This document shows positions 1 through 50,478 of a DNA stretch of 50,478 nt, one piece after another (position 1 is the first letter of the stretch; each line of letters begins with the position of its first letter). The position numbers and the translations under genes were made by a program. The stretch is from an uncultured Acetobacteraceae bacterium. GTDB taxonomy: Bacteria > Pseudomonadota > Alphaproteobacteria > Acetobacterales > Acetobacteraceae. The notes below the pieces were generated by a model. It saw only the letters and a program-made list of their open reading frames with translations. It did no database searches and had not been told where the DNA came from. Where the stretch lies: NCBI GenBank assembly GCA_964250775.1, contig CAXUHK010000001.1, positions 1 to 50,478 on the forward strand, in the 5' to 3' direction.

Positions 1-60
1 GGGGCTTGTTCCCCCAACCCCCCCCCGGGCGGGCGCCCCCGCCCCCGGGGGCTACGACGC
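1..60. other. G/C homopolymer-rich low-complexity contig end (probable assembly or sequencing artefact)
   Basis: Runs of C and G with no coding pattern. A similar tract closes the window at 50405-50478. Confidence 0.6.
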
Positions 61-77
61 AGCCGAGCTGCCCGTGA

Positions 78-1111
78 TCTGCTGTCTCACCAAAGGGGTT
101 CAGCTCAACAACCGAGGGCTTTGGCTGGTCCACCAACGCGGACGATTACATCACCTACGGCGGGTATCGCGTATTCAGCGCCGACATTCAGGCGAACGGT
201 CCGCTCGGCGGCAACTTCTGCCATGTCGGAAGTCAAGTCGCGCGGGTGCAGTCGACCTCGGCGTCCTCGTTTTTCTTTGACGTACGTTGCAATTTCCTCA
301 ACAGTTCCGGTGCTGGTGTCGTCTTCAACGACGGCGCAGCCGGCAACTTCCGCGCGCAACTCTCCGCGACGATCGACACCAGCGACAACAGCCTGGTTGT
401 GCATCTGGGCGACGGGCCGGAACTGGGCCGCACGCCACGGAACTCGTGCTCCCCAAACGGCTGGGCCTACTTGGAGATCGTCGCGACCATCGCGGCCAAC
501 AACGGCGGCAACCTTACCGTCCGTATCAACGGCAACACTCAGCTTGTGCTAAGCAACATCACGACGCAGAATAGCAACGCCTCAACCAACCAAGTTACTG
601 AATACCAGTTTACGAGTGGCGGCGGCTATTGCGGCGTAGCGCATATCTGCCTGTGCGACCCGACCGGACCCGCTCCGTGGAACACGTTCTTGGACGACGT
701 GCGGGTGCAGACCCTGCTGCCGACCGCCAACGACGCGGTGCAGTTCATCCCGAACGGCAACAGCGCCAACTGGCAGAACGCCGCCGCCGTGCCGCCCAAC
801 CCTGGCGCCGACTTCAACAGCGACGCCACGGTCGGCGACCAGGACACCTTCGCCTGCGCGCAGATGGCAGCGGGGCTGGGCCGGTCTACGGCGTTACCGC
901 GAAAGCGATGCTGGCCAAGGGTGACGCCGGGAACCGCTCGATGGCATCGGTGCTGAAATCTGGCAGCCAGGTCGCGGTCGGGCCGACCGTGGCGGTCGGC
1001 ACCTCGCCGCAGCAAACCCGCTCGGTGTACCAGGTCGACCCCGCGACCGGCGCCGCGTGGACTCAGGCGGGCGTGAACGCCGCGAAGGTGGGCTACCGGG
1101 TGGTCGCGTAG
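78..1111 (+). pseudogene. phage virion-associated protein, cut off by the junk contig edge and frameshifted near 866-885
   Basis: The frame-0 ORF is open from 78, with no ATG before the GTG at 246. It carries protein-like sequence up to about 870. The plausible continuation (PVYGVTAKAMLAKGDAGNRS...GYRVVA*) is in the frame of ORF 629..1111. The shift falls in a G/C-rich run. Confidence 0.5.
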
Positions 1112-1114
1112 GCC

Positions 1115-1444
1115 ATGTCCGGCTCCACCACCCAGGCGCGAGCCAGCCAGGCCGTCGTCGAGGCGGTCGCCGCGAACGCCCACGCTCCGGCCACGGTCAG
1201 CCAGGCGTTCCTTGAGCCGGTCGCCTCGACCACGCCCATCTCGACCACAAGGGCGCAAGCCGGGCAGGCGATCCTGGAGGCCGTCGGCGCCAACCCGGCC
1301 TCGCGCGGCGCCGCCGGCCAGGCGCTGGTCGAAGCCGTGGCCGCCAACCCGCACGCGCCGGCGACCGCCAGCCAGGTCATCCTGGAGCTTATCGCCGCGA
1401 CCACGCCGCCCGTCTCGCCCGCCTTCGTGGTGGTGATGGCCTAG
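1115..1444 (+). CDS. tandem-repeat protein (five ~18-21 aa units with a QAxxExV core), function unknown
   Basis: ATG at 1115, 4 nt after the upstream stop. The translation repeats SQAVVEAV / SQAFLEPV / GQAILEAV / GQALVEAV / SQVILELI. Confidence 0.55.
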   Translation: MSGSTTQARASQAVVEAVAANAHAPATVSQAFLEPVASTTPISTTRAQAGQAILEAVGANPASRGAAGQALVEAVAANPHAPATASQVILELIAATTPPVSPAFVVVMA

Positions 1445-1459
1445 ACCCGAGCCCCCCCG

Positions 1460-2068
1460 ATGCACAGCCTGGTCGAAAGCCGGCCGCCCTGGCCGGCGCG
1501 GGTCAAGGTACTGGCCGGCATGATGGGGGCGGTGATGGCACTCGCCGGCACGCTGGTCGGCATGATCGTCAAGAGCACGAACTACTTCACCGCCCGCGAC
1601 GCGGCGATGGCGGCGCTGTCGCGCGACGTGGCGACGATCGGGCGCAGCCTCGACGAGCTGCACGCCGAGGTGGGGTCCAACCACGAGGAGACCCGGCGCG
1701 AGATCGCCGGCGTGCAGCAGTCGCGGCGCGACGCGATCAAGGCCCGCGACGGCCAGATGACGCACGTCAACGACAAGATCGAGCAGATCGAGACCGATGT
1801 CGGGCGCATCGAGGGCCAGCTCGACTTTTTCAAAGAACCCGAGGATGCCATGAGCCGTGCGCTGCTGCTTGTCCTGCTGCTGGCAGGTTGCGCCGCCACC
1901 AAGCCGGCCAACCTGTCACCGCTCGCGGACCTCACCGCCGCGGCGACCAAGGCGAAGCGCGACATGGCGGCGTCGTGCCACCACGGCCGCTGCGGCAAGC
2001 GCCAGGTCGACGAGCTGCTGCGCGCCAACCAGGCGCTGAGCGACTTCCTCCACAGCAAGCAGGACTGA
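1460..2068 (+). CDS. N-terminal TM plus coiled-coil (i-spanin-like) protein, read through in frame into the downstream lipoprotein ORF
   Basis: It has a hydrophobic N-terminal segment (LAGMMGAVMALAGTLVGMIV) followed by a heptad-like region. It is a paralog of 12656..12970. The paralog stops before the lipoprotein gene, but here no stop precedes the ATG at 1850. Confidence 0.5.
   Translation: MHSLVESRPPWPARVKVLAGMMGAVMALAGTLVGMIVKSTNYFTARDAAMAALSRDVATIGRSLDELHAEVGSNHEETRREIAGVQQSRRDAIKARDGQMTHVNDKIEQIETDVGRIEGQLDFFKEPEDAMSRALLLVLLLAGCAATKPANLSPLADLTAAATKAKRDMAASCHHGRCGKRQVDELLRANQALSDFLHSKQD
1850..2068 (+). CDS. small lipoprotein (o-spanin-like), internal in-frame start
   Basis: A GAGGA Shine-Dalgarno lies 4 nt before the ATG at 1850. 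The signal and lipobox read MSRALLLVLLLAGC. The C-terminus ...FLHSKQD matches ...FLAHKQD of 12258..12659. Confidence 0.45.
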   Translation: MSRALLLVLLLAGCAATKPANLSPLADLTAAATKAKRDMAASCHHGRCGKRQVDELLRANQALSDFLHSKQD

Positions 2069-2070
2069 CG

Positions 2071-2821
2071 ATGGCCGACCCGTTCGATGCCTGCCTCGCC
2101 TTCACGCTGGCGCAGGAGGGCGGCTGGTCGGACGACCCCTATGATCCCGGCGGCATGACCATGCGCGGCCTCACCATGGCCGACCTGCGGCAATGGGACC
2201 GCGACGCCACGACGGACGACCTGCGGCTGATGCCGGACGCCCTGGTGGCGGCGCTGTATCGCGCCCTGTACTGGCAGCCGGTGCGCGGCTGGGCGTTGTG
2301 GCCGGGGCTCGACCTGATGCTGTTCGACGCGGCGGTGAACACCGGCGTCGGCGTCGCCACCAAGCAGTTGCAGCGGCTGGTGGGGGTCGCGGCCGACGGC
2401 GCGCTGGGCCCGGTCACGGCGCTGCACGACGGACGACCTGCGGCTGATGCCGGACGCCCTGGTGGCGGCGCTGTATCGCGCCCTGTACTGGCAGCCGGTG
2501 CGCGGCTGGGCGTTGTGGCCGGGGCTCGACCTGATGCTGTTCGACGCGGCGGTGAACACCGGCGTCGGCGTCGCCACCAAGCAGTTGCAGCGGCTGGTGG
2601 GGGTCGCGGCCGACGGCGCGCTGGGCCCGGTCACGGCGCTGGCGGCCGGTTCGATCCGAGGGCGGCCGGCACTGCTGGCGTCGCTGCACGAGGCGCAGTT
2701 CGCGGCCTACGAGCACATGGCCGGGTTCGCGCGGTTCGGCGCCGGCTGGCTGGCGCGGTGCGACCGCCGCTACGCCGCCGCACGCCAACTCGCCGCAATG
2801 CCAGCAGGAGCAACCGCATGA
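2071..2821 (+). pseudogene. GH108 / PG_binding_3 type endolysin, disrupted by an internal 217-bp tandem duplication
   Basis: The N-terminus MADPFDACLAFTLAQEGGWSDDPYDPGG... is a paralog of 8982..9521. The reading frame changes after 2424. The C-terminal part resumes in the frame of ORF 2447..2821. Removing one repeat copy gives an intact 177-aa ORF. Confidence 0.85.
2208..2641. repeat. perfect 2 x 217-bp direct tandem duplication (2208-2424 and 2425-2641)
   Basis: I compared the two copies base by base and they are identical. 217 is not a multiple of 3. Confidence 0.95.
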
Positions 2822-3198
2822 GTGCCTTCACAGTCACCTCGGCCGAGAACGCCGCCGTGCGCGCCGCGACCGACGTGCCCGGGCTGGTCAGCAACCTGCA
2901 GATGATCGACAGCCCGCTGGCGGCGCAGCTCACCGGCAAGGCGTTGGTCGCCAGCAAGACGCCCTGGGGCACGCTGCTGCTGCCGCTGGTGGCCTACCTG
3001 GCGGCGCGCTACGGGCTGGGTTGGACGCCCGACGTCGACGCGCTGGTGGCCGGCGTGGCGGTGCTGGTGGCGTCGTACCTGATGCGGCTGCTGACCTCGG
3101 TGCCGATCACCGGGCTGTTCCGCCGCGCGGCCGTCCTGCCGGCGCCCGCGCCGACCGCCAGTCCGGTCCCCTTCCCGGACCTCGGGGCCAAGCTGTGA
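2818..3198 (+). CDS. holin-like two-TM membrane protein
   Basis: It has an ATGA overlap with the endolysin stop. The hydrophobic segments are WGTLLLPLVAYLAARYGLGW and ALVAGVAVLVASYLMRLL. It is a paralog of 8596..8973. Confidence 0.55.
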   Translation: MSAFTVTSAENAAVRAATDVPGLVSNLQMIDSPLAAQLTGKALVASKTPWGTLLLPLVAYLAARYGLGWTPDVDALVAGVAVLVASYLMRLLTSVPITGLFRRAAVLPAPAPTASPVPFPDLGAKL

Positions 3199-3566
3199 CC
3201 CGCGCCCTGTTCCTGCTGCTGGCGCTCGGCCTGGCCAGGTGCGCCGGCCCGGTCGCCACCGCGAGCACCGCGAGCGTCTCCGGCGCGCAGCAGGAGCTGC
3301 AGGCGGCAATCCAGCTCTACAGCATCGCCAAGGGCGTGGCCGAGGTGGCGGCGGTGGCCGATCCAGGGCTGGCGCCGATCCTGCTCACCACCACGGCGAC
3401 GCTCGACCTCTAGGTCGGCCGGGCGCAGGCGATGCTCACGGTCGGCGTGGTCGACGCGGTGGCGATCGAGGCGCTGGCGGCCAGCATCACCGCGCACGCC
3501 AACGCGCTCACGCTGGCGGCCGCGCCGGTGATCAAGGCGGTGCCGTCACAGGCCGCCGCCGACTGA
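3195..3566 (+). pseudogene. lysis-cassette lipoprotein with an in-frame TAG at 3411-3413
   Basis: It has a GTGA overlap with the holin-like stop and a signal ending ...LGLARC. The same frame continues after the TAG as VGRAQAML...ALTLAAAPVIKAVP. That aligns with the intact paralog 8240..8599 (...ALTLAAAPAVKVVPAA). Confidence 0.7.
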
Positions 3567-3842
3567 CCCAGCCCCGCCCTGTCGCTCCGACATGACCCCC
3601 AGCAAGGCGCGCATCTCGCCCGACACCCGCGCGTCCCCGCTCGCCATCCTGCTCAAGCTGCGCAGGATCGTGGCGAACTGCCGGTCGTCGCCGTGCTCCA
3701 GCATCAGGCGCGCCAGGGCGGACTGCCCGATCCCCAGCCCGTGCAGCCGCTCCCGGAACCACGCGGCGCTCTCCGGCGAGCCGCGGCCTGGCATCGATGT
3801 CTCGTGGGTCGGTGCCTCGTGTGTCTGTGTTTCGTGTTCCAT
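3546..3842 (-). CDS. small DNA-binding-like (HTH-type) protein
   Basis: ATG at 3842 is preceded by GGAGG. The segment GIGQSALARLMLEHG... resembles the other small HTH-like proteins in this window. Confidence 0.4.
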   Translation of the reverse strand: MEHETQTHEAPTHETSMPGRGSPESAAWFRERLHGLGIGQSALARLMLEHGDDRQFATILRSLSRMASGDARVSGEMRALLGVMSERQGGAGSVGGGL

Positions 3843-4030
3843 GTCCGCCTCCGTTTGGTGTAGGTCCAGGAAACCGAGGCCGCTTGCGCGGCCCCGGCCC
3901 AAGTGGGTTGGCTAGAGGCAGAGGGTGATGGTCAGCATCACCCTCCACTTCCTCCACCGGACTTCCAGAACGACGCAAACCGGCATCGTCTGTCCCTCCG
4001 TGTCCTTAGGCCCCATTGCCTGTGGATCCC

Positions 4031-4090
4031 GAAATAATACGACATAACGTCTTATGATACCATGAAAAATATGACGTTGCGTCGTATTTC
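4031..4090. promoter_or_regulatory. imperfect inverted repeat just upstream of the lipoprotein gene SD
   Basis: The arms are aatacgacataacgtc (4036-4051) and gacgttgcgtcgtatt (4073-4088). They pair as 8+6 bp around a 2x2 mismatch with a 21-nt AT-rich spacer. The repeat lies in the divergent intergenic region. Confidence 0.4.
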
Positions 4091-4106
4091 TGTGGAGGGT
4101 TTGGCG

Positions 4107-4553
4107 ATGCGAATGCCGCTGGCCGGCGCAGTGTGCGCTGTCGTGGCGGGCTGTGGCGCCGTCACGATGCACCACGCGCGCACCGACCTGCTCGGCATGA
4201 GCGCGCCCGACCTGATGGCCTGCGCCGGCGGGCCCGACCGGGTGCAGGCGCTGTCCAGCCAGGAACTGCTGCACTACGACTACAAGCCGACGCCGGGCAA
4301 CCTGTTCAGCGTGTCGCTGCCGATCGTGGGCTCGCTCGCGGTCGGCGCCCGCGGCGCGTGCGAGGCGCACTTCCAGGTGCTGCGCGACGGCACGGTGTCG
4401 GGCGTCAGCTACAGCGGAACGTCTTTCAGCTTCTCCGGCCCGTCGGCGGACTGCGTGCCGCTGGTGCGCGAGTGCGTCGAGCACCCGGACCGCACCGGGC
4501 TGCCGGCGGGCTACGACGCGTTCGCGGTGCTGCTGCCTGCGCGCAAGCCGTAG
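4107..4553 (+). CDS. lipoprotein, function unknown
   Basis: GGAGGG lies 7 nt before the ATG at 4107. The signal and lipobox read MRMPLAGAVCAVVAGC. The ORF track offers an alternative start at 4062. Confidence 0.6.
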   Translation: MRMPLAGAVCAVVAGCGAVTMHHARTDLLGMSAPDLMACAGGPDRVQALSSQELLHYDYKPTPGNLFSVSLPIVGSLAVGARGACEAHFQVLRDGTVSGVSYSGTSFSFSGPSADCVPLVRECVEHPDRTGLPAGYDAFAVLLPARKP

Positions 4554-4705
4554 ACGCGGCGCAGCGCCGCGGCCATGCCGTGGCGCGCCGCGTCCAGGTT
4601 GCGCGCCGCCTCCGCGCGCTCGCCCGGCTCGGCGCGCAGCAGCGTCTCGACGGCCGCGTCCAGCGCCGTCCAAGCCTGGCCGAGAGGGCCGGGTAACTGG
4701 TCCAT
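4511..4705 (-). CDS. hypothetical small helical protein
   Basis: It has an ATG start and lies downstream of 4760..4978 on the same strand. It overlaps the 3' end of the convergent lipoprotein gene by 43 nt. Confidence 0.3.
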   Translation of the reverse strand: MDQLPGPLGQAWTALDAAVETLLRAEPGERAEAARNLDAARHGMAAALRRVYGLRAGSSTANAS

Positions 4706-4759
4706 TTCGTGACGTTACACGAACGAACGCGGCGGCCGGATGTACGCGATCGCGACGCC

Positions 4760-4978
4760 CTAGGAGGCCAGGCGCCGCACCCGCCAACCTCGCGGCGTAG
4801 GATGGCGCCGGTGCGCGGCCGCGAGCGCCAATAGCCAGTCCGCCACCTCGGCCGGGATCGCGGCGTCGCCTGCCGCCCAGCGTCGCACCAATCGATCGTC
4901 GCACTCCAGCGCCTCGGCCAGCCCGCGCTGTGACCAGCGTAGCGCGCCGAGCGCGTCGCGGAGTTCGGAGCAGGACAT
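4760..4978 (-). CDS. small HTH-like protein (partner of the 5008..5211 membrane protein)
   Basis: ATG at 4978. The segment WSQRGLAEALECDDRLVRRWAAGDAAIP resembles WQSDLARDIGVSDRTMRRWVAGTDTP in 7305..7532. Confidence 0.5.
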   Translation of the reverse strand: MSCSELRDALGALRWSQRGLAEALECDDRLVRRWAAGDAAIPAEVADWLLALAAAHRRHPTPRGWRVRRLAS

Positions 4979-5007
4979 GCCAGCTCCGGCCCCGGCCGTG
5001 CCGTCTG

Positions 5008-5211
5008 TCAGCCGAGCCACTTTAGGAATGCGAGAGCGGACCCGAACAACGCGGCGACGCCGGCGACGCTGGCCGCGACCAGGGTGACGGGCGCGTAGCG
5101 GATGTCCTGGACGCGCTTGAGCGAGTCCAGCGCCTTGAGCAGCGCGTCGTTCTGGAGTTGCTGGATGCGCGCCTGTTGCCCGCGCAGGTCTTGGTCGGTG
5201 GTTCCGCCCAT
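5008..5211 (-). CDS. small coiled-coil protein with a C-terminal TM anchor (IRYAP family)
   Basis: The C-terminal part reads ...QDIRYAPVTLVAASVAGVAALFGSALAFLKWLG. Paralogs are at 7529..7744 and 46929..47102. Confidence 0.55.
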   Translation of the reverse strand: MGGTTDQDLRGQQARIQQLQNDALLKALDSLKRVQDIRYAPVTLVAASVAGVAALFGSALAFLKWLG

Positions 5212-5307
5212 GGGGTCGATCCCTCAACAAGCCGGGGACGATCCCTCGACTATATCCGCATAGTAAGGACAATTGCGGGATCGGTCAAGACCATCCGGCC
5301 GACCGCC

Positions 5308-5556
5308 CTACGCTTGGACCCTGCGCACGCAGGCGCGCGGGAACTCGTGCTCGGCCACCTCGCCGCCCGCCCGCCACCAGGCGACCAGGACCGCGCCCTC
5401 GCTCGCGTCAACCACCACGAACGCCGGGCCACCGCTGTTGAGCGCGCACCGATCGCCGACCGCGAGCGGCGGGTCGTCGGGCGGCGGGGCGGGGGCCACC
5501 AGGCGGAGGTCGGCCGCGAGGAAGCCGCCGCCGTGGAGGATGGTTCTCTCGCTCAT
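5308..5556 (-). CDS. DUF2158 (YodC-like) small protein
   Basis: GDRCALNSGGPAFVVV fits the GDxVxLxSGGPxMxV signature. The start has an ATGA overlap with the upstream micro-ORF. Confidence 0.6.
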   Translation of the reverse strand: MSERTILHGGGFLAADLRLVAPAPPPDDPPLAVGDRCALNSGGPAFVVVDASEGAVLVAWWRAGGEVAEHEFPRACVRRVQA

Positions 5557-5645
5557 CGCGGGAACGTCCGCCATGCGGCCCAAGCGCACAAGTCAACCAG
5601 CGCAAAGCCAATCGCCACGAACAGCAGAAACCCGCTTCCCATCAT
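5553..5645 (-). CDS. 30-aa hydrophobic micro-ORF
   Basis: The translation is MMGSGFLLFVAIGFALVDLCAWAAWRTFPR. Both ends overlap their neighbours by 4 nt (translational coupling). It is below the ORF-track cutoff. Confidence 0.3.
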   Translation of the reverse strand: MMGSGFLLFVAIGFALVDLCAWAAWRTFPR

Positions 5646-5854
5646 CGGCGTGTTCCTTCGTTGCCCCAGCCGGCATGAGCCTGCTCCAGCTTGCGCAGAT
5701 GCCGCGCGATCTCGATGCAGTGCAATGTCCGGCGAGCCGCTTCCGCGATGACCTCGTTCGACGCATTGCTCGGCGTGGCGCGCATGATCTCCTTTGCCCG
5801 ATCGGCCATTTCGACCCACGTAAGGTGGATCGTGGTTTTCGGTTCGTCGCTCAC
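5642..5854 (-). CDS. hypothetical protein
   Basis: The GTG at 5854 forms a GTGA overlap with the DUF29 stop. The 70-aa product is non-repetitive. Confidence 0.4.
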   Translation of the reverse strand: MSDEPKTTIHLTWVEMADRAKEIMRATPSNASNEVIAEAARRTLHCIEIARHLRKLEQAHAGWGNEGTRR

Positions 5855-6273
5855 GGCTCGCCCAGCAGCTCGTCCAGCGTCACCGGGCACAGCACCGGTA
5901 CCGGCAGCGGCGGCTGGCCGTCGACCGTCTCCGGCATCGTCCGCAGCGCTTGCGCGTAGATCGCCGCCAGGTCGATCCGCTGGCGCATGGATGGTGCATA
6001 GGCATCGGCGGCGTCGATGCGCGCGGCCCGCGCCTCCGACCGCCAGTGCGGCACGTACGACGTGAGCGGCCAGGCCTCCGCCTTGAGGTCGTGCAACAAC
6101 GCCTGCCGTAGCAGCGACCGCACCGCCCGCAGCTCGCTCAACCCCACGCTCTCGATCTCCTCGATGATCTTCGGCCAATCGAGGTCGTTGACCCGCTCAC
6201 CGCCGGCCGCGCGCCGCAGCAGCGCCGCCTGCCGCTCGGACCAGTCCAGGATGTCGATGTCGTAGTCGCTCAC
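5851..6273 (-). CDS. DUF29 domain protein
   Basis: SDYDIDILDWSERQAALLRR...DWPKIIEEIESVGLSELRAVRSLL matches the DUF29 pattern. The GTG at 6273 forms a GTGA overlap. The long R/G/A-rich N-terminal extension in the ORF track is rejected. Confidence 0.75.
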   Translation of the reverse strand: MSDYDIDILDWSERQAALLRRAAGGERVNDLDWPKIIEEIESVGLSELRAVRSLLRQALLHDLKAEAWPLTSYVPHWRSEARAARIDAADAYAPSMRQRIDLAAIYAQALRTMPETVDGQPPLPVPVLCPVTLDELLGEP

Positions 6274-6668
6274 TGGAGCACCCCGTTGGCCGCGGCGCGG
6301 GTCGCAAGGGCCGCGCGCCGCGACCGCACCCTGCCCGGCAGCGGCGGCAACCCACGCGCCTCGCGCACCCGCTCCGCGCACAGTGCCTTGAGACCCGGCA
6401 CCGCCGACAGCTTGCCGCCGCACGCCATCGTCAGCGACGCGGCCTCCGCCAGCAGGTCGAGCAGCGGCCCGTCGCGATCGTTGCCAGCCGGCAGGGTTCC
6501 CCATGGGGAACCCTCGCGACCGGCCGGTGGCTGCGGCGCGTCCTCCGCCCGCGCGGCCTTCTCCCGCCGCACCATGGCGACCAGCAGCTCGGCGATGCTG
6601 GTGCGGTCGTTGGCCGCCAGCGCCGCCATCGTCTCGCGCGTCGCCACCGGCACGCCCTTGATCGTCAT
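6270..6668 (-). CDS. ribbon-helix-helix-like protein
   Basis: MTIKGVPVATRETMAALAANDRTSIAELLVAMV follows a beta-strand plus helix pattern typical of RHH/antitoxin-like N-termini. Confidence 0.4.
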   Translation of the reverse strand: MTIKGVPVATRETMAALAANDRTSIAELLVAMVRREKAARAEDAPQPPAGREGSPWGTLPAGNDRDGPLLDLLAEAASLTMACGGKLSAVPGLKALCAERVREARGLPPLPGRVRSRRAALATRAAANGVLQ

Positions 6669-6749
6669 GCCGCATCTGGGCTCGTCGTCCACGACGGGTT
6701 CCCCTCGGTTTCCCCAACTCTACCCCATGGGTTCCCCACCGCAACGGGC

Positions 6750-6923
6750 TTACCCGGTCAGCTCGCGCAGGTGCCGGCGGAACTCCAGGGACCGCATCAC
6801 GTCGCGGCGCAGCTCGTCGACTGAGCTGCACGCCGCCACCTTCTCGCGCACCACGTCGGCGCTCTCCGGATCGCGGCCGAGCAGCCAGCGGTACGCCAGC
6901 ACCACGTCGAGCGGCGACACCAT
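6750..6923 (-). CDS. 57-aa protein with a DUF4214-like motif
   Basis: My own translation is MVSPLDVVLAYRWLLGRDPESADVVREKVAACSSVDELRRDVMRSLEFRRHLRELTG. It starts 8 nt after the upstream stop and is below the ORF-track cutoff. Confidence 0.3.
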   Translation of the reverse strand: MVSPLDVVLAYRWLLGRDPESADVVREKVAACSSVDELRRDVMRSLEFRRHLRELTG

Positions 6924-6931
6924 CGGCGGCG

Positions 6932-7216
6932 TCAGCCGCCGCTGGCGGGCACGGCATCCCGCACCCGGGCGTGCGCCTCGCGGATCGCGGCGTCGACGCG
7001 GGCGGAGCTGGCAAAGGTTCCGCCGGCCTTGGCCGGTGGAATGCCAGCGGAGGGGGCGGTGTCAGGCTCGTTGGCGCGCATCCAGCCCATCTGCCCGCGC
7101 GTGCGGTCGATCGCGATGAACAGCTCGAACGGCGTGCCGATGCCGGCCAGCTCGGCCTCCAGGCGCCCGACCCAGCGCAGCATCGCGGGGTTGACGGTGC
7201 GGGAATTGGCGGTCAC
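6932..7216 (-). CDS. hypothetical protein
   Basis: GTG start. It is the first gene of the tightly packed minus-strand chain 7216->5308. Confidence 0.4.
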   Translation of the reverse strand: MTANSRTVNPAMLRWVGRLEAELAGIGTPFELFIAIDRTRGQMGWMRANEPDTAPSAGIPPAKAGGTFASSARVDAAIREAHARVRDAVPASGG

Positions 7217-7258
7217 GCGCCGAGTCTAGCGACGCCGGCTCCGATGCGTCAGCGCAAC

Positions 7259-7296
7259 GCCGGTCCTCGCGAGGGGCCGGCGTTTCGCGTTTCGGA
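7259..7296 (+). terminator. GC hairpin plus T-rich tail, copy A of a ~38-bp repeat
   Basis: The sequence is gccggtcctcgcgaggggccggcgtttcgcgtttcgga. It is nearly identical to 7874-7913. Confidence 0.4.
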
Positions 7297-7304
7297 GCAA
7301 TTCG

Positions 7305-7532
7305 TCAAGCCAGCAGGGCGCCGATGCGCTGCTCCACACCGGCCAGTACGGCCTGCCGCGCCCGCACCCGCCCCAGCACGTCTGCGATCACGCCGGACCT
7401 CGGCGTGTCGGTCCCCGCCACCCACCGCCGCATGGTCCGGTCACTGACGCCGATGTCGCGTGCCAAGTCGCTCTGCCAGCGAGGCCCGTAAAGGGCCTCG
7501 CCCGCCAGCGCCAAGGCTTCCCCGGCGGTCAC
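7305..7532 (-). CDS. small HTH-like protein (partner of the 7529..7744 membrane protein)
   Basis: The GTG at 7532 forms a GTGA overlap with the upstream stop. It is a paralog of 4760..4978. Confidence 0.5.
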   Translation of the reverse strand: MTAGEALALAGEALYGPRWQSDLARDIGVSDRTMRRWVAGTDTPRSGVIADVLGRVRARQAVLAGVEQRIGALLA

Positions 7533-7744
7533 AGCCAATGCCCTAGCGCGATCGCCGCCCCCGTGACGGCCACTCCCGCCGCTGCGCCGGCGGTCCAGAC
7601 CTGCCAAGGCAGGTAGCGCGCTTGCTGCTCCTTCAGAGCTGTGCCGGCCTGGAGGTTGGCGATTTTCAGCAGCTTTTCCGCCAGGTCCAGGATTGCGGCG
7701 TTGGTGCTGTCGAGAGTGGCTTGTGACATTGGAGCGGTCCCCAT
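7529..7744 (-). CDS. small coiled-coil protein with a C-terminal TM anchor (divergent IRYAP family)
   Basis: The C-terminal part reads ...QQARYLPWQVWTAGAAAGVAVTGAAIALGHWL. The architecture matches 5008..5211. Confidence 0.5.
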   Translation of the reverse strand: MGTAPMSQATLDSTNAAILDLAEKLLKIANLQAGTALKEQQARYLPWQVWTAGAAAGVAVTGAAIALGHWL

Positions 7745-7764
7745 CCGGGCGGGGCTGATCCCCT

Positions 7765-7792
7765 TCCCATGTCCTAATAATAGGACGTGGGA
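7765..7792. promoter_or_regulatory. 12-bp inverted repeat upstream of the 7744 start (candidate operator)
   Basis: The sequence is tcccatgtccta-ataa-taggacgtggga, with 11 of 12 positions complementary. It lies 21 bp upstream of the ATG. Confidence 0.35.
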
Positions 7793-7873
7793 GCACGGAT
7801 GTCAACTCGCCTTATGCTGCTTTCCTATTCCGCTCAGCCGCACAGGCCAACTCGCGAACGCGCCCCACGGAGA

Positions 7874-7913
7874 CCGGACCTCGCGAGGGGGCCGGCGTTT
7901 TGCGTTTCGGGAC
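7874..7913 (+). terminator. GC hairpin plus T-rich tail, copy B of the ~38-bp repeat
   Basis: The sequence is accggacctcgcgagggggccggcgttttgcgtttcggga. Confidence 0.4.
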
Positions 7914-8029
7914 TCCCGCTCGGGCTAGAAATCGGGGCTTTCGGACCGTTTGTGGCCAGGTGGCCATCCGGCCCCTGTGTCGATTGGCCATACGACGCAC
8001 GAGAAGCCAAGCAAAACCGGCCTTTTCGA

Positions 8030-8074
8030 TGGTCGGAGTAAGAGGATTCGAACCTCCGGCCCCTGCGTCCCGAA
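8030..8074 (-). tRNA. orphan 3' half of tRNA-Pro (anticodon CGG): anticodon loop to CCA, no 5' half (att remnant)
   Basis: The reverse complement reads TTCGGGA-CGCAG-GGGCC-GGAGG-TTCGAAT-CCTCT-TACTCCG-A-CCA. That gives a canonical T-arm, a U33/R37 anticodon loop with CGG, and an encoded CCA. It closely resembles the recalled E. coli tRNA-Pro(CGG) 3' half. Upstream GTGTG cannot pair with CGCAG, and no TACTCCG complement (5' acceptor) lies downstream. Confidence 0.7.
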
Positions 8075-8239
8075 CACACGGGCGATGCTGATTTTAAACG
8101 AAAAACCGTTTGTTTGTTGCGATTTCGGCGCGCATAACGCTTAAGCAGCGCATTCGATGCTGTTTTGCAACGGTCCATAAGGACTGTAGAGCACTGTTGC
8201 ATTGTTCGCCCATCGTTTTGACAAGCGAAACTTCAGCAA

Positions 8240-8599
8240 TCAGGCCGCCGGCACGACCTTCACGGCCGGCGCGGCGGCCAGCGTTAGTGCGTCCGCCTGC
8301 GCCTTGATCGAAGCGGCCAGTGCGTCAATGGCGGCGGCGTCGATAGTGGCGTCGTTCACGGCGAGCTGCGCCCGCGCCACGGCCGGGTCTACCGCCGCAG
8401 TGACCATGGCGACGGCCGTGGCAAGGCCGGGATCAGCCACGACCGCGACCTGAGCCAGCCCCTTCGCGACGCCGTAAAGCGTCAGGGCTGCCTGCAACCG
8501 GGTTTGAGCCTGCGACACAGTGGCGACGGTGGCGGTCTGCACCTGACCGGCGCACGCCGCCAGGGACAGCACCAAGGCGGCGACGGCTGGGCGGATCAC
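8240..8599 (-). CDS. lysis-cassette lipoprotein (intact)
   Basis: It has a GTGA overlap with the holin-like stop and the lipobox LSLAAC. It is a full-length homolog of pseudogene 3195..3566. Confidence 0.6.
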   Translation of the reverse strand: MIRPAVAALVLSLAACAGQVQTATVATVSQAQTRLQAALTLYGVAKGLAQVAVVADPGLATAVAMVTAAVDPAVARAQLAVNDATIDAAAIDALAASIKAQADALTLAAAPAVKVVPAA

Positions 8600-8973
8600 G
8601 GCTTGTCTCCTACGGCGGCAACGGGGATTGGCGCTGAGGCGGCTACGGCCGGCGGCAGCGCCTTGGCGTGGAACAGCCCGGTAATCGGGATCGAGGTCAC
8701 GGCGCGCATGGCGTAGGAGCCGACTAGCACGGCAACGCCCGCCACCAACGCGTCAACGTCCGGGCCCCAGCCAAGGCCGTAACGCGCGGCGGCGTAGGCT
8801 ACCACGGGCAGGAGCAGCGTGCCCCACGGCGTCTTGCTGGCAGCCAGCGACTTGCCGACGAACTGTTGCGCCAGCGTCGGGTTGACGACTTGCAGTTTGT
8901 CCACCAGGTCTGGCAGGCTCTTGGCCTCCCGAACGGCCACATCTTCGGCGGTGGCGACGGTGATCGCGGTCAT
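8596..8973 (-). CDS. holin-like two-TM membrane protein
   Basis: ATG at 8973, 8 nt after the endolysin stop, preceded by GGAGCC. It is a paralog of 2818..3198. Confidence 0.55.
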   Translation of the reverse strand: MTAITVATAEDVAVREAKSLPDLVDKLQVVNPTLAQQFVGKSLAASKTPWGTLLLPVVAYAAARYGLGWGPDVDALVAGVAVLVGSYAMRAVTSIPITGLFHAKALPPAVAASAPIPVAAVGDKP

Positions 8974-8981
8974 GCAGGCTC

Positions 8982-9521
8982 CTATGCAGTGGTGGAGTGG
9001 TTGGCGGCGTTGAACAGTTTCATGGCAGCCGTGAACCGGCGATCCGCTCGTGCCAGCCACCCCACGCCGAACGTGGCAAAATTGCCCATGACGCGGTATG
9101 CGTTGACGTGATCGTTATGAAGGATCGCCAGCAACAAAGCGTGGTTCGGGTATTTTGCAGCGGCGGCGGCCGTGACCGGACCAAGGCCGCCGTCCACCGT
9201 GACGCCAAGCCGGCGCTGTAGCTGCTTGACCGCCGTTCCGACGCCAGTGTTGACCGCCGCGTCGAACGTCAAAAGGTCAAGGCCAGGCCACAAGTCCCAG
9301 CCCCGCACGGGCTGCCAGTAGAGCGCGCGGTAGAGGGCTGAAACCAAATCCGCCGGCATGGCGCGCAAATCGGCCGGCGTGGCCTCGCGGTTCCAGTGCA
9401 GCAAGTCTGGCATGGTCAGCCCTGCCATAGTCGCGCCGCCGGGGTCGGCTGGGTTATCGGCCCAACCGCCCTCCTGGGCCAGCGTGAAGGCCAAGCACGG
9501 GTCGAACGGGTCTGTTGCCAT
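8982..9521 (-). CDS. endolysin, GH108 N-terminal domain plus PG_binding_3-like C-terminal domain
   Basis: Supporting segments are MATDPFDPCLAFTLAQEGGWADNPADPGGATMAG..., YRALYWQP and LQRRLGVTVDGGLGPVT. Confidence 0.85.
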   Translation of the reverse strand: MATDPFDPCLAFTLAQEGGWADNPADPGGATMAGLTMPDLLHWNREATPADLRAMPADLVSALYRALYWQPVRGWDLWPGLDLLTFDAAVNTGVGTAVKQLQRRLGVTVDGGLGPVTAAAAAKYPNHALLLAILHNDHVNAYRVMGNFATFGVGWLARADRRFTAAMKLFNAANHSTTA

Positions 9522-9557
9522 GCCCTATAGGAAGCACAGCCGAAACGTCTTTTCCCG

Positions 9558-9920
9558 TCAGGTTTGCGGCTTTAGCTCGTCCGGTATGCTGCCTGGAACC
9601 ATGAGGACGATCGGCTTGCCAATGCGCTCGAATACGATGCGCTCGGAGCCGATCTTGGCAGATTTTTCCCAGCCATCCGCCATAAGCAGGATCATGCCAT
9701 AGGCGGCGTCCATGAGCGGGCCGTCGAGAGAGAGCCATATAAGCTGCTTGGCGGGGTCTGTTTCCCAATCCGCCCCGACAGCGTGTGCATGAGCTACCGG
9801 GGAATAGATCGGGATACCTGCCCCAACCAAACGACTCGCCTCTCGACAAGCGAGGCGGAACGCGGCAGCCCGGCCGGGCGGGTGCTCGCGATAAGGGGAA
9901 CTCATATACCAATATGCCAT
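9558..9920 (-). CDS. DUF1937 (nucleoside 2-deoxyribosyltransferase-like fold) protein, copy 1
   Basis: The supporting pattern is YWYMSSPY...GIPIYSPVAHAHAV...WLSLDGPLMDAAYGMILLMADGWEKSAKIGSE. GGAG lies 6 nt before the ATG at 9920. An alternative start is at 9932. Confidence 0.65.
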   Translation of the reverse strand: MAYWYMSSPYREHPPGRAAAFRLACREASRLVGAGIPIYSPVAHAHAVGADWETDPAKQLIWLSLDGPLMDAAYGMILLMADGWEKSAKIGSERIVFERIGKPIVLMVPGSIPDELKPQT

Positions 9921-10002
9921 CGCAAGCTCCATTTTGTGCTGCTTGCGTCGTCTAACCGTCCCCTGTTAGCTTGTCAATAAGCGGGGACGCTTAGGAGGGG
10001 TT

Positions 10003-10212
10003 TTGACAGACATTCCGGGGCCGGTTAGTCCGGGGCGCATGGGCCGCCCGTCGCTAAGCGTCAAGGAAACGAAGGTGCGCCTGTCAGATGATGCCAGGCG
10101 CCGGATCGAGGCCCTTGTTGGCCCCAATCAGATGGCGGCGTTTATCCGAGAGGCTGTCGAGAATGAGTTGGCGCGTCGGGAGGCGGAAGCAGAAAAGAAG
10201 GACGGCGGCTAA
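10003..10212 (+). CDS. ribbon-helix-helix (CopG/Arc-like) protein on the opposite strand, between the two DUF1937 genes
   Basis: The TTG start has AGGAGGGG 4-5 nt upstream. Supporting segments are SLSVKETKVRLSDDARRRIEAL and FIREAVENELARRE. Confidence 0.55.
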   Translation: MTDIPGPVSPGRMGRPSLSVKETKVRLSDDARRRIEALVGPNQMAAFIREAVENELARREAEAEKKDGG

Positions 10213-10568
10213 CCAGGTTGCAGTTCCGCCGGCACAGTGCCGGGGTCCATCCATACGACAGGCTTGTTCGCTTTTGTGAACGTCGCAAGCTCGATAGCCA
10301 TGCCGTAGGACCGTTCCCAACTTTCCATCCGCAGCATGATAAGGCCGCGCGCCGCGTCCATCATCGGTTGATCGACCGGCATCCAGAACGAATGGTCCAG
10401 CGGATCAACGCCGGCCGCCATGGCGATTGGGTGCGTGTGAGCGATCGGGGAGAAGCAGGGCACGCCCGCGCGCATTAGCCGAGCCGTCTCGATGCAGGCG
10501 ACGCGAGCGGCCTCTTCGATGCCGCTCGGAAATTTTGAATAAGGAGTGGCGATATAATAATAGCTCAT
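10209..10568 (-). CDS. DUF1937 protein, copy 2
   Basis: The supporting pattern is MSYYYIATPYS...GVPCFSPIAHTHPIA...WMPVDQPMMDAARGLIMLRMESWERSYGMAIE. The start has an ATGA overlap with the upstream stop. Confidence 0.65.
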   Translation of the reverse strand: MSYYYIATPYSKFPSGIEEAARVACIETARLMRAGVPCFSPIAHTHPIAMAAGVDPLDHSFWMPVDQPMMDAARGLIMLRMESWERSYGMAIELATFTKANKPVVWMDPGTVPAELQPG

Positions 10569-10897
10569 TGCGATGCTCCATTGATTCTATCATCTGTGCC
10601 GATATTGCGAGTTGCGTAAGTGTAGATCGCAATGGCGTTCCAAGCGACTGCGACCATGTGATGCGTTCCATTTTCCGGGTCAAAGTCTTGCCCGCGCATC
10701 CAACTCCAAGCGTGCCGCATCAACGACGCGAAACACTTGCTCCAATTCATGCCTCGTTCCCAATTCCTGTCTTGATATTTGGCAGCACCGCGACCGTAAT
10801 GCGTCGCAAGCGCATCCATGAACTCCGGTGGGATTAGGTCATACCGGGGCTTGCCATCGTTGAACCGCAACCCGCCGCCGTCCGCTTCAACGCTCAA
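10565..10897 (-). CDS. DUF5664-type (MazG-like) dATP/dGTP pyrophosphohydrolase-family protein
   Basis: The supporting pattern is LRFNDGKPRYDLIPPEFMDALATHYGRGAAKYQDRNWERG...MRHAWSW...DPENGTHHMVAVAWNAIAIY. The TTG at 10897 overlaps the upstream TGA. The start is uncertain. Confidence 0.65.
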   Translation of the reverse strand: MSVEADGGGLRFNDGKPRYDLIPPEFMDALATHYGRGAAKYQDRNWERGMNWSKCFASLMRHAWSWMRGQDFDPENGTHHMVAVAWNAIAIYTYATRNIGTDDRINGASQ

Positions 10898-12207
10898 TGC
10901 ACGGTCTCCGAAGTGTTCTGAATGTTGACCCGGTGCCGCCCGATCTCGCCGTGGTGGGCGTGAAAGGTGAGCGCAGACAGTGCTCGTCCCGCGCGGTAGC
11001 CGCTCGCTGCGTTCCAGGCGTCTCGGGCGGCCGGCGCGCTGAAGCTCTCGACGCGGACGGGGCCAATTTCCTTGGCCGTTTCGCTGTGGATGTGGCCGAA
11101 AAAAAAATGCCGGTGCCGGGACAGTCCCCAATCTTCCGCCCGGTCGGTCGCCAGCATCATCGCCATTCGATCGGCTTTCATCGTGTGGCCGTGCGTCGCG
11201 CCCAACAACACCGCGCCGAAACGGCGATACCAAGCGATGCCGGGATCGTCGTTGACGCTGATGCGGGGCGTAGCGCTGTAGAACAGCGACAGCGCCACAG
11301 TCAGGCTCGTGCTGGCGTCCGGGTCGTGGTTGCCGGGCAAAAACTTGACTTCGATGTCCTGGTGCTTGCGAGCCACGATTTCGACGATGGCGACCGCCAG
11401 GCGGGCTCCAGCCGCGAACACTTTCGCCCACCGCCCGTCAACGTCGAGTTGATGCCCACTGCCAGGCGTCGCGTTCTTGGCGTCGTTGGCGTGGAAGTAG
11501 TCCCCGAGCACGAGTATGACTGCGCGCCGGCTCGGACGGGACTGCGCCACCAGCGCCTCTACCGCAGCCGTCGCGGTCGCAACGGCGATCTTCACGTCGT
11601 AATCGGCACCGACTTCCTTGCCCCATGCGTGCATTCCGAGATGCAAGTCGGGGATCGGGTAGACGGTCAGCAGATCGTTGTCGGCATGGTCGGGGGCGGG
11701 GATCGGCGCAGCCATGCCCTCATAGGCGGCAAACGCGGCGCGCAGCGACTCGACAAACCCTTCGCCAGCGCCCTCCTTCGTCTTGACCCACTTCGCCAGC
11801 ACGCGCCCGCTCGGGTCGAGCAACGCGCTCTCGCCCTTGACGACGTGTCCGGCCGGAACCTCGAACACGTCGCCAGCGTCGCGTGTGGTGCCGATCCATT
11901 GCCGCAACAGGTTGCCGCTGGCGTCATAGGAGCCGGCGTTGCGTGAGACGACAAACCCATCCGGCGGCTTGGCAATGTCTGGAATGGGAGGGCCGCCGAT
12001 CTCGCCGCGCAGCGCCGGGCGGCGCGGGTCGATGGCCGCAGTGACCAGAGAACGGGTGCGGCTTCTAGTCCAGCCAGCGGCTTCGGCTACGGCAGTCAGG
12101 GCGGAGTGCTTGCCGGTGCCTACATGCGCTCCCATGGGCACCGCGCCCGCTTCTACAGCCGCGTTGTAGTAGCGCCGGGCGGCGTCTACGTCTTTGGCAT
12201 CGGGCAT
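10894..12207 (-). CDS. calcineurin-like metallophosphoesterase with a ~190-aa N-terminal extension
   Basis: All the metallophosphoesterase motifs are present: IPDLHLG (DxH), LGDYFH (GDxxH), PGNHD, ATHGH and FGHIH (GHxH). AAGGA lies before the ATG at 12207. Confidence 0.75.
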   Translation of the reverse strand: MPDAKDVDAARRYYNAAVEAGAVPMGAHVGTGKHSALTAVAEAAGWTRSRTRSLVTAAIDPRRPALRGEIGGPPIPDIAKPPDGFVVSRNAGSYDASGNLLRQWIGTTRDAGDVFEVPAGHVVKGESALLDPSGRVLAKWVKTKEGAGEGFVESLRAAFAAYEGMAAPIPAPDHADNDLLTVYPIPDLHLGMHAWGKEVGADYDVKIAVATATAAVEALVAQSRPSRRAVILVLGDYFHANDAKNATPGSGHQLDVDGRWAKVFAAGARLAVAIVEIVARKHQDIEVKFLPGNHDPDASTSLTVALSLFYSATPRISVNDDPGIAWYRRFGAVLLGATHGHTMKADRMAMMLATDRAEDWGLSRHRHFFFGHIHSETAKEIGPVRVESFSAPAARDAWNAASGYRAGRALSALTFHAHHGEIGRHRVNIQNTSETVH

Positions 12208-12257
12208 GGGTAATCCTTCGCTGGTGAGCGTGCGTTCAGTTCTGCGGGAGGCGGTAG

Positions 12258-12659
12258 TCAGTCTTGCTTGTGCGCCAAGAATTCGCGTAGGGCATCGACT
12301 GCGGCGCGGGCCGCGATGACCTTAACCGGGTCATAGTGACCGTGCGCGCGGGAGGCTTTCATGGCATGGATTGCGTCAGTCACGGCTGCTGTCATGGAGG
12401 TTAGTGTCTCGATGTTCGCAGGTTTCGAGTTTTTCCATGCCACATACCGGGTAGCTTCGTCCCGGTAGGTTTCGCTGTCTTTCAGCACCGCGTCCGGGGA
12501 CGGTTCGGACGGTGCGACCACATGCGGCGGAACAGGCGGTTTCTCGACAATCACAACAGGAGCGGCAAGCGGTGTCGGAAAATGCAGTTCCGGCGCTTTG
12601 GCCGGATGACGAGCGCAGCTTGCAACAACCAAGGCCAGGAAAAAGGCGCGGAGCTTCAC
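12258..12659 (-). CDS. Pro-rich lipoprotein (o-spanin-like)
   Basis: The GTG at 12659 forms a GTGA overlap. The signal and lipobox read KLRAFFLALVVASC. A Pro-rich linker follows. The C-terminus ...EFLAHKQD matches 1850..2068. Confidence 0.55.
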   Translation of the reverse strand: MKLRAFFLALVVASCARHPAKAPELHFPTPLAAPVVIVEKPPVPPHVVAPSEPSPDAVLKDSETYRDEATRYVAWKNSKPANIETLTSMTAAVTDAIHAMKASRAHGHYDPVKVIAARAAVDALREFLAHKQD

Positions 12660-12970
12660 GGCTTAGCCTTGATTTGTTCCGCAATGTAGCCTAGTTGCGC
12701 CTCAATGCGTGTCAGCCGGTTGTCAATGCCGCCGACTAAATCACCTTGCGTGTTTAGCCGAGCGTCGTATAGCTCGCGGCGGTGGTAAACATCCGCCTTG
12801 AAGTCGTTGACTTGTGTTTGCAGACTGGCAACGGACGTGCTCAAGGAACCTACGTAAGCTGCCCCGGATGGGATCGCCAAAATGACAGCCGCGCACACGG
12901 CCACGACCAAAGACATGGGAAGGCGCACCCCGTTGTTAGCCTCGCCTGAATTTGACTGTTCCTGTGTCAT
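12656..12970 (-). CDS. N-terminal TM plus coiled-coil (i-spanin-like) protein
   Basis: The TM segment is MSLVVAVCAAVILAIP, followed by a coiled coil ...NRLTRIEAQLGYIAEQIKAKP. It is a paralog of 1460... The start could be 12970 or 12916. Confidence 0.5.
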   Translation of the reverse strand: MTQEQSNSGEANNGVRLPMSLVVAVCAAVILAIPSGAAYVGSLSTSVASLQTQVNDFKADVYHRRELYDARLNTQGDLVGGIDNRLTRIEAQLGYIAEQIKAKP

Positions 12971-13068
12971 GCCGCAATGATTGGCACAATTTTCGATCAC
13001 GTTCCCGGCATGAATTGATTTTGATTTATGGCCGTGGCATGAGGCTATTTGCAAGCAAGAGTGCGACC

Positions 13069-14100
13069 ATGAATAACCATGAAATTACAAAAATCGAGAA
13101 TGCTGCTAAAACAATTCAAAACCTTTTTAGGCAATTTGATAATAAAAACATTTTAGTCTCATTCTTGACAAAAGAAAAACTAGGACTTGCTTGCGATAAC
13201 CATTGGCGTTTTTCTATCCAGTCTGGCGTAAAAATTTTGCAAGTTCCAACCGGAATGGCTTTGGGTCAATTCAGTAACGCGACAGATGCTTTTAGCACAT
13301 TGGCAACATTGTGCTACACCTATCCCATGCGCACTGTCACAGATGGCGCGTGCGTAGTCGATTTTGAGGACGCCAGCGATCAAGGCGACTATTCCCGCAT
13401 AGCGTTCGGCGCTTCATGGGCTGCGGCGTCTCTTGTGGTTGACCCATACTACGTTAAGAGCCGTGGATACGCCGACTTGACCGCGCAGATATCGGCGTCT
13501 TGGCTACCGTGGGGGCGGCGAGAAGCCAAGGTGTTCTGGCGCGGCAGCACGACGGGCATTGCCGGCCGCGTCCCGCCAGCCCATTCCTTTAACTGGAAAT
13601 GGCTGCCCCGGCTGAACCTGTGTTGGGTCGCTTCTCAATCGTTGTTCGCGGATCGGCTCGACATCGGCATCACACAGCTTGCGCAAATGGACGCTCACGG
13701 ATGGCGTGTCAAAAACGACATTATTCAATCTGGCTTGATGCGTTCAGCGGTTTCTCGCCTGGATTTTATGCGGTACCGCTACCTTGTGGACATCGACGGC
13801 AACGCAAATGCATGGGATGGCCTGTTCGGCGCGATGCTGATGGGCGCTTGTATTCTCAAGGTCACATCGCCCCACGGCTGGCGGCAATGGTATTACGACC
13901 GTTTAATTCCCGGCGTGCATTTCCTGCCTGTTCGGCCCGACCTATCTAACTTTGACGAAGTTGTGCGTTGGGCGCTTGACCATGAAAGCGAATGTGCGGA
14001 AATGGGCCGCCGAGCGCGGCAATTCGCCACGTCCATGTTCTACAAAGACGAGCTTGACCTTTCCGGGGTCAAGCTCGCTCAATTGCTGACTAGTAGCTAA
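13069..14100 (+). CDS. GT90 (CAP10/LpsA-like) glycosyltransferase, AT-rich moron on the opposite strand
   Basis: Supporting segments are FWRGSTTG...YRYLVDIDGNANAWDGLFGAMLMGACILKV...WYYDRLIPGVHFLPVRPDLSNFDEVVRWALDHESE. The 5' part is visibly AT-rich. Alternative starts are at 13039 and 12952. Confidence 0.65.
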   Translation: MNNHEITKIENAAKTIQNLFRQFDNKNILVSFLTKEKLGLACDNHWRFSIQSGVKILQVPTGMALGQFSNATDAFSTLATLCYTYPMRTVTDGACVVDFEDASDQGDYSRIAFGASWAAASLVVDPYYVKSRGYADLTAQISASWLPWGRREAKVFWRGSTTGIAGRVPPAHSFNWKWLPRLNLCWVASQSLFADRLDIGITQLAQMDAHGWRVKNDIIQSGLMRSAVSRLDFMRYRYLVDIDGNANAWDGLFGAMLMGACILKVTSPHGWRQWYYDRLIPGVHFLPVRPDLSNFDEVVRWALDHESECAEMGRRARQFATSMFYKDELDLSGVKLAQLLTSS

Positions 14101-17100
14101 AGCAGGTTGTGGGGGACGTGCATGACGCGCGCAGGGTGGACCCTGCCGTGATCGCTACGCCCACCCCAGCGGCTCCGTTGTTCATCAGAGCGCCGTTGGG
14201 AGCATACAGAGTGATCGGCGCGCCGGTCGAGTTCGCCACCGTCTGCGGACGCGCAAGAAAGTTCATGCGGACGCCGCCGGTTCCCGACGTTATCAGGTTG
14301 ATGCTGCTCGCGAGTTGCTGCGCGGTCGCCTGGTTGGCGCCTGCCGCCGGGATTGTGAACGCCTGGTCAGTTGAAGCGTTCATCACAGGGTCGCGTTGGC
14401 ACGCCCCACCGTCGTTCAGAACGCCCACGATGGAAGCGGTGAGCGCCGTAGTCGGGTCCAGCGAAAGCGGTGCGCCGCTGCTGCTACAGCCCATGAGCAC
14501 GTTGGACATCGTAAGCTGCGCCCCGGCTCCGACCGTGACCTGGCTCCCCGGACCCTGCCAGCCGCCGCCAATAGCGCCACCGGCCCAATTGACTTTCATG
14601 CCCGAGCCAATCCGCGCATCCTGAAAAGTCACGCCACCGTCGTTGACGCCGCTAAACGTCATGATCGAGGTTTGGCCTTTGAGGTCCAAGGTCATGTCTT
14701 GGATTTGGCAGTTCGCCCCGGTCAGCGTCAGGTTGCTCACGAGGCCGAACGTCTTGATGCACTCCGAACGCCGCAGGTAGGCCGTCACAGCCGCCCCAGT
14801 GCCGCCCGTGACGCTGATAGCCGTCCCGGCGGCGCACGGGGAGCTGGTGGGCTTGCTAAGGGTGACGGTGCTGCCTGTGATGGTGCTCACGGTCGAACCG
14901 GAAGCGATGCACGATCCCGATACATTGGCGCGCTGGGCAACGTTAGCACCCGAAGCCAGAACCAAAGTTGCCGAAGTGGCACCTTGGGCGGTTCCCACGG
15001 TGGTTGAAGCGCCCGAATAGCTGTCGGTGACTGTCACTGTCGGGGATGCCAGGGGAGCCGGGGGAAACAGCGCCGTGGCTGGTCCATAGTTGGTCCAGTT
15101 GCCCGATGTCAGGGCGTCGACCGAATAGATGCCGGTCGAGGTCGTGTCGTTGACAACCGAAATCGTCTCGCCATTGTTCGGGGCGTCTGTCACAACGGGG
15201 CTGACGTATCCGGTGCCGGGATTTGTGACCACGTAGTCTAGGACGGCGGGGTTGTTCACTATCGGCGAGGCGCTGTTGTAGATCGGCCCGTCGCCGCCGG
15301 CGTTGACAATTACGCCCGCGTCACCGTGAAAAGAGTATTTGACGCCGCAGCCGTAGCAGAATGGGCGAATTATGGTGATGCCGGAACCTCCGTCGCGGTC
15401 AACGATGAAGTTTCCCGGTCGGTAAGACACATCAATTCCGTTGTAGCCATACTCGCCAGACCAAAAAGCATTTGCATCCGGGCTATCGATTACTCCTAGA
15501 TCGTAATCGTTCGCGATGTCAATACCGTTCCAATCATCAAAAATTACGTGGTCAATCTTAGGGCGGTCTGAATGGGAGTTGATGCCTGTGCGAAACCCGA
15601 CAACGCCGACGTTCGCCAGCGTGGCGTCCTTTCCCATCGACACCCCCACACCCGCCCCCGAATACATGGTGGCGATCTGCGTTAAAACATTCATGCCCAC
15701 TACGGGAAGAGACGGGACGTTGCCGGCGACCACATAAATGTTTCGCAGCCCGCCGCCAGCGCCTGCCGAAAGGGTGACAGGCCCCGATGAGTTGCCGAGC
15801 ACAATGGTGGTGCCCTGCGGTGGCGCAAAGCCGCCTTGTAGGACGCCGCAGCTTACTCCCGCTGTCTGGTTTATGTTCTGCACCGATCCCGCAAGCTGGC
15901 CGGGGCCGCTCACAAACCAGCCGCCAGTTCCCAACATGCTGCCGTTGCCGGTGGCCTGGATACCAAGGCCGAAGCTGTTCCCGGTGGTTGAAGCGGTTTT
16001 GTAGGTGACTTCAAGCTGCCACCGGGCAGTGTTGTCCGTCATTTGGTTGGCGTTCCAAGCGCCCGTTTTATAGGTCGCTTGGGTGATGTTCGGATCGGAC
16101 GATCCCTGAAGAAACGCCAACAGGTTTGCAGCAAACGCCTGCATGGTGCTGCCGATTGTAACCTGGTAAGGATCGGCTGTTGTGCCCGCGTGAGTGCCGC
16201 TGGCCGACGCCACAAAAGAAACGACGGCTCCACCAGTGATCGCCCCAGCGTGCCCGTAGTAGCCGCTGGGTTGCGGAAAGCTGCACACGCCTCCGATGGT
16301 GATAGCGTCGCCAACCGCCGGAAGGTTGCTGTTCCAAACGCGCCCCGCCGCGAACGCCATAGCGGAGTTCCACGAATGCCCAAACCTCAGTCCGCGCACT
16401 TGCCCTTCGAGACCGTCAATGGTCCATTGCGGAGGAAGCGCAGGCGCAGTGGCGAACACAAAAACGTCTGCGCCGGGGTGAAGCGGAACAAGCGTGACGG
16501 TTTTGTTGGCATACGCAGGATTGCTTGCCAGAGCGGTTAAAGCGGAAGCGTTATCAGTGACCCCGTCCCCCACAAATCCAACTGATTGCATGACCACGCG
16601 AACGGCTGCGTTGTCGGCTTCCGAAACTGCCACAGTTGCGTTTGTGGGGGTCACTGTAAGGGCGGAACCCGAGCCGGCAAAGGACGACGCCGACATCGCG
16701 CCGGGAATGGTCGTGCCCGTAGGGGTCGAAATCAGGAACGGCGTGCCGCTGGTAGGAGAACCTGAACTATTGCGAAACGTGACGTTCCCGCCGCTGGCAA
16801 TTCCGAATTCGCCGGGAAGTAAGTTAAGGCCGTAGCTCCCCGGCGCGCCAAGGTTGCCGTAAAACGACACGCGAGCACCAAGCGCATCTGAAAAACGAAT
16901 GCCGGCAAACGATGGGGTTATCGAACCATCGGCCATGTGCGCCTGCGTTTGCGCAAGCGCCTCATTGGCTCGCGCCGTAGAGGCTTCGGCAGTCAATGCT
17001 GTTTGCTGGGCAGCTCCTACAATCCGAGCGTCGTTCCCGGTTGCAAGCGTTCCTGCCGATGTGCCCCCCAACGCCGCCGCTACCTGTGCCGCAGTTGGTG

Positions 17101-17767
17101 CGCCAGCCAATCCAGCTACACTCTGCACCGGAGCTGCCGCAGCCGCGCCAGTAGGCCCGACAAAGCCGGCAGGATTGGCCGCGTTGTAGGGAGTAAAGCC
17201 AAGCGCAGCGATTGCTGCGGCTGATGGCGTAACTCCTGGCAGAGTTGCAAGAGGGCCGGCAGAAGCCGCCGGAAGAGCTGCCGCAGCCAAGGCGCGAGCC
17301 GCCGCAGCCGCCGCACCGCCATCGAGCACAGCGCCAGCAGGAGCCTGCGATGCCGGTAGGTGCCCGGTCCCGTCGAGAGCCGCCGCGCCGTTGTTCGCCC
17401 CGACCGCAATTGCCGGCAAAGCCAAGTTAGCCGTCGTCTGAGCCGCTTGTGCCGCAGCAGCGTTGGAAGCCTCGCGGGCGATCGCACGCGCCGTCTCTGC
17501 TGGCGACACGCTTCCATCGGCCACGGTGCCAGGCGCGGTGCCGAAAAGCGGAACAATGCCGGCTCCAACGATCTGCGCTGGAGTCGCCTTCTTGGTCGCA
17601 CCGCGACCTGGCAGTGCCGCGCTTTGGTCTACGCCGATCGCATCATTTGGATAAAGCGTAGTCGCGGGCGGCAGGCCAAACAGCGTGGTCGTTTGCGCGA
17701 AGGCCGTGGTCGAGTACAGGGCAGCAGCCAAAACGGCAGCGATGCGGCGCATGTCAGGTGCCTTCAC
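14090..17767 (-). CDS. large tailspike/tail-fibre protein with a pectate-lyase-type beta-helix region
   Basis: It is 1225 aa and has a GTGA overlap with the upstream fibre gene. VGDGVTDNASALTAL resembles the Pectate_lyase_3 signature. An Ala-rich fibre-like N-terminal third is followed by a Gly/Ser/Thr-rich beta-helix-like body. The N-terminus MRRIAAVLAAALYSTTAFAQ looks like a signal peptide. Confidence 0.65.
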   Translation of the reverse strand: MKAPDMRRIAAVLAAALYSTTAFAQTTTLFGLPPATTLYPNDAIGVDQSAALPGRGATKKATPAQIVGAGIVPLFGTAPGTVADGSVSPAETARAIAREASNAAAAQAAQTTANLALPAIAVGANNGAAALDGTGHLPASQAPAGAVLDGGAAAAAARALAAAALPAASAGPLATLPGVTPSAAAIAALGFTPYNAANPAGFVGPTGAAAAAPVQSVAGLAGAPTAAQVAAALGGTSAGTLATGNDARIVGAAQQTALTAEASTARANEALAQTQAHMADGSITPSFAGIRFSDALGARVSFYGNLGAPGSYGLNLLPGEFGIASGGNVTFRNSSGSPTSGTPFLISTPTGTTIPGAMSASSFAGSGSALTVTPTNATVAVSEADNAAVRVVMQSVGFVGDGVTDNASALTALASNPAYANKTVTLVPLHPGADVFVFATAPALPPQWTIDGLEGQVRGLRFGHSWNSAMAFAAGRVWNSNLPAVGDAITIGGVCSFPQPSGYYGHAGAITGGAVVSFVASASGTHAGTTADPYQVTIGSTMQAFAANLLAFLQGSSDPNITQATYKTGAWNANQMTDNTARWQLEVTYKTASTTGNSFGLGIQATGNGSMLGTGGWFVSGPGQLAGSVQNINQTAGVSCGVLQGGFAPPQGTTIVLGNSSGPVTLSAGAGGGLRNIYVVAGNVPSLPVVGMNVLTQIATMYSGAGVGVSMGKDATLANVGVVGFRTGINSHSDRPKIDHVIFDDWNGIDIANDYDLGVIDSPDANAFWSGEYGYNGIDVSYRPGNFIVDRDGGSGITIIRPFCYGCGVKYSFHGDAGVIVNAGGDGPIYNSASPIVNNPAVLDYVVTNPGTGYVSPVVTDAPNNGETISVVNDTTSTGIYSVDALTSGNWTNYGPATALFPPAPLASPTVTVTDSYSGASTTVGTAQGATSATLVLASGANVAQRANVSGSCIASGSTVSTITGSTVTLSKPTSSPCAAGTAISVTGGTGAAVTAYLRRSECIKTFGLVSNLTLTGANCQIQDMTLDLKGQTSIMTFSGVNDGGVTFQDARIGSGMKVNWAGGAIGGGWQGPGSQVTVGAGAQLTMSNVLMGCSSSGAPLSLDPTTALTASIVGVLNDGGACQRDPVMNASTDQAFTIPAAGANQATAQQLASSINLITSGTGGVRMNFLARPQTVANSTGAPITLYAPNGALMNNGAAGVGVAITAGSTLRASCTSPTTCFSY

Positions 17768-19218
17768 AGAGACAGCCCATAAGGCGCAACACCGAAATTC
17801 GTGCCAGACCCGGCGGTGCTGCCGGGGAAGTAGCTTCCGCCCGCGCCGTTGGTGTTAATGATCCCGCCATTGTTGACCAGAAAGCGCGGCCCAGTCACGG
17901 CTGCTGCATTCAAGAAAATAATGCCGCTCGCAGCGAGTTGTCCGCCGGTGCCAGCCACCGCGAACGCGGTAGAAAAGGCATAAGGCGCGCCCGAGATGCA
18001 GTTGATTGTGGCCCCGGCGACTGCAATCAGGCTACTCGCGTTAAGCGAGTAAAGGTGCGCCGTGGCGTTGCCAGAAATGTAGTAGCTGACATTCGGAGAC
18101 AGCAACGCGACCTCGCCTCCGGACGCGGTGATGTGGGCGGCGGAGCACGTCCCAAACGCCACGCTATTGCCGATGTAGACGAGCGCGCCGTTGACCGATG
18201 TGAGGCCAGAACCCTGAAACGTCCCGGTTCCGGTCGCATTGAGAGCCATGTTCGAAACGCTGAACGACGCTCCATTCTGTCCCAAAAAGCACGAGGCGTT
18301 CGCGGCGTTGATGGTGACGCCGCTTGCACCCACAAAGGCAATCGGAATGGACGGCGCTCCGATCGGCGAGCCGGTCAACGTCACCGTGTCAGTGTAGGTT
18401 CCGGCGGCGACGTTCACAGTCACCGTCTGGCCGTTCAGGTCAAGGCTGTTATAGATGAAATTGACCGCAGCCTGTTTAGTGGCAAAAGCGTTCCAAGGCT
18501 GCAAACCCGAGTTGCTGTCGTTGCCTGTGGTCGAAACATAGAGCGTAAGGGGAGCAGTCAGCCGGCGGCGCTGCATGGGCAACTTGGTCGGGACGAACGG
18601 CGCGGAGGGGTGCTGAACGATGTTTAGGGGGGTCAAAGCGGTTTGCCCGCTCGCGACGGTCACAACCCATAGAGGGGTCCATCCAGCATCGGCACCAGGC
18701 GTCACCTGCGATCCCGTGCTTGCGGCTGTGCCGGCCTTGACCTGCAACCCGACGCGCTGCTGGCGAACGGTGTTGCTCGCGGTGCCGGCGTTGTTTGGGC
18801 CGAGATACGGCTGCGCCGGGTTGGCCGCGTTGTAGAATGGCAGCACAACCGGCAAGGCATCGGTTTCCTGGAATTGCGCCTCGATGAGGTAGTTGATCGA
18901 CTGCCCCACAGTTCCAGGCACGGCAAAGGCTGCCGTGGTCGTGGTTTGGCTGTTTATGCCGCATTTGACGATGCTATCCGCCGCGTCGCTCGAAAGGCTG
19001 CCGTAAGGCGTGGCTTCAAGCGAGGCGAGCTGGAAAATGCAGCCTGGCCCGATTTGCGCTGCCAAGCCGATTGGCGAGCACGAAAGCCCGTCAACCACGA
19101 CGCTTGACCCCAGCATGGCCGCCGCCATCGAGCCGAGCGCCACCATGGCATTCTGGTTCGTGTGCAGTAGGTCGGTATCGAGCGGGATGCTGCCTGGATA
19201 AACGATTGTGCGGTCCAA
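17764..19218 (-). CDS. tail fibre protein
   Basis: The TTG start has GAGGGG upstream. The N-terminus DRTIVYPGSIPLDTDLLHTNQNAMVALG is typical of fibre proteins attached to baseplate gpI-like proteins. It sits immediately downstream of the baseplate genes. Confidence 0.65.
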   Translation of the reverse strand: MDRTIVYPGSIPLDTDLLHTNQNAMVALGSMAAAMLGSSVVVDGLSCSPIGLAAQIGPGCIFQLASLEATPYGSLSSDAADSIVKCGINSQTTTTAAFAVPGTVGQSINYLIEAQFQETDALPVVLPFYNAANPAQPYLGPNNAGTASNTVRQQRVGLQVKAGTAASTGSQVTPGADAGWTPLWVVTVASGQTALTPLNIVQHPSAPFVPTKLPMQRRRLTAPLTLYVSTTGNDSNSGLQPWNAFATKQAAVNFIYNSLDLNGQTVTVNVAAGTYTDTVTLTGSPIGAPSIPIAFVGASGVTINAANASCFLGQNGASFSVSNMALNATGTGTFQGSGLTSVNGALVYIGNSVAFGTCSAAHITASGGEVALLSPNVSYYISGNATAHLYSLNASSLIAVAGATINCISGAPYAFSTAFAVAGTGGQLAASGIIFLNAAAVTGPRFLVNNGGIINTNGAGGSYFPGSTAGSGTNFGVAPYGLSL

Positions 19219-19228
19219 ATCAGGCCCC

Positions 19229-19921
19229 TCAACTTGCGATTGCGGTCCAGGCTATCGTCGCGCCCGGCATGGTGTTGGCGATGGTCGCGTAAATCTCCGC
19301 GTCAGTGACCTGGCCGCCCGATTGAGCAAGGCTGGCGTAGGACAAAGACCCCACACCATATGCACCAGCCTGCGAGCGATATCCCGGCAGGTTCGCGATC
19401 CCGGCTCCGGTCGGGCGATAGGCGTTTACAAACGCCTGATATGGCAGCGCCAGAGAGCCATACCGCCCTGCCACGCCGTATCCAAGGCCGGTTCCGGCCG
19501 TCATGCCAGGCGTGCCATACCCACCCGTGTCCGTCGCGCGCTCAGGCTCAAAAATGGTCGGAACACGTCCGGTAAGATTGACCAAGGCTGCCGTGAGAGC
19601 GGCGCGGGTGTTGCGCGGTCGCAGCATCTCCTTGCCGATCCTGACGCGGTAGCCGACGTCCGCCTCGTTGGTCCGGCGTGGCAGGCCGGTGCCAAAGTAG
19701 TCGAGCGCGATCATGTCCAGAAACACGTCGGTAGCGGTCGCTATGCGCGTCTGCCGAGCGGCATAGGACAATAGACCGTAAAGCCATTCCCACGACGATG
19801 ATAGGCCCGCCAGCAAGGCGTCAAGCGTGGGGGAAGCGTTCTGGCCGGCTTGCGGGAACCATCCGTCTGGCAAAACCGAGCGGAGCCGCGCCGAAAAATC
19901 CGTTGCGTTACCGGTCGCCAT
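19229..19921 (-). CDS. baseplate protein, P2 gpI / Mu gp48-like
   Basis: It follows the gpJ-like gene with a 1-nt overlap. The size and position fit the family. Confidence 0.55.
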   Translation of the reverse strand: MATGNATDFSARLRSVLPDGWFPQAGQNASPTLDALLAGLSSSWEWLYGLLSYAARQTRIATATDVFLDMIALDYFGTGLPRRTNEADVGYRVRIGKEMLRPRNTRAALTAALVNLTGRVPTIFEPERATDTGGYGTPGMTAGTGLGYGVAGRYGSLALPYQAFVNAYRPTGAGIANLPGYRSQAGAYGVGSLSYASLAQSGGQVTDAEIYATIANTMPGATIAWTAIAS

Positions 19922-21045
19922 CAGCCGGCACCGACCGAAGCGACGCGCACGACTTGCGACTGCGCCCCGCCGATGTCGGCCTTTGCCCCGTTAATTGTCA
20001 AGTTTGCGATGTTTGCAATGCCGGGCGAGGCGTTGAAGATGACCTGAGCCAGCTTGTTGTAAGGCAGTGCCGCGCCCATCGGCAGGCTACCGACATAGGC
20101 GGACACTGCCAATGACGCCAAAGTATCAAGCGCCGGCACGGTGTAGCCTGGTGCCGCGACCAGGTTAAACGACACGCTGGCGTTGACCACGGAAGGTGGC
20201 AAGACGGAAAAGCTCGACCCGATTGGGCGAATGGCGTCGATGGCCGCGTAGACGGTCGAGAGCAGGCCAGAGGGCGGCGCGCCCGACCCGTCATCAACCC
20301 AAACGGTAAAAGTGCCAGGGGTGAACACGCCGCCCGCCGTGCTGTTCTCGGCAACGCTCCATGTCAGGTTTTGCTGCACCTGCTGCACGGCAAAGGCGAT
20401 GGCTGCCTTTGTGGCGCTAGACCGCGTGTTGATGAAGCCGACAAAGGCCGATCGGGCGGCGGCGTCCGTCTGCGCGTCGATGCCGTTGGTGAACGCGGCG
20501 GCGTTCGTCACGGTGTCGATAAAGGCAAGCGCGGCCGTGGAAAGAGCGATCGTTCCGGCCGCGACGTTGCCTTGCGTGCCGGCATTTAGCGCCTGAACTG
20601 GGAAGACGGCGCTCGCCTGTCCGACCGGGATCGTGTAGCCGCCCAACGTCGCCGAGTAGAACGCCGACGCCGCGTTGGCGGTCACGGCGAACTGCTGCGT
20701 TCCGTCGCTCGTTTTGACGGTTGTTCCGACCGGCACGAAAGCCGCCGCGCTTTCCACGTATCGACCAAAGGTAACGCTCCCGGTCGCATAGGTCGCGGCG
20801 ATCCTGGCAAAGCCGAAGTCCGCCAGCCAGCTATCAAGATCCAAGCCGGTCGATGTGGCGGCTCGCGTGACCAGCATAACCAGCGAGATCAGCCATTGCA
20901 TCCACAACGCGACGCTGGCATTAGCTTCCAGGATCGCCCGCAGCGCCGCGCCTGGTGCCAGTTTGAGCACGGCAGTTGCGGACGATTGCGCAGCCGCCGC
21001 CTGTTGCGCGACCCATTGCTGAAACGATTGGAACGACAGGACCAA
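19921..21045 (-). CDS. baseplate J-like protein (P2 gpJ / Mu gp47)
   Basis: It is 374 aa and sits between the gpW-like and gpI-like genes. It has a TTG start. Confidence 0.65.
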   Translation of the reverse strand: MVLSFQSFQQWVAQQAAAAQSSATAVLKLAPGAALRAILEANASVALWMQWLISLVMLVTRAATSTGLDLDSWLADFGFARIAATYATGSVTFGRYVESAAAFVPVGTTVKTSDGTQQFAVTANAASAFYSATLGGYTIPVGQASAVFPVQALNAGTQGNVAAGTIALSTAALAFIDTVTNAAAFTNGIDAQTDAAARSAFVGFINTRSSATKAAIAFAVQQVQQNLTWSVAENSTAGGVFTPGTFTVWVDDGSGAPPSGLLSTVYAAIDAIRPIGSSFSVLPPSVVNASVSFNLVAAPGYTVPALDTLASLAVSAYVGSLPMGAALPYNKLAQVIFNASPGIANIANLTINGAKADIGGAQSQVVRVASVGAG

Positions 21046-21049
21046 TGGG

Positions 21050-21412
21050 CTAAACCTTGAACGTCGCTACCTGTTGCGCGCCCGAATTGGCGTCCGTGTA
21101 TGTGATACTCAGGAACACCGAGCCTGTCCCGTCAGATACGGCCGTCGCGGTGGGCGGCGGCGTCCGCGCCACGCCGGCCTCCTGCAACATCTGCCCGCGC
21201 GCGATGCCAGCAATGCGCGCGGCATCCGCCGGCTGTCCGATCATGGCGGGGAGGCCAGCACCATAGCCGAGATGCCAGATGTAGTTTCCCGGTATCGTCA
21301 TCAGCCGGCGAAGCACGCGCTGAAGCGTCTCGTCCGCGCTGTGCGCCAAAAGCAAATCGCCATCCGCCGCTAATTGCAAATCGGAGCCGAATTGGTGCCA
21401 GAAATCGGCCAT
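21050..21412 (-). CDS. baseplate wedge protein, gpW / Mu gp46-like
   Basis: MADFWHQFGSDLQLAADGDLLLAHSADETLQRVLRRLMTIPGNYIW fits the GDL...Q.l..RL.T..G pattern. It is 120 aa. Confidence 0.55.
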   Translation of the reverse strand: MADFWHQFGSDLQLAADGDLLLAHSADETLQRVLRRLMTIPGNYIWHLGYGAGLPAMIGQPADAARIAGIARGQMLQEAGVARTPPPTATAVSDGTGSVFLSITYTDANSGAQQVATFKV

Positions 21413-21416
21413 TGGT

Positions 21417-22019
21417 TTATTCCGGGTCTGGATTGGACGGACCGGCGGTCTGCCCGCCTTGCGGGTCGCCGTGCGTGTGGCCGTTGAACGCGCCGCGCAG
21501 CCGGTCGAGAGAGCCGTGACGGTCGCTGACATCGCCGTTCGCCATGAACGGCCCATCCACGTGCAGCGGTCCACGCACGTAAACCGTCCCGTCCGAGCAC
21601 ATGCGCAGCACCGATCCCGACTTGTGAACAAACCCGGCCTCTCCCGCCTGCCAAGGCGTTTGCGCAGTCGAAGGAGAACCGTTCAGCGTGCCAGGTAAAC
21701 CGGCTGGGACAACCGGGATAACCGAGACGTCGGAATGGGCAAATCCGACCACGATGTAGTGGCCGCCGTCGCCGAGGTCAGGCACCAGGAGGGCGTTCAT
21801 GCCGACATCCGGGATGACAACCGCAGTCATGCTCGCGCCCGCGCCGGACTGCGCGACTGGCAGCCAGCCGGACTGGACGCCTTCCGGTTGGATCGTCACC
21901 TTCACCGCCGGCCGGGTCGGATCAACGCTCGTGACCACACCCCATCGGTTCACGCCTTGCCGCGCGTCGCCGGCCGCCGCGTGCGACTTGATGCCGTTAA
22001 TGAGCCGGTCAATGCTCAT
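21417..22019 (-). CDS. baseplate spike/assembly protein V-like
   Basis: It has an ATGA overlap with the gpD-like stop. GVVTSVDPTRPAVKVTIQPEGVQSGWLPV is typical of a gpV OB-fold N-terminus. Confidence 0.65.
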   Translation of the reverse strand: MSIDRLINGIKSHAAAGDARQGVNRWGVVTSVDPTRPAVKVTIQPEGVQSGWLPVAQSGAGASMTAVVIPDVGMNALLVPDLGDGGHYIVVGFAHSDVSVIPVVPAGLPGTLNGSPSTAQTPWQAGEAGFVHKSGSVLRMCSDGTVYVRGPLHVDGPFMANGDVSDRHGSLDRLRGAFNGHTHGDPQGGQTAGPSNPDPE

Positions 22020-23167
22020 GCCAAGGTCGCCTGCGAGCCGGTTGAATGGTTCTTGACACGGGCGTTCATCAAAAACCCGGTCTGGTCGATGCTGCGCTCG
22101 ATGCTGTCGACGTAATAAAATTGATCCCACTCCGACGCGGTGCCGGTAATTTGGATCATAGCGCGCGGGCTGAACGTCAGGTCGCCTGATGCATCGAACG
22201 TGGCAACTCGCTCGTGCTTGGTGATGTCGACAAGCAGGGCGTTGGCGAGTTGCTGCGCCGCATCTTCGGTCATGTTCGGCCTGACCACGACGTATCTCTG
22301 CGGCGGGTCTTTGAGGTTCTTCAAAGCCGAACGGGCGCGCGCCGTTTTCGTGAATGCCTTGCCCTTTTTGGAGTGCCAGGACCGGACTTCCACCACGACA
22401 TCTTTAGCGATCGTCATGGACCGTTCCAGGCGCAGGTTCATGACGTTGCAGGACGCGAAGCCGCCATGGGACGGCACCCACTGCACCGGGTAGACGACCG
22501 CGCCCGGCGGCGGGGCCACGTTGAACACGTTGGGAGCGGCGGGAGACAGCGTGCTCGACGGGTGGGCGTGCAGCGTGGTCCCGGTCACATACAGGTCGTA
22601 TCCTTCGCGTTGCGCGAGATTGACCAGCAAATCCCACTCGGTTGTGCTGTGATGAAACTGCCCAAGCGTCATCTGGTCGTGGTCGTTCTGGTAGAACCGC
22701 CCAGCCGGCGTGGTCGTGGGGGTTACATCCGCCTGCATCTGATGCCGACCGGCAATGATCGTCACAATTTCCGAGAACGTTTTGTTTAAAAATGTTTCTT
22801 GCGTCTTGGTTTCGATCAAAGCCGCAGTCAGGTCGCGCCCTTCGACATGAACCGTTCCGCCCTCCATATCGACGCTCGCCTGGTCCACTTTGCCAATGAT
22901 GAGCGACTGCCAATTGAGCGGTTGGTTTGGCAGCACAAAGCACACTTGCACGTCGATGAGGGGCGCGTTCGATCCCCACCAGCCAGGACCGTAGGCCGGA
23001 TCGGCATACAGCGCGAACGTCGCGTCAAAGCGATCCGCCTGATACCAGTTGTTAGACGTGACGTGCGCCTCGATCGCACCGGGGATCGGGACACCGTTCG
23101 TGAGTACCCGGAGCAAGGGCGCGCGAACGCCACCAGTTGCAAAGGCCGGGCCGGTAGTGCCGCTCAT
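22016..23167 (-). CDS. baseplate hub, late control gene D-like (Mu gp44)
   Basis: It is 383 aa and sits between the tail X-like and gpV-like genes. The sequence pattern resembles the gpD family. Confidence 0.65.
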   Translation of the reverse strand: MSGTTGPAFATGGVRAPLLRVLTNGVPIPGAIEAHVTSNNWYQADRFDATFALYADPAYGPGWWGSNAPLIDVQVCFVLPNQPLNWQSLIIGKVDQASVDMEGGTVHVEGRDLTAALIETKTQETFLNKTFSEIVTIIAGRHQMQADVTPTTTPAGRFYQNDHDQMTLGQFHHSTTEWDLLVNLAQREGYDLYVTGTTLHAHPSSTLSPAAPNVFNVAPPPGAVVYPVQWVPSHGGFASCNVMNLRLERSMTIAKDVVVEVRSWHSKKGKAFTKTARARSALKNLKDPPQRYVVVRPNMTEDAAQQLANALLVDITKHERVATFDASGDLTFSPRAMIQITGTASEWDQFYYVDSIERSIDQTGFLMNARVKNHSTGSQATLA

Positions 23168-23346
23168 TGGGGAGGGATGCCGCCTGTCTGTGACAGGTCC
23201 GGTTGTGGCACCGTCAGCACCGTCAAGCCAGGCAGAACGAAGTCACGGAAGTTGTTGGCCCGCGCCAAGCGAATAGCTTGCGTGGCGTCGCCCAGCGTGC
23301 GCGCGGCGATATGGAACAGGTCGCCTGATGTGGTGATCGTGCTCAC
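23164..23346 (-). CDS. tail protein X-like (LysM-like) small protein
   Basis: GTGA and ATGA overlaps at the two ends. The translation reads STITTSGDLFHIAARTLGDATQAIRLARANNF... It is 60 aa. The rest of the 368-aa ORF in the track is rejected. Confidence 0.5.
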   Translation of the reverse strand: MSTITTSGDLFHIAARTLGDATQAIRLARANNFRDFVLPGLTVLTVPQPDLSQTGGIPPQ

Positions 23347-24158
23347 GGCAAGGCTCCGGTGATGTTGCTGACCGCCCGGCCGACGTATCCCAGCGCCGCC
23401 TGCCCGGCCGCCGCTATGCCGCTGTTGCCGACCGCGGCGGAAAGCGCGCCCGCAGCTTGTAGCGGGTCCGTCGTGCCGAGCAAATTGGACGCGCCCCCGA
23501 GCGCGCCCAGCGCCCCGTTGGCCGCGCCGGACACGCCCGCCAACGCGCCCTGCGCGACCCCCAGGTTCGCCAGCAGGGCCACCGACGCGCTTGACCCTCC
23601 CGTGAGCACGGATATGGCTCGCGCGCCCTGCTGCGCCGTCTGTAGGGCCGTGGACGCGCCGGACAGCGCGGCGGGCAGGCCGATGCCCGTGGCGCTGGAT
23701 AGGTCGTCGAGCACCTGCCCGAGCAGGGTGGGAGGCTGGTCGCTCAACGTGGCGGACAGGTCGTAAAGCAGCTCGCACGACACCCGGTAGTCCACGCGGC
23801 CGGGAGCCATGTCGGTTGACGTGAAATCCGAGATGACGACGCTGTAGACGTGCGCGCCCCACGACAGCGTGACCGGCTGCCCGGCCACCCGCATCTCGTC
23901 CACGAGCAGCGCCCGCGTCGCGGCGTCCGGGGAAAGGAACATGCCGGACCACGAGATTGCGTGGTCGTCGCGGCCCATCGCGTCGATCACGCGCCCGCCG
24001 CCCGGCAGCTTGTGGACCCTGACCGATTGCGCGCCGCCCCACGGGATGCTCGCCGGCAGCTCGAACCCAGAGAAGGTGACGCTGCCCAGCGTGACGCCGC
24101 CGGACGCCCCGAACAGCACGTCGGACACGGCGGAGACCTGGGAGAGGAAGCCGCTCAT
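23343..24158 (-). CDS. tail protein, Mu gp43 (DNA circulation N-terminal)-like
   Basis: It has an ATGA overlap with the tape-measure stop. The N-terminal pattern is VTFSGFELPASIPWGGAQSVRVHKLPGGGRVIDAMGRDD. Confidence 0.5.
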   Translation of the reverse strand: MSGFLSQVSAVSDVLFGASGGVTLGSVTFSGFELPASIPWGGAQSVRVHKLPGGGRVIDAMGRDDHAISWSGMFLSPDAATRALLVDEMRVAGQPVTLSWGAHVYSVVISDFTSTDMAPGRVDYRVSCELLYDLSATLSDQPPTLLGQVLDDLSSATGIGLPAALSGASTALQTAQQGARAISVLTGGSSASVALLANLGVAQGALAGVSGAANGALGALGGASNLLGTTDPLQAAGALSAAVGNSGIAAAGQAALGYVGRAVSNITGALP

Positions 24159-26407
24159 TGCCCGTAGTATCCGAATTGGGACGGCAAATCGACGCGGGTA
24201 TCCGGCGCGCTGCCGCCGGCGGCCGGGCGCGAAAGCTGGCGCGCTGCGTTGGCGTTGGCGCCGTTGGCAATGTCGCGGCTGTTCGTGACGACGACGGGGA
24301 CCGGGGCCGTGCTCGCGGTCGGGCGAGGGGGAGCCGGCGCTTTCAGCGCACCCGTCAGAAAGTCGCGTTTGCCGCTCACCACGCCGCCAATGACATCGAA
24401 CAGGCCGGCTTGGCCGCCTTTGCCATCAGAAATGTTCAATCCCTTGTTGCCGATCAAATCGTCAAAATACGAGATAGCTTTGGCGACGCCCATAATGCTG
24501 ACTGCGAGCGCGGCAAATCCCGCAACCGGCGACGTCAGCAGTGCCATCGCACCAGCGGCGACCGTGCCGAACCCAAACGCAGCGACGCCATAAGCCACGC
24601 CTTCAAGGGCTATGCGTGAACCGTCCGGGTTTTTTTTTGCCCAATCCCCGATTGCGTTTACGTCTTTTGTCAAATAGTCCAACGCCTCCATTGCCGGCTT
24701 CATCGACGGGTTTCCAAGGGAAAGCTGTAACGCCTCGACTGAAGCTGTGAACGTTTTTCCCGCTACTTCCGGGTTGTTCGCAACCTGCGTTCCGTAAGCG
24801 TCGCGTTTTCCTGCCCTATCTACCGCAGCGCGATCTCGAAGGATCAATGGCAGGTTCCGCAACACTTCAACAATGAAATTGCCGCCCGGTATTCGGCTGG
24901 TAATCTGCTGGGCAAGGGCCGCTTCTTGTTGCAGCTTTCCCTTTTCGTCCGCGCCGTTATAAATCGCACCGTAGTTCTGGCGGAGATACGCCTGCATCTT
25001 TGGGCGCAAATCCTGCGTTATGAACTTAACCGGGTCATTGCGAATGTCAGCCAAGTTTCCTTGGTCCATCGCGCCCGGCAGCAGCATGAACTGACCAAGG
25101 CCGGACTTACGGGCCATAGCTGGGTCTTTGCTGACGATGCCCATGTCTTGCAGCAGATGATAGGCTGCTTCCGACATGCGCCCGGCGGAGAACTGCATCC
25201 CAAAGCCCTGCAACCCCTTGCCGGCTCCGGCGCTCCCCATCGACATTTGCAATGCCAGCATATCGGCGAACATCGCTTGGTCGCCAACCATGGCGGCATT
25301 AATGCCGCCCGCCTTCAAGAATTGGTAGAGCTGCGACGGACCGACCTGCCCGTGCGTGACGATCGCCGCCGTCTGCGCCGCCTTGATGAAGCCGGCCAGC
25401 GCCGAGCCGTCGATTTCCTCCTGCCCCGTCTGCTCGTTCAAACGCGACAGCACGCCGCGATACTCGCCGGCCCGTATCGCGCTCATTAGCTCATCGCCGC
25501 CGCCCTTGTGGCCGGTCGCGTCGAGCACGACGCCAAGGCGGGCGAAATCTGGCATCAAGTCGGTCGCGCTTTTGGTGTCCTGCAACACCGTCATCAACTT
25601 CGACACAAGCGCAAGGTTGTCGAGCGCGCCCGTGCCGGGGCTTGCCTTTTGCGTGTCGAACGATGCTTTGACTGCGGCATCCAGGCCCGCGTCGTCGAAC
25701 CCTTGCGTCATCATGCCGGCTTTAGTCGCGCCCATCCGCATGACGGGATCGGCAATCGATTTTAAAAGCTCATAGCCGGCAAACGTGTAGACCGCGCCCT
25801 CGGTAGCGGCACTTTGCATTGAGCCTTGCGAAAACATCGGACCTTGCGGCTGATTGCCGAACGGGCTTGGCCGCGACCCGTTGTTTCCGCCGCCACCGCC
25901 GCCGAACCCGCTAGGCGGGATGTTCAGCGGGATATAGGGATACGGACTGCCAAGAGGCGAACCAAATCCACCACCACTGCCGCCAGGACCAGCCAAAGCG
26001 AGAGTGCCGCCGCTAGGTGCCGGCAGAGCGAACGGAATAGACGGCAGAGCGCGTGGGCCAAACTGCCCGCCGCCCGAAGCCACGGGGCCAACCGGGATCG
26101 CCAGCGGAACCGGCCCGACGCGAGCGGACGGCGAAGCGACCGGCTGCGCGGGATACCGCTGCTCCGCCATGCGTCCGCCAGCCGCAGCCGCTTCCTGCAT
26201 CGCCCGCGCGGTTTTCTGCCACTGCTCCGCGATGCCGGAACTCGCCGTCTTGAACTTCGCCGCCGCGCCGGCCATGCCGTTCAGCGACGCCTGGCATTCT
26301 TTCAACAGGTCGCGCAGCACGCCGAACGTCTCTGACAGGGCTTTCGCTTCCGGGCCGATGTTGCCCGTAAGGGACAGCTTCATGCCAATCGCATAAACTT
26401 CCTGCAT
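24155..26407 (-). CDS. tail tape measure protein
   Basis: It is 750 aa and lies downstream of the chaperone. It is helical and Ala/Gly-rich, with a Gly-rich tract and C-terminal hydrophobic segments. Confidence 0.8.
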   Translation of the reverse strand: MQEVYAIGMKLSLTGNIGPEAKALSETFGVLRDLLKECQASLNGMAGAAAKFKTASSGIAEQWQKTARAMQEAAAAGGRMAEQRYPAQPVASPSARVGPVPLAIPVGPVASGGGQFGPRALPSIPFALPAPSGGTLALAGPGGSGGGFGSPLGSPYPYIPLNIPPSGFGGGGGGNNGSRPSPFGNQPQGPMFSQGSMQSAATEGAVYTFAGYELLKSIADPVMRMGATKAGMMTQGFDDAGLDAAVKASFDTQKASPGTGALDNLALVSKLMTVLQDTKSATDLMPDFARLGVVLDATGHKGGGDELMSAIRAGEYRGVLSRLNEQTGQEEIDGSALAGFIKAAQTAAIVTHGQVGPSQLYQFLKAGGINAAMVGDQAMFADMLALQMSMGSAGAGKGLQGFGMQFSAGRMSEAAYHLLQDMGIVSKDPAMARKSGLGQFMLLPGAMDQGNLADIRNDPVKFITQDLRPKMQAYLRQNYGAIYNGADEKGKLQQEAALAQQITSRIPGGNFIVEVLRNLPLILRDRAAVDRAGKRDAYGTQVANNPEVAGKTFTASVEALQLSLGNPSMKPAMEALDYLTKDVNAIGDWAKKNPDGSRIALEGVAYGVAAFGFGTVAAGAMALLTSPVAGFAALAVSIMGVAKAISYFDDLIGNKGLNISDGKGGQAGLFDVIGGVVSGKRDFLTGALKAPAPPRPTASTAPVPVVVTNSRDIANGANANAARQLSRPAAGGSAPDTRVDLPSQFGYYGQ

Positions 26408-26946
26408 TACCTGTTCCCCACAGGCTTACCGGAAATGGCTGCCTCGATTGCGTGCCCCACGATGTCTCGCACCACGGGAGCCATGTGGTAGCCAGCGCCA
26501 CCAATAAACGAGCGTGGGGGCACGCGGGCGTCGCCAAGCTCCTGCACCGCGGCGACCATGCCGATGTCAACCGCCTTGCCGGTGGCCGGATCGTCGACCA
26601 TGGCGTGCTTCACGCCGATGACCGCCTCGTGCTCGAAGCCCTTTGTCAAGACGGTGTATTCGATGGCGTCCCGAAGCGCGCCGCTCCGCAGCAACGGATC
26701 GTTCTCGCTGTAGCCTTGCGCGACGCGCTGTTCCTTAGTGGCTTCGGCAAGTTCAGCCCACGCGGCGAACGGTCCCTCGGCTTCCTGATACGTGCCGATG
26801 CGGTGCTGGGCTTCCTTCACAATCCGGCGCGAACCGCGTTCCAGCGCCAACTTTCCGGCCGCCTTCACCGCAAGTGGCATCCGGTCGAGAATGCCAATGA
26901 ACTCATCGAGGGAGATTTCTACTGCCGCCAAGACATCGCCCCCCAA
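26407..26946 (-). CDS. HK97 gp10 / Mu G-like virion morphogenesis (tail completion) family protein
   Basis: Supporting segments are VEISLDEFIGILDRMP... and DPLLRSGALRDAIEYTV. It has an alternative (TTG) start. Its place between the chaperone and the tape measure is unusual. Confidence 0.45.
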   Translation of the reverse strand: MGGDVLAAVEISLDEFIGILDRMPLAVKAAGKLALERGSRRIVKEAQHRIGTYQEAEGPFAAWAELAEATKEQRVAQGYSENDPLLRSGALRDAIEYTVLTKGFEHEAVIGVKHAMVDDPATGKAVDIGMVAAVQELGDARVPPRSFIGGAGYHMAPVVRDIVGHAIEAAISGKPVGNR

Positions 26947-27092
26947 TCAAAGGTTTGCCCGTCCAATTCGCCGTGCGCAATCAGCCACGCCACCCGACGC
27001 ACGCGAGACATCGCCATCGCCTCTGGATACGACACCCCGCACTTCACGAGTTGGACGACCTCGCGCAACACGGGATGTCTACTCAGTTTTTT
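26919..27092 (-). CDS. -1 frame extension of the tail assembly chaperone (gpGT / E+E' type)
   Basis: The ORF is open in the -1 frame from the slippery site. It reads KKLSRHPVLREVVQLVKCGVSYPEAMAMSRVRRVAWLIAHGELDGQTFDWGAMSWRQ*. It has no start codon of its own in good context. Confidence 0.6.
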   Translation of the reverse strand, partial: KKLSRHPVLREVVQLVKCGVSYPEAMAMSRVRRVAWLIAHGELDGQTFDWGAMSWRQ

Positions 27093-27409
27093 GCGGCGTC
27101 CGCTTCCGCGTTCTCGGCGGGCGCAGCTTCTGGCGTCTCCGGGAACAGCACGCCCCGCACGGCGGCAAGGCCCGCGTTGCCGAGCTTCATGCCCAGCGCC
27201 TTGACCTGGGGCTTGCTGGTGGGCATTAGGACCGGCACGCCGTCAATGGTGCGAACGCTGGCAACCGTCATCGCGAGTTGCATCCACGCGGGATTGCGCG
27301 CCGTGTCTCCAGCCGCTTCGAGCAAATCGAACAGATCGCCAACGCCGATCGACTGAATGACCAGCTCGCGTCCGTCCGCGTCCTTTACCGTCGTCTGCGG
27401 ATCGGCCAT
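27083..27409 (-). CDS. tail assembly chaperone (gpG / P2 E-like)
   Basis: It is 108 aa and lies directly after the tube gene (TGATG overlap). It has an acidic C-terminus. Confidence 0.65.
   Translation of the reverse strand: MADPQTTVKDADGRELVIQSIGVGDLFDLLEAAGDTARNPAWMQLAMTVASVRTIDGVPVLMPTSKPQVKALGMKLGNAGLAAVRGVLFPETPEAAPAENAEADAAKN
27086..27092 (-). promoter_or_regulatory. slippery heptamer A_AAA_AAC for a programmed -1 frameshift
   Basis: The zero frame reads gcA AAA AAC TGA. This is the X_XXY_YYZ pattern in the last codons of the chaperone gene. Confidence 0.6.
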
Positions 27410-27858
27410 CAGATTTGCTTTCGGCCGGACGCAGAACCTTCGACCTTCTGCATAACCTTCTTGTCGCCTTCCCAGCGGCCGGCATCGGTGATCTTGATAG
27501 CGACATCGGCATATACAAAGGTCGTGACCGCGCCGCTCGGTTCCGTCACATACTGATACATCGTGCCGAACTGCATGATCCCGCTGGTATACCAGCCGTT
27601 GTCAATGCCGGATTGCAGCGTGTCGAGGCCTGGGTTGCCACGATCCACGTCGAAGGAGAACGACCAGTTGCGCGGCAAGTGGGCCTCAAGCGTCTTGCCC
27701 GTTAGCAAAGTGCTGGTTACGGTCGTATAAGCTGGCTTGGCATCGAACGCGGTGCAGTTCGAGAGGTCCACCCGGCCGCCGGGGGCGTTAGGATGCACCA
27801 AAACGACCGTGACATCACGACCAAACGAGAAACCGCCAAAGGTCGGCGTGGTGGGCAT
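27409..27858 (-). CDS. tail tube protein
   Basis: It is 149 aa and lies immediately downstream of the sheath gene. Confidence 0.7.
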   Translation of the reverse strand: MPTTPTFGGFSFGRDVTVVLVHPNAPGGRVDLSNCTAFDAKPAYTTVTSTLLTGKTLEAHLPRNWSFSFDVDRGNPGLDTLQSGIDNGWYTSGIMQFGTMYQYVTEPSGAVTTFVYADVAIKITDAGRWEGDKKVMQKVEGSASGRKQI

Positions 27859-27876
27859 TTCAGGCGTCCTTCTCGG

Positions 27877-29460
27877 TTACTGGCTGACTTGGCCGGTCAA
27901 GGCGTTCTGGCGAGCAACGGTCACAGTCTGGCCGCCTTCGAGGTTCACAATGAACTTTTCGTTGATCGCCTGATAGCGGACTTGGACATCCGCCTGGACG
28001 TAACCAAGGCCCGTGCGGATCGGCGGGTTGTTGGAAAGGTCGCACACGACGCTGAACGGCGGTGTTCCGTCCGTGCTGCCGAGTTGGCCTTGGTTCAGCA
28101 TTCCCTGGAGAAACGATAGCAAGGTCGAGCGGATGTTGAAGAACAGCGCGGTGTTGATAACCTGCCCGACGAACTGCCCCATGCCGGCCGCCAGCGTGGC
28201 CGCGATGTAGTTCGTCATCCGGGTGTAGTTGTCGCCCTGCGCGCTGGCGTTGCTGCTGGCGTTGTGGCCGGCGCGCACGGTCCAGATGTTCAGGTTGCCA
28301 GCGCCGGGATTGGCGATCACGTCGATGCCGGCCTGAATAAGCGTTTGCAGGTCCGCGCTCGAATAGGCAAGCGCCTGGCCGCTGCCCGGAAGGCCGGATT
28401 TCTGCGAACCGACCACGCTATACAGCGGCTTGTTTAGGGTGGAACGCTCCGGCGACAGGTTCGCGAGACGCCCGGCCACAAAGCCTTGCGGCGACACGAG
28501 ACGAACCTGCTTCGTGGTCGGATCGGTCCACCAAATCCAGTCGCCGAACATCAGTTTTGAGGCGTAGCTGTCCAAGCCCGCCGTCTGCTTGGTGGACACG
28601 GCGTTCGCGATGTTGTCGCTGATTGGGCCGGTTTGCACCATGTAAATGCCTTCGGAAAGCCCGAAAGCGTCGATGGTGGTCCATTGCGTGCTGTCGTCGC
28701 AGTCGGACAGCAGCGCCACCGCACAACCCCGCCCGCGCAGCGCATACATGCCCTGGCGAGGCAGCACGTCGCTGCCGATCAAGCCCGCGGCAACGACATT
28801 GGCGGAACCATCAGTGCCGCCAGCAAAGGCCAGCCTAACAGGGGCCGGAGCAATGTTGGCCTGCGCGCCGCCTTGCGGTTGCGCGAACACAATTTGCGAA
28901 GGGCCGCGAGCACCATTTCCAGAATTTATGGCGTTCGCAATAGCGATCCATGCGGCCGAAGGAGTTGCGCCTGACAGGTTGTCAAACACTTCGGGCTGCA
29001 TTCCTGGCAACGCGATGACAATGCGCCAAGTTCCGTTCTTCGATCCCTGGCTTATCGTCGCGACGATGTTATTGCCAACCGACCCCGTATAGCGTGCGTA
29101 AAGCACCAATGAATTAAGGCTGCCCGACGGATTGATACCAATAACCGCAGCCGTATCGGTTCCGTCTGTCACGCGCACCCAGTTGAAAGCATTCGCGCCT
29201 TGCTGAACGGCTGTGAAAACGTGCGTGCCCATGTCAAACTTCCGCACTTGCGGCAGGCCAAACGCGGTCACGTAATCGGTGACATTCGAGCCAAGCACGG
29301 GAACTCCGACCGGACCCCAGCTCGCAGTTCCGACCACGCCAACGACATTGCTGGGCACACCGTTGATTAGGATGTTCTGCGGCGGGACAATTTGCACATA
29401 CAGGTCAGGAACGACCAAAGCAGTTGTGTTGATGGCACCCTGTTGGGTAATTTGCGCCAT
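27877..29460 (-). CDS. contractile tail sheath protein
   Basis: It is 527 aa. The N-terminus MAQITQQGAINTTALVVPDLYVQIVPP is typical of sheath proteins. Confidence 0.8.
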   Translation of the reverse strand: MAQITQQGAINTTALVVPDLYVQIVPPQNILINGVPSNVVGVVGTASWGPVGVPVLGSNVTDYVTAFGLPQVRKFDMGTHVFTAVQQGANAFNWVRVTDGTDTAAVIGINPSGSLNSLVLYARYTGSVGNNIVATISQGSKNGTWRIVIALPGMQPEVFDNLSGATPSAAWIAIANAINSGNGARGPSQIVFAQPQGGAQANIAPAPVRLAFAGGTDGSANVVAAGLIGSDVLPRQGMYALRGRGCAVALLSDCDDSTQWTTIDAFGLSEGIYMVQTGPISDNIANAVSTKQTAGLDSYASKLMFGDWIWWTDPTTKQVRLVSPQGFVAGRLANLSPERSTLNKPLYSVVGSQKSGLPGSGQALAYSSADLQTLIQAGIDVIANPGAGNLNIWTVRAGHNASSNASAQGDNYTRMTNYIAATLAAGMGQFVGQVINTALFFNIRSTLLSFLQGMLNQGQLGSTDGTPPFSVVCDLSNNPPIRTGLGYVQADVQVRYQAINEKFIVNLEGGQTVTVARQNALTGQVSQ

Positions 29461-29463
29461 GGT

Positions 29464-29622
29464 TTACTGCTCCTGCGGAAAAGTTGGGGCAAGGATGCGA
29501 ATGATCGGCCAGCCGGCGGCCAATGCCCCGGCAATCTCTTTGGCGTCGGTCAAAACGTCGCCGACGCCGCGCCCTGCTACCGGAGCGGTAATGACGTAGT
29601 GATAGGCCGGCGCGTCGCTCAT
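29464..29622 (-). CDS. 52-aa hypothetical protein
   Basis: My own translation is MSDAPAYHYVITAPVAGRGVGDVLTDAKEIAGALAAGWPIIRILAPTFPQEQ. It fills the gap between two structural genes and is below the track cutoff. Confidence 0.35.
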   Translation of the reverse strand: MSDAPAYHYVITAPVAGRGVGDVLTDAKEIAGALAAGWPIIRILAPTFPQEQ

Positions 29623-29631
29623 TCTGCTTTC

Positions 29632-30552
29632 CTATTGGACCGAAACAATCGGAGTGCCCGACCCGTCCGTAAGCGTGGTTCCATCTTCCCCGGCAAAGAC
29701 CACAGCCGCCGGGAGGCTCGCGCCGAAGCCAACACCGTTGGCCGTGAGGCCACCAAACAGCATCGAAGGCAGCATTTCCACTAAGGTTGTGGCGTATTCG
29801 ACCGAGTAGCGAAGGTCGCGCCGCCATAGGCTCGCTACCTCGGGATAGTCGTTCGAAATCGAGCCGCCATAACGAACCATGGCGATCTCGCCGCCGGCCG
29901 TGGAAAGCCGCACAGAGCCCGCCAGCGCCGCGTCGATAATGGAGGCGATGGCGTCGCGAATTGGTGGATCGGGTGCCCAAATCGACACCATGAACGACTG
30001 CTCTTGCCGGCGAACCTCGCGCCCCATCTCGACATCAGCCACGACGTTTGCGCCAACCCGTGTGCTAGGCAGCAAAGTCAGCACCGCCCCGGCCGCGCTG
30101 GTATTCGGGATAGTGGCCGCAAACTGTGCCGCAACAGTCGCTGGTGTGTCGGTCGAAAGCAGGCGGTAAGCGTATCCCTCGGACGCCAGGTTGCCCGATC
30201 CGTTTGGGATCAGCAACCCCGCGACCTGTCCCGCGCCGCCGGTCCCGCCGAACGTGACCACGTTTGCCGTCGCGTTCGCGGTCAGAGTGGGGGCGGGCGC
30301 AGACACCACGCCATAGCCTTGCAAAAGCGGTTGCAGGGCGCGAAAGCGGGCTTCCGGGAACACGCTCACATGCACCTTACCCAAAGCCAGGTCGGCATTC
30401 AGGTAGTCCCGCTCCGGCCAGCCGACATACAACGTCAGGCTTGCGCCAGTCGGGCCTGGCTGGTAGTCGCCGCTGGCGTAATCAATGTTCGGAAACAGGA
30501 CTTGGGCGATGCGCGCGACCAAAGCGAACGAAATGTCGGATACGTCCGCCAT
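29632..30552 (-). CDS. head-tail joining/structural protein, family unassigned
   Basis: The ATG at 30552 forms an ATGA overlap with the upstream stop. It is 306 aa. The long N-terminal extension in the track is rejected. Confidence 0.5.
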   Translation of the reverse strand: MADVSDISFALVARIAQVLFPNIDYASGDYQPGPTGASLTLYVGWPERDYLNADLALGKVHVSVFPEARFRALQPLLQGYGVVSAPAPTLTANATANVVTFGGTGGAGQVAGLLIPNGSGNLASEGYAYRLLSTDTPATVAAQFAATIPNTSAAGAVLTLLPSTRVGANVVADVEMGREVRRQEQSFMVSIWAPDPPIRDAIASIIDAALAGSVRLSTAGGEIAMVRYGGSISNDYPEVASLWRRDLRYSVEYATTLVEMLPSMLFGGLTANGVGFGASLPAAVVFAGEDGTTLTDGSGTPIVSVQ

Positions 30553-31208
30553 CAGGTGCTCGCCGCGCGGACGTGAAGACGCCATCCAAGCTGAGTATTC
30601 TCGACAACTGACACGACGTAGCGGTTGGGGATTTCCTCCCCGTCCGTCACGATGTCGCTCGGCGTTGGGTCGATCGGCAGCGATGCAGGAAGGTAGATCA
30701 TAAGCCAGCCCTGCCGGCTGTCGCCTGGCAGCTTGGCTTCTCCTGTTTCGCCCTTGGGCGACATCACGACTGCCGCCGGCCAGCCCGCCGCAATCGGCTG
30801 CATGGTGCTCGCCGCGCCGCCGCCGTAATAGGTGGGTCCCGGCGTCTGCCGCCCCGGCCGCGTAATCGTCACGACTTGGTTGCAACCGATACATAGCGGC
30901 GCGTGAAGCGGTTCGATACTGGCGATAAAGAACATGCCGAGGCGCGGCTCGGAAAGGTAATCCCCGACCTTCGCCAGCGTCGCGTCGAACAGGCCATACC
31001 ACAGCGGGTTGCCGAATTTCGAAGGCGCGGAAAACTTGAAATCCGACTTGCTGTCGAACGCAGCCATCAAGGTGCCGCGCGAGTTGGCCGGCGCGATCGG
31101 GTTGCCGGAACCGGACGGGCGATACCACGGACAGGCCGCGCCAAGGTTCTTGGCGGCAATTCCGTAGCCGCGCCAGACGTGCGCCTGGACGGCCGCTTGC
31201 GTTGTCAC
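30552..31208 (-). CDS. head-tail structural protein, family unassigned
   Basis: The GTG at 31208 forms a GTGA overlap. It is 218 aa. Confidence 0.45.
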   Translation of the reverse strand: MTTQAAVQAHVWRGYGIAAKNLGAACPWYRPSGSGNPIAPANSRGTLMAAFDSKSDFKFSAPSKFGNPLWYGLFDATLAKVGDYLSEPRLGMFFIASIEPLHAPLCIGCNQVVTITRPGRQTPGPTYYGGGAASTMQPIAAGWPAAVVMSPKGETGEAKLPGDSRQGWLMIYLPASLPIDPTPSDIVTDGEEIPNRYVVSVVENTQLGWRLHVRAAST

Positions 31209-31600
31209 GAGCGCAAAAGCTGGTTGCCGGTCTGCGCCAAGCCTGAACCGGGAGGGAAGCCAAGGAAGCGGCAAAGCTCAAGCCGCAAGGCGGTGTAGAG
31301 TGCCCGGCGCTCCTTGATCTCGTCTTTGTTGTGCGTCCAAACTGCCGCAGATGCGGTATCAAGGTTGGACCCGGCGGCCTGGATTTCCGCTTCCCGCAAC
31401 GGCAGGTGGACAAGAAAGAACCCGGTCAGTTTGGCTTCTTCCACGTCGCTCAGGTCGGCCAGCCGATAGTCTAGCGACAAGCCCATATAGCTGACATCGG
31501 AATAAGCCAGTTCGCGAAACGGGGACGCCATGGCGTTGCCCGCGACGCTGTAGCCGCAGTAATAGCGCACGTCTGCGAGCTGCTGGTCGGTAAGCGCCAT
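31205..31600 (-). CDS. head-associated (connector/decoration-position) protein, family unassigned
   Basis: It has an ATG start and is the first gene after the capsid gene. It is 131 aa. Confidence 0.45.
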   Translation of the reverse strand: MALTDQQLADVRYYCGYSVAGNAMASPFRELAYSDVSYMGLSLDYRLADLSDVEEAKLTGFFLVHLPLREAEIQAAGSNLDTASAAVWTHNKDEIKERRALYTALRLELCRFLGFPPGSGLAQTGNQLLRS

Positions 31601-31661
31601 AAAAGGTGCCCCAAGTGGCGGCGCGGGAAAGTATTCGCCCGCGCCGCCAGCTTTCAGGAAA

Positions 31662-32888
31662 TCAGCCGATCAGGGTCGCGATGTGGGCCTGCTTGATTGC
31701 GGCAACGCCCCAAGCAACTGCAACGTGGTAAACCATTTGACGGAACTGGCGATACAGCACGATTTCGAAAGTAATGCCCGAAACCGGATCGGTCACAAGC
31801 ATCATGTCATCGGCCAAATCCTGCGAACGTCCATCCGGACCCATCGGCATTGCCGGGACGCGGGTGATGAGCTGCATGGCGGAACGCGAAAAGCCGATGT
31901 TCGGAACGTAGCTGGCAGGCGAACTCACCGCCTTGCCGGTCGGAACGGAAGTGCGCAAGCCGGGGTAGCCCACCGAAAGCACGCCCGGAGCGGTGATGCC
32001 GGCGTTGACCACATAGTTGTTCGGGTCGCCTGCAAACGTAACCACGTCGCCGGGGTTCACGTTGCCAGTGCCGGATGCCAAAGTCACGCCAGTAGCGCCA
32101 AACGCGGACGCGCCAGAAGTCAAGTAGCCGTTGCCGCTGCCGGCCGCAACCGCAGTAACGCTGTTGCTGTTGTGCAGCGCGAAGCCTTCCAGCGGCACGT
32201 CGCTGATAGAGCCGCCGCGCAGCAAAGCCGCCGAACCGGACTCGTTGACCTTTAGCAGAATGGTCTGGACGCCGCGCAGGTTGGCGACGGCGGACGAACC
32301 GAGCACGAGCTGGAGGTCGGTCTGCGGAGCGCCGTTGTCGTCGAGCAGCTTGCGGAGCTGCGCCACGTCCGACAGGTTGCCGGCGACGCCGAACGGCGTG
32401 GTCCCGGCGGTGCCGGTGGCGCGCGACGCGCCCTGATAAGCCGCCGTGAACAGGTCGGTCTCAATCAGGTTAACCAGCGTGCGGAACGCCTGGGCAAACT
32501 GGTTGACCAAGATGCCGTTGAAGGTGCCGGCATTGACCAGCCCGCGCTGCTGCTCGCCGTTCCACCGGATCGGGACGTGCTTGCTCTTGCTGATCGTCAT
32601 GGGCACGCTGTTGATCGTCTGGTCGCCAGTGTCCGGCGAGGTCACGGCCGGAGTGTTGTCGGCGGCCGTCTGCGCGGTCGTGACGGGGACCAAAATAGTC
32701 TGATTCAACGCCGCACGCTCAGCAGCGGTGTCTCGGGACACGGCAGGGATAAAGCCCACCATCTCGCGCGAAACGACGTCCAACGCCTCATAGATCGTTG
32801 GAATAAGGCCAGTAATGGTGGAAGCCACCTGAAACGCTCCTGATTGAGGGTTGAAGTCGAGCCGAAGGCCATCCGGCCCGAACGCCAA
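31662..32888 (-). CDS. major capsid protein, P22 coat (gp5)-like
   Basis: It is 408 aa and sits after the scaffold gene. The supporting pattern is ...IPTIYEALDVVSREMVGFIPAVSRD...KHVPIRWNGEQQ. It has a TTG start. Confidence 0.7.
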   Translation of the reverse strand: MAFGPDGLRLDFNPQSGAFQVASTITGLIPTIYEALDVVSREMVGFIPAVSRDTAAERAALNQTILVPVTTAQTAADNTPAVTSPDTGDQTINSVPMTISKSKHVPIRWNGEQQRGLVNAGTFNGILVNQFAQAFRTLVNLIETDLFTAAYQGASRATGTAGTTPFGVAGNLSDVAQLRKLLDDNGAPQTDLQLVLGSSAVANLRGVQTILLKVNESGSAALLRGGSISDVPLEGFALHNSNSVTAVAAGSGNGYLTSGASAFGATGVTLASGTGNVNPGDVVTFAGDPNNYVVNAGITAPGVLSVGYPGLRTSVPTGKAVSSPASYVPNIGFSRSAMQLITRVPAMPMGPDGRSQDLADDMMLVTDPVSGITFEIVLYRQFRQMVYHVAVAWGVAAIKQAHIATLIG

Positions 32889-32915
32889 CCCCCATCCGGG
32901 AGCATTCCGTCAGTC

Positions 32916-33668
32916 TCAGTCGATCAGGGTTGCTTCCTTGACCGCCGAAACCTTCTCCGCTGGAGACAACGCATCGAACTGCGCCCGCGTCACCGTCCGC
33001 TTGCCGCCGCTACCGGCGGCGCCAGAACTTGCCCCGCCGCCAGATGCGCCGGTTCCACGCATAATAGTGTCGCGATGGCTGTATCCGTCCACTAGCGTTT
33101 CAATCGCCTCATCAAAGTTCGCCAGCTCGCCGGGACGCGCCCGGCTGTAGATGCGGTTTCCGCTCTGGTCCTTGGCAACGACCTTGCCTTCCTCGATCGA
33201 AAACGCGCCGCCGAACCGTGCTTCCGCCAGGTCAGGCGGAATGGTCAGCTTCTCCGAAATGAACTTAGACCGATTAAAGCTGCCGCCGATAATCTCCTTG
33301 AACAGCGACACCTTCAAGCCGTCCCGTTCCTTGACCACGGGAGAATACTTGTCCTCGACCGCCTTGATGGCTTCCAACTTAATGCGGTCCACTTCGCCAG
33401 CGTCGATCAGCTTTTTGTCGTCGAGGTTCTTCACAGTCGAGAGCGCCTTGCGCGCCGCCGCTGCATCCTCGATGCCTTCGAATGCCTTCAGACGCCCTTC
33501 CGCGCCCTCTGCGCGCTCGCGATGGCCCTTGGCTTCGGCGTTCAGCCGGCCGATGGTCGCCAGCGTGGCCGAATAGTCGAACACGACCTCCTTGCCGTCG
33601 TCCGCGACGTAAACAGGCTTGCCATCCACGACGGACACGCCGCCCTTGTCGTCCAGTTTCAGTTTCAT
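32916..33668 (-). CDS. scaffolding protein
   Basis: It is 250 aa, charged and helical, with a Gly/Ser-rich tail. It lies between the portal and capsid genes. Confidence 0.6.
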   Translation of the reverse strand: MKLKLDDKGGVSVVDGKPVYVADDGKEVVFDYSATLATIGRLNAEAKGHRERAEGAEGRLKAFEGIEDAAAARKALSTVKNLDDKKLIDAGEVDRIKLEAIKAVEDKYSPVVKERDGLKVSLFKEIIGGSFNRSKFISEKLTIPPDLAEARFGGAFSIEEGKVVAKDQSGNRIYSRARPGELANFDEAIETLVDGYSHRDTIMRGTGASGGGASSGAAGSGGKRTVTRAQFDALSPAEKVSAVKEATLID

Positions 33669-33759
33669 CGGTCAGTCTCCCATTGGGCCATCTAGCCCGG
33701 TTGGCGGGGCCGTCCGGCCCCAGTTGCGCGAATGCGGCACCTGCCGCCCAAGCAAACCG

Positions 33760-35151
33760 CTAAGGCACGACGTTTTCAGCCACCGTTACGGCCGGCGCTT
33801 CCGCCTTGGCTCGTGCCATCTCCTTTGCGATGTCAATGTCGGGACTGATGATCCCGCGCCGCTTCATCTCGCTTAGCAGCGTCTCGAAACTCAGCGACCC
33901 AACCGACTTCATGCGGAACAGCAAGTCGGCAGACGCCTCCGCCAGCGTCGCGGCCCCGAAATCGCGGTAGATCGTGACATGACCGCCTTGCTTTTCCCCG
34001 ATCCATTGGGCCATGTAGTCAAGCGCGCTGTCCAAGCCGGTCTCAACGGATTGCGTGATGCGTTGCAGGTCGCACATCTGCATCTCGTTGTCCGCGATCG
34101 TCTGGACTTCGGTCGCGTCGCCGGACTTGATGACCAGCAACTCCGCGCCGATCTGACGCATTCGGTCCTCAAGGTCGAGCAGCGACACGCGCCCGGCCTC
34201 GATCGCCTTGCCGGAATGCTCGACATACCGCAGATCGGCGTCCGCGCCTCCGAAGCTGACCAGCGAATTTGCACCGACCGTAATCTGGTCCTCTTGGCTT
34301 TTGCCCTTGGCGAACAACAGCGGCACCCGAGCGACGTGAAGGATTGTCTGTTGGTCGCTCTTGCTTTGCCAGTGCTCGACGTTGGCGTGCCCTAGGTCCA
34401 GCATCGGCGGAACGCCGGTCATGAACGCCTTGCGAAAGCCGTAGAACGGCACGAACGGAATTTCCGGCAGGCTGGTCAAGCCTTCCTCGTGCAGCGCCCA
34501 CGTCTCCAGGCCGTTGACCACGATCTTGCGGAAGGTTGCCCACGCGCCCGGTTCCAGCACCCGCACTTGCTCTACCGTCTTGGTCGCAAACGGCCCGTTG
34601 TCCTCTTCCACCGCTTCCAACAGCCGAAGTTGCGTTAGAATTTGCCGGCCGCCCTGGAATGCAGCCTTCCACCCTAGGATGTTCTTCGCGTGAACACGAA
34701 CCATGTAGGGCCGAATGCCGGCACGCTTCTCGTCCGCGACACTAAACGCGCCGTTGGCGGGCGGGCAGTCCACCAAAATCCCTGCCAGGCCATACGCCAG
34801 GCACTCGCGGAACACATCCGCCGCCATCGTGTGCAGGTTTTGCCCCTGCATATCCACGTCCTCTAACAGCGCCGACACGCGGGGAGGAATGTCCTCCCCG
34901 ATCGTGACCGGCTTTGAGAACGGCTTGCCCACCATGACGGAAATCGTCCGCGCGTAAGCCGGAAAAAGAGTCGCGGTCGAAAGCCGCAATCCATAGCTGC
35001 CCTCATCTTCGGACGGCCATCTCGGCAAATATTTCTTGCCAGCGGCGCGCATCGCGGCAGTTCCGCCCATCAAGGCGTCCACAATCTCCCAATCAGCCGA
35101 CATCGCGGCGACTTGGGCGGATTGCAGCCGAACGCCGGCCCCTGGCACCAT
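33760..35151 (-). CDS. portal protein (DUF4055-type)
   Basis: Supporting segments are WEIVDALMGGTAAMRAAGKKYLPRWPSE and YGLRLSTATLFPAY. The ATG lies 5 nt after the terminase stop. Confidence 0.75.
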   Translation of the reverse strand: MVPGAGVRLQSAQVAAMSADWEIVDALMGGTAAMRAAGKKYLPRWPSEDEGSYGLRLSTATLFPAYARTISVMVGKPFSKPVTIGEDIPPRVSALLEDVDMQGQNLHTMAADVFRECLAYGLAGILVDCPPANGAFSVADEKRAGIRPYMVRVHAKNILGWKAAFQGGRQILTQLRLLEAVEEDNGPFATKTVEQVRVLEPGAWATFRKIVVNGLETWALHEEGLTSLPEIPFVPFYGFRKAFMTGVPPMLDLGHANVEHWQSKSDQQTILHVARVPLLFAKGKSQEDQITVGANSLVSFGGADADLRYVEHSGKAIEAGRVSLLDLEDRMRQIGAELLVIKSGDATEVQTIADNEMQMCDLQRITQSVETGLDSALDYMAQWIGEKQGGHVTIYRDFGAATLAEASADLLFRMKSVGSLSFETLLSEMKRRGIISPDIDIAKEMARAKAEAPAVTVAENVVP

Positions 35152-35155
35152 CGCG

Positions 35156-36571
35156 CTACAGCCTGAACAGTTGCGAGGAGGCAGGTGGGTTGGCAGCAAT
35201 CAGCATCCCGAACGCCCGGCTCAGCGCGTCCACCTGGTCGTCCTTCCGCCCGGTCGGAAAATCCCGAAGCTCTTCGACGAACGCTGCGTTCCACGCGCCC
35301 TGAACTATCAACAAGTTCCCGACGTTGCACTGGGCCGCCACGGGCGCGGCCCGCGTCTCCTTGCTGCCGGTCTCTGGGCTGGATTTCACGTCATAGCCGG
35401 CAAGCTGGCGGGTGAACGAGAGCACCTGGCTCTTGCCCGCCTGCCCAGGGTCTTGCGGCAGTCCAATGGCGACGCCTCGCCCGTCTCGCGATGCGGTCGC
35501 CTTGATGGTTGCCTCGACCTGTTCAGGTCCGCCGCGAAACCGCACTACGTCCTCGACTATGAAACGACCGACACCATCCCTACGCAGGCGGACCCCGCAC
35601 GTCCAATCAGGATCGCCGGTGTTGGCGATGGTCGCGGCCAAGTCCCACGCCCGCACCGCGCGCCCGTTCGTCTGCGCGGCGGGTTCGACGCCGATCCTGG
35701 CGACTTGGAACAACAAGCCTTCTTGCGGGCGAGGCTCTTGCTGGTAGAGAGCAGACCATGCGCGGGCGTTGCCTTCGGCTTGCATCTGCGCCCGCACGTC
35801 GCGCAGCATCGCGCCGTAGCCGTAGCCGTCGTCGCCCCATAGCGGTTGCCCTGGCTCGCGGCCCAGCGGGTCGTTTTCAACGGCCAAAGCCGGCAGGCTC
35901 ACGACGCGCCAGTTGTCCGCCTGGTATTGCAAGATGCGCCCGGCAAGGTCGTCTAAATGCCAGCGAGTCATTACCACCACGATGCGGCCTGACGGCTTCA
36001 TGCGGGATCGAAGGTCGCTGGCGAACCAGCGCCAGACTCCCTCCCGCTGCACTTCGCTGTCAGCCGCTTCCGCCGACTTGACGGGGTCATCGATCGTAGC
36101 GAGGTCCGCGCGAAAGCCGCTCACGGCACCGCCAACGCCAACCGAAAGATATTCCGAGCGGATGTCCGTCTGCCATCGGTCCTTAGCTTCGGTGTCCAAA
36201 TTAACGCCCAACCGCACGCTATGGTCGCGAATGACAGATTGCACCCGACCGGAAAACGTGTCGGCAAGCCGGCTCGTGTGTGATGCCCCAATGTGTTTGT
36301 GATTGTCGCGCGCCATCATCCACGCACTAAAAAGCACAGATACATATGTCGATTTGGCTGAGCCAGGCGGCATACAGACGATCAGCCGATCGCCCGGAGT
36401 GTCCGCCACTTGTTGCAACTCGGCAATCAACAACTTGTGGTGCGCCGCTGGCGCAGCCGCATCCGGTGCCACGCTCGGCAGAGCAAAATCGCAAAACGTA
36501 GCAAAGTCCGACCGCAGCTTCAGGCGAAACCGCCGTTCTTGTTCCGCCAGCAGCGCCGTCTTACTTGTCAA
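35156..36571 (-). CDS. terL: terminase large subunit
   Basis: It has a Walker A-like CMPPGSAKST and a nuclease-domain-length C-terminus. It lies upstream of the portal gene and has a TTG start. Confidence 0.8.
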   Translation of the reverse strand: MTSKTALLAEQERRFRLKLRSDFATFCDFALPSVAPDAAAPAAHHKLLIAELQQVADTPGDRLIVCMPPGSAKSTYVSVLFSAWMMARDNHKHIGASHTSRLADTFSGRVQSVIRDHSVRLGVNLDTEAKDRWQTDIRSEYLSVGVGGAVSGFRADLATIDDPVKSAEAADSEVQREGVWRWFASDLRSRMKPSGRIVVVMTRWHLDDLAGRILQYQADNWRVVSLPALAVENDPLGREPGQPLWGDDGYGYGAMLRDVRAQMQAEGNARAWSALYQQEPRPQEGLLFQVARIGVEPAAQTNGRAVRAWDLAATIANTGDPDWTCGVRLRRDGVGRFIVEDVVRFRGGPEQVEATIKATASRDGRGVAIGLPQDPGQAGKSQVLSFTRQLAGYDVKSSPETGSKETRAAPVAAQCNVGNLLIVQGAWNAAFVEELRDFPTGRKDDQVDALSRAFGMLIAANPPASSQLFRL

Positions 36572-37022
36572 GCTGCGCCTTGATTTCTTCGTCTGTCAGC
36601 TGCGACAGGTCAATCTTGACCGAAACGGTGCCGGGTGCCAAAGGACGGCCTTCTCCATCCGTAATCGCCTTGCGGTCGCCAAACACGACCGGATCAAGCG
36701 ACTTGGCGCGTTGGTGAAGATACCAAGACCTTTGCGCCATAACTTTAGCGTCAAGCCCTTCCTCATAGACATTGTTATATAGATCATCGTCCATGATGGT
36801 TTCGGCACGCAAAAACTTTGCAACCCTGACTTGCCCGGCAACATCCGGCATGTTCAACAGCCAGCCGGCCAGTGTCTTGCGATCCGGGTTGCCCGGCATC
36901 TCGCAAAACCGGCGAGTGCTGCCCTTGATGCCCATTTCCGCGATGAAGTCGCAGTAACGCTCGACGATCGCGCGCTTTTCGTCGTCGGTGTAGCCAATAC
37001 CCTGACGTTCTTTGCCGGCCAT
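36561..37022 (-). CDS. terminase small subunit (by position and size)
   Basis: It is 153 aa and overlaps the terL start by 11 nt. Confidence 0.5.
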   Translation of the reverse strand: MAGKERQGIGYTDDEKRAIVERYCDFIAEMGIKGSTRRFCEMPGNPDRKTLAGWLLNMPDVAGQVRVAKFLRAETIMDDDLYNNVYEEGLDAKVMAQRSWYLHQRAKSLDPVVFGDRKAITDGEGRPLAPGTVSVKIDLSQLTDEEIKAQLDK

Positions 37023-37075
37023 GCCTTGTTTTAAGGCACGCCCGGCGCAACTGTTCCACTAAGGTTTCGCGGTCG

Positions 37076-38656
37076 TCACTTGACAGCCACCGTCACCGTC
37101 TTGGTCGCCTCGATCCCCGCCTGGTCCCAAAAATCGACCGTGACGTGCGCCGTCCCCGTCTTGGTGGCCGTCAGGCTCATCGTCGCCAGCGCCGCGTTCA
37201 GGTTGGCAAGGCCGTCCGCAAGGCTGATGCGCGTGCCGGCAGCGGCAGTAGCCGTGGTGCCATCCGACAGCCGAACCGACAGCGTCCCCAGGTCTGTCGA
37301 AAGGAACAGCCCCGCCTTGCCGGCGTTCTGTGCCGCCCATGCGTCCGACAGCGACACGCCTGCCACCGGCACGGTGTAGCTGCTCGGCGGTGCCACGGTC
37401 GCAACCACGATCACCGGGCTAGGAGCGAGCGCGGCTGGGGCAATGGTCACGGGAGCGGGCGCTGGCGCGACAGGAGCCGGCGCGGGAGCCGGAGCCGCAA
37501 CCGCCGGGCCGACCTGCACCAGCATCGGATGATCCGCCAAAGCCACGGCCACGCTCGACCGGGTGCCAGTGGACAGCGCCGCCGTGCCCGTGAGGGCGTC
37601 ATACACGCTCACAGGCACGGCGCTGGGCAGGGTCAAGGTAACGGTGTGGGCACCGGCCACGGACGGCCACAGCGCCAGCCAGTGCGTGCCATCGGCCTTC
37701 TGCAACGTCATGGCGTAGTCAGTCCCCGTCATCCCAGCCGCCGTGTAAGACAACGCGGACGGTGTGTAGAAGCTTCCAGCATCGGCAAGGAGCGCGGTCA
37801 GGTTGTGTAGCGCGGTGCCGGCCGGCTTGGCAGTGCCATCGGTGTTCATCAAGCCAAACTTGCCGGAGCCGTCGTCATAAAGGGCATAGAACATCGTCAT
37901 CGGATTGCCCTGCCGCATCCCCTCGAACGCGGCTGTCAGAACATACTTCGCGACGTTTGCTTGGCTGAACCCCTGGTTCTCGTCCCAGCCGATTTCAGAC
38001 GTGATTACGGGACGGCTTGCCGCCGCGAGCTTGGCGTCGCTGTCCAATTGAGCGATCGGGCCAGACGGGCTGCCATCCGGCGGGTTTGGGTAAGTGTGCG
38101 CGTTGGCGTAGTCCGCAACCGTCGAGAGGTCCCCCACCTTGTCGTAATCGCCGTGCCAGTTGTTCGCGGCCGTCCAGCCAGCGCCGAACGACAGGTTGAC
38201 GACCGGCAGCTTGTTGGCCTGGCCGAACGCATAGACCTTGGCCTGGAACGCGGCGGCGGCGGCGATAGTGTTGCCCAGCCCGGCCGGGTAGCTGTCGTCC
38301 TCCTCGTTCGGCCCCTCAACCATGCTGACGACGCCCGCCGCCACGAACGGCTGGAACAGCGCGAGCTGATCCGCCATGCCCTGAATGCTGGTCTCGCCAA
38401 TGTAAGCGTCGAACTTCGCGCCCGTCTTGGCGGCGATGTCCTGATACGTCGCCAACTCGCCGGAGTTGTTTGGGGAGTCCCGGAACGTCTTGACGCCCAC
38501 GTAGTTCAGGGCCGTCTCGACTACCGGCAGGGCCGGATACATGCCGCCAATGTAATCGATGTGCGCGTTGACACCTAGAGAAGCCAGGAAATCGCTGGCC
38601 TTCACGGTGGCGGGGGCGGCGTAGACGTAGAGCGGGGGCGGAACGTAGCTTGCCAT
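37076..38656 (-). CDS. clan GH-A (TIM-barrel) glycoside hydrolase with a Pro/Ala linker and a C-terminal beta-rich domain
   Basis: The candidate acid/base is in MVEGPNEEDD (N-E). The candidate nucleophile is in VITSEIGW, about 115 aa later. The linker reads APAPAPAPVAPAPAP. It has no signal peptide. ATG at 38656. Confidence 0.6.
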   Translation of the reverse strand: MASYVPPPLYVYAAPATVKASDFLASLGVNAHIDYIGGMYPALPVVETALNYVGVKTFRDSPNNSGELATYQDIAAKTGAKFDAYIGETSIQGMADQLALFQPFVAAGVVSMVEGPNEEDDSYPAGLGNTIAAAAAFQAKVYAFGQANKLPVVNLSFGAGWTAANNWHGDYDKVGDLSTVADYANAHTYPNPPDGSPSGPIAQLDSDAKLAAASRPVITSEIGWDENQGFSQANVAKYVLTAAFEGMRQGNPMTMFYALYDDGSGKFGLMNTDGTAKPAGTALHNLTALLADAGSFYTPSALSYTAAGMTGTDYAMTLQKADGTHWLALWPSVAGAHTVTLTLPSAVPVSVYDALTGTAALSTGTRSSVAVALADHPMLVQVGPAVAAPAPAPAPVAPAPAPVTIAPAALAPSPVIVVATVAPPSSYTVPVAGVSLSDAWAAQNAGKAGLFLSTDLGTLSVRLSDGTTATAAAGTRISLADGLANLNAALATMSLTATKTGTAHVTVDFWDQAGIEATKTVTVAVK

Positions 38657-38754
38657 GGAGCGGTCGGTTCCCTTGCTGATGGAGCGATGCCGACATTCTG
38701 CCGGCAAGCCTCTTCGTTCCACTCAGGAACCTTTAACCAAGCCGAATCAATCGC

Positions 38755-38979
38755 TTAGTCGTTGGCGTCGATCAGGTCGCCCAGCTTCAGGCACTTGATG
38801 CCGCGCACCATGGCAGTGCCGCTCAGTTCGTCGATAAAGGTGAACGCCTTTTCGTTGCATTCCTTGACGGTCATCAGGTGCTCAGCCTCCATCCATTTTG
38901 TCGTGCATTTCTCGGCGCTGATGGCCGGTCCGGCGCACCAGGTCACGGCGGTAGCAAAAATCATGGCAAGCGGGGTCAT
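38755..38979 (-). CDS. small secreted Cys-containing protein
   Basis: It has a signal-like N-terminus MTPLAMIFATAVTWCAGPAISA and four further Cys residues. Confidence 0.45.
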   Translation of the reverse strand: MTPLAMIFATAVTWCAGPAISAEKCTTKWMEAEHLMTVKECNEKAFTFIDELSGTAMVRGIKCLKLGDLIDAND

Positions 38980-39003
38980 TGGACGGCTCCGGGTTGAAGG
39001 TTT

Positions 39004-39063
39004 TCAGTCGAACGTCGCGAGCCAGCACAGCGCGAGAACGAAAATCAGCACAACAAGCGTCAT
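39004..39063 (-). CDS. 19-aa hydrophobic micro-ORF
   Basis: The translation is MTLVVLIFVLALCWLATFD. It has an ATGA overlap with the upstream stop. Confidence 0.25.
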   Translation of the reverse strand: MTLVVLIFVLALCWLATFD

Positions 39064-39245
39064 GCAGGCGCTCCCGAGCGCATCCGCAGCGCCGTCAAAT
39101 GCTCCGGCAGATGCACCCAATTGGCCGTCAAGTAGGCCATCTCGACAAACATCAAAGCCAGCTTGTGCGCTTCGGCCGGAGTGAGGTGGCCGTATTCGTC
39201 GGCGCGGGGCGGACGCGGCATAGGGAGACGCACGACCTCGCTCAC
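39060..39245 (-). CDS. hypothetical protein
   Basis: The GTG at 39245 forms a GTGA overlap. It is 61 aa. Confidence 0.35.
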   Translation of the reverse strand: MSEVVRLPMPRPPRADEYGHLTPAEAHKLALMFVEMAYLTANWVHLPEHLTALRMRSGAPA

Positions 39246-39505
39246 GACAGCGCCTCGACCAGCCGGCGCTTGATCCGGGTGACAATCCCGACCGGCTTGC
39301 GCGCCGTCGCCAGCCACGTTGCATACTCCGCAGTCGGAACAAAGCTGGCGTAGCCGTCGAGCACGACCTCGGCCAGCGACCAGTTGGTGCCGTCGTCGGC
39401 CGTGACCTGGACCAACCCGGAATTGTCCCGGAAGCTGTAGCTCTTGCCGACCGTGAACAGCGACACGGACCGCGCGACGCAAGTGTGCTCTGGATAGGCG
39501 TTCAT
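39242..39505 (-). CDS. hypothetical protein, paralog of 43897..44121
   Basis: The two share the pattern FT(V/A)G(K/R)(S/T)Y...D(D/N)GT.W...EVVL(D/E)G.A(S/T)F.P. Confidence 0.5.
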   Translation of the reverse strand: MNAYPEHTCVARSVSLFTVGKSYSFRDNSGLVQVTADDGTNWSLAEVVLDGYASFVPTAEYATWLATARKPVGIVTRIKRRLVEALS

Positions 39506-39828
39506 GGCGTGGTCCCTTCAAGGTTGACAATGGCTTTGTCGAACGCGGCGAGCACGTCGGCATGGGTGGTGGTGGGGTCGTCGTTAAAGTCGGACACACT
39601 TCGCTTGGTCATAGCGGCAAGCGTCATTTGCGCCGTCATTCGATCCACATCCCAATCGCTAGTAAAACTTTCGGCCCATATCGCTCCGACGCCGCACCAA
39701 CACACGGCGGTTTCGGATTGCGGGAAACATTCCTTGCCGGACGCGTTCCGGGCCTCGACATGCTTCGTCCAACGCGCCGGATCGCTGATCCGCTCCCGCG
39801 CCGCCCGCAAGATGGCTACGGCGCTCAT
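39502..39828 (-). CDS. hypothetical protein (ARWTK...CWCGVGAI motif)
   Basis: ATGA overlaps at both ends. It is 108 aa. Confidence 0.5.
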   Translation of the reverse strand: MSAVAILRAARERISDPARWTKHVEARNASGKECFPQSETAVCWCGVGAIWAESFTSDWDVDRMTAQMTLAAMTKRSVSDFNDDPTTTHADVLAAFDKAIVNLEGTTP

Positions 39829-40094
39829 GCCGCTACCTTGAGCGTTTGCGCCGGCTGAAACGCCTGCCCTACCACGAGCCAATGGATCGATCGATTGAAC
39901 AGCGCCGACAATGCCAGCATGTCCTCCATGGACGGCCGCCCGCCACCGCTCTCCCATCGGCAAACCATCGTTTCCTTTTGCCCGATGGCCCGGGCGACCT
40001 CGCGCAGCGAAATGCCGCGCCGCTTGCGCTCGACCTCGATCCGCTTGCCCAGCGCGCAAGTGAGCGGCGAGCCGACTGTCACACGGCGCGGCAT
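39825..40094 (-). CDS. XRE-family HTH regulator (Cro/CI-like)
   Basis: The supporting segment is LGKRIEVERKRRGISLREVARAIGQKETMVCRWESG. Confidence 0.65.
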   Translation of the reverse strand: MPRRVTVGSPLTCALGKRIEVERKRRGISLREVARAIGQKETMVCRWESGGGRPSMEDMLALSALFNRSIHWLVVGQAFQPAQTLKVAA

Positions 40095-40348
40095 CAGTGC
40101 AGCACCTTGGACAAATCGTGGAACCGCCCTTCCTTCTTGCCCACCGCCTCGTGCAGCATCCCCTTGGCCTCGTCTATGCTGGCAATGGCGTTGTAGTGGC
40201 CGTGGGTCGAGCGCAGCTTGATCTCGCCGTGCTGCTCATCGACAATAAGGGTGATGCAGGCACCTGGCTTGGCCTCAAGCACCATGCGCGCGACCTGTTC
40301 GGCGTAGACCAACGCCTCCGGGTCTATCGCCTGTTCGATCTTGCTCAT
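40094..40348 (-). CDS. hypothetical protein
   Basis: It has an ATG start, is 84 aa, and shows coupled overlaps with its neighbours. Confidence 0.45.
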   Translation of the reverse strand: MSKIEQAIDPEALVYAEQVARMVLEAKPGACITLIVDEQHGEIKLRSTHGHYNAIASIDEAKGMLHEAVGKKEGRFHDLSKVLH

Positions 40349-40524
40349 TTCACCCTCTCAAACGTCGTGTTTTTGTGCGCGCGCCAGACCAATCCGCCGT
40401 GTTCGTCCCTGACTGCGAAATGCCGGTGGTAGGCTTGGACAACCGCGTATTCCTTGTCCCGCACCAGCCAATCGCCAGTGCCGATGAGGCATTTCACAAT
40501 GTCTCCGACTGCAAGCTGGCTCAC
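40345..40524 (-). CDS. 59-aa hypothetical protein
   Basis: My own translation is VSQLAVGDIVKCLIGTGDWLVRDKEYAVVQAYHRHFAVRDEHGGLVWRAHKNTTFERVK. It has a GTGA overlap upstream and an ATGA overlap downstream. Confidence 0.4.
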   Translation of the reverse strand: MSQLAVGDIVKCLIGTGDWLVRDKEYAVVQAYHRHFAVRDEHGGLVWRAHKNTTFERVK

Positions 40525-41030
40525 GACCGCGCCCCGATCATCCAGGCCGGCGGCACGTCCGCCAGGACCGGCACGCTCTGCGCTTCCGCTTCCGCCCGAC
40601 GCCGCAGGTAGTCGGGCGATGGCCCGCCGCAGTCCGCCAGGTGCAGCGGCGCAAACGTCACCGATTGCGACTTGCTCGGAGCGAAACGGACTTCCGCTTC
40701 CTGCCGCTGCCGGGCGATTTCCTCCGCCACATCGGCGAGCACATTGCTTTCGACCCGACCGATGCGGTCAATTTGGTCGAAGCGGAAATGCCGGCGCGGC
40801 ACAGTATCGACATAAAACATATCGGCAGCGTCGTGCTGCTTGACAAAGATCATCACCCGACCTGAAATCGTCAGGCAGCCGACGCCCAGCCCGTTACTGC
40901 GGACCGGCATACAATGTGCGATTTGGTCATTAACCCCGTACACGAGATACGGTCGCCCATCTCCCGTCGCGATCAGTTGGCCTTTTTGAATTGCTCTTGC
41001 CATGGACGCCTCGGTGAGTTGCGGTGTCAT
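40521..41030 (-). CDS. hypothetical protein, first gene of the minus-strand early operon
   Basis: It has an ATG start and is 169 aa. It faces an AT-rich divergent intergenic region. Confidence 0.5.
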   Translation of the reverse strand: MTPQLTEASMARAIQKGQLIATGDGRPYLVYGVNDQIAHCMPVRSNGLGVGCLTISGRVMIFVKQHDAADMFYVDTVPRRHFRFDQIDRIGRVESNVLADVAEEIARQRQEAEVRFAPSKSQSVTFAPLHLADCGGPSPDYLRRRAEAEAQSVPVLADVPPAWMIGARS

Positions 41031-41166
41031 TTCTATACACGCAACGCTGAGCGCCGGATAGTGGGGAAGCGTGATTATATTTTGTGGATGTCAAGCAAAA
41101 TTATGGGGTCTTTGTGCATCCAAACAAACATCTGTCGCGTAACGAGCGCATAACTCACAAATGTTT

Positions 41167-41254
41167 ACATTTCTGCCGTTGTGTCTTTAGAAGCGACGTG
41201 TCACAAACGCTGCACGGCGGGGCGATAGTGCAAAGCCGAGACAAGGCTACTCCA
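41167..41254 (+). promoter_or_regulatory. conserved promoter/leader cassette, copy U1
   Basis: ACATTT lies 29 bp before ACGTGTCACAAA (41196-41207), followed by GGCGGGGCGAT and GCAAAGCC. The candidate -35 is TTGTGT (41179-84) and the candidate -10 is CACAAA (41202-07), 17 bp apart. Confidence 0.5.
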
Positions 41255-41497
41255 ATGACCAATTTTCCGACCGTGGCCGTGGCTCTTGCGGCTCACCAAG
41301 CGGCCAAGGCCGCTCATGTGGCCGCCAAAACTGCCCTGACGACAGCCGAACTGTCCTATCCGCTGGTTGGCGACCGCGTGCAGTTGCAAGTTAATGTCCG
41401 CAAGGCACGTTTGGTCGAAGAGAGTGTGTGGGCGGAGCTGTATGCCGCGCGAATGGCCGATGCGGTCGACGATAAAGCCGGAAAGCTGGCGGCCTAA
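41255..41497 (+). CDS. hypothetical protein (starts MTNF)
   Basis: The ATG lies 59 nt after the ACGTGTCA box. It is 80 aa. Confidence 0.5.
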   Translation: MTNFPTVAVALAAHQAAKAAHVAAKTALTTAELSYPLVGDRVQLQVNVRKARLVEESVWAELYAARMADAVDDKAGKLAA

Positions 41498-41520
41498 TCC
41501 GCCGGACGCAACAAATGACG

Positions 41521-41611
41521 ACAATTTCCTTGTTGCGCCCGGCTTTGTGACGTGTCATAACGATTGCATCGCAGGGCGGTAGTGCCAGGCTGGAACAAGG
41601 GGCTTAGTGCC
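41521..41611 (+). promoter_or_regulatory. conserved promoter/leader cassette, copy U2
   Basis: ACAATTT..TGTTGC lies 29 bp before ACGTGTCATAA (41550-41560), followed by GCAGGGCGGTA and GCCAGGC. The candidate -35 is TTGCGC and the candidate -10 is CATAAC. Confidence 0.5.
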
Positions 41612-41824
41612 ATGACGCAATTCCAGGTTACGATGATCGGGCCATACAACACGTTGACCGGGGCGACGATTACAGCTCAAGGCGGGGTCAATGCCGCGTT
41701 CGAGGCGATGGCGACGTTCGGGGTGGGCTGGCGGGTGATCCGCTGCCTTGAGCTCCCGAGCGTGCCGCTGAGCGTGCCGCGGATCGGGGCGCAGGCTGGC
41801 AACAGGCAAGGGAGGCTCGTGTGA
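41612..41824 (+). CDS. hypothetical protein (starts MTQF)
   Basis: The ATG lies 62 nt after the box. It is 70 aa. Confidence 0.45.
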   Translation: MTQFQVTMIGPYNTLTGATITAQGGVNAAFEAMATFGVGWRVIRCLELPSVPLSVPRIGAQAGNRQGRLV

Positions 41825-42042
41825 ACGGAGACCGCATCCGCGAACTGCGGGAAGCGCTGGGCTGGTCACAGCGCGACCTCGCCGGCCGCCTGGGCTTTAA
41901 GACGCACACGCCGGTCAAGCAGTGGGAAAACAACCAATCCACCGCGCCCGCCGCGGTCATGGCTTGGCTTGAGCGCAGCGCGTCGGCGTTGATGGAGCAG
42001 CCGTTGCCGCAGGGATGGGTCGTGCGGTCGGACATTTTATAG
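41821..42042 (+). CDS. small HTH-like protein
   Basis: It has a GTGA overlap with the upstream stop. The supporting segment is IRELREALGWSQRDLAGRLGFKTHTPVKQWEN. Confidence 0.55.
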   Translation: MNGDRIRELREALGWSQRDLAGRLGFKTHTPVKQWENNQSTAPAAVMAWLERSASALMEQPLPQGWVVRSDIL

Positions 42043-42194
42043 CGATCACTACGGAACCTGCGCGCGTGCGGGCGTGCGGGGGAACAACGTTCAGTTGACA
42101 ATGTTCAGTTGAACATGCGCCGGCAGTTATACCAAGTTTAGCCCATCCGGCATAAACCTGGTATAACTCACACTCGACCCGGTTTACCCGCGAC

Positions 42195-42722
42195 CTACTT
42201 ACGTTGCACCGATCGCCGCTTCGGTTTACCAACCGGCTCTTGCCCGTGCCTAAGCCACCACACGCCGAGCAACGCGGCCTCCGCCCTCCCGTCGTCTTTG
42301 GCTCGCTTGAACAGCGCCGCTTGGTCGGGAAACATCTCCGCCGCCATGGCCCGCGAGCGGTCCTTGTCGCTGTCCAGCCCCATGTCCCGCTTCCACCGCG
42401 CCGCAGTGACCAATTCCATCGGCACGCCGCAGCCGGCGAGCACGCCATGCACGATTCCGGCTGCTTGCCCGAACGCGAACACGCTTGAGACGCCCTGACC
42501 TGGCATGGCCGATACAGCCTCGCAGATGGCGCTACAAGCTGTTGCAGACTTGACCAGCACTGCGAGACCTGCCGCGTCCGTTCGCGCCCTGGCGACCATT
42601 TTCCCGGCCTTTCTGATGGTGGTTACAGTGGCCGGCATGTCCCAGCAGCCCAACAACGATCCATCGTCATCGATGTGGGCTACAGCACCGCAAGCGCCAG
42701 GATCAACCGCGAGCAATGACAT
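42195..42722 (-). CDS. RuvC-like Holliday junction resolvase
   Basis: Supporting segments are MSLLAVDPGACGAVAHID... and AARWKRDMGL..DKDRSRAMAAEMFP...KDDGRAEAALLGVW. An alternative upstream start is at 42782. Confidence 0.7.
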   Translation of the reverse strand: MSLLAVDPGACGAVAHIDDDGSLLGCWDMPATVTTIRKAGKMVARARTDAAGLAVLVKSATACSAICEAVSAMPGQGVSSVFAFGQAAGIVHGVLAGCGVPMELVTAARWKRDMGLDSDKDRSRAMAAEMFPDQAALFKRAKDDGRAEAALLGVWWLRHGQEPVGKPKRRSVQRK

Positions 42723-42802
42723 TGCCGCCGTGGTTGCCACACCCCACCACGCCATTCCCGGCACGATCCGCGCGGACGCCATTTGTCATACATTCCGGTG
42801 GA

Positions 42803-43316
42803 AAAACTCATTCCTAACTCATCCCTAACTCGTTTCCAAATTGGGTTAGGATTGAGTTACGTAGTTAGATCAACGATTTAACCCCATAAAACCAACTCAA
42901 TTCTCATTCCTTACGCGAACTTAAAAGCTGGCCGAAGCCTTTTTCTTATATAAGTTTATGTAATAGATGTGCTTACCCGTCTCTTCCTCTATATATAAGG
43001 AAAAGCGGACCTGCGCGTATGTAATTTTCACGAGTATCGTGAAAATGGATTTTAGCACGAGCTTACTACGGTCGCACCGTATTTCACCCGGATGAGCATT
43101 GCTTACGACGAAACTGGGAAGGCTGTCAACTACGCATCACGTTGATCTGCGGGAGGGATCGCGAGGTTGAGTTTGAGTAGGTTTGAGATCGAGTGTGGGA
43201 ACTTGGCAAGGAATGAGAATTGAGTTTATTTTTGGGGTTAAACCTTTGACAAATATAAGAAACTCAGAAATACGTGGTTCAGGAATGAGTCTAGGAATGA
43301 GTTAGGAATGAGTTTT
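42803..43316. repeat. AT-rich non-coding locus with nested, concentric inverted iteron arrays (candidate origin or looped operator)
   Basis: The outer arms are 42803-42837 and 43281-43316, each with three AGGAATGAGTT-type units at 11-12 bp phasing. The inner arms are 42875-42912 and 43208-43244, with a perfect 18-nt core. A 10-bp palindrome lies at 43024-43046. Only 16-17 codon ORFs occur inside. Confidence 0.8.
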
Positions 43317-43344
43317 GCGGAGCCCGGAACCGCTACATAGGTTG

Positions 43345-43433
43345 ACAATTCTGTTGTTGCTTCCTTCGCATTTACGTGTCACAAACTTGCTCACGGCGGG
43401 GCGATCAAGCCAAGCCGATCGGAGTGACGGACG
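43345..43433 (+). promoter_or_regulatory. conserved promoter/leader cassette, copy U3
   Basis: TTGACAATT..TGTTGC lies 29 bp before ACGTGTCACAAA (43374-43385), followed by GGCGGGGCGAT and GCCAAGCC. Confidence 0.5.
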
Positions 43434-43745
43434 ATGAGCTACTTCACCGACGACTGCTTGGCTCGCGCTGTGGCCGAGATGGCTACGGTCGAGGCCGGCG
43501 CTCGCGCGGCTTTGACGCTGGCGGTTGCGCTGGCGGAGCAGCAGATGGCGGCTTTGCAGGCGGTAGACGGCTTGGACATGGAGGACGCGATTGCCTCGGT
43601 CGATAGCAACCTGTCCGATTTGCGCGACCATCTCGCCAACCTGTCTGAGCGGTGCGACGGCCGGGTGGAGTCGTTGGCTCAGGATTACGAGGATTTGAGC
43701 GGCGGCACTTATGCCGACTGGCATCGCGACCAGGCGTATGCGTGA
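43434..43745 (+). CDS. hypothetical protein (starts MSYF)
   Basis: The ATG lies 60 nt after the box. It is 103 aa, acidic and helical. Confidence 0.5.
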   Translation: MSYFTDDCLARAVAEMATVEAGARAALTLAVALAEQQMAALQAVDGLDMEDAIASVDSNLSDLRDHLANLSERCDGRVESLAQDYEDLSGGTYADWHRDQAYA

Positions 43746-43900
43746 TGTCGGGCAACATGCAGCCGGGGGAGCAAGCCCCCAAGGACACACCCACGGCGGT
43801 TCAGCCTGATTTGGTGGCGGTGGACGTTCCCGATGACGGCGAGGTCGTCTACGGCGATCTACAGCGCTTGGAAGCGTTCGGATGGGAGCGGGACCAATGA
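43745..43900 (+). CDS. 51-aa hypothetical protein
   Basis: It has a TGATG overlap upstream and an ATGA overlap downstream. Confidence 0.35.
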   Translation: MSGNMQPGEQAPKDTPTAVQPDLVAVDVPDDGEVVYGDLQRLEAFGWERDQ

Positions 43901-44121
43901 GGGTCGATTACGTTTGCGCCACCAGCAACTCGCGGTGGTTTACCGCTGGGCGAACCTACACCGCGTATGAGATGGCCGGGCAGGTGATGATGCTGAACGA
44001 CAACGGCACGCCCTGGCCGACGGCGGAGGTCGTGCTCGAAGGCCAAGCGACGTTCAACCCGGCTGGCCTCGCGCCGCGCCGTTGGAGCACGCGGCTGCGA
44101 CAACTGGCCGGGGTGCGCTGA
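43897..44121 (+). CDS. hypothetical protein, paralog of 39242..39505
   Basis: The translation is MRVDYVCATSNSRWFTAGRTYTAYEMAGQVMMLNDNGTPWPTAEVVLEGQATFNP... Confidence 0.5.
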   Translation: MRVDYVCATSNSRWFTAGRTYTAYEMAGQVMMLNDNGTPWPTAEVVLEGQATFNPAGLAPRRWSTRLRQLAGVR

Positions 44122-44131
44122 ACCAAAGTCA

Positions 44132-44216
44132 ACAATTTTTCTGTTGCGTCGGAAGATGCGACGTGTCACAAAAATGGGGCAGGGCGACTATGCCAGGCGA
44201 CAAAAGGTGCAAGCCA
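44132..44216 (+). promoter_or_regulatory. conserved promoter/leader cassette, copy U4
   Basis: ACAATTTTTCTGTTGC lies 29 bp before ACGTGTCACAAA (44161-44172), followed by GCAGGGCGACTA and GCCAGGC. Confidence 0.5.
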
Positions 44217-44372
44217 ATGACTGAGTTCAACATTAAGCCGGCTGACCTCGCGGCGTGCCGGCGCTATTACGCCCAGCGGCACCGCACGGCGGTGACTAAG
44301 GCCCTAGCGTTCTGGATGCGCGCTGCGGCGGACCGTGCCGACGTGGCGGATGAAATGGAAGTTTGCTCGTGA
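44217..44372 (+). CDS. 51-aa hypothetical protein (starts MTEF)
   Basis: The ATG lies 56 nt after the box. Confidence 0.4.
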   Translation: MTEFNIKPADLAACRRYYAQRHRTAVTKALAFWMRAAADRADVADEMEVCS

Positions 44373-44566
44373 CCACAACTCCCCGCCCAACTCCGGCCGA
44401 GCGCGCTCGCAAGTCGCGGGCGGCGCTGCGCAAGCGGACGATCGAGCTGCGCGGCGAGGCGTTTGACTTGCTGGCGCGGGTGATGGAGCGGGACGGCGAC
44501 GCGAGTCTGGTGGCGGCGGCGACGCGGGCGATCTTGCAGGCGTGGAAGGTGGGAGGTCGGGTGTGA
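44369..44566 (+). CDS. hypothetical basic protein
   Basis: It has a GTGA overlap with the upstream stop. It is 65 aa. Confidence 0.4.
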   Translation: MTTTPRPTPAERARKSRAALRKRTIELRGEAFDLLARVMERDGDASLVAAATRAILQAWKVGGRV

Positions 44567-44814
44567 GTTACCACAAGCCGGTGACGACGCTTGCTGAACT
44601 AGACACGCTGGACGAAGCGGAGATGCGCGCTGGTTATTGTTCGGCAGAGCGCGGAGACATTGAGCCAGGTGGCAACCATTCGCGGTCGTTCCATCACGGC
44701 TGGCGCACGCGGATGATGGATTTGCATGAAATACCGATACCGTTAGAGCATCGGAGACTCGTGCATGAATGGGCGCATCGGAATCAAAAAGCTCGCAAAC
44801 CATTATCCGCTTAA
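44563..44814 (+). CDS. small protein with an Rmf/CrpP-like motif, paralog of 45957..46175
   Basis: GYCSAERGDIEPGGNHSRSFHHGWRTRMMD compares with GYRDGFDLSSPEPSENRSHSYRHGFANGRDD. The GY..G...P...R/S..W/Y..GW pattern recalls RMF. The assignment is weak. Confidence 0.4.
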   Translation: MSYHKPVTTLAELDTLDEAEMRAGYCSAERGDIEPGGNHSRSFHHGWRTRMMDLHEIPIPLEHRRLVHEWAHRNQKARKPLSA

Positions 44815-44963
44815 ACGCCGCAGCAGTGCGCGAGCAACTGCGCCAGGCAATTCGGGCTGGCGGCGAAATTTGCGGTATTATGTAGCAAGCACACCAAGCG
44901 CCTGCTCCCGCCAACCCATTGATTAGATTACAATGATTGCCCTCCACAGACAAGGGCGATCCG

Positions 44964-45290
44964 ATGACCGACTACGTGCTTGCGGGCCTCACGAAGCGCC
45001 GCGCCGAGTTGGCCGGTGAGGCTGAAACCCTCCGCGCCAGGCTCGCGCAGATCGCGACCGACACGGGCCACCTTGACGCTGTGATCCAGCAGTTTGATCC
45101 CGACTACGACCTGGGCAGCATCCGGCCCAAGCGCCCGCGTATGCAGGACGCGGCAGGACGTAGAGGACCGCCGGCTCGTGAAGCTGACCATGAAGCGCGT
45201 GGGTATGGCGTTCAGTCGGCAGAAGGCGACAGGAACGGTGCGGGCGATCCAGGGGCCGGGCCGGTTACGCTTTGGGAGGTGGCGGGGTGA
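44964..45290 (+). pseudogene. hypothetical regulator-like protein, possibly carrying two compensating frameshifts
   Basis: The N-terminal helix (MTDYVLAGLTKRRAELAGEAETLRARLAQI...) and the C-terminal ...GPVTLWEVAG are in one frame. The more protein-like middle (RLVKLTMKRVGMAFSRQKATGTVRAIQGPG) is in the frame of ORF 45094..45363. Confidence 0.3.
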
Positions 45291-45391
45291 GCTGGGCGGC
45301 TTTTGGCCGATTGCCCTAGATCGTATAGACTGCAAATCAGACGCTATTCGGTCTAAGCGGTAACCAGCAAAAACTATTTTATAACAGTGGG

Positions 45392-45586
45392 TTAACTTAG
45401 AACATGAGCAAAGCGGTCACCGCCTATCAGGATGTATGCCGTTCTAACTGCCAAGCAGTCACCTTGGCACTGGTCTCCTGGACCGTCGCAATACTCGCCA
45501 TCACTCGCCTCGCACATATCGCGAGCACGTTCAGCGATGGCGGGCGGCACGGGAAGGCGTCCAGCGGTGGTTTTCTCACCTGACAT
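45392..45586 (-). CDS. Cys-rich small hypothetical protein
   Basis: The ATG at 45586 overlaps the upstream ORF by 11 nt. Confidence 0.35.
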   Translation of the reverse strand: MSGEKTTAGRLPVPPAIAERARDMCEASDGEYCDGPGDQCQGDCLAVRTAYILIGGDRFAHVLS

Positions 45587-45749
45587 TGACTGGCTCCTGC
45601 GACAGCAAGTCGACGATGGAATGCGCGGCGGTAGCCCACTGTGACAACCGGCCATCAACATAGGCTTTGGGCAACTCCTGGAGCAGACCGCGTAGCAATC
45701 TTTCGGCTCCCAGCATCATGTCAGGATTAATGGCGGTGGTTTTGGTCAT
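45576..45749 (-). CDS. 57-aa hypothetical protein
   Basis: My own translation is MTKTTAINPDMMLGAERLLRGLLQELPKAYVDGRLSQWATAAHSIVDLLSQEPVNVR. It has an ATGA overlap with the upstream stop. Confidence 0.35.
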   Translation of the reverse strand: MTKTTAINPDMMLGAERLLRGLLQELPKAYVDGRLSQWATAAHSIVDLLSQEPVNVR

Positions 45750-45967
45750 GGCTGCACCTGCTTCTCAATGTGATCGAGCATTCGTCGCATGTCGGAAATG
45801 AAACGCATGGCAGGTTCGCGTCCGATTGCTTCGCCCGGCGCGTCAATGAAAAACGACATCGAAGTGTCCGCCGACCACGTTGCGGCTTTCTGCGCGAGCC
45901 GGGCTGTGTAGCCGGCAAACTGCCCGTTGGTCAGCGGCTTTGCGGTGGTTTTAGGATCAGCGGGCAT
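45746..45967 (-). CDS. hypothetical protein
   Basis: It has an ATG start and is 73 aa. It lies in the minus-strand operon 46830->45392. Confidence 0.45.
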   Translation of the reverse strand: MPADPKTTAKPLTNGQFAGYTARLAQKAATWSADTSMSFFIDAPGEAIGREPAMRFISDMRRMLDHIEKQVQP

Positions 45968-46175
45968 CGTCGGCCTCCATCGCTAGATGCGCTATATTCA
46001 CCAATTCGGCGTAAGATGCCCGAGGCTTCCTGGCGCGGTCGTCTCGCCCGTTCGCAAAGCCATGCCGATAGCTGTGCGATCGGTTCTCGGACGGCTCGGG
46101 AGAGGACAGGTCAAACCCATCTCTGTAGCCCTGAACCATGTCCGCGTTGGCTGGACGGGTAGTTTCAGTTGGCAT
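45957..46175 (-). CDS. small protein with an Rmf/CrpP-like motif
   Basis: ATG at 46175. See 44563..44814 for the shared motif. Confidence 0.4.
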   Translation of the reverse strand: MPTETTRPANADMVQGYRDGFDLSSPEPSENRSHSYRHGFANGRDDRARKPRASYAELVNIAHLAMEADDAR

Positions 46176-46830
46176 TGTGCAGCTCCTTCTTGCGTGCGCG
46201 AGCCGCTGACCGGCCCGCCTCACGGTTGATTTCAGTCTGGTAAGCCCGCTGGCGGTCGGGCCGGCGCCCTAACTCGCGGCGCGCAATTTCGGGCGACATC
46301 GGCACGCCCTTGCGAGGTCCAGCCCGCATCAGAAGCGCCGATGTCGGATGCTCGCGGGATGACTTCGGCCAGTCGTCGGCAATCAGCGCGGCGCGGCGCT
46401 TGGTGTCGGCCAACGTCTCTGCTGCCAGTTCCTCTTTCGTCCGCCCCTTTCCGCCGCGCCTCACGACCCGCCCAAAGGCGGCAATTGCCTCGGCAATGAC
46501 GGCGGGCGGGGCGTCCGGGGCAATCGTCTGGCCCGTGTCGAGGGCGTGCAGCACAGCGCCCCGAGTGGATGCCTTGACGATGACGCCAGCGAAATCTTGC
46601 ACGGAGAAGGCGAGGCAACGGAACGTTGCCACGGTGATCCGCTCGGGAATCTGCCGGGACGTGGGGGCGAGCATGGCAGAGCGGTCCGTCATCCCGGAGG
46701 CGTTGCAGTTCTTGATCGCACGCGCAGGCAAGATGTCCTGATAGACCGGCGAGCGGTTGCCTAGGACGGCTTGCTGCCGCTCGATGGGCCAAGCCGCGCA
46801 GATGTTCGAGAGATAGGCTTTTTTTATCAT
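46165..46830 (-). CDS. degenerate serine-recombinase (resolvase-fold)-like protein
   Basis: MIKKAYLSNI...ERQQ...VYQD...ERITVATFRCLAFSVQDFAGVIVKASTRGAVLHALDTG loosely tracks the resolvase catalytic-domain pattern. It has a basic C-terminus. The assignment is by eye only. Confidence 0.35.
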   Translation of the reverse strand: MIKKAYLSNICAAWPIERQQAVLGNRSPVYQDILPARAIKNCNASGMTDRSAMLAPTSRQIPERITVATFRCLAFSVQDFAGVIVKASTRGAVLHALDTGQTIAPDAPPAVIAEAIAAFGRVVRRGGKGRTKEELAAETLADTKRRAALIADDWPKSSREHPTSALLMRAGPRKGVPMSPEIARRELGRRPDRQRAYQTEINREAGRSAARARKKELHNAN

Positions 46831-46873
46831 GGAGGCGTGTATAGCGAGATGTGCAAGTGCTTGCAACACGCGC

Positions 46874-46901
46874 TTGCAAGCGGCCTTGGATTGTGCATAA
46901 T
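46874..46901 (+). promoter_or_regulatory. sigma70-like promoter for 46929..47102
   Basis: TTGCAA (46874-79), a 16-bp spacer, then CATAAT (46896-901). TTGCAA palindromes are repeated just upstream. Confidence 0.45.
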
Positions 46902-46928
46902 GGCTGCACGAACACCGGAGACGCACAG

Positions 46929-47102
46929 ATGACAGACGTGGAGATCACCGAGCGTCTTGCCCACATCGAGCAGATGCAGGCTGACCGCGACCGCAAGCGC
47001 CAGGAAATCCGCTATGCGCCTTGGGCGCTCGTGCTGTCCGGCATGACATCTGGCGCGGCGCTATTCGCGGCCGGCGCGGCGTTCGTCAAGCTGTTCCCGT
47101 AA
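46929..47102 (+). CDS. small coiled-coil protein with a C-terminal TM anchor (IRYAP family)
   Basis: The translation is MTDVEITERLAHIEQMQADRDRKRQEIRYAPWALVLSGMTSGAALFAAGAAFVKLFP. Confidence 0.55.
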   Translation: MTDVEITERLAHIEQMQADRDRKRQEIRYAPWALVLSGMTSGAALFAAGAAFVKLFP

Positions 47103-47126
47103 ACTCCAGCCAGGAGCATCCAGAAA

Positions 47127-47363
47127 ATGCAGACCCTTGAACAGGCGTTGGCCGAGCGGCAGGCGATCCAGCACTATCAGGACACGGTGATGTCTTTCGC
47201 CGCCTACCTTCGCAGCAAGGGCCAGATCGCCCACGAGCGCGACGACAGCGTGTTGGAGCGCGTGGCGCATAAGGGCTGCAAGGGCGTGTATCGCGTCTGG
47301 ACGTTCGACGCTGACGGCGCCGCCGAGGCGCAGTCGCCGCTCGTTACCGGCCTGCCGCGCTAA
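47127..47363 (+). CDS. hypothetical protein
   Basis: It has an ATG start and is 78 aa. Confidence 0.45.
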   Translation: MQTLEQALAERQAIQHYQDTVMSFAAYLRSKGQIAHERDDSVLERVAHKGCKGVYRVWTFDADGAAEAQSPLVTGLPR

Positions 47364-47390
47364 GCGGCATCAAACCCCAAGAGGCCAGTC

Positions 47391-47681
47391 ATGGCAAAAA
47401 TCGTTTACAATGCTTGTTATGGCGGCTTTGGTCTTAGTGCCGAGGCCGAAAAGAGATACGCCGAGATCAAAGGCATTCCCAAGTGCCCGTATGACAGAGA
47501 CATCCCCCGCAACGACGCCGCTCTCGTTCAGGTAGTCGAGGAGATGGGGGATAGCGCCAGCGGTGACTGCGCCAAACTGCGCATCTACGAATTGCCGGAT
47601 GGCTTGCATTACCGGATCGACGAGTATGACGGAATAGAATCGGTCATGACCAGGAACGACTACGACTGGTCCGTAGCGTAA
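47391..47681 (+). CDS. hypothetical protein (YNACYGGFGLS N-terminal motif common in phage small proteins)
   Basis: It has an ATG start and is 96 aa. The RBS context aaaccccaagagg is repeated before the next ORF. Confidence 0.5.
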   Translation: MAKIVYNACYGGFGLSAEAEKRYAEIKGIPKCPYDRDIPRNDAALVQVVEEMGDSASGDCAKLRIYELPDGLHYRIDEYDGIESVMTRNDYDWSVA

Positions 47682-47710
47682 AGCCTAACAAACCCCAAAA
47701 GGAACCTGAC

Positions 47711-47857
47711 ATGCAACGAGCAGCATTAGCCGGCACTGTTTGTGGCGGAGGCGCAGTAGGCTTTTGGCTTACGGGGGCGCCTTTAGTTGTGGGGATTACC
47801 GGGCTCTTACTGCTGTCCGTCGGGTTGGTGACAACCTTAGCCGCAACACGCGGCTAA
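47711..47857 (+). CDS. 48-aa membrane micro-protein
   Basis: The translation is MQRAALAGTVCGGGAVGFWLTGAPLVVGITGLLLLSVGLVTTLAATRG. The upstream context is aaaccccaaaagg. Confidence 0.35.
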   Translation: MQRAALAGTVCGGGAVGFWLTGAPLVVGITGLLLLSVGLVTTLAATRG

Positions 47858-47888
47858 CCAGTCAACTTTAACCCCAATTAACGCTGCC

Positions 47889-47919
47889 AACGCCCCGGCC
47901 TCAAACCGGGGCGTTTTGC
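47889..47919. terminator. bidirectional intrinsic terminator between convergent genes
   Basis: It has a perfect 10-bp stem, aacgccccgg / ccggggcgtt, with a 7-nt loop and a following ttgct. Confidence 0.65.
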
Positions 47920-47926
47920 TGTCCGG

Positions 47927-50272
47927 TCAATCAACCCCTTCCGGCTTGTCATTGTAAATCTCGTAATACGTGATAGGCCGCTGCTTGCTCGGCGATTTTT
48001 CGTGGATTTTCACGACCTGATTGCTTTCAATTAGCATTTGCAGAGCGTCATCCCGCTCCGCCGGTTTCATCGTCTGCACCTTTTTCGACAGCTCCGAAAG
48101 CGTGACCCGTCCGCCGCTATCCGCGATGATGCCCAGCACCTTCTTGGTGCGCGCTTGGACCGGCGTGTCACTCGCCTTGCGCTCGGCCTCCACCAGCATC
48201 GTGTCGATGCAGTGCTGCACCAAGTCGCGCGCCCACTCGAAGTCTGCCATCTCGATCACCGGGCGAGCCGGGCAGCGCGACACCGCTGCGATAAGCGCGA
48301 CCTTAATCGTGTGCTCAAGCTGGCGGGCGAACACTGCCGTCGAATACTCGCCCTGGTGGCTGCGCAAAACGGCGGTGATCTCGCAGTCGAAAGCGCGGAT
48401 GGCGTTCGCTACGCCGATCCCGTAGGGCACGGGGTAGGCTTTCATCTCTGTGGTGGCGGAGAACAGCTCGGCCAGATCGCCGCCGTAGTCGTGCCTTTCC
48501 GCACCGCGCGCTATAGCCTGAAGCGTTGCCACCATGTCGAGAGGCGCGGCCACGTCATCGGGCATGGGGTTGGTGTCGGGATAGTGAACATCAGTTACGA
48601 ACACGAGAAACCGTGCCAAGCTGCCGTCCGACATAGCTCCGCCTTCGACCGCTTTCCAGAGCGGGCCGGGAACGGTGGTGCCCCAAATGCAAGCGTTCGG
48701 CTGGCGAATGTCCACGCGCGGGCGGCCTCCCGACGCCGACTGGTTGGCGTATTCAGCCCCGATCAGCGTCTCGCCCGCACTGGTAAACAGTTTCGTCATC
48801 ATGGTCAGCACGCCGGCCATCCGCTCCGAAACGTGCTCGCCGGTCATGGTCGCCAAAAACTTGCCGAACTCATCGATTTGGTAGACCCGAGCTGGGTGCA
48901 TTTCGAGCGAGGTCAGCAAGCCAGGCGCGGACGGCAATCCCTCGCCGCCAACCCATTTGTCGAGACCGGCCGCAAAAAGCAGCTCCTTGGCGCACCGCCG
49001 CGCGTTGTCTTTGCCGCCGCCGCTGTCTGCTACGCCGATCCCAAAAAAGTTGGTCCGCAGACCGGATGGGCTTTTGTAGCACCTTCCCGCCACCGCTCCC
49101 AACAAAGCGAGCGCCGCTCCCACTGCCAGAAACGGCTGCGGGCTTTTTGCGGTGCGATCGGCAAAGCGCACAAAGTCGCCAAGGAAGCCGGTTTGCGGGA
49201 TCAAGTGCGCCGGGACGTAGTAGCCGGGCATCGAACGCGGAGCGGCGTCAGGTTCAATCGTGGCGGCTTCGCGGGGCATGTTGGCGATGCGTTCAAGGAA
49301 CGCCGCCGCCGGGTGTGGTTCGCCTGCCATCTCGGCGTCAGTGCCGTTCAACACCAAATCACGCGCCGGCCGCCAGCCCTGTTGCTCGGCCAGCCAGTAG
49401 ATCGTCCCGGCCCCCATGCTGCGCGGGCGCAAGGTGGCCCACAGCTCGCGCGTGCGGGCCGGATCGTTCTTGGTTGACCATGCCGACCAATCCTCGAACA
49501 GAGAAAGGCCAGCATCGCCCAGCGCGCCCTTGAGGCCCATGCCGACGCGAAACCAGTCATCCCAATGCAAATCGGCGTTCGGGATATGGTTCAAGGCCGA
49601 CTGAATTGCCTCCATGGTGCCGCGCGGATCGGACGGGCCTCGCCATGCCGACTGCTCCAGGGAGGCTGTCAGGGACGCCTGGCGCTGGTCATCCGGTAGC
49701 ATCTCCCACGCGGCCTGTAAAAACGCCGCCACGCCCTCTTGTGTGACCATGGGCAGGCTGGTGATGTCTGTGTTGGCCGGGTGGCTGTCAGGCCAATCGT
49801 AGGGCCTCTGTGTAGTCGGGTGTATGGCAGCGGCCACAAACTGCTGCCCATGGCACAAGGCCTCGATCGGGTGACGCTTGACGCCAGGGAACGGCCGATC
49901 AGTGCGATAGACCAGCAGCGCTTTGGGTGCGAGGCCGATGCGAATGAGCGGCGTGTCGCCAAGCATCCGAAGTGCTAAGTTGCGCAGACGGATGGACAGT
50001 TCCGGGTCGAGCACGTCGATGTCGATGCCGCAGACGTTGCCGCACGCGATGCCGATGCCGGCTCCGATCCACTTCTTCCACTGCATCAGCTCAAACGGCT
50101 TGGCTTCCCGGTCACAGTAGCGTTGCCATTCCGGCAAGTCCTGCCATTCGTCGAATTGGCAACGCTGCGGCTTCTTGGTGCCAGGTCCGATTGGCAAGAT
50201 GTGATAGCCGGCCGATAGCATCGCGTCCGCGTGGCGCTCCATGAAGCCGACTGACACTGAGCTATTCTCCAT
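47927..50272 (-). CDS. replication protein: prim-pol N-terminal domain, PriCT-2-like region, DUF3987 helicase-like domain and a C-terminal wHTH-like tail
   Basis: Supporting segments are AGYHILPIGPGTKKP...GIGIACGNVCGIDIDV (prim-pol), DWFRVGMGLKGALGDAGLSLFEDWSAWS (PriCT-2) and FLGDFVRFADRTAKSPQPFLAVGAALALLGAVAG...GVADSGGGKD (DUF3987). The ATG at 50272 overlaps the upstream ORF. Confidence 0.8.
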   Translation of the reverse strand: MENSSVSVGFMERHADAMLSAGYHILPIGPGTKKPQRCQFDEWQDLPEWQRYCDREAKPFELMQWKKWIGAGIGIACGNVCGIDIDVLDPELSIRLRNLALRMLGDTPLIRIGLAPKALLVYRTDRPFPGVKRHPIEALCHGQQFVAAAIHPTTQRPYDWPDSHPANTDITSLPMVTQEGVAAFLQAAWEMLPDDQRQASLTASLEQSAWRGPSDPRGTMEAIQSALNHIPNADLHWDDWFRVGMGLKGALGDAGLSLFEDWSAWSTKNDPARTRELWATLRPRSMGAGTIYWLAEQQGWRPARDLVLNGTDAEMAGEPHPAAAFLERIANMPREAATIEPDAAPRSMPGYYVPAHLIPQTGFLGDFVRFADRTAKSPQPFLAVGAALALLGAVAGRCYKSPSGLRTNFFGIGVADSGGGKDNARRCAKELLFAAGLDKWVGGEGLPSAPGLLTSLEMHPARVYQIDEFGKFLATMTGEHVSERMAGVLTMMTKLFTSAGETLIGAEYANQSASGGRPRVDIRQPNACIWGTTVPGPLWKAVEGGAMSDGSLARFLVFVTDVHYPDTNPMPDDVAAPLDMVATLQAIARGAERHDYGGDLAELFSATTEMKAYPVPYGIGVANAIRAFDCEITAVLRSHQGEYSTAVFARQLEHTIKVALIAAVSRCPARPVIEMADFEWARDLVQHCIDTMLVEAERKASDTPVQARTKKVLGIIADSGGRVTLSELSKKVQTMKPAERDDALQMLIESNQVVKIHEKSPSKQRPITYYEIYNDKPEGVD

Positions 50273-50404
50273 CGTTGGCCGGGAGGTCGGAAGATGAAGC
50301 GATTGCATAGAGATATCCACGCACGACGGTTTCGATGAAGCTATCCCACTGTTCGGTCGTGAGCTGACCCACGTCGGTCTTGCGCAGCTTGCCGAGATAC
50401 GCGC
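50262..50404 (-). CDS. 3' end of an ORF truncated by the junk contig edge
   Basis: The open frame reads ...YLGKLRKTDVGQLTTEQWDSFIETVVRGYLYAIASSSDLPANDGE* and ends 8 nt inside the primase start. Confidence 0.3.
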
Positions 50405-50478
50405 CCCCGGCCCCCCCCCCCCCCCCCGCCCCCCCCCCCCCCCCGGGGGGGGGGCGCGGAGTAGGGGGGGGGGCCCCC
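50405..50478. other. G/C homopolymer-rich low-complexity contig end
   Basis: It consists of long C runs followed by G runs with no coding signal. Confidence 0.6.

Follow-up and report, generated by a model that had tools for sequence, protein, structure and literature searches.

The C-dependent late promoters of phage Mu and the Ogr/B-dependent late promoters of P2/186 number four each and have identified activators. Lambda-type nut sites place a boxA and a boxB hairpin in promoter-proximal leaders. Repeated early promoters accompanied by conserved inverted repeats that serve as operators (CIRs) are reported from the Streptomyces phage phiC31, and binding of the CIRs by the phage repressor has reportedly been demonstrated. 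In T4-type phages, PeSL (promoter-early stem-loop) cassettes are known, one subclass of which has its stem-loop downstream of the -10 element, as in the cassette described here (PMC2839356; PMC4122927). Cluster K mycobacteriophages carry start-associated sequences, the SAS and ESAS (PMC3203893).

We analysed a window of 50,478 nucleotides (the whole stretch of DNA under study) holding a prophage that encodes sheath, baseplate, portal, TerL, RuvC and prim-pol proteins. No phage record matched the prophage at the DNA level, and the primases nearest to its own belong to alphaproteobacterial genomes; the setting is probably a temperate, myovirus-type, alphaproteobacterial prophage. In its early region a composite element lies directly 5' of four ATGs, all on the plus strand and at the places given by the first-pass annotation, and precedes four unrelated small genes (Table 1). 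Two spacings claimed there were reproduced: the starts of the ACAWTT and ACGTGTCAYAA boxes are exactly 29 bp apart in every copy, and the ATG follows the ACGTG box by 59, 62, 60 and 56 nt in copies 1 to 4 (claimed range 56-62 nt). The claimed length of about 85 nt was too short, because the element continues for about 13 bp further upstream, including another ACAAWT-like repeat that precedes the first one by 10 bp, and thus spans about 110 bp. The consensus boxes also needed adjustment. GCRGGGCG-N5-GCMARGC is found in all four copies without a mismatch; copy 4 reads GGGCGAC and does not end in GAT, and copy 1 departs from the claimed forms with ACATTT..CGTTGT and GCAAAGC.

Exact matches to ACGTGTCAYAA number four in the window against 0.02 expected from 100 shuffles, none of which reached four. 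Pairwise identity among the copies is only 56-64% overall, the longest exact run common to them is 11 bp, and the diverged spacers between boxes keep their length. Such blockwise conservation at this level of identity suggests that the boxes are under constraint and speaks against a recent duplication. Downstream, the box-to-dyad distance ranges over 7-11 nt and the dyad-to-ATG distance over 18-21 nt. The cassettes are non-coding; read in frame with genes 2 and 3, they contain stop codons.

Models built from the four copies were scanned over the window, and both recover only these four: the nhmmer profile at E-values of 1e-22 to 1e-25, and the covariance model at 75-82 bits, with the next best match in the window at 12 bits. 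Taken singly, none of the three boxes occurs elsewhere in the window above chance. The cassette did not turn up in IMG/VR, in JGI metagenomes or among about 160 nearest-relative loci (80 RuvC-linked from GTDB and 80 primase-linked from IMG/VR), and no relative that carries it, or that displays presence or absence of a module, was found among the loci searched. A co-regulated set of phage promoters with a common leader, the most likely reading, is an ordinary kind of feature, though the sequence of this one was met nowhere else in the collections searched.

Table 1. Positions of the cassettes, their parts and the neighboring genes in the window. Promoter elements and numbering relative to transcription starts are predicted.
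Feature	Position	Strand	Remarks
Cassette copy 1, whole	41152-41266	+	from predicted -62 through the fourth codon of gene 1; in 224-bp divergent region after minus-strand gene 40521-41030
Cassette copy 2, whole	41506-41623	+	occupies gap from gene 1 stop (41497) to ATG 41612
Cassette copy 3, whole	43330-43445	+	first plus-strand feature past minus-strand RuvC-like gene and iteron/AT-rich structure
Cassette copy 4, whole	44117-44228	+	overlaps TGA stop 44119-44121; reaches ATG at 44217
A/T-rich tract, copy 1	41152-41176	+	UP-element-like, predicted -62 to -38, GC 0.32; ACAAAT and ACATTT repeats 10 bp apart
A/T-rich tract, copies 2-4	41506-41530, 43330-43354, 44117-44141	+	GC 0.36-0.44
ACAWTT box starts, copies 1-4	41167, 41521, 43345, 44132	+	
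Putative -35, copy 1	41179-41184	+	TTGTGT
Putative -35, copies 2-4	41533-41538, 43357-43362, 44144-44149	+	TTGCGC, TTGCTT, TTGCGT
ACGTGTCAYAA box starts, copies 1-4	41196, 41550, 43374, 44161	+	
Putative extended -10 box, copy 1	41196-41207	+	ACGTGTCACAAA; TG at -15/-14 and hexamer CACAAA
Putative extended -10 box, copies 2-4	41550-41561, 43374-43385, 44161-44172	+	CATAAC in copy 2
Interrupted dyad, copy 1	41217-41236	+	GCGGGGC-GATAGT-GCAAAGC; predicted +4 to +23
Interrupted GC-rich dyad, copies 2-4	41571-41590, 43396-43415, 44179-44198	+	
SD-ATG, copy 1	41243-41257	+	AAGG
SD-ATG, copies 2-4	41597-41614, 43421-43436, 44204-44219	+	AAGGGG, GGAG, AAGGTG
Gene 1	41255-41497	+	80 aa, MTNF, no family match
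Gene 2	41612-41824	+	70 aa, MTQF, no family match
XRE-type HTH gene	41821-42042		next after gene 2
Gene 3	43434-43745	+	103 aa, MSYF, acidic
Gene 4	44217-44372	+	51 aa, MTEF, no family match
Second small XRE-type HTH gene	39825-40094		nearby
Paralogous small-gene pair	39242-39505, 43897-44121		

The upstream half of each cassette has a geometry compatible with a promoter read by a housekeeping sigma factor, and the promoter reading holds up as far as sequence can tell. The A/T-rich tracts contain 32-44% GC against 60-62% locally. A weak sigma70-like promoter had been proposed, and its parts (a putative -35, a 17-bp spacer and a -10 of the form CAYAAM) can be read in all four copies, although the -35 form TTGYGY applies to copies 1, 2 and 4 while copy 3 has TTGCTT. 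The spacer is exactly 17 bp in every copy, within the usual 16-18 bp, and only TTG of the -35 agrees with the consensus. In each copy cGTGt precedes CAYAAM, placing TG at -15/-14 as in an extended -10 element. The hexamers agree with TATAAT at 3-4 of six positions, with A at -11 throughout, no T at -12, and A or C instead of T at -7; a scan with an E. coli-type sigma-70 consensus calls none of the four sites. The Caulobacter RpoD -10 consensus is GCtANAWC (PMC8144410), and the box agrees with it at 5-6 of 7 specified positions, though this consensus may not be that of the host. The box is asymmetric, having a variable left flank (GCG, GTG, TTT and GCG) and an invariant GTCAY, which argues for an element read by a sigma factor rather than a dimer operator. 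Distances upstream of the -10 are fixed and indels occur downstream of it, as would be expected if a single protein complex reads the upstream part as DNA and the remainder enters the transcript. Copies 1 and 3 start blocks of plus-strand genes after minus-strand genes, and a promoter is therefore required there. Copies 2 and 4 occupy entire intergenic gaps. No plus-strand terminator-like site was predicted within 40900-45000; because none lies between copies 1 and 2 or copies 3 and 4, the internal copies are not strictly needed as promoters.

Our preferred reading, to which we assign a probability of roughly 0.55 from these sequence patterns, is that the cassettes are a set of phage promoters almost identical to one another, each continuous with a common 5' leader and ribosome-binding region. 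The set would make up a small regulon that turns on four transcription units of early or accessory genes carried by the prophage. We infer that a host RpoD-type RNA polymerase would bind the UP-like tract (-62 to -38), the weak -35 TTGYGY and the extended -10 cGTGt-CAYAAM, and that transcription would begin about 6-8 nt downstream of the -10, at predicted starts near 41214, 41568, 43392 and 44179. The dyad, with consensus GCRGGGC-N6-GCMARGC at the start of the predicted transcripts, would then serve as a common control point within the first ~25 nt of RNA or in the same DNA at +1/+4 to +23. It could be either the operator to which an HTH protein of the phage binds, with two small XRE-type genes nearby, or a 5'-terminal RNA stem-loop that sets mRNA stability. 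The dyad register is kept in each copy (87.5% of cells pair, against 12-38% with the 3' partner slid), RNAalifold selects the hairpin it would form, and the first 27 nt alone form it in every copy at -9.1 to -14.5 kcal/mol. An A-rich linker and the SD would follow, and the start context ATG-AS(N)-NAN-TTY would provide uniform translation initiation.

All four proteins begin M-[TS]-x-F, as annotated; the chance of three further F residues at position 4 is about 4e-5, F making up 3.4% of phage residues. Conservation extends past the SD to codons 1-4, where third-codon positions vary and the amino acids are kept; the SD segments themselves differ among copies. Promoter function does not account for the conservation of codons 2-4. 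Gene 3 is an ORFan, as a search of 1.84 billion representative proteins gave no true homologue.

Like PeSL cassettes, the element joins an A/T-rich tract, -35, -10, GGGC...GCC-type stem-loop, SD and start codon ahead of small ORFans within an early region that is variable, and this composite ending in SD and ATG is seen in all four copies, with a weak match to the sigma-70 consensus. PeSL promoters, in contrast, are strong by that consensus, and their stable stem-loops serve as terminators, whereas the present hairpin is interrupted (-9 to -14.5 kcal/mol) and has no U-tract. PeSLs occur in tens of copies per genome in lytic T4-like phages, compared with four copies here in a temperate prophage of probably alphaproteobacterial origin. 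Recombination between PeSL copies has been demonstrated, whereas between our cassettes it is hypothetical, and conservation into codons 2-4 is a feature of the cassette and not of PeSL. The stem-loop, lacking a T-run and any predicted plus-strand terminator, is not of the terminator type found in PeSL members, and the gene content of the prophage is not that of a T4-like (Tevenvirinae-type) genome.

The remaining systems share other traits with the cassette. SAS and ESAS are likewise asymmetric, single-orientation repeats tied to unrelated gene starts, with a suspected role in expression, and ESAS also has an inverted repeat just 5' of the start region. SAS, however, spans 13 bp and overlaps the SD close to the start codon (a few bp away), has 11-19 copies per genome and is conserved cluster-wide, whereas the invariant block of the cassette lies 56-62 nt upstream with promoter geometry, the SDs are not identical between copies and no relative was found in the collections searched, which places the cassette outside that class. 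Phage phiC31 is similarly temperate, with several near-identical, non-consensus, intergenic early promoters each accompanied by an inverted repeat; it differs in host phylum, sequences and higher copy number, and our dyad is only a candidate operator. The Mu and P2/186 sets, from temperate myoviruses, resemble the cassettes in having about four promoters per genome, a conserved upstream box, fixed spacing and a weak -35, but they drive late morphogenetic operons, whereas the cassettes precede small accessory genes and no comparable activator gene was recognizable. Lambda nut sites also place a short conserved leader hairpin just downstream of early promoters; there are two of them against four here, and the cassette hairpin is interrupted, with a 6-nt variable loop. 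The cassette is not a lambda-type nut site, as the 7-11 nt from box to hairpin are unconserved, with no boxA-like stretch; no N-like gene was recognised.

A variant of the promoter explanation, rather than its opposite, is that the promoters are read only with a phage-specific factor, either an activator at the ACAAWT repeats/GTTGY region or a sigma factor or appropriator for ACGTGTCAYAA, making them a middle-class set like those dependent on Mu C, P2 Ogr or T4 MotA. The invariance of the 11-bp box exceeds what a housekeeping sigma factor usually demands, so that a dedicated factor may be involved, and the poor sigma-70 hexamers, the failure of the consensus scan, the exact spacing to the upstream boxes and the two ACAAWT repeats one helical turn apart (about -57 and -47, a typical activator position) all agree with this. 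We nevertheless regard it as rather doubtful: the upstream box makes a good inverted repeat in copies 2 and 4 alone, no gene in the window could be recognised as encoding an activator or sigma factor, and among the early-region ORFs no sigma, Mor/C-, Ogr- or MotA-like protein was recognised, only the two XRE-type HTH proteins. Such a gene might be missed because about 18 kb of the 68176-bp source contig lies beyond the window. It is unlikely, in our view, that the RNA is the functional unit, a cis-regulatory leader comparable to a translational operator or nut-like site. Its hairpin, SD and initial four codons would attract a factor from phage or host and so control translation, stability or antitermination of the four mRNAs, with the upstream boxes secondary. 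An interrupted hairpin does stand beside the predicted 5' end in all four copies. Folded in isolation, the 27-nt 5' segments do better than shuffles (z -0.95 to -3.9). The GCAC...GTGC-type stem reported for copies 1 and 2 exists in those two only; common to all four is another, interrupted hairpin, GC..GGC-N6-GCC..GC. Its internal loop is G.A in one of the pairs of copies 1/3 and 2/4 and A.G in the other, both sides changing together (columns 25/40), which favors an RNA role but is a single event explicable by shared ancestry. Conservation through the SD to codons 2-4 with varying third positions is also in keeping with that role, and Cluster K mycobacteriophages are known to have a class of start-associated repeats (PMC3203893). 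Whole leaders, on the other hand, show no folding advantage over shuffles (z +0.8 to -1.7), none of six pairs covaries or shows a compensatory change (with four sequences the statistical power is low), one stem pair is broken in copy 1, and Rfam 15 yields no match at E<=5 in 40900-44700 and none at gathering score in the whole window; the conserved RNA leader proposed earlier is thus weak. The leader also has no boxA-like conserved stretch, the hairpin has no U-tract or T-run and no terminator features, and the most invariant block, ACGTGTCAYAA with its rigid upstream spacing, falls outside the predicted RNA.

Recombination linkers in the manner of T4 PeSL, where homologous exchange among copies would add, remove or replace the small ORFan modules they flank, each with its own promoter, would suit the order of stop codon-A/T tract, -35, -10, GGGC...GCC stem-loop, SD and ATG over ~100 bp (PMC2839356). 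The flanked genes are small, unrelated and without family, gene 3 being an ORFan; gene 1 and the gene 3 block each lie between two direct copies; a RuvC-like resolvase gene lies between copies; and the paralogous pair shows past rearrangement of the region. We consider such linkers distinctly unlikely, as conservation sits in the boxes and is not evenly spread, the stem-loop is weak with no plus-strand terminator predicted, and none of the loci searched displayed presence or absence of a module; moreover, with 56-64% identity and exact runs of at most 11 bp, the copies are poor substrates for homologous recombination. That the cassettes lack function, as chance or residue of neutral duplication, fits their confinement to this genome in every collection searched but is barely credible given four exact boxes against 0.02 expected, the same order, strand, spacing and pre-ATG position in all copies, and blockwise conservation with diverged spacers of constant length.

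Under the preferred promoter reading, the finding would be a promoter-plus-leader regulon cassette laid out like T4 PeSL but outside that family. It is a long shot that the transcribed half is an undescribed phage cis-regulatory RNA, an operator for a phage RNA-binding protein coordinating the four ORFan mRNAs, in which a tandem purine-purine loop could be kept by the G.A to A.G swap. The interrupted 5'-terminal hairpin, the SD and AUG-AS(N)-NAN-UUY would be the parts of this operator and would govern translation or stability; if true, the unexplained start-associated sequences known from mycobacteriophages would have in it an alphaproteobacterial counterpart.

Four small plus-strand genes in a myovirus-type prophage contained in the window are each immediately preceded by the same composite element, as the first-pass annotation had claimed. 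There are four exact matches to the box ACGTGTCAYAA in the 50.5-kb window, where dinucleotide-preserving shuffles predict 0.02, and each of them starts exactly 29 bp after the start of an ACAWTT box. The motif GCRGGGCG-N5-GCMARGC is found in all four copies with no mismatches. Run on the window, a profile HMM of the four copies recovered the same four sites only (E 1e-22 to 1e-25), and a covariance model scored them at 75-82 bits, with the runner-up at 12 bits; scanned singly across the window, none of the three boxes was above chance outside the cassettes. Pairwise identity among the copies is 56-64% overall and is concentrated in blocks, with spacers that are diverged in sequence and kept in length, which argues for constraint and not recent copying. 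The four sites stand as originally placed but their 5' limit does not: the cassette reaches some 13 bp more in the 5' direction and includes another ACAAWT-like repeat, 10 bp upstream of the one already described.

The common coding start described earlier is also present, since all four proteins begin M-[TS]-x-F; phenylalanine makes up 3.4% of this phage's residues, and the chance of three further F at position 4 is p ~4e-5. Beyond this start the proteins are mutually unrelated, and none has a family match. The cassette itself is non-coding, and its reading as coding sequence was rejected, because copies 2 and 3 contain stop codons in frame with genes 2 and 3. A leader peptide was rejected as well, as short ORFs are found in copies 1 and 2 only. 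Separately, a faint echo (ACAAGGGCGATCCG-ATGACC, protein M-T-D-Y) of the 3' portion of the cassette lies 5' of the next plus-strand ORF, at 44964; it scores only 10.9 bits with the covariance model (E 1.2) and may be a fifth copy in decay, or chance.

Coordinates of the cassettes and other features
Feature	Position	Strand	Details
Cassette copy 1	41152-41266	+	box ACGTGTCAYAA at 41196, 59 nt from ATG at 41255; predicted transcription start near 41214
Cassette copy 2	41506-41623	+	box at 41550, 62 nt from ATG at 41612; predicted start near 41568
Cassette copy 3	43330-43445	+	box at 43374, 60 nt from ATG at 43434; predicted start near 43392
Cassette copy 4	44117-44228	+	box at 44161, 56 nt from ATG at 44217; predicted start near 44179
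Cassette echo	44927-44975		
Tail sheath, baseplate, major head protein, portal, large terminase, exonuclease, GH108 endolysin	~8.2-38.7 kb	-	
Early region	39-50 kb		follows the block above
XRE-type HTH gene	39825-40094	-	
XRE-type HTH gene	41821-42042	+	
RuvC-like resolvase	42195-42782	-	
Prim-pol/helicase	47927-50320	-	
Direct repeat GTTCAGTTGA	42089-42098, 42103-42112		read from sequence
Perfect 9-bp inverted repeat AGTTATACC / GGTATAACT	42125-42133, 42160-42168		read from sequence
Iteron-bearing structure	42803-43317		terminal inverted repeats 42803-42912 / 43208-43316
Paralogous small genes	39242-39505; 43897-44121	-; +	
High-GC flank and lysis end	2077-3545; 8249-9512		endolysin 8982-9521
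Tandem duplication	2208-2424, 2425-2641		
Imperfect palindrome	50409-50476		window end
Tandem HTH-like repeat gene	9363-9986		IMG/VR locus L142; also L140, L146, L150, L157, L158, L161, L164, L206

Copy 1 lies within a 224-bp divergent region beyond a minus-strand gene (40521-41030), and past the minus-strand RuvC-like gene copy 3 is the first feature met on the plus strand; plus-strand transcription must therefore start at or near these two copies. Copies 2 and 4 occupy the entire gaps behind the stops at 41497 and 44121. GC content is 65-74% in the first 8 kb vs ~62% in the prophage, and the closest primases are found in alphaproteobacterial genomes, for example Elioraea, Roseomonas and Paramagnetospirillum, so that the host is probably an alphaproteobacterium. 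The window takes in all but ~18 kb of its source contig (68,176 bp).

Several other features were noted in the window. Between the RuvC-like gene and copy 3 is a structure of ~515 bp whose ~110-nt terminal inverted repeats are 76% identical and made of several 11-12-nt iterons (TAGGAATGAGTT / AACTCATTCCTA); its AT-rich core of ~295 nt carries the region's only two consensus sigma-70 hits, and its appearance suggests either a replication origin, composed of iterons and an unwinding region, or an insertion of MITE type. The direct and inverted repeats in the convergent gap between the plus-strand HTH gene and the RuvC-like gene (42089-42168) could be sites for a regulator or could form a bidirectional 3'-end structure. 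Two small genes, one located in the leftward operon and its counterpart lying between copies 3 and 4 of the cassette, share 72% nucleotide identity over 68 nt and match phrog_3249 and phrog_12802 weakly; as opposite-strand paralogues they are evidence that the early region once underwent a duplication or inversion. In the high-GC flank, one stretch matches the prophage lysis end in the reverse direction at 64-75% identity; the prophage side of this match includes the GH108 endolysin. The flank also has a perfect 217-bp tandem duplication, and these repeats may represent a second lysis module, a neighbouring prophage remnant or an assembly artefact. A 68-nt imperfect palindrome (79% self-complementary) is located just 5' of the prim-pol/helicase start.

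The cassette can be read as a promoter, as had been proposed, and the anatomy supports and sharpens that proposal. With CAYAAM taken as the -10 hexamer, all four copies have an A/T-rich tract at -62 to -38 (GC 0.32-0.44 vs 0.60-0.62 locally), TTGYGY or TTGCTT at -35 to -30, a spacer of exactly 17 bp, TG at -15/-14 and A at -11, so that ACGTGTCAYAA spans -18 to -8 and reads as an extended -10. Spacing is rigid 5' of the -10 and variable 3' of it (7-11 nt to an interrupted GC-rich inverted repeat, the dyad, and 18-21 nt from there to the ATG), which is expected if the upstream DNA is read by one complex and the downstream part is transcribed. The asymmetry of the box, in which GTCAY is invariant and the left flank varies, is more in keeping with recognition by sigma than with an operator for a dimer. 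On this sequence evidence we consider it somewhat probable (roughly 55%) that the cassettes are four near-identical phage promoters forming a small regulon, each joined to the leader and start context that all four share. A scan for the sigma-70 consensus under E. coli-type rules called none of the four sites, owing to the absence of T at both -7 and -12. The -10 agrees at 5-6 of the 7 specified positions with the Caulobacter RpoD consensus GCtANAWC, which may not be the consensus of the host (PMC8144410). A non-exclusive variant, in which the promoters would depend on a phage activator or sigma factor, appears rather unlikely.

Alternative promoter readings were judged by eye on the sequence. 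A sigma-54 site was rejected for the misfit of its GG-N10-GC spacing, an ECF-type promoter for wrong spacing, and FliA/sigma-28 (TAAA-N15-GCCGATAA vs CAYAA...GGGCGAT) because the inter-box spacing differs by 4 nt among copies. A CII-type TTGC-N6-TTGC site would lack its second repeat, and stronger-looking -35 elements (TTGACA, TTTACA) over the ACA box are without a conserved -10 at 16-18 bp. We also discarded the second box as a palindromic operator (GYGAC-GT-GTCAC), since the left arm is unconserved, and long-range pairing of the box GUCA with the start-codon UGAC, which reaches only 3-5 bp and needs an unevidenced upstream start.

The dyad (GC-RG-GGC, 6-nt loop, GCC-AR-GC) falls at +1/+4 to +23 of the predicted starts. 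It is in register in all four copies, with 87.5% of cells pairing vs 12-38% when the 3' partner is slid, and the RNAalifold consensus structure is the dyad itself. Folding of the 5'-most 27 nt by themselves yields the dyad in all four copies (-9.1 to -14.5 kcal/mol, z -0.95 to -3.9). The earlier suggestion of a conserved RNA leader retains this much but is weakened otherwise: no dyad pair covaries among the four copies, whole leaders fold no better than shuffles, and an Rfam search gave no match. The sole correlated change is an internal-loop swap of G.A to A.G between copies 1/3 and copies 2/4, a single event that shared ancestry could explain. Judged from its sequence, the dyad is real and is compatible with action as either DNA or RNA. 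Acting as DNA, it would serve as an operator across +1, where repressor sites are usually found; acting as RNA, it would form a stem-loop at the 5' end of the transcript, of a kind that is known to protect mRNA. That the leader serves as an RNA-level operator, which could hold alongside the promoter reading, is in our estimation improbable.

The third non-exclusive possibility is that the cassettes are recombination linkers like PeSL, the promoter-early stem-loop cassettes of T4-type phages. These consist of a stop codon, an A/T-rich tract, -35, -10, a GGGC...GCC stem-loop, SD and ATG, with conservation spanning ~100 bp, and precede ORFans, a description with which the cassette layout agrees at every point (PMC2839356). 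PeSL are further defined by a terminator-grade stem-loop, a T4-type genome and gene gain or loss bounded by cassettes; the stem-loop here is not terminator-grade and the genome is not T4-type, so we do not class the cassette as PeSL, and a linker role is the least probable of the variants. Like the cassettes, the start-associated sequences (SAS/ESAS) of Cluster K mycobacteriophages are tied to gene starts, but their position and size are different (PMC3203893).

Searches for relatives carrying the cassette recovered none. A blastn search of 50,697 phage records with the region as query found no DNA match, and four exact IUPAC patterns returned only chance matches in IMG/VR and JGI metagenomes, all without the other boxes. 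The RuvC-like protein has a best homologue 52% identical, and the box is in none of 80 RuvC-linked GTDB loci. One relative of the prim-pol/helicase is 68% identical, on a 3.7-kb contig without the cassette region, and the others are ~50% identical; 80 primase-linked IMG/VR loci gave no nhmmer or covariance-model match. Homologues of gene 44563-44814 (62-65% identical) occur in four IMG/VR contigs with neither synteny nor cassette. String search, nhmmer and the covariance model all found the element absent from these three sets (80 + 80 + 4 loci). No relatives were found for the 169-aa neighbour protein (40521-41030), nine small proteins used as a concatenated query returned no homologues, exact-protein look-ups of window genes gave 0 records, and 1.84 billion representative proteins include no true homologue of gene 3. 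Repeats in the primase-linked IMG/VR loci were rejected as promoter cassettes, being coding repeats in HTH-domain proteins. In distant primase relatives (~49% identical), the gene preceding the primase encodes two tandem ~40-aa HTH-like repeats (..SAREVARRLGLSHTAIQNAERAGRIAREEDGSWDVE..), and a third copy lies ~9-10 kb distant.

The cassette is a new sequence family, of a kind of phage feature that is well known. The early promoters of phiC31, with conserved inverted-repeat operators, and the late promoter sets of Mu and P2 are functional analogies, and since phages are well known to carry repeated promoters that share a leader, the cassette alone leaves the general picture unchanged. If the promoter-regulon reading is true, the cassette marks a small ORFan regulon co-activated by a temperate alphaproteobacterial myovirus; co-activated phage ORFans often have host-takeover or anti-defence functions. 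The promoter box, dyad and start context would then offer a handle for finding the controlling phage regulator, and the cassette would provide a compact, portable promoter-leader unit for a little-studied host group and a further case in which to examine whether repeated promoter cassettes serve as recombination linkers beyond T4-like phages.

Follow-up and report, generated by a model that had tools for sequence, protein, structure and literature searches.

A non-coding block of 514 bp at positions 42803-43316, which carries large inverted arrays of short repeat units in phage DNA from an uncultured Acetobacteraceae bacterium, is regarded here with moderate confidence as the replication origin of that phage. 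It would serve as the cis site for the phage's own prim-pol/helicase protein and would represent a displaced and enlarged two-tier variant of an element carried by relatives of this protein's gene. The rest of the window, i.e., of the whole stretch of 50,478 nucleotides that was analysed, holds a minus-strand structural module of the myovirus type, which includes an Sf6-like TerS, TerL, portal, P22-like coat, sheath and baseplate proteins, together with a lysis gene (GH108 lysin).

Among stretches of its length in the window, the block has the lowest GC content (0.41 vs 0.634), which bears out the AT-rich character that a sequence-only reading of the same DNA had ascribed to it, and its sequence lacks a codon-position GC signal. 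The same reading had described the locus as ORF-poor, with frames of 16-17 codons only; frames of 40-45 codons do exist, but none of them looks coding, and the 45-aa ORF yielded a single marginal match of low identity among 1.8 billion proteins and no real homologues. The non-coding stretch around the block actually extends from 42723 to 43433. It is bordered on the left by the gene for a RuvC-like resolvase (phrog_1770), whose probable start at 42722, as proposed before, fits with the observation that homologues span only ~80% of the longer ORF, and on the right by a promoter-plus-leader unit of ~85 nt (43335-43418), which has paralogues at 41157 and 44122 and is followed by an orphan gene at 43434. 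Because this unit sits at 43335-43418, the early plus-strand promoter lies outside the block. The flanking genes did not serve to anchor the locus elsewhere, since homologues of RuvC, none of them above 52% identity, have unrelated surroundings and the gene at 43434 is without homologues. The cumulative GC skew reaches its minimum at 42-43 kb, which would fit an origin but is explained equally well by the switch of transcription direction at the same point. The features of the block, and the two outside it on which its interpretation depends, are the following.

42805-15, 42816-26 and 42827-37, minus strand: left outer array of three tandem units, AGGAATGAGTT, AGGGATGAGTT and GGAAACGAGTT, at 11-bp phasing
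42848-42858, plus strand: left opposite-facing unit AGGATTGAGTT
42869-42886, minus strand: left arm module TGGGGTTAAA-TCG-TTGAT
42894-42911, minus strand: left inner pair of overlapping units, the exact 18-mer AGGAATGAGAATTGAGTT
42912-43207, no strand assigned: centre of 295 bp, with no structured RNA and no credible ORF
42939-52 / 42992-43005: inverted repeat in the centre
43024-33 / 43037-46: perfect 10-bp palindrome
43163-43200, plus strand: degenerate forward units GTTGAGT, TTGAGTAGG, TTTGAGAT and CGAGTG, on the right side only
43209-43226, plus strand: right inner 18-mer AGGAATGAGAATTGAGTT
43233-43250, plus strand: right arm module TGGGGTTAAA-CCT-TTGAC, followed by an AT-rich tract (GC ~0.30)
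43257-43266, minus strand: right opposite-facing unit TGAGTTTCTT
43281-91, 43293-303 and 43304-14, plus strand: right outer array of AGGAATGAGTC, AGGAATGAGTT and AGGAATGAGTT, at 12- and 11-bp phasing
47861-47876, minus strand (the sense strand of prim-pol): third copy of the arm module, TGGGGTTAAA-G-TTGAC, 51 bp 3' of the prim-pol stop
47927-50257, minus strand: candidate initiator gene (776 aa) at the right edge of the window, with Prim-Pol, PriCT_2, a DUF3987 / MCM-ORC-like ATPase and a predicted C-terminal winged helix

All repeat units located by the sequence-only reading were confirmed at their positions, including the extra ones at 42848-58 and 43163-43200, and over the 514 bp at least 14 units of 7-11 bp can be counted in two tiers. 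They belong to two imperfectly inverted arms of ~110 bp (42803-42912 and 43208-43316), which are identical in 79 of 110 columns with a single indel. From the centre outward, each arm consists of the 18-mer (19/19 positions identical), TGGGGTTAAA (10/10), TTGA, an opposite-facing AACTCA unit (6/6) and three 11-mers. The nested dyad symmetry described earlier holds insofar as both layers are centred at 43059.5, but the layers are not separate entities, being parts of one and the same arm pair. Identity between the arms is concentrated in modules, namely the units, TGGGGTTAAA, TTGA and AACTCA, and the two longer spacers show approximately random identity. This clustering of the mismatches in the spacers suggests, as far as can be judged from the sequence, that the arm units are old selected binding sites rather than products of a recent duplication or a young insertion. 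Read on the plus strand, the left module corresponds to GATCAACGATTTA, which by eye matches 8/9 positions of the IHF consensus, and by the same visual comparison the module between the outer and inner units fits 8/9 positions of this consensus in both arms; the variable spacing in the third module copy argues against one rigid site.

The arrangement is clearly non-random. No other concentric dyad in the window is as strong as that of the block, whose centre at 43056-61 is surrounded by 33 inverted 7-mer pairs, compared to 10 pairs at the next-best centre (window-wide, poly-G/C ends excluded), and the fold of the block as single-stranded DNA reaches z = -7.0 relative to shuffles. With up to two mismatches, AGGAATGAGTT is matched 14 times in the window (shuffles 5.5 +/- 2.3, maximum 11), and 10 of these matches fall inside the block; TGAGTT occurs 21 times (shuffles 11.8 +/- 3.3), nine times within the block. 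That the units face outward is indicated by the TGAG/CTCA counts, which are 1/4 for the left half of the block and 9/1 for the right (Fisher p = 0.017).

The centre between the arms is asymmetric, with its AT-richest part on the left (42920-43050, GC 0.28-0.47) and a right part of GC ~0.5 that ends in the degenerate forward units at 43163-43200, which are preceded by the purine-rich GGGAGGGA. The palindrome that had been called central is indeed perfect over 10 bp, but its own centre at 43035 is 24.5 bp off the midpoint of the arms, and no second copy of it occurs in the window. RNA folding of the centre was no better than that of shuffles on either strand (z = 0.22 and -0.84), a search of Rfam gave no family match even at E = 5, and no tRNA or tRNA fragment was found. 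A motif scan of the block yielded no CtrA, LexA (alpha type) or full DnaA sites, the best DnaA box being TTTTCCAC, and a single GANTC site.

The candidate initiator matches the Pfam domains Prim-Pol and PriCT_2 above the cut-offs and DUF3987, which is predicted to be a helicase of mobile elements (PMC5862659), below the cut-off (E = 0.0044). Its AF2 model (pLDDT 86) ends in a helix-helix-helix-beta-hairpin fold at residues 699-767, and a Foldseek comparison of the model relates the N-terminus to the prim-pol of pRN1 ORF904 and the ATPase to MCM, ORC and Cdc6 chains. A profile of the family matches RPC6-type winged helices weakly at 689-754 (E = 0.15), and a sequence search against solved structures detected no similarity. 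As judged from the model, the protein has a C-terminal winged helix behind an MCM/ORC-like ATPase, and its architecture is that of SaPI PriRep and pRN1 ORF904. The best 120 database relatives listed are mostly of near full length; relatives with 42-51% identity come from prophages attributed to Roseomonas, Elioraea, Falsiroseomonas and other Alphaproteobacteria, one with 68% identity lies on a short contig, and proteins of cultured phages reach at most 33% identity, and at most 25% over most of the protein.

A view on the loci of these relatives shows that the prim-pol gene is frequently linked to inverted arrays of short units. In total, 86 loci were fetched, and the 72 that extend at least 300 bp beyond the prim-pol stop were used for array counts. 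Directly 3' of the prim-pol stop, 45/72 relatives (42-51% identity) show two or three TCAA units at intervals of 7-10 bp and, after a gap of 40-100 bp, two or three TTGA units; the pattern, which required at least two units of each kind, was matched in 0/1309 control windows from the same loci. The common layout begins with a left array, continues with a GC-rich spacer that has a purine run at its end and with a right array, and closes with an AT-rich tract and outlying units; in the compact form, each array has three core units at 8-9 bp phasing and the GC-rich spacer measures 42-64 bp. TCAA and TTGA are invariant across the relatives, and the next three positions vary between phages, giving unit variants such as TTGAAGAG, ATTGAAT, TTGATGA, TTGACG, TTGAAAT and TTGAGGAAT. 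Substitutions at these three positions occur jointly in both arrays in 11, 15 and 12 of 30 sequences, respectively, which indicates that the two arrays of each phage evolve in concert; they look like co-evolving protein-binding sites, or like a conserved hairpin. From their position, their co-variation and the precedents discussed below, we infer that the arrays of the relatives are candidate origins. A comparison of the winged-helix sequences with the iterons by eye gave no clear recognition rule, and in the literature we found no description of inverted TCAA/TTGA arrays 3' of prim-pol. A gene for a DUF6456 protein always follows the arrays in the relatives; a homologue of it is absent from the window, and the sole gene adjoining the relatives' arrays that is also found in the window is prim-pol. 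Two of the loci without the canonical pattern contain strong dyads of a different nature, namely a GC-rich terminator in L151 and an unrelated array of GTACCACC in L147.

The block of the window resembles these arrays in kind, without significant sequence similarity to them. Searches with nhmmer and blastn gave no match of the relatives' arrays in the block, gapped local alignments scored z values of -1.3 to 0.84, which are not significant, and the strict TCAA/TTGA array pattern occurs nowhere in the window on either strand. The likeness of another locus (42043-42194) to the spacer of the relatives is not significant either (blastn E = 0.03 before multiple testing; nhmmer E = 9.9). Directly behind the prim-pol stop of the window, a terminator hairpin (47889-47915) and convergent plus-strand genes are found and no array, and it is the third copy of the arm module that stands where the relatives carry their arrays. 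The window contains exactly three occurrences of the motif TGGGGTTAAA-N1-3-TTGAY, two of them in the arms (one per arm) and the third behind the prim-pol stop, compared to 0.00 occurrences in shuffles, and the motif is absent from 940 kb of the relatives' loci.

Like the relatives' arrays, the block accompanies a member of the same protein family and has outward-facing units, AT-rich DNA beside the right array and a purine-rich run before it; its link to the prim-pol gene itself would depend on the third module copy. The left inner 18-mer is followed by TACGCG, and the left arrays of the relatives continue with CACGCG. Two relatives come closer in particular respects: in L134, with the units TTGAGGAAT / TTGAGAGAT, the GGAAT and TGAG blocks are the ones that also build the units of the window, and in L090 (51% identity), other genes follow prim-pol and the element, composed of TTGAG(G/A)ATA units, is found another 1.9 kb downstream, i.e., it is displaced from the gene and uses TTGAG units as in the window. 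The differences concern the distance between the inner arms (~42-75 bp in the relatives, 295 bp in the block), the phasing (8-9 bp versus 11 bp in the outer arrays of the block), the size (compact three plus three units versus two-tier arms of 110 bp), the core sequence, since TTGA is present in all core units of the relatives but only in some of the block's, the rest being ATGAG, and the location, which is directly 3' of the gene in the relatives and 4.6 kb from the prim-pol stop in the window. The sequence-only reading had raised the possibility of an origin bound by the winged-helix tail of the prim-pol/helicase protein. This proposal has gained from the modelled winged helix, the gene-linked arrays of the relatives and the third module copy, but not from any significant similarity between the block and those arrays. 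Synteny with the replication gene, which had been suggested as a check, applies to the one arm module located behind prim-pol but not to the block itself.

Two hallmarks of an origin can be recognized in the window, namely an initiator combining a helicase with a winged helix, the latter according to the model, and opposite-facing units flanking an AT-rich stretch; a third one, the position immediately downstream of the initiator gene, is lacking. In the origins of SaPI elements, iterons are located on either side of an AT-rich region in opposite directions and are read by the winged helix of Rep, one hexamer presumably loads on either side, and the initiator is sometimes fused to a primase, as in PriRep5 (PMC9371898). 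The block agrees with these origins in the opposite orientation of the repeats around an AT-rich stretch, and the candidate initiator agrees in being a putative helicase with a C-terminal winged helix, but the SaPI iterons are only 5-6 bp long, 6-12 in number and immediately downstream of rep, and the SaPI helicase belongs to DUF927, compared to DUF3987 in the protein of the window (PMC5862659). The origins of pRN1 and BIP-1 consist of a large inverted repeat 3' of a gene for a prim-pol/helicase/winged-helix protein, and the pRN1 origin is functional even when displaced on the replicon, indicating that adjacency to the gene is not essential (PMC4234260). The likeness to the window extends to the large inverted repeat and to an initiator composed of prim-pol (plus PriCT_2 in BIP-1), helicase and winged helix, and the modelled prim-pol domain of the window's protein matches the structure of ORF904; the pRN1 origin, however, adjoins the gene as a 100-nt stem-loop that has no iterons, whereas the block has arms of iterated units around a centre of 295 bp. 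P4 needs two cis sites, ori and crr, which are several kb apart and share a common iteron, and by analogy this arrangement may recall the block and the module copy behind prim-pol. The alpha protein of P4 combines a primase, a helicase and a winged-helix origin-binding domain that reads the origin repeats, but its primase is of the bacterial Toprim type and not a prim-pol (PMC4234260). The sequence and layout of the P4 iterons are likewise unrelated to those of the window.

If the block is an origin, the C-terminal winged helix of the 776-aa protein would read the TGAG/TTGA-type units that point away from the centre, and, with these units phased at one helical turn, the bound protomers would share the same face of the double helix. 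Between the outer and inner units, the conserved TGGGGTTAAA-TTGAY / IHF-like module may accommodate a bending factor or further protomers. Two helicase rings would then self-assemble, one per arm, and an AT-rich tract would melt, for which 42920-43050 and 43227-43275 are candidates; the prim-pol domain would prime and the forks would depart bidirectionally. With respect to its history, the block may be a derived, symmetric and enlarged form of the compact array behind the relatives' gene, with one arm module left at the old position behind prim-pol. A 4.6-kb cassette, in which most genes lie on the opposite strand, would now separate the block from prim-pol.

A regulatory role for the arms is possible as well, and the closest competitor of the origin is a regulatory nucleoprotein site without any part in replication, at which a phage or host DNA-binding protein assembled on the phased units would loop or wrap the DNA and switch divergent promoters. 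The block lies between divergently oriented genes, with the RuvC-like gene leading to the left and the plus-strand cassette to the right, and two HTH_3 proteins are encoded nearby. Moreover, a promoter-like site, TTGGCA-18-TATTTT (43203-43232), has its spacer occupied by the right inner 18-mer, and 27 bp separate the end of the right outer array from the -35-like TTGACA that belongs to the promoter unit at 43335; an ATGACA on the left side is found 15 bp beyond the outer triplet, a distance that differs from that on the right by about one helical turn. Such a setting suits a purely regulatory site as well as it suits an origin. We nevertheless consider this explanation unlikely, because the other copies of the promoter unit (at 41157 and 44122) are without any of the repeat units, at least 14 units over 514 bp are far above the usual need of promoter control, and HTH_3 proteins normally read palindromes, the only one here being single-copy. 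It also leaves the arm module behind the prim-pol stop and the gene-linked arrays of the relatives unexplained, and it is compatible with origin function rather than exclusive of it.

A bipartite origin on an invertible segment is a further, though improbable, reading. The right-arm module (43233-43250, plus strand) and the copy behind prim-pol (47861-47876, minus strand) are inverted repeats that bracket the 4.6-kb cassette. If this cassette flips, a complete arm (module, AT tract and three 11-mers), the promoter unit and the cassette genes would come to lie directly behind prim-pol in the same direction, which is the layout of the relatives. In that case, the phage would either depend on two cis sites far apart, as P4 does with ori and crr, or switch between two configurations of origin and early genes.

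The sequence-only reading had also considered a MITE-like insertion, i.e., a non-autonomous element whose complex terminal inverted repeats of 110 bp would contain several transposase-binding sites and which would have inserted into the divergent intergenic region. Such an element would be a discrete unit of 514 bp with long terminal inverted repeats, as is the block, and without it the RuvC start would be ~98 bp away from the promoter unit, similar to the 126 bp at the paralogous copy at 41157. The flanks (GGTGGA vs GCGGAG) contain no target-site duplication, however, the ends of the block are devoid of the 5'-TG / CA-3' termini typically carried by the ends of DDE transposons, and the clustering of arm mismatches in the spacers points to old selected sites rather than a young insertion. 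In addition, no second copy exists in the window, and DNA searches with the block and with the region of 38-50.5 kb gave no match in phage and plasmid records. An exact scan of viral contigs with a 22-mer returned 0 matches, an exact scan with the 18-mer returned two, both chance matches inside coding sequence, and a two-unit pattern found 84 loci in genome and metagenome contigs, all of them unrelated tandem repeats without an inverted partner. Related prophages carrying the same units, which the earlier reading had suggested to look for, were not encountered in these exact-pattern scans of viral, genome and metagenome contigs, and with no copy in any of the collections searched and no target-site duplication a MITE has become very improbable.

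We give least credence to the ideas that the block is a centromere-like partition site of a plasmid-prophage or that it is an attP carrying integrase sites of the arm type. The absence of an integrase from the window would fit an episomal lifestyle, and the units recall both parC of plasmid R1, where the units are phased at one helical turn, and P'1-P'3 of lambda, which are three contiguous arm-type sites. None of the ORFs scanned contains an integrase or recombinase domain or one of the ParA/ParB/ParM/ParR type, although such genes could lie outside the window on the source contig (68 kb), which extends past it. An attP is further disfavoured by the missing tRNA, tRNA fragment or tRNA-like core, by the mirror symmetry of the arms, which is not the layout of attP, and by the large serine recombinases used by the relatives, for which no arm sites are needed. 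Finally, the OL/OR-like operator pair bracketing an RNA immunity determinant, another of the earlier suggestions, finds no support: the only operator-sized palindrome is unique in the window, the centre folds no better than shuffled sequence and Rfam yields no match.

Should the block turn out to be regulatory only, it would be an ordinary, though unusually elaborate, intergenic region. As an origin, it would represent a variant that has moved away from its gene, is twice as large and has acquired a second tier of sites with a phasing of one helical turn. The more general by-product of the analysis is a family-wide candidate origin, consisting of inverted TTGA iterons with co-varying specificity positions, for the uncharacterised prim-pol/DUF3987 family. 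Replication proteins of this type are common in prophages of Alphaproteobacteria, and our literature search found no defined origin for them. If the assignment is true, these phages would offer a ready system for studying how a winged helix reads its own iteron, and origin recognition, helicase self-loading and origin mobility would become testable with one protein and a few hundred bp of DNA.

Two copies of the module, an arm motif ending in N1-3-TTGAY, are found at 43233-43250 (+) and 47861-47876 (-) and form inverted repeats flanking a 4.6-kb cassette (43251-47860). Flipping this cassette would produce the order seen in the relatives, in which the gene for the Prim-Pol/PriCT_2/DUF3987 protein (prim-pol) is followed by an array, a promoter and co-directional genes. 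The features in and around this part of the window are as follows.

41157-41239, + strand: promoter-plus-leader unit, first copy
42043-42194: intergenic stretch bounded by the HTH gene and the RuvC stop, with the two genes convergent
43335-43418, + strand: promoter-plus-leader unit, second copy
44122-44205, + strand: promoter-plus-leader unit, third copy
47889-47915: GC-rich hairpin with a perfect 10-bp stem, AACGCCCCGG / CCGGGGCGTT, and a T run

Lying between the prim-pol gene and plus-strand genes that converge on it, the hairpin at 47889-47915 probably terminates transcription in both directions. The three promoter-plus-leader units are paralogous copies, all of which share a TTGACA-like -35 element, an invariant ACGTGTCACAAA and a conserved small hairpin (GGC-GGGCGA...GCC-GCC), and are placed at a fixed spacing from the respective ATG (at about 41255, 43434 and 44217). 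Behind each of them lies a small plus-strand cassette opposing the main minus-strand flow, and a search of viral contigs for the unit gave no match. The intergenic stretch contains a GC-rich gcgggcgtgcggggga matching the L097 prophage spacer in 18 of 19 positions, two GTTCAGTTGA units (42089-98 and 42103-12) at a spacing of 14 bp, and a hairpin, TTATACCAAGTTTA / TAAACCTGGTATAA; it could represent the leftover half of an array of the relatives' type, the similarity not being significant.

Features in other parts of the window are listed below.

1-9900: GC content of 0.65-0.74 (>0.68 from 1 to 8 kb) vs. about 0.62 elsewhere
1888-3198, + strand: second GH108 lysin region, an inverted counterpart of the lysis genes at 8648-9512 (- strand) with about 75% identity
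2208-2424 / 2425-2641: exact 217-bp tandem duplication
12952-14100, + strand: family-90 glycosyltransferase gene with a low GC content of 0.44
1-55 and 50409-50478: poly-G/poly-C runs at the window ends

The GC-rich left region may represent what is left of a second prophage, or else a chimera created during assembly, and the homopolymeric ends look like low-quality or artefactual sequence. The database entry for the prim-pol protein comes from a contig of 68,176 bp, so this sequence could belong to a record that is longer or was assembled in another way. The glycosyltransferase gene, located on the opposite strand within the minus-strand tail module, looks like a moron, perhaps serving in surface modification.

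Among loci L092-L176 plus L090, inverted TCAA/TTGA iteron arrays placed directly 3' of the prim-pol gene are conserved in at least 45 of 72 related prophages, as exemplified by the following.

L097: 8318-8433
L112: 8360-8479
L090: 14236-14460
L134: 4960-5215

The inverted arrays of GTACCACC-type units in L147 (11130-11300), about 3 kb downstream of its prim-pol gene, are a different repeat system. No published description of TCAA/TTGA arrays behind prim-pol was found. Within each phage, the specificity positions co-vary between both TCAA/TTGA arrays, and these arrays are regarded as a candidate family-wide origin.
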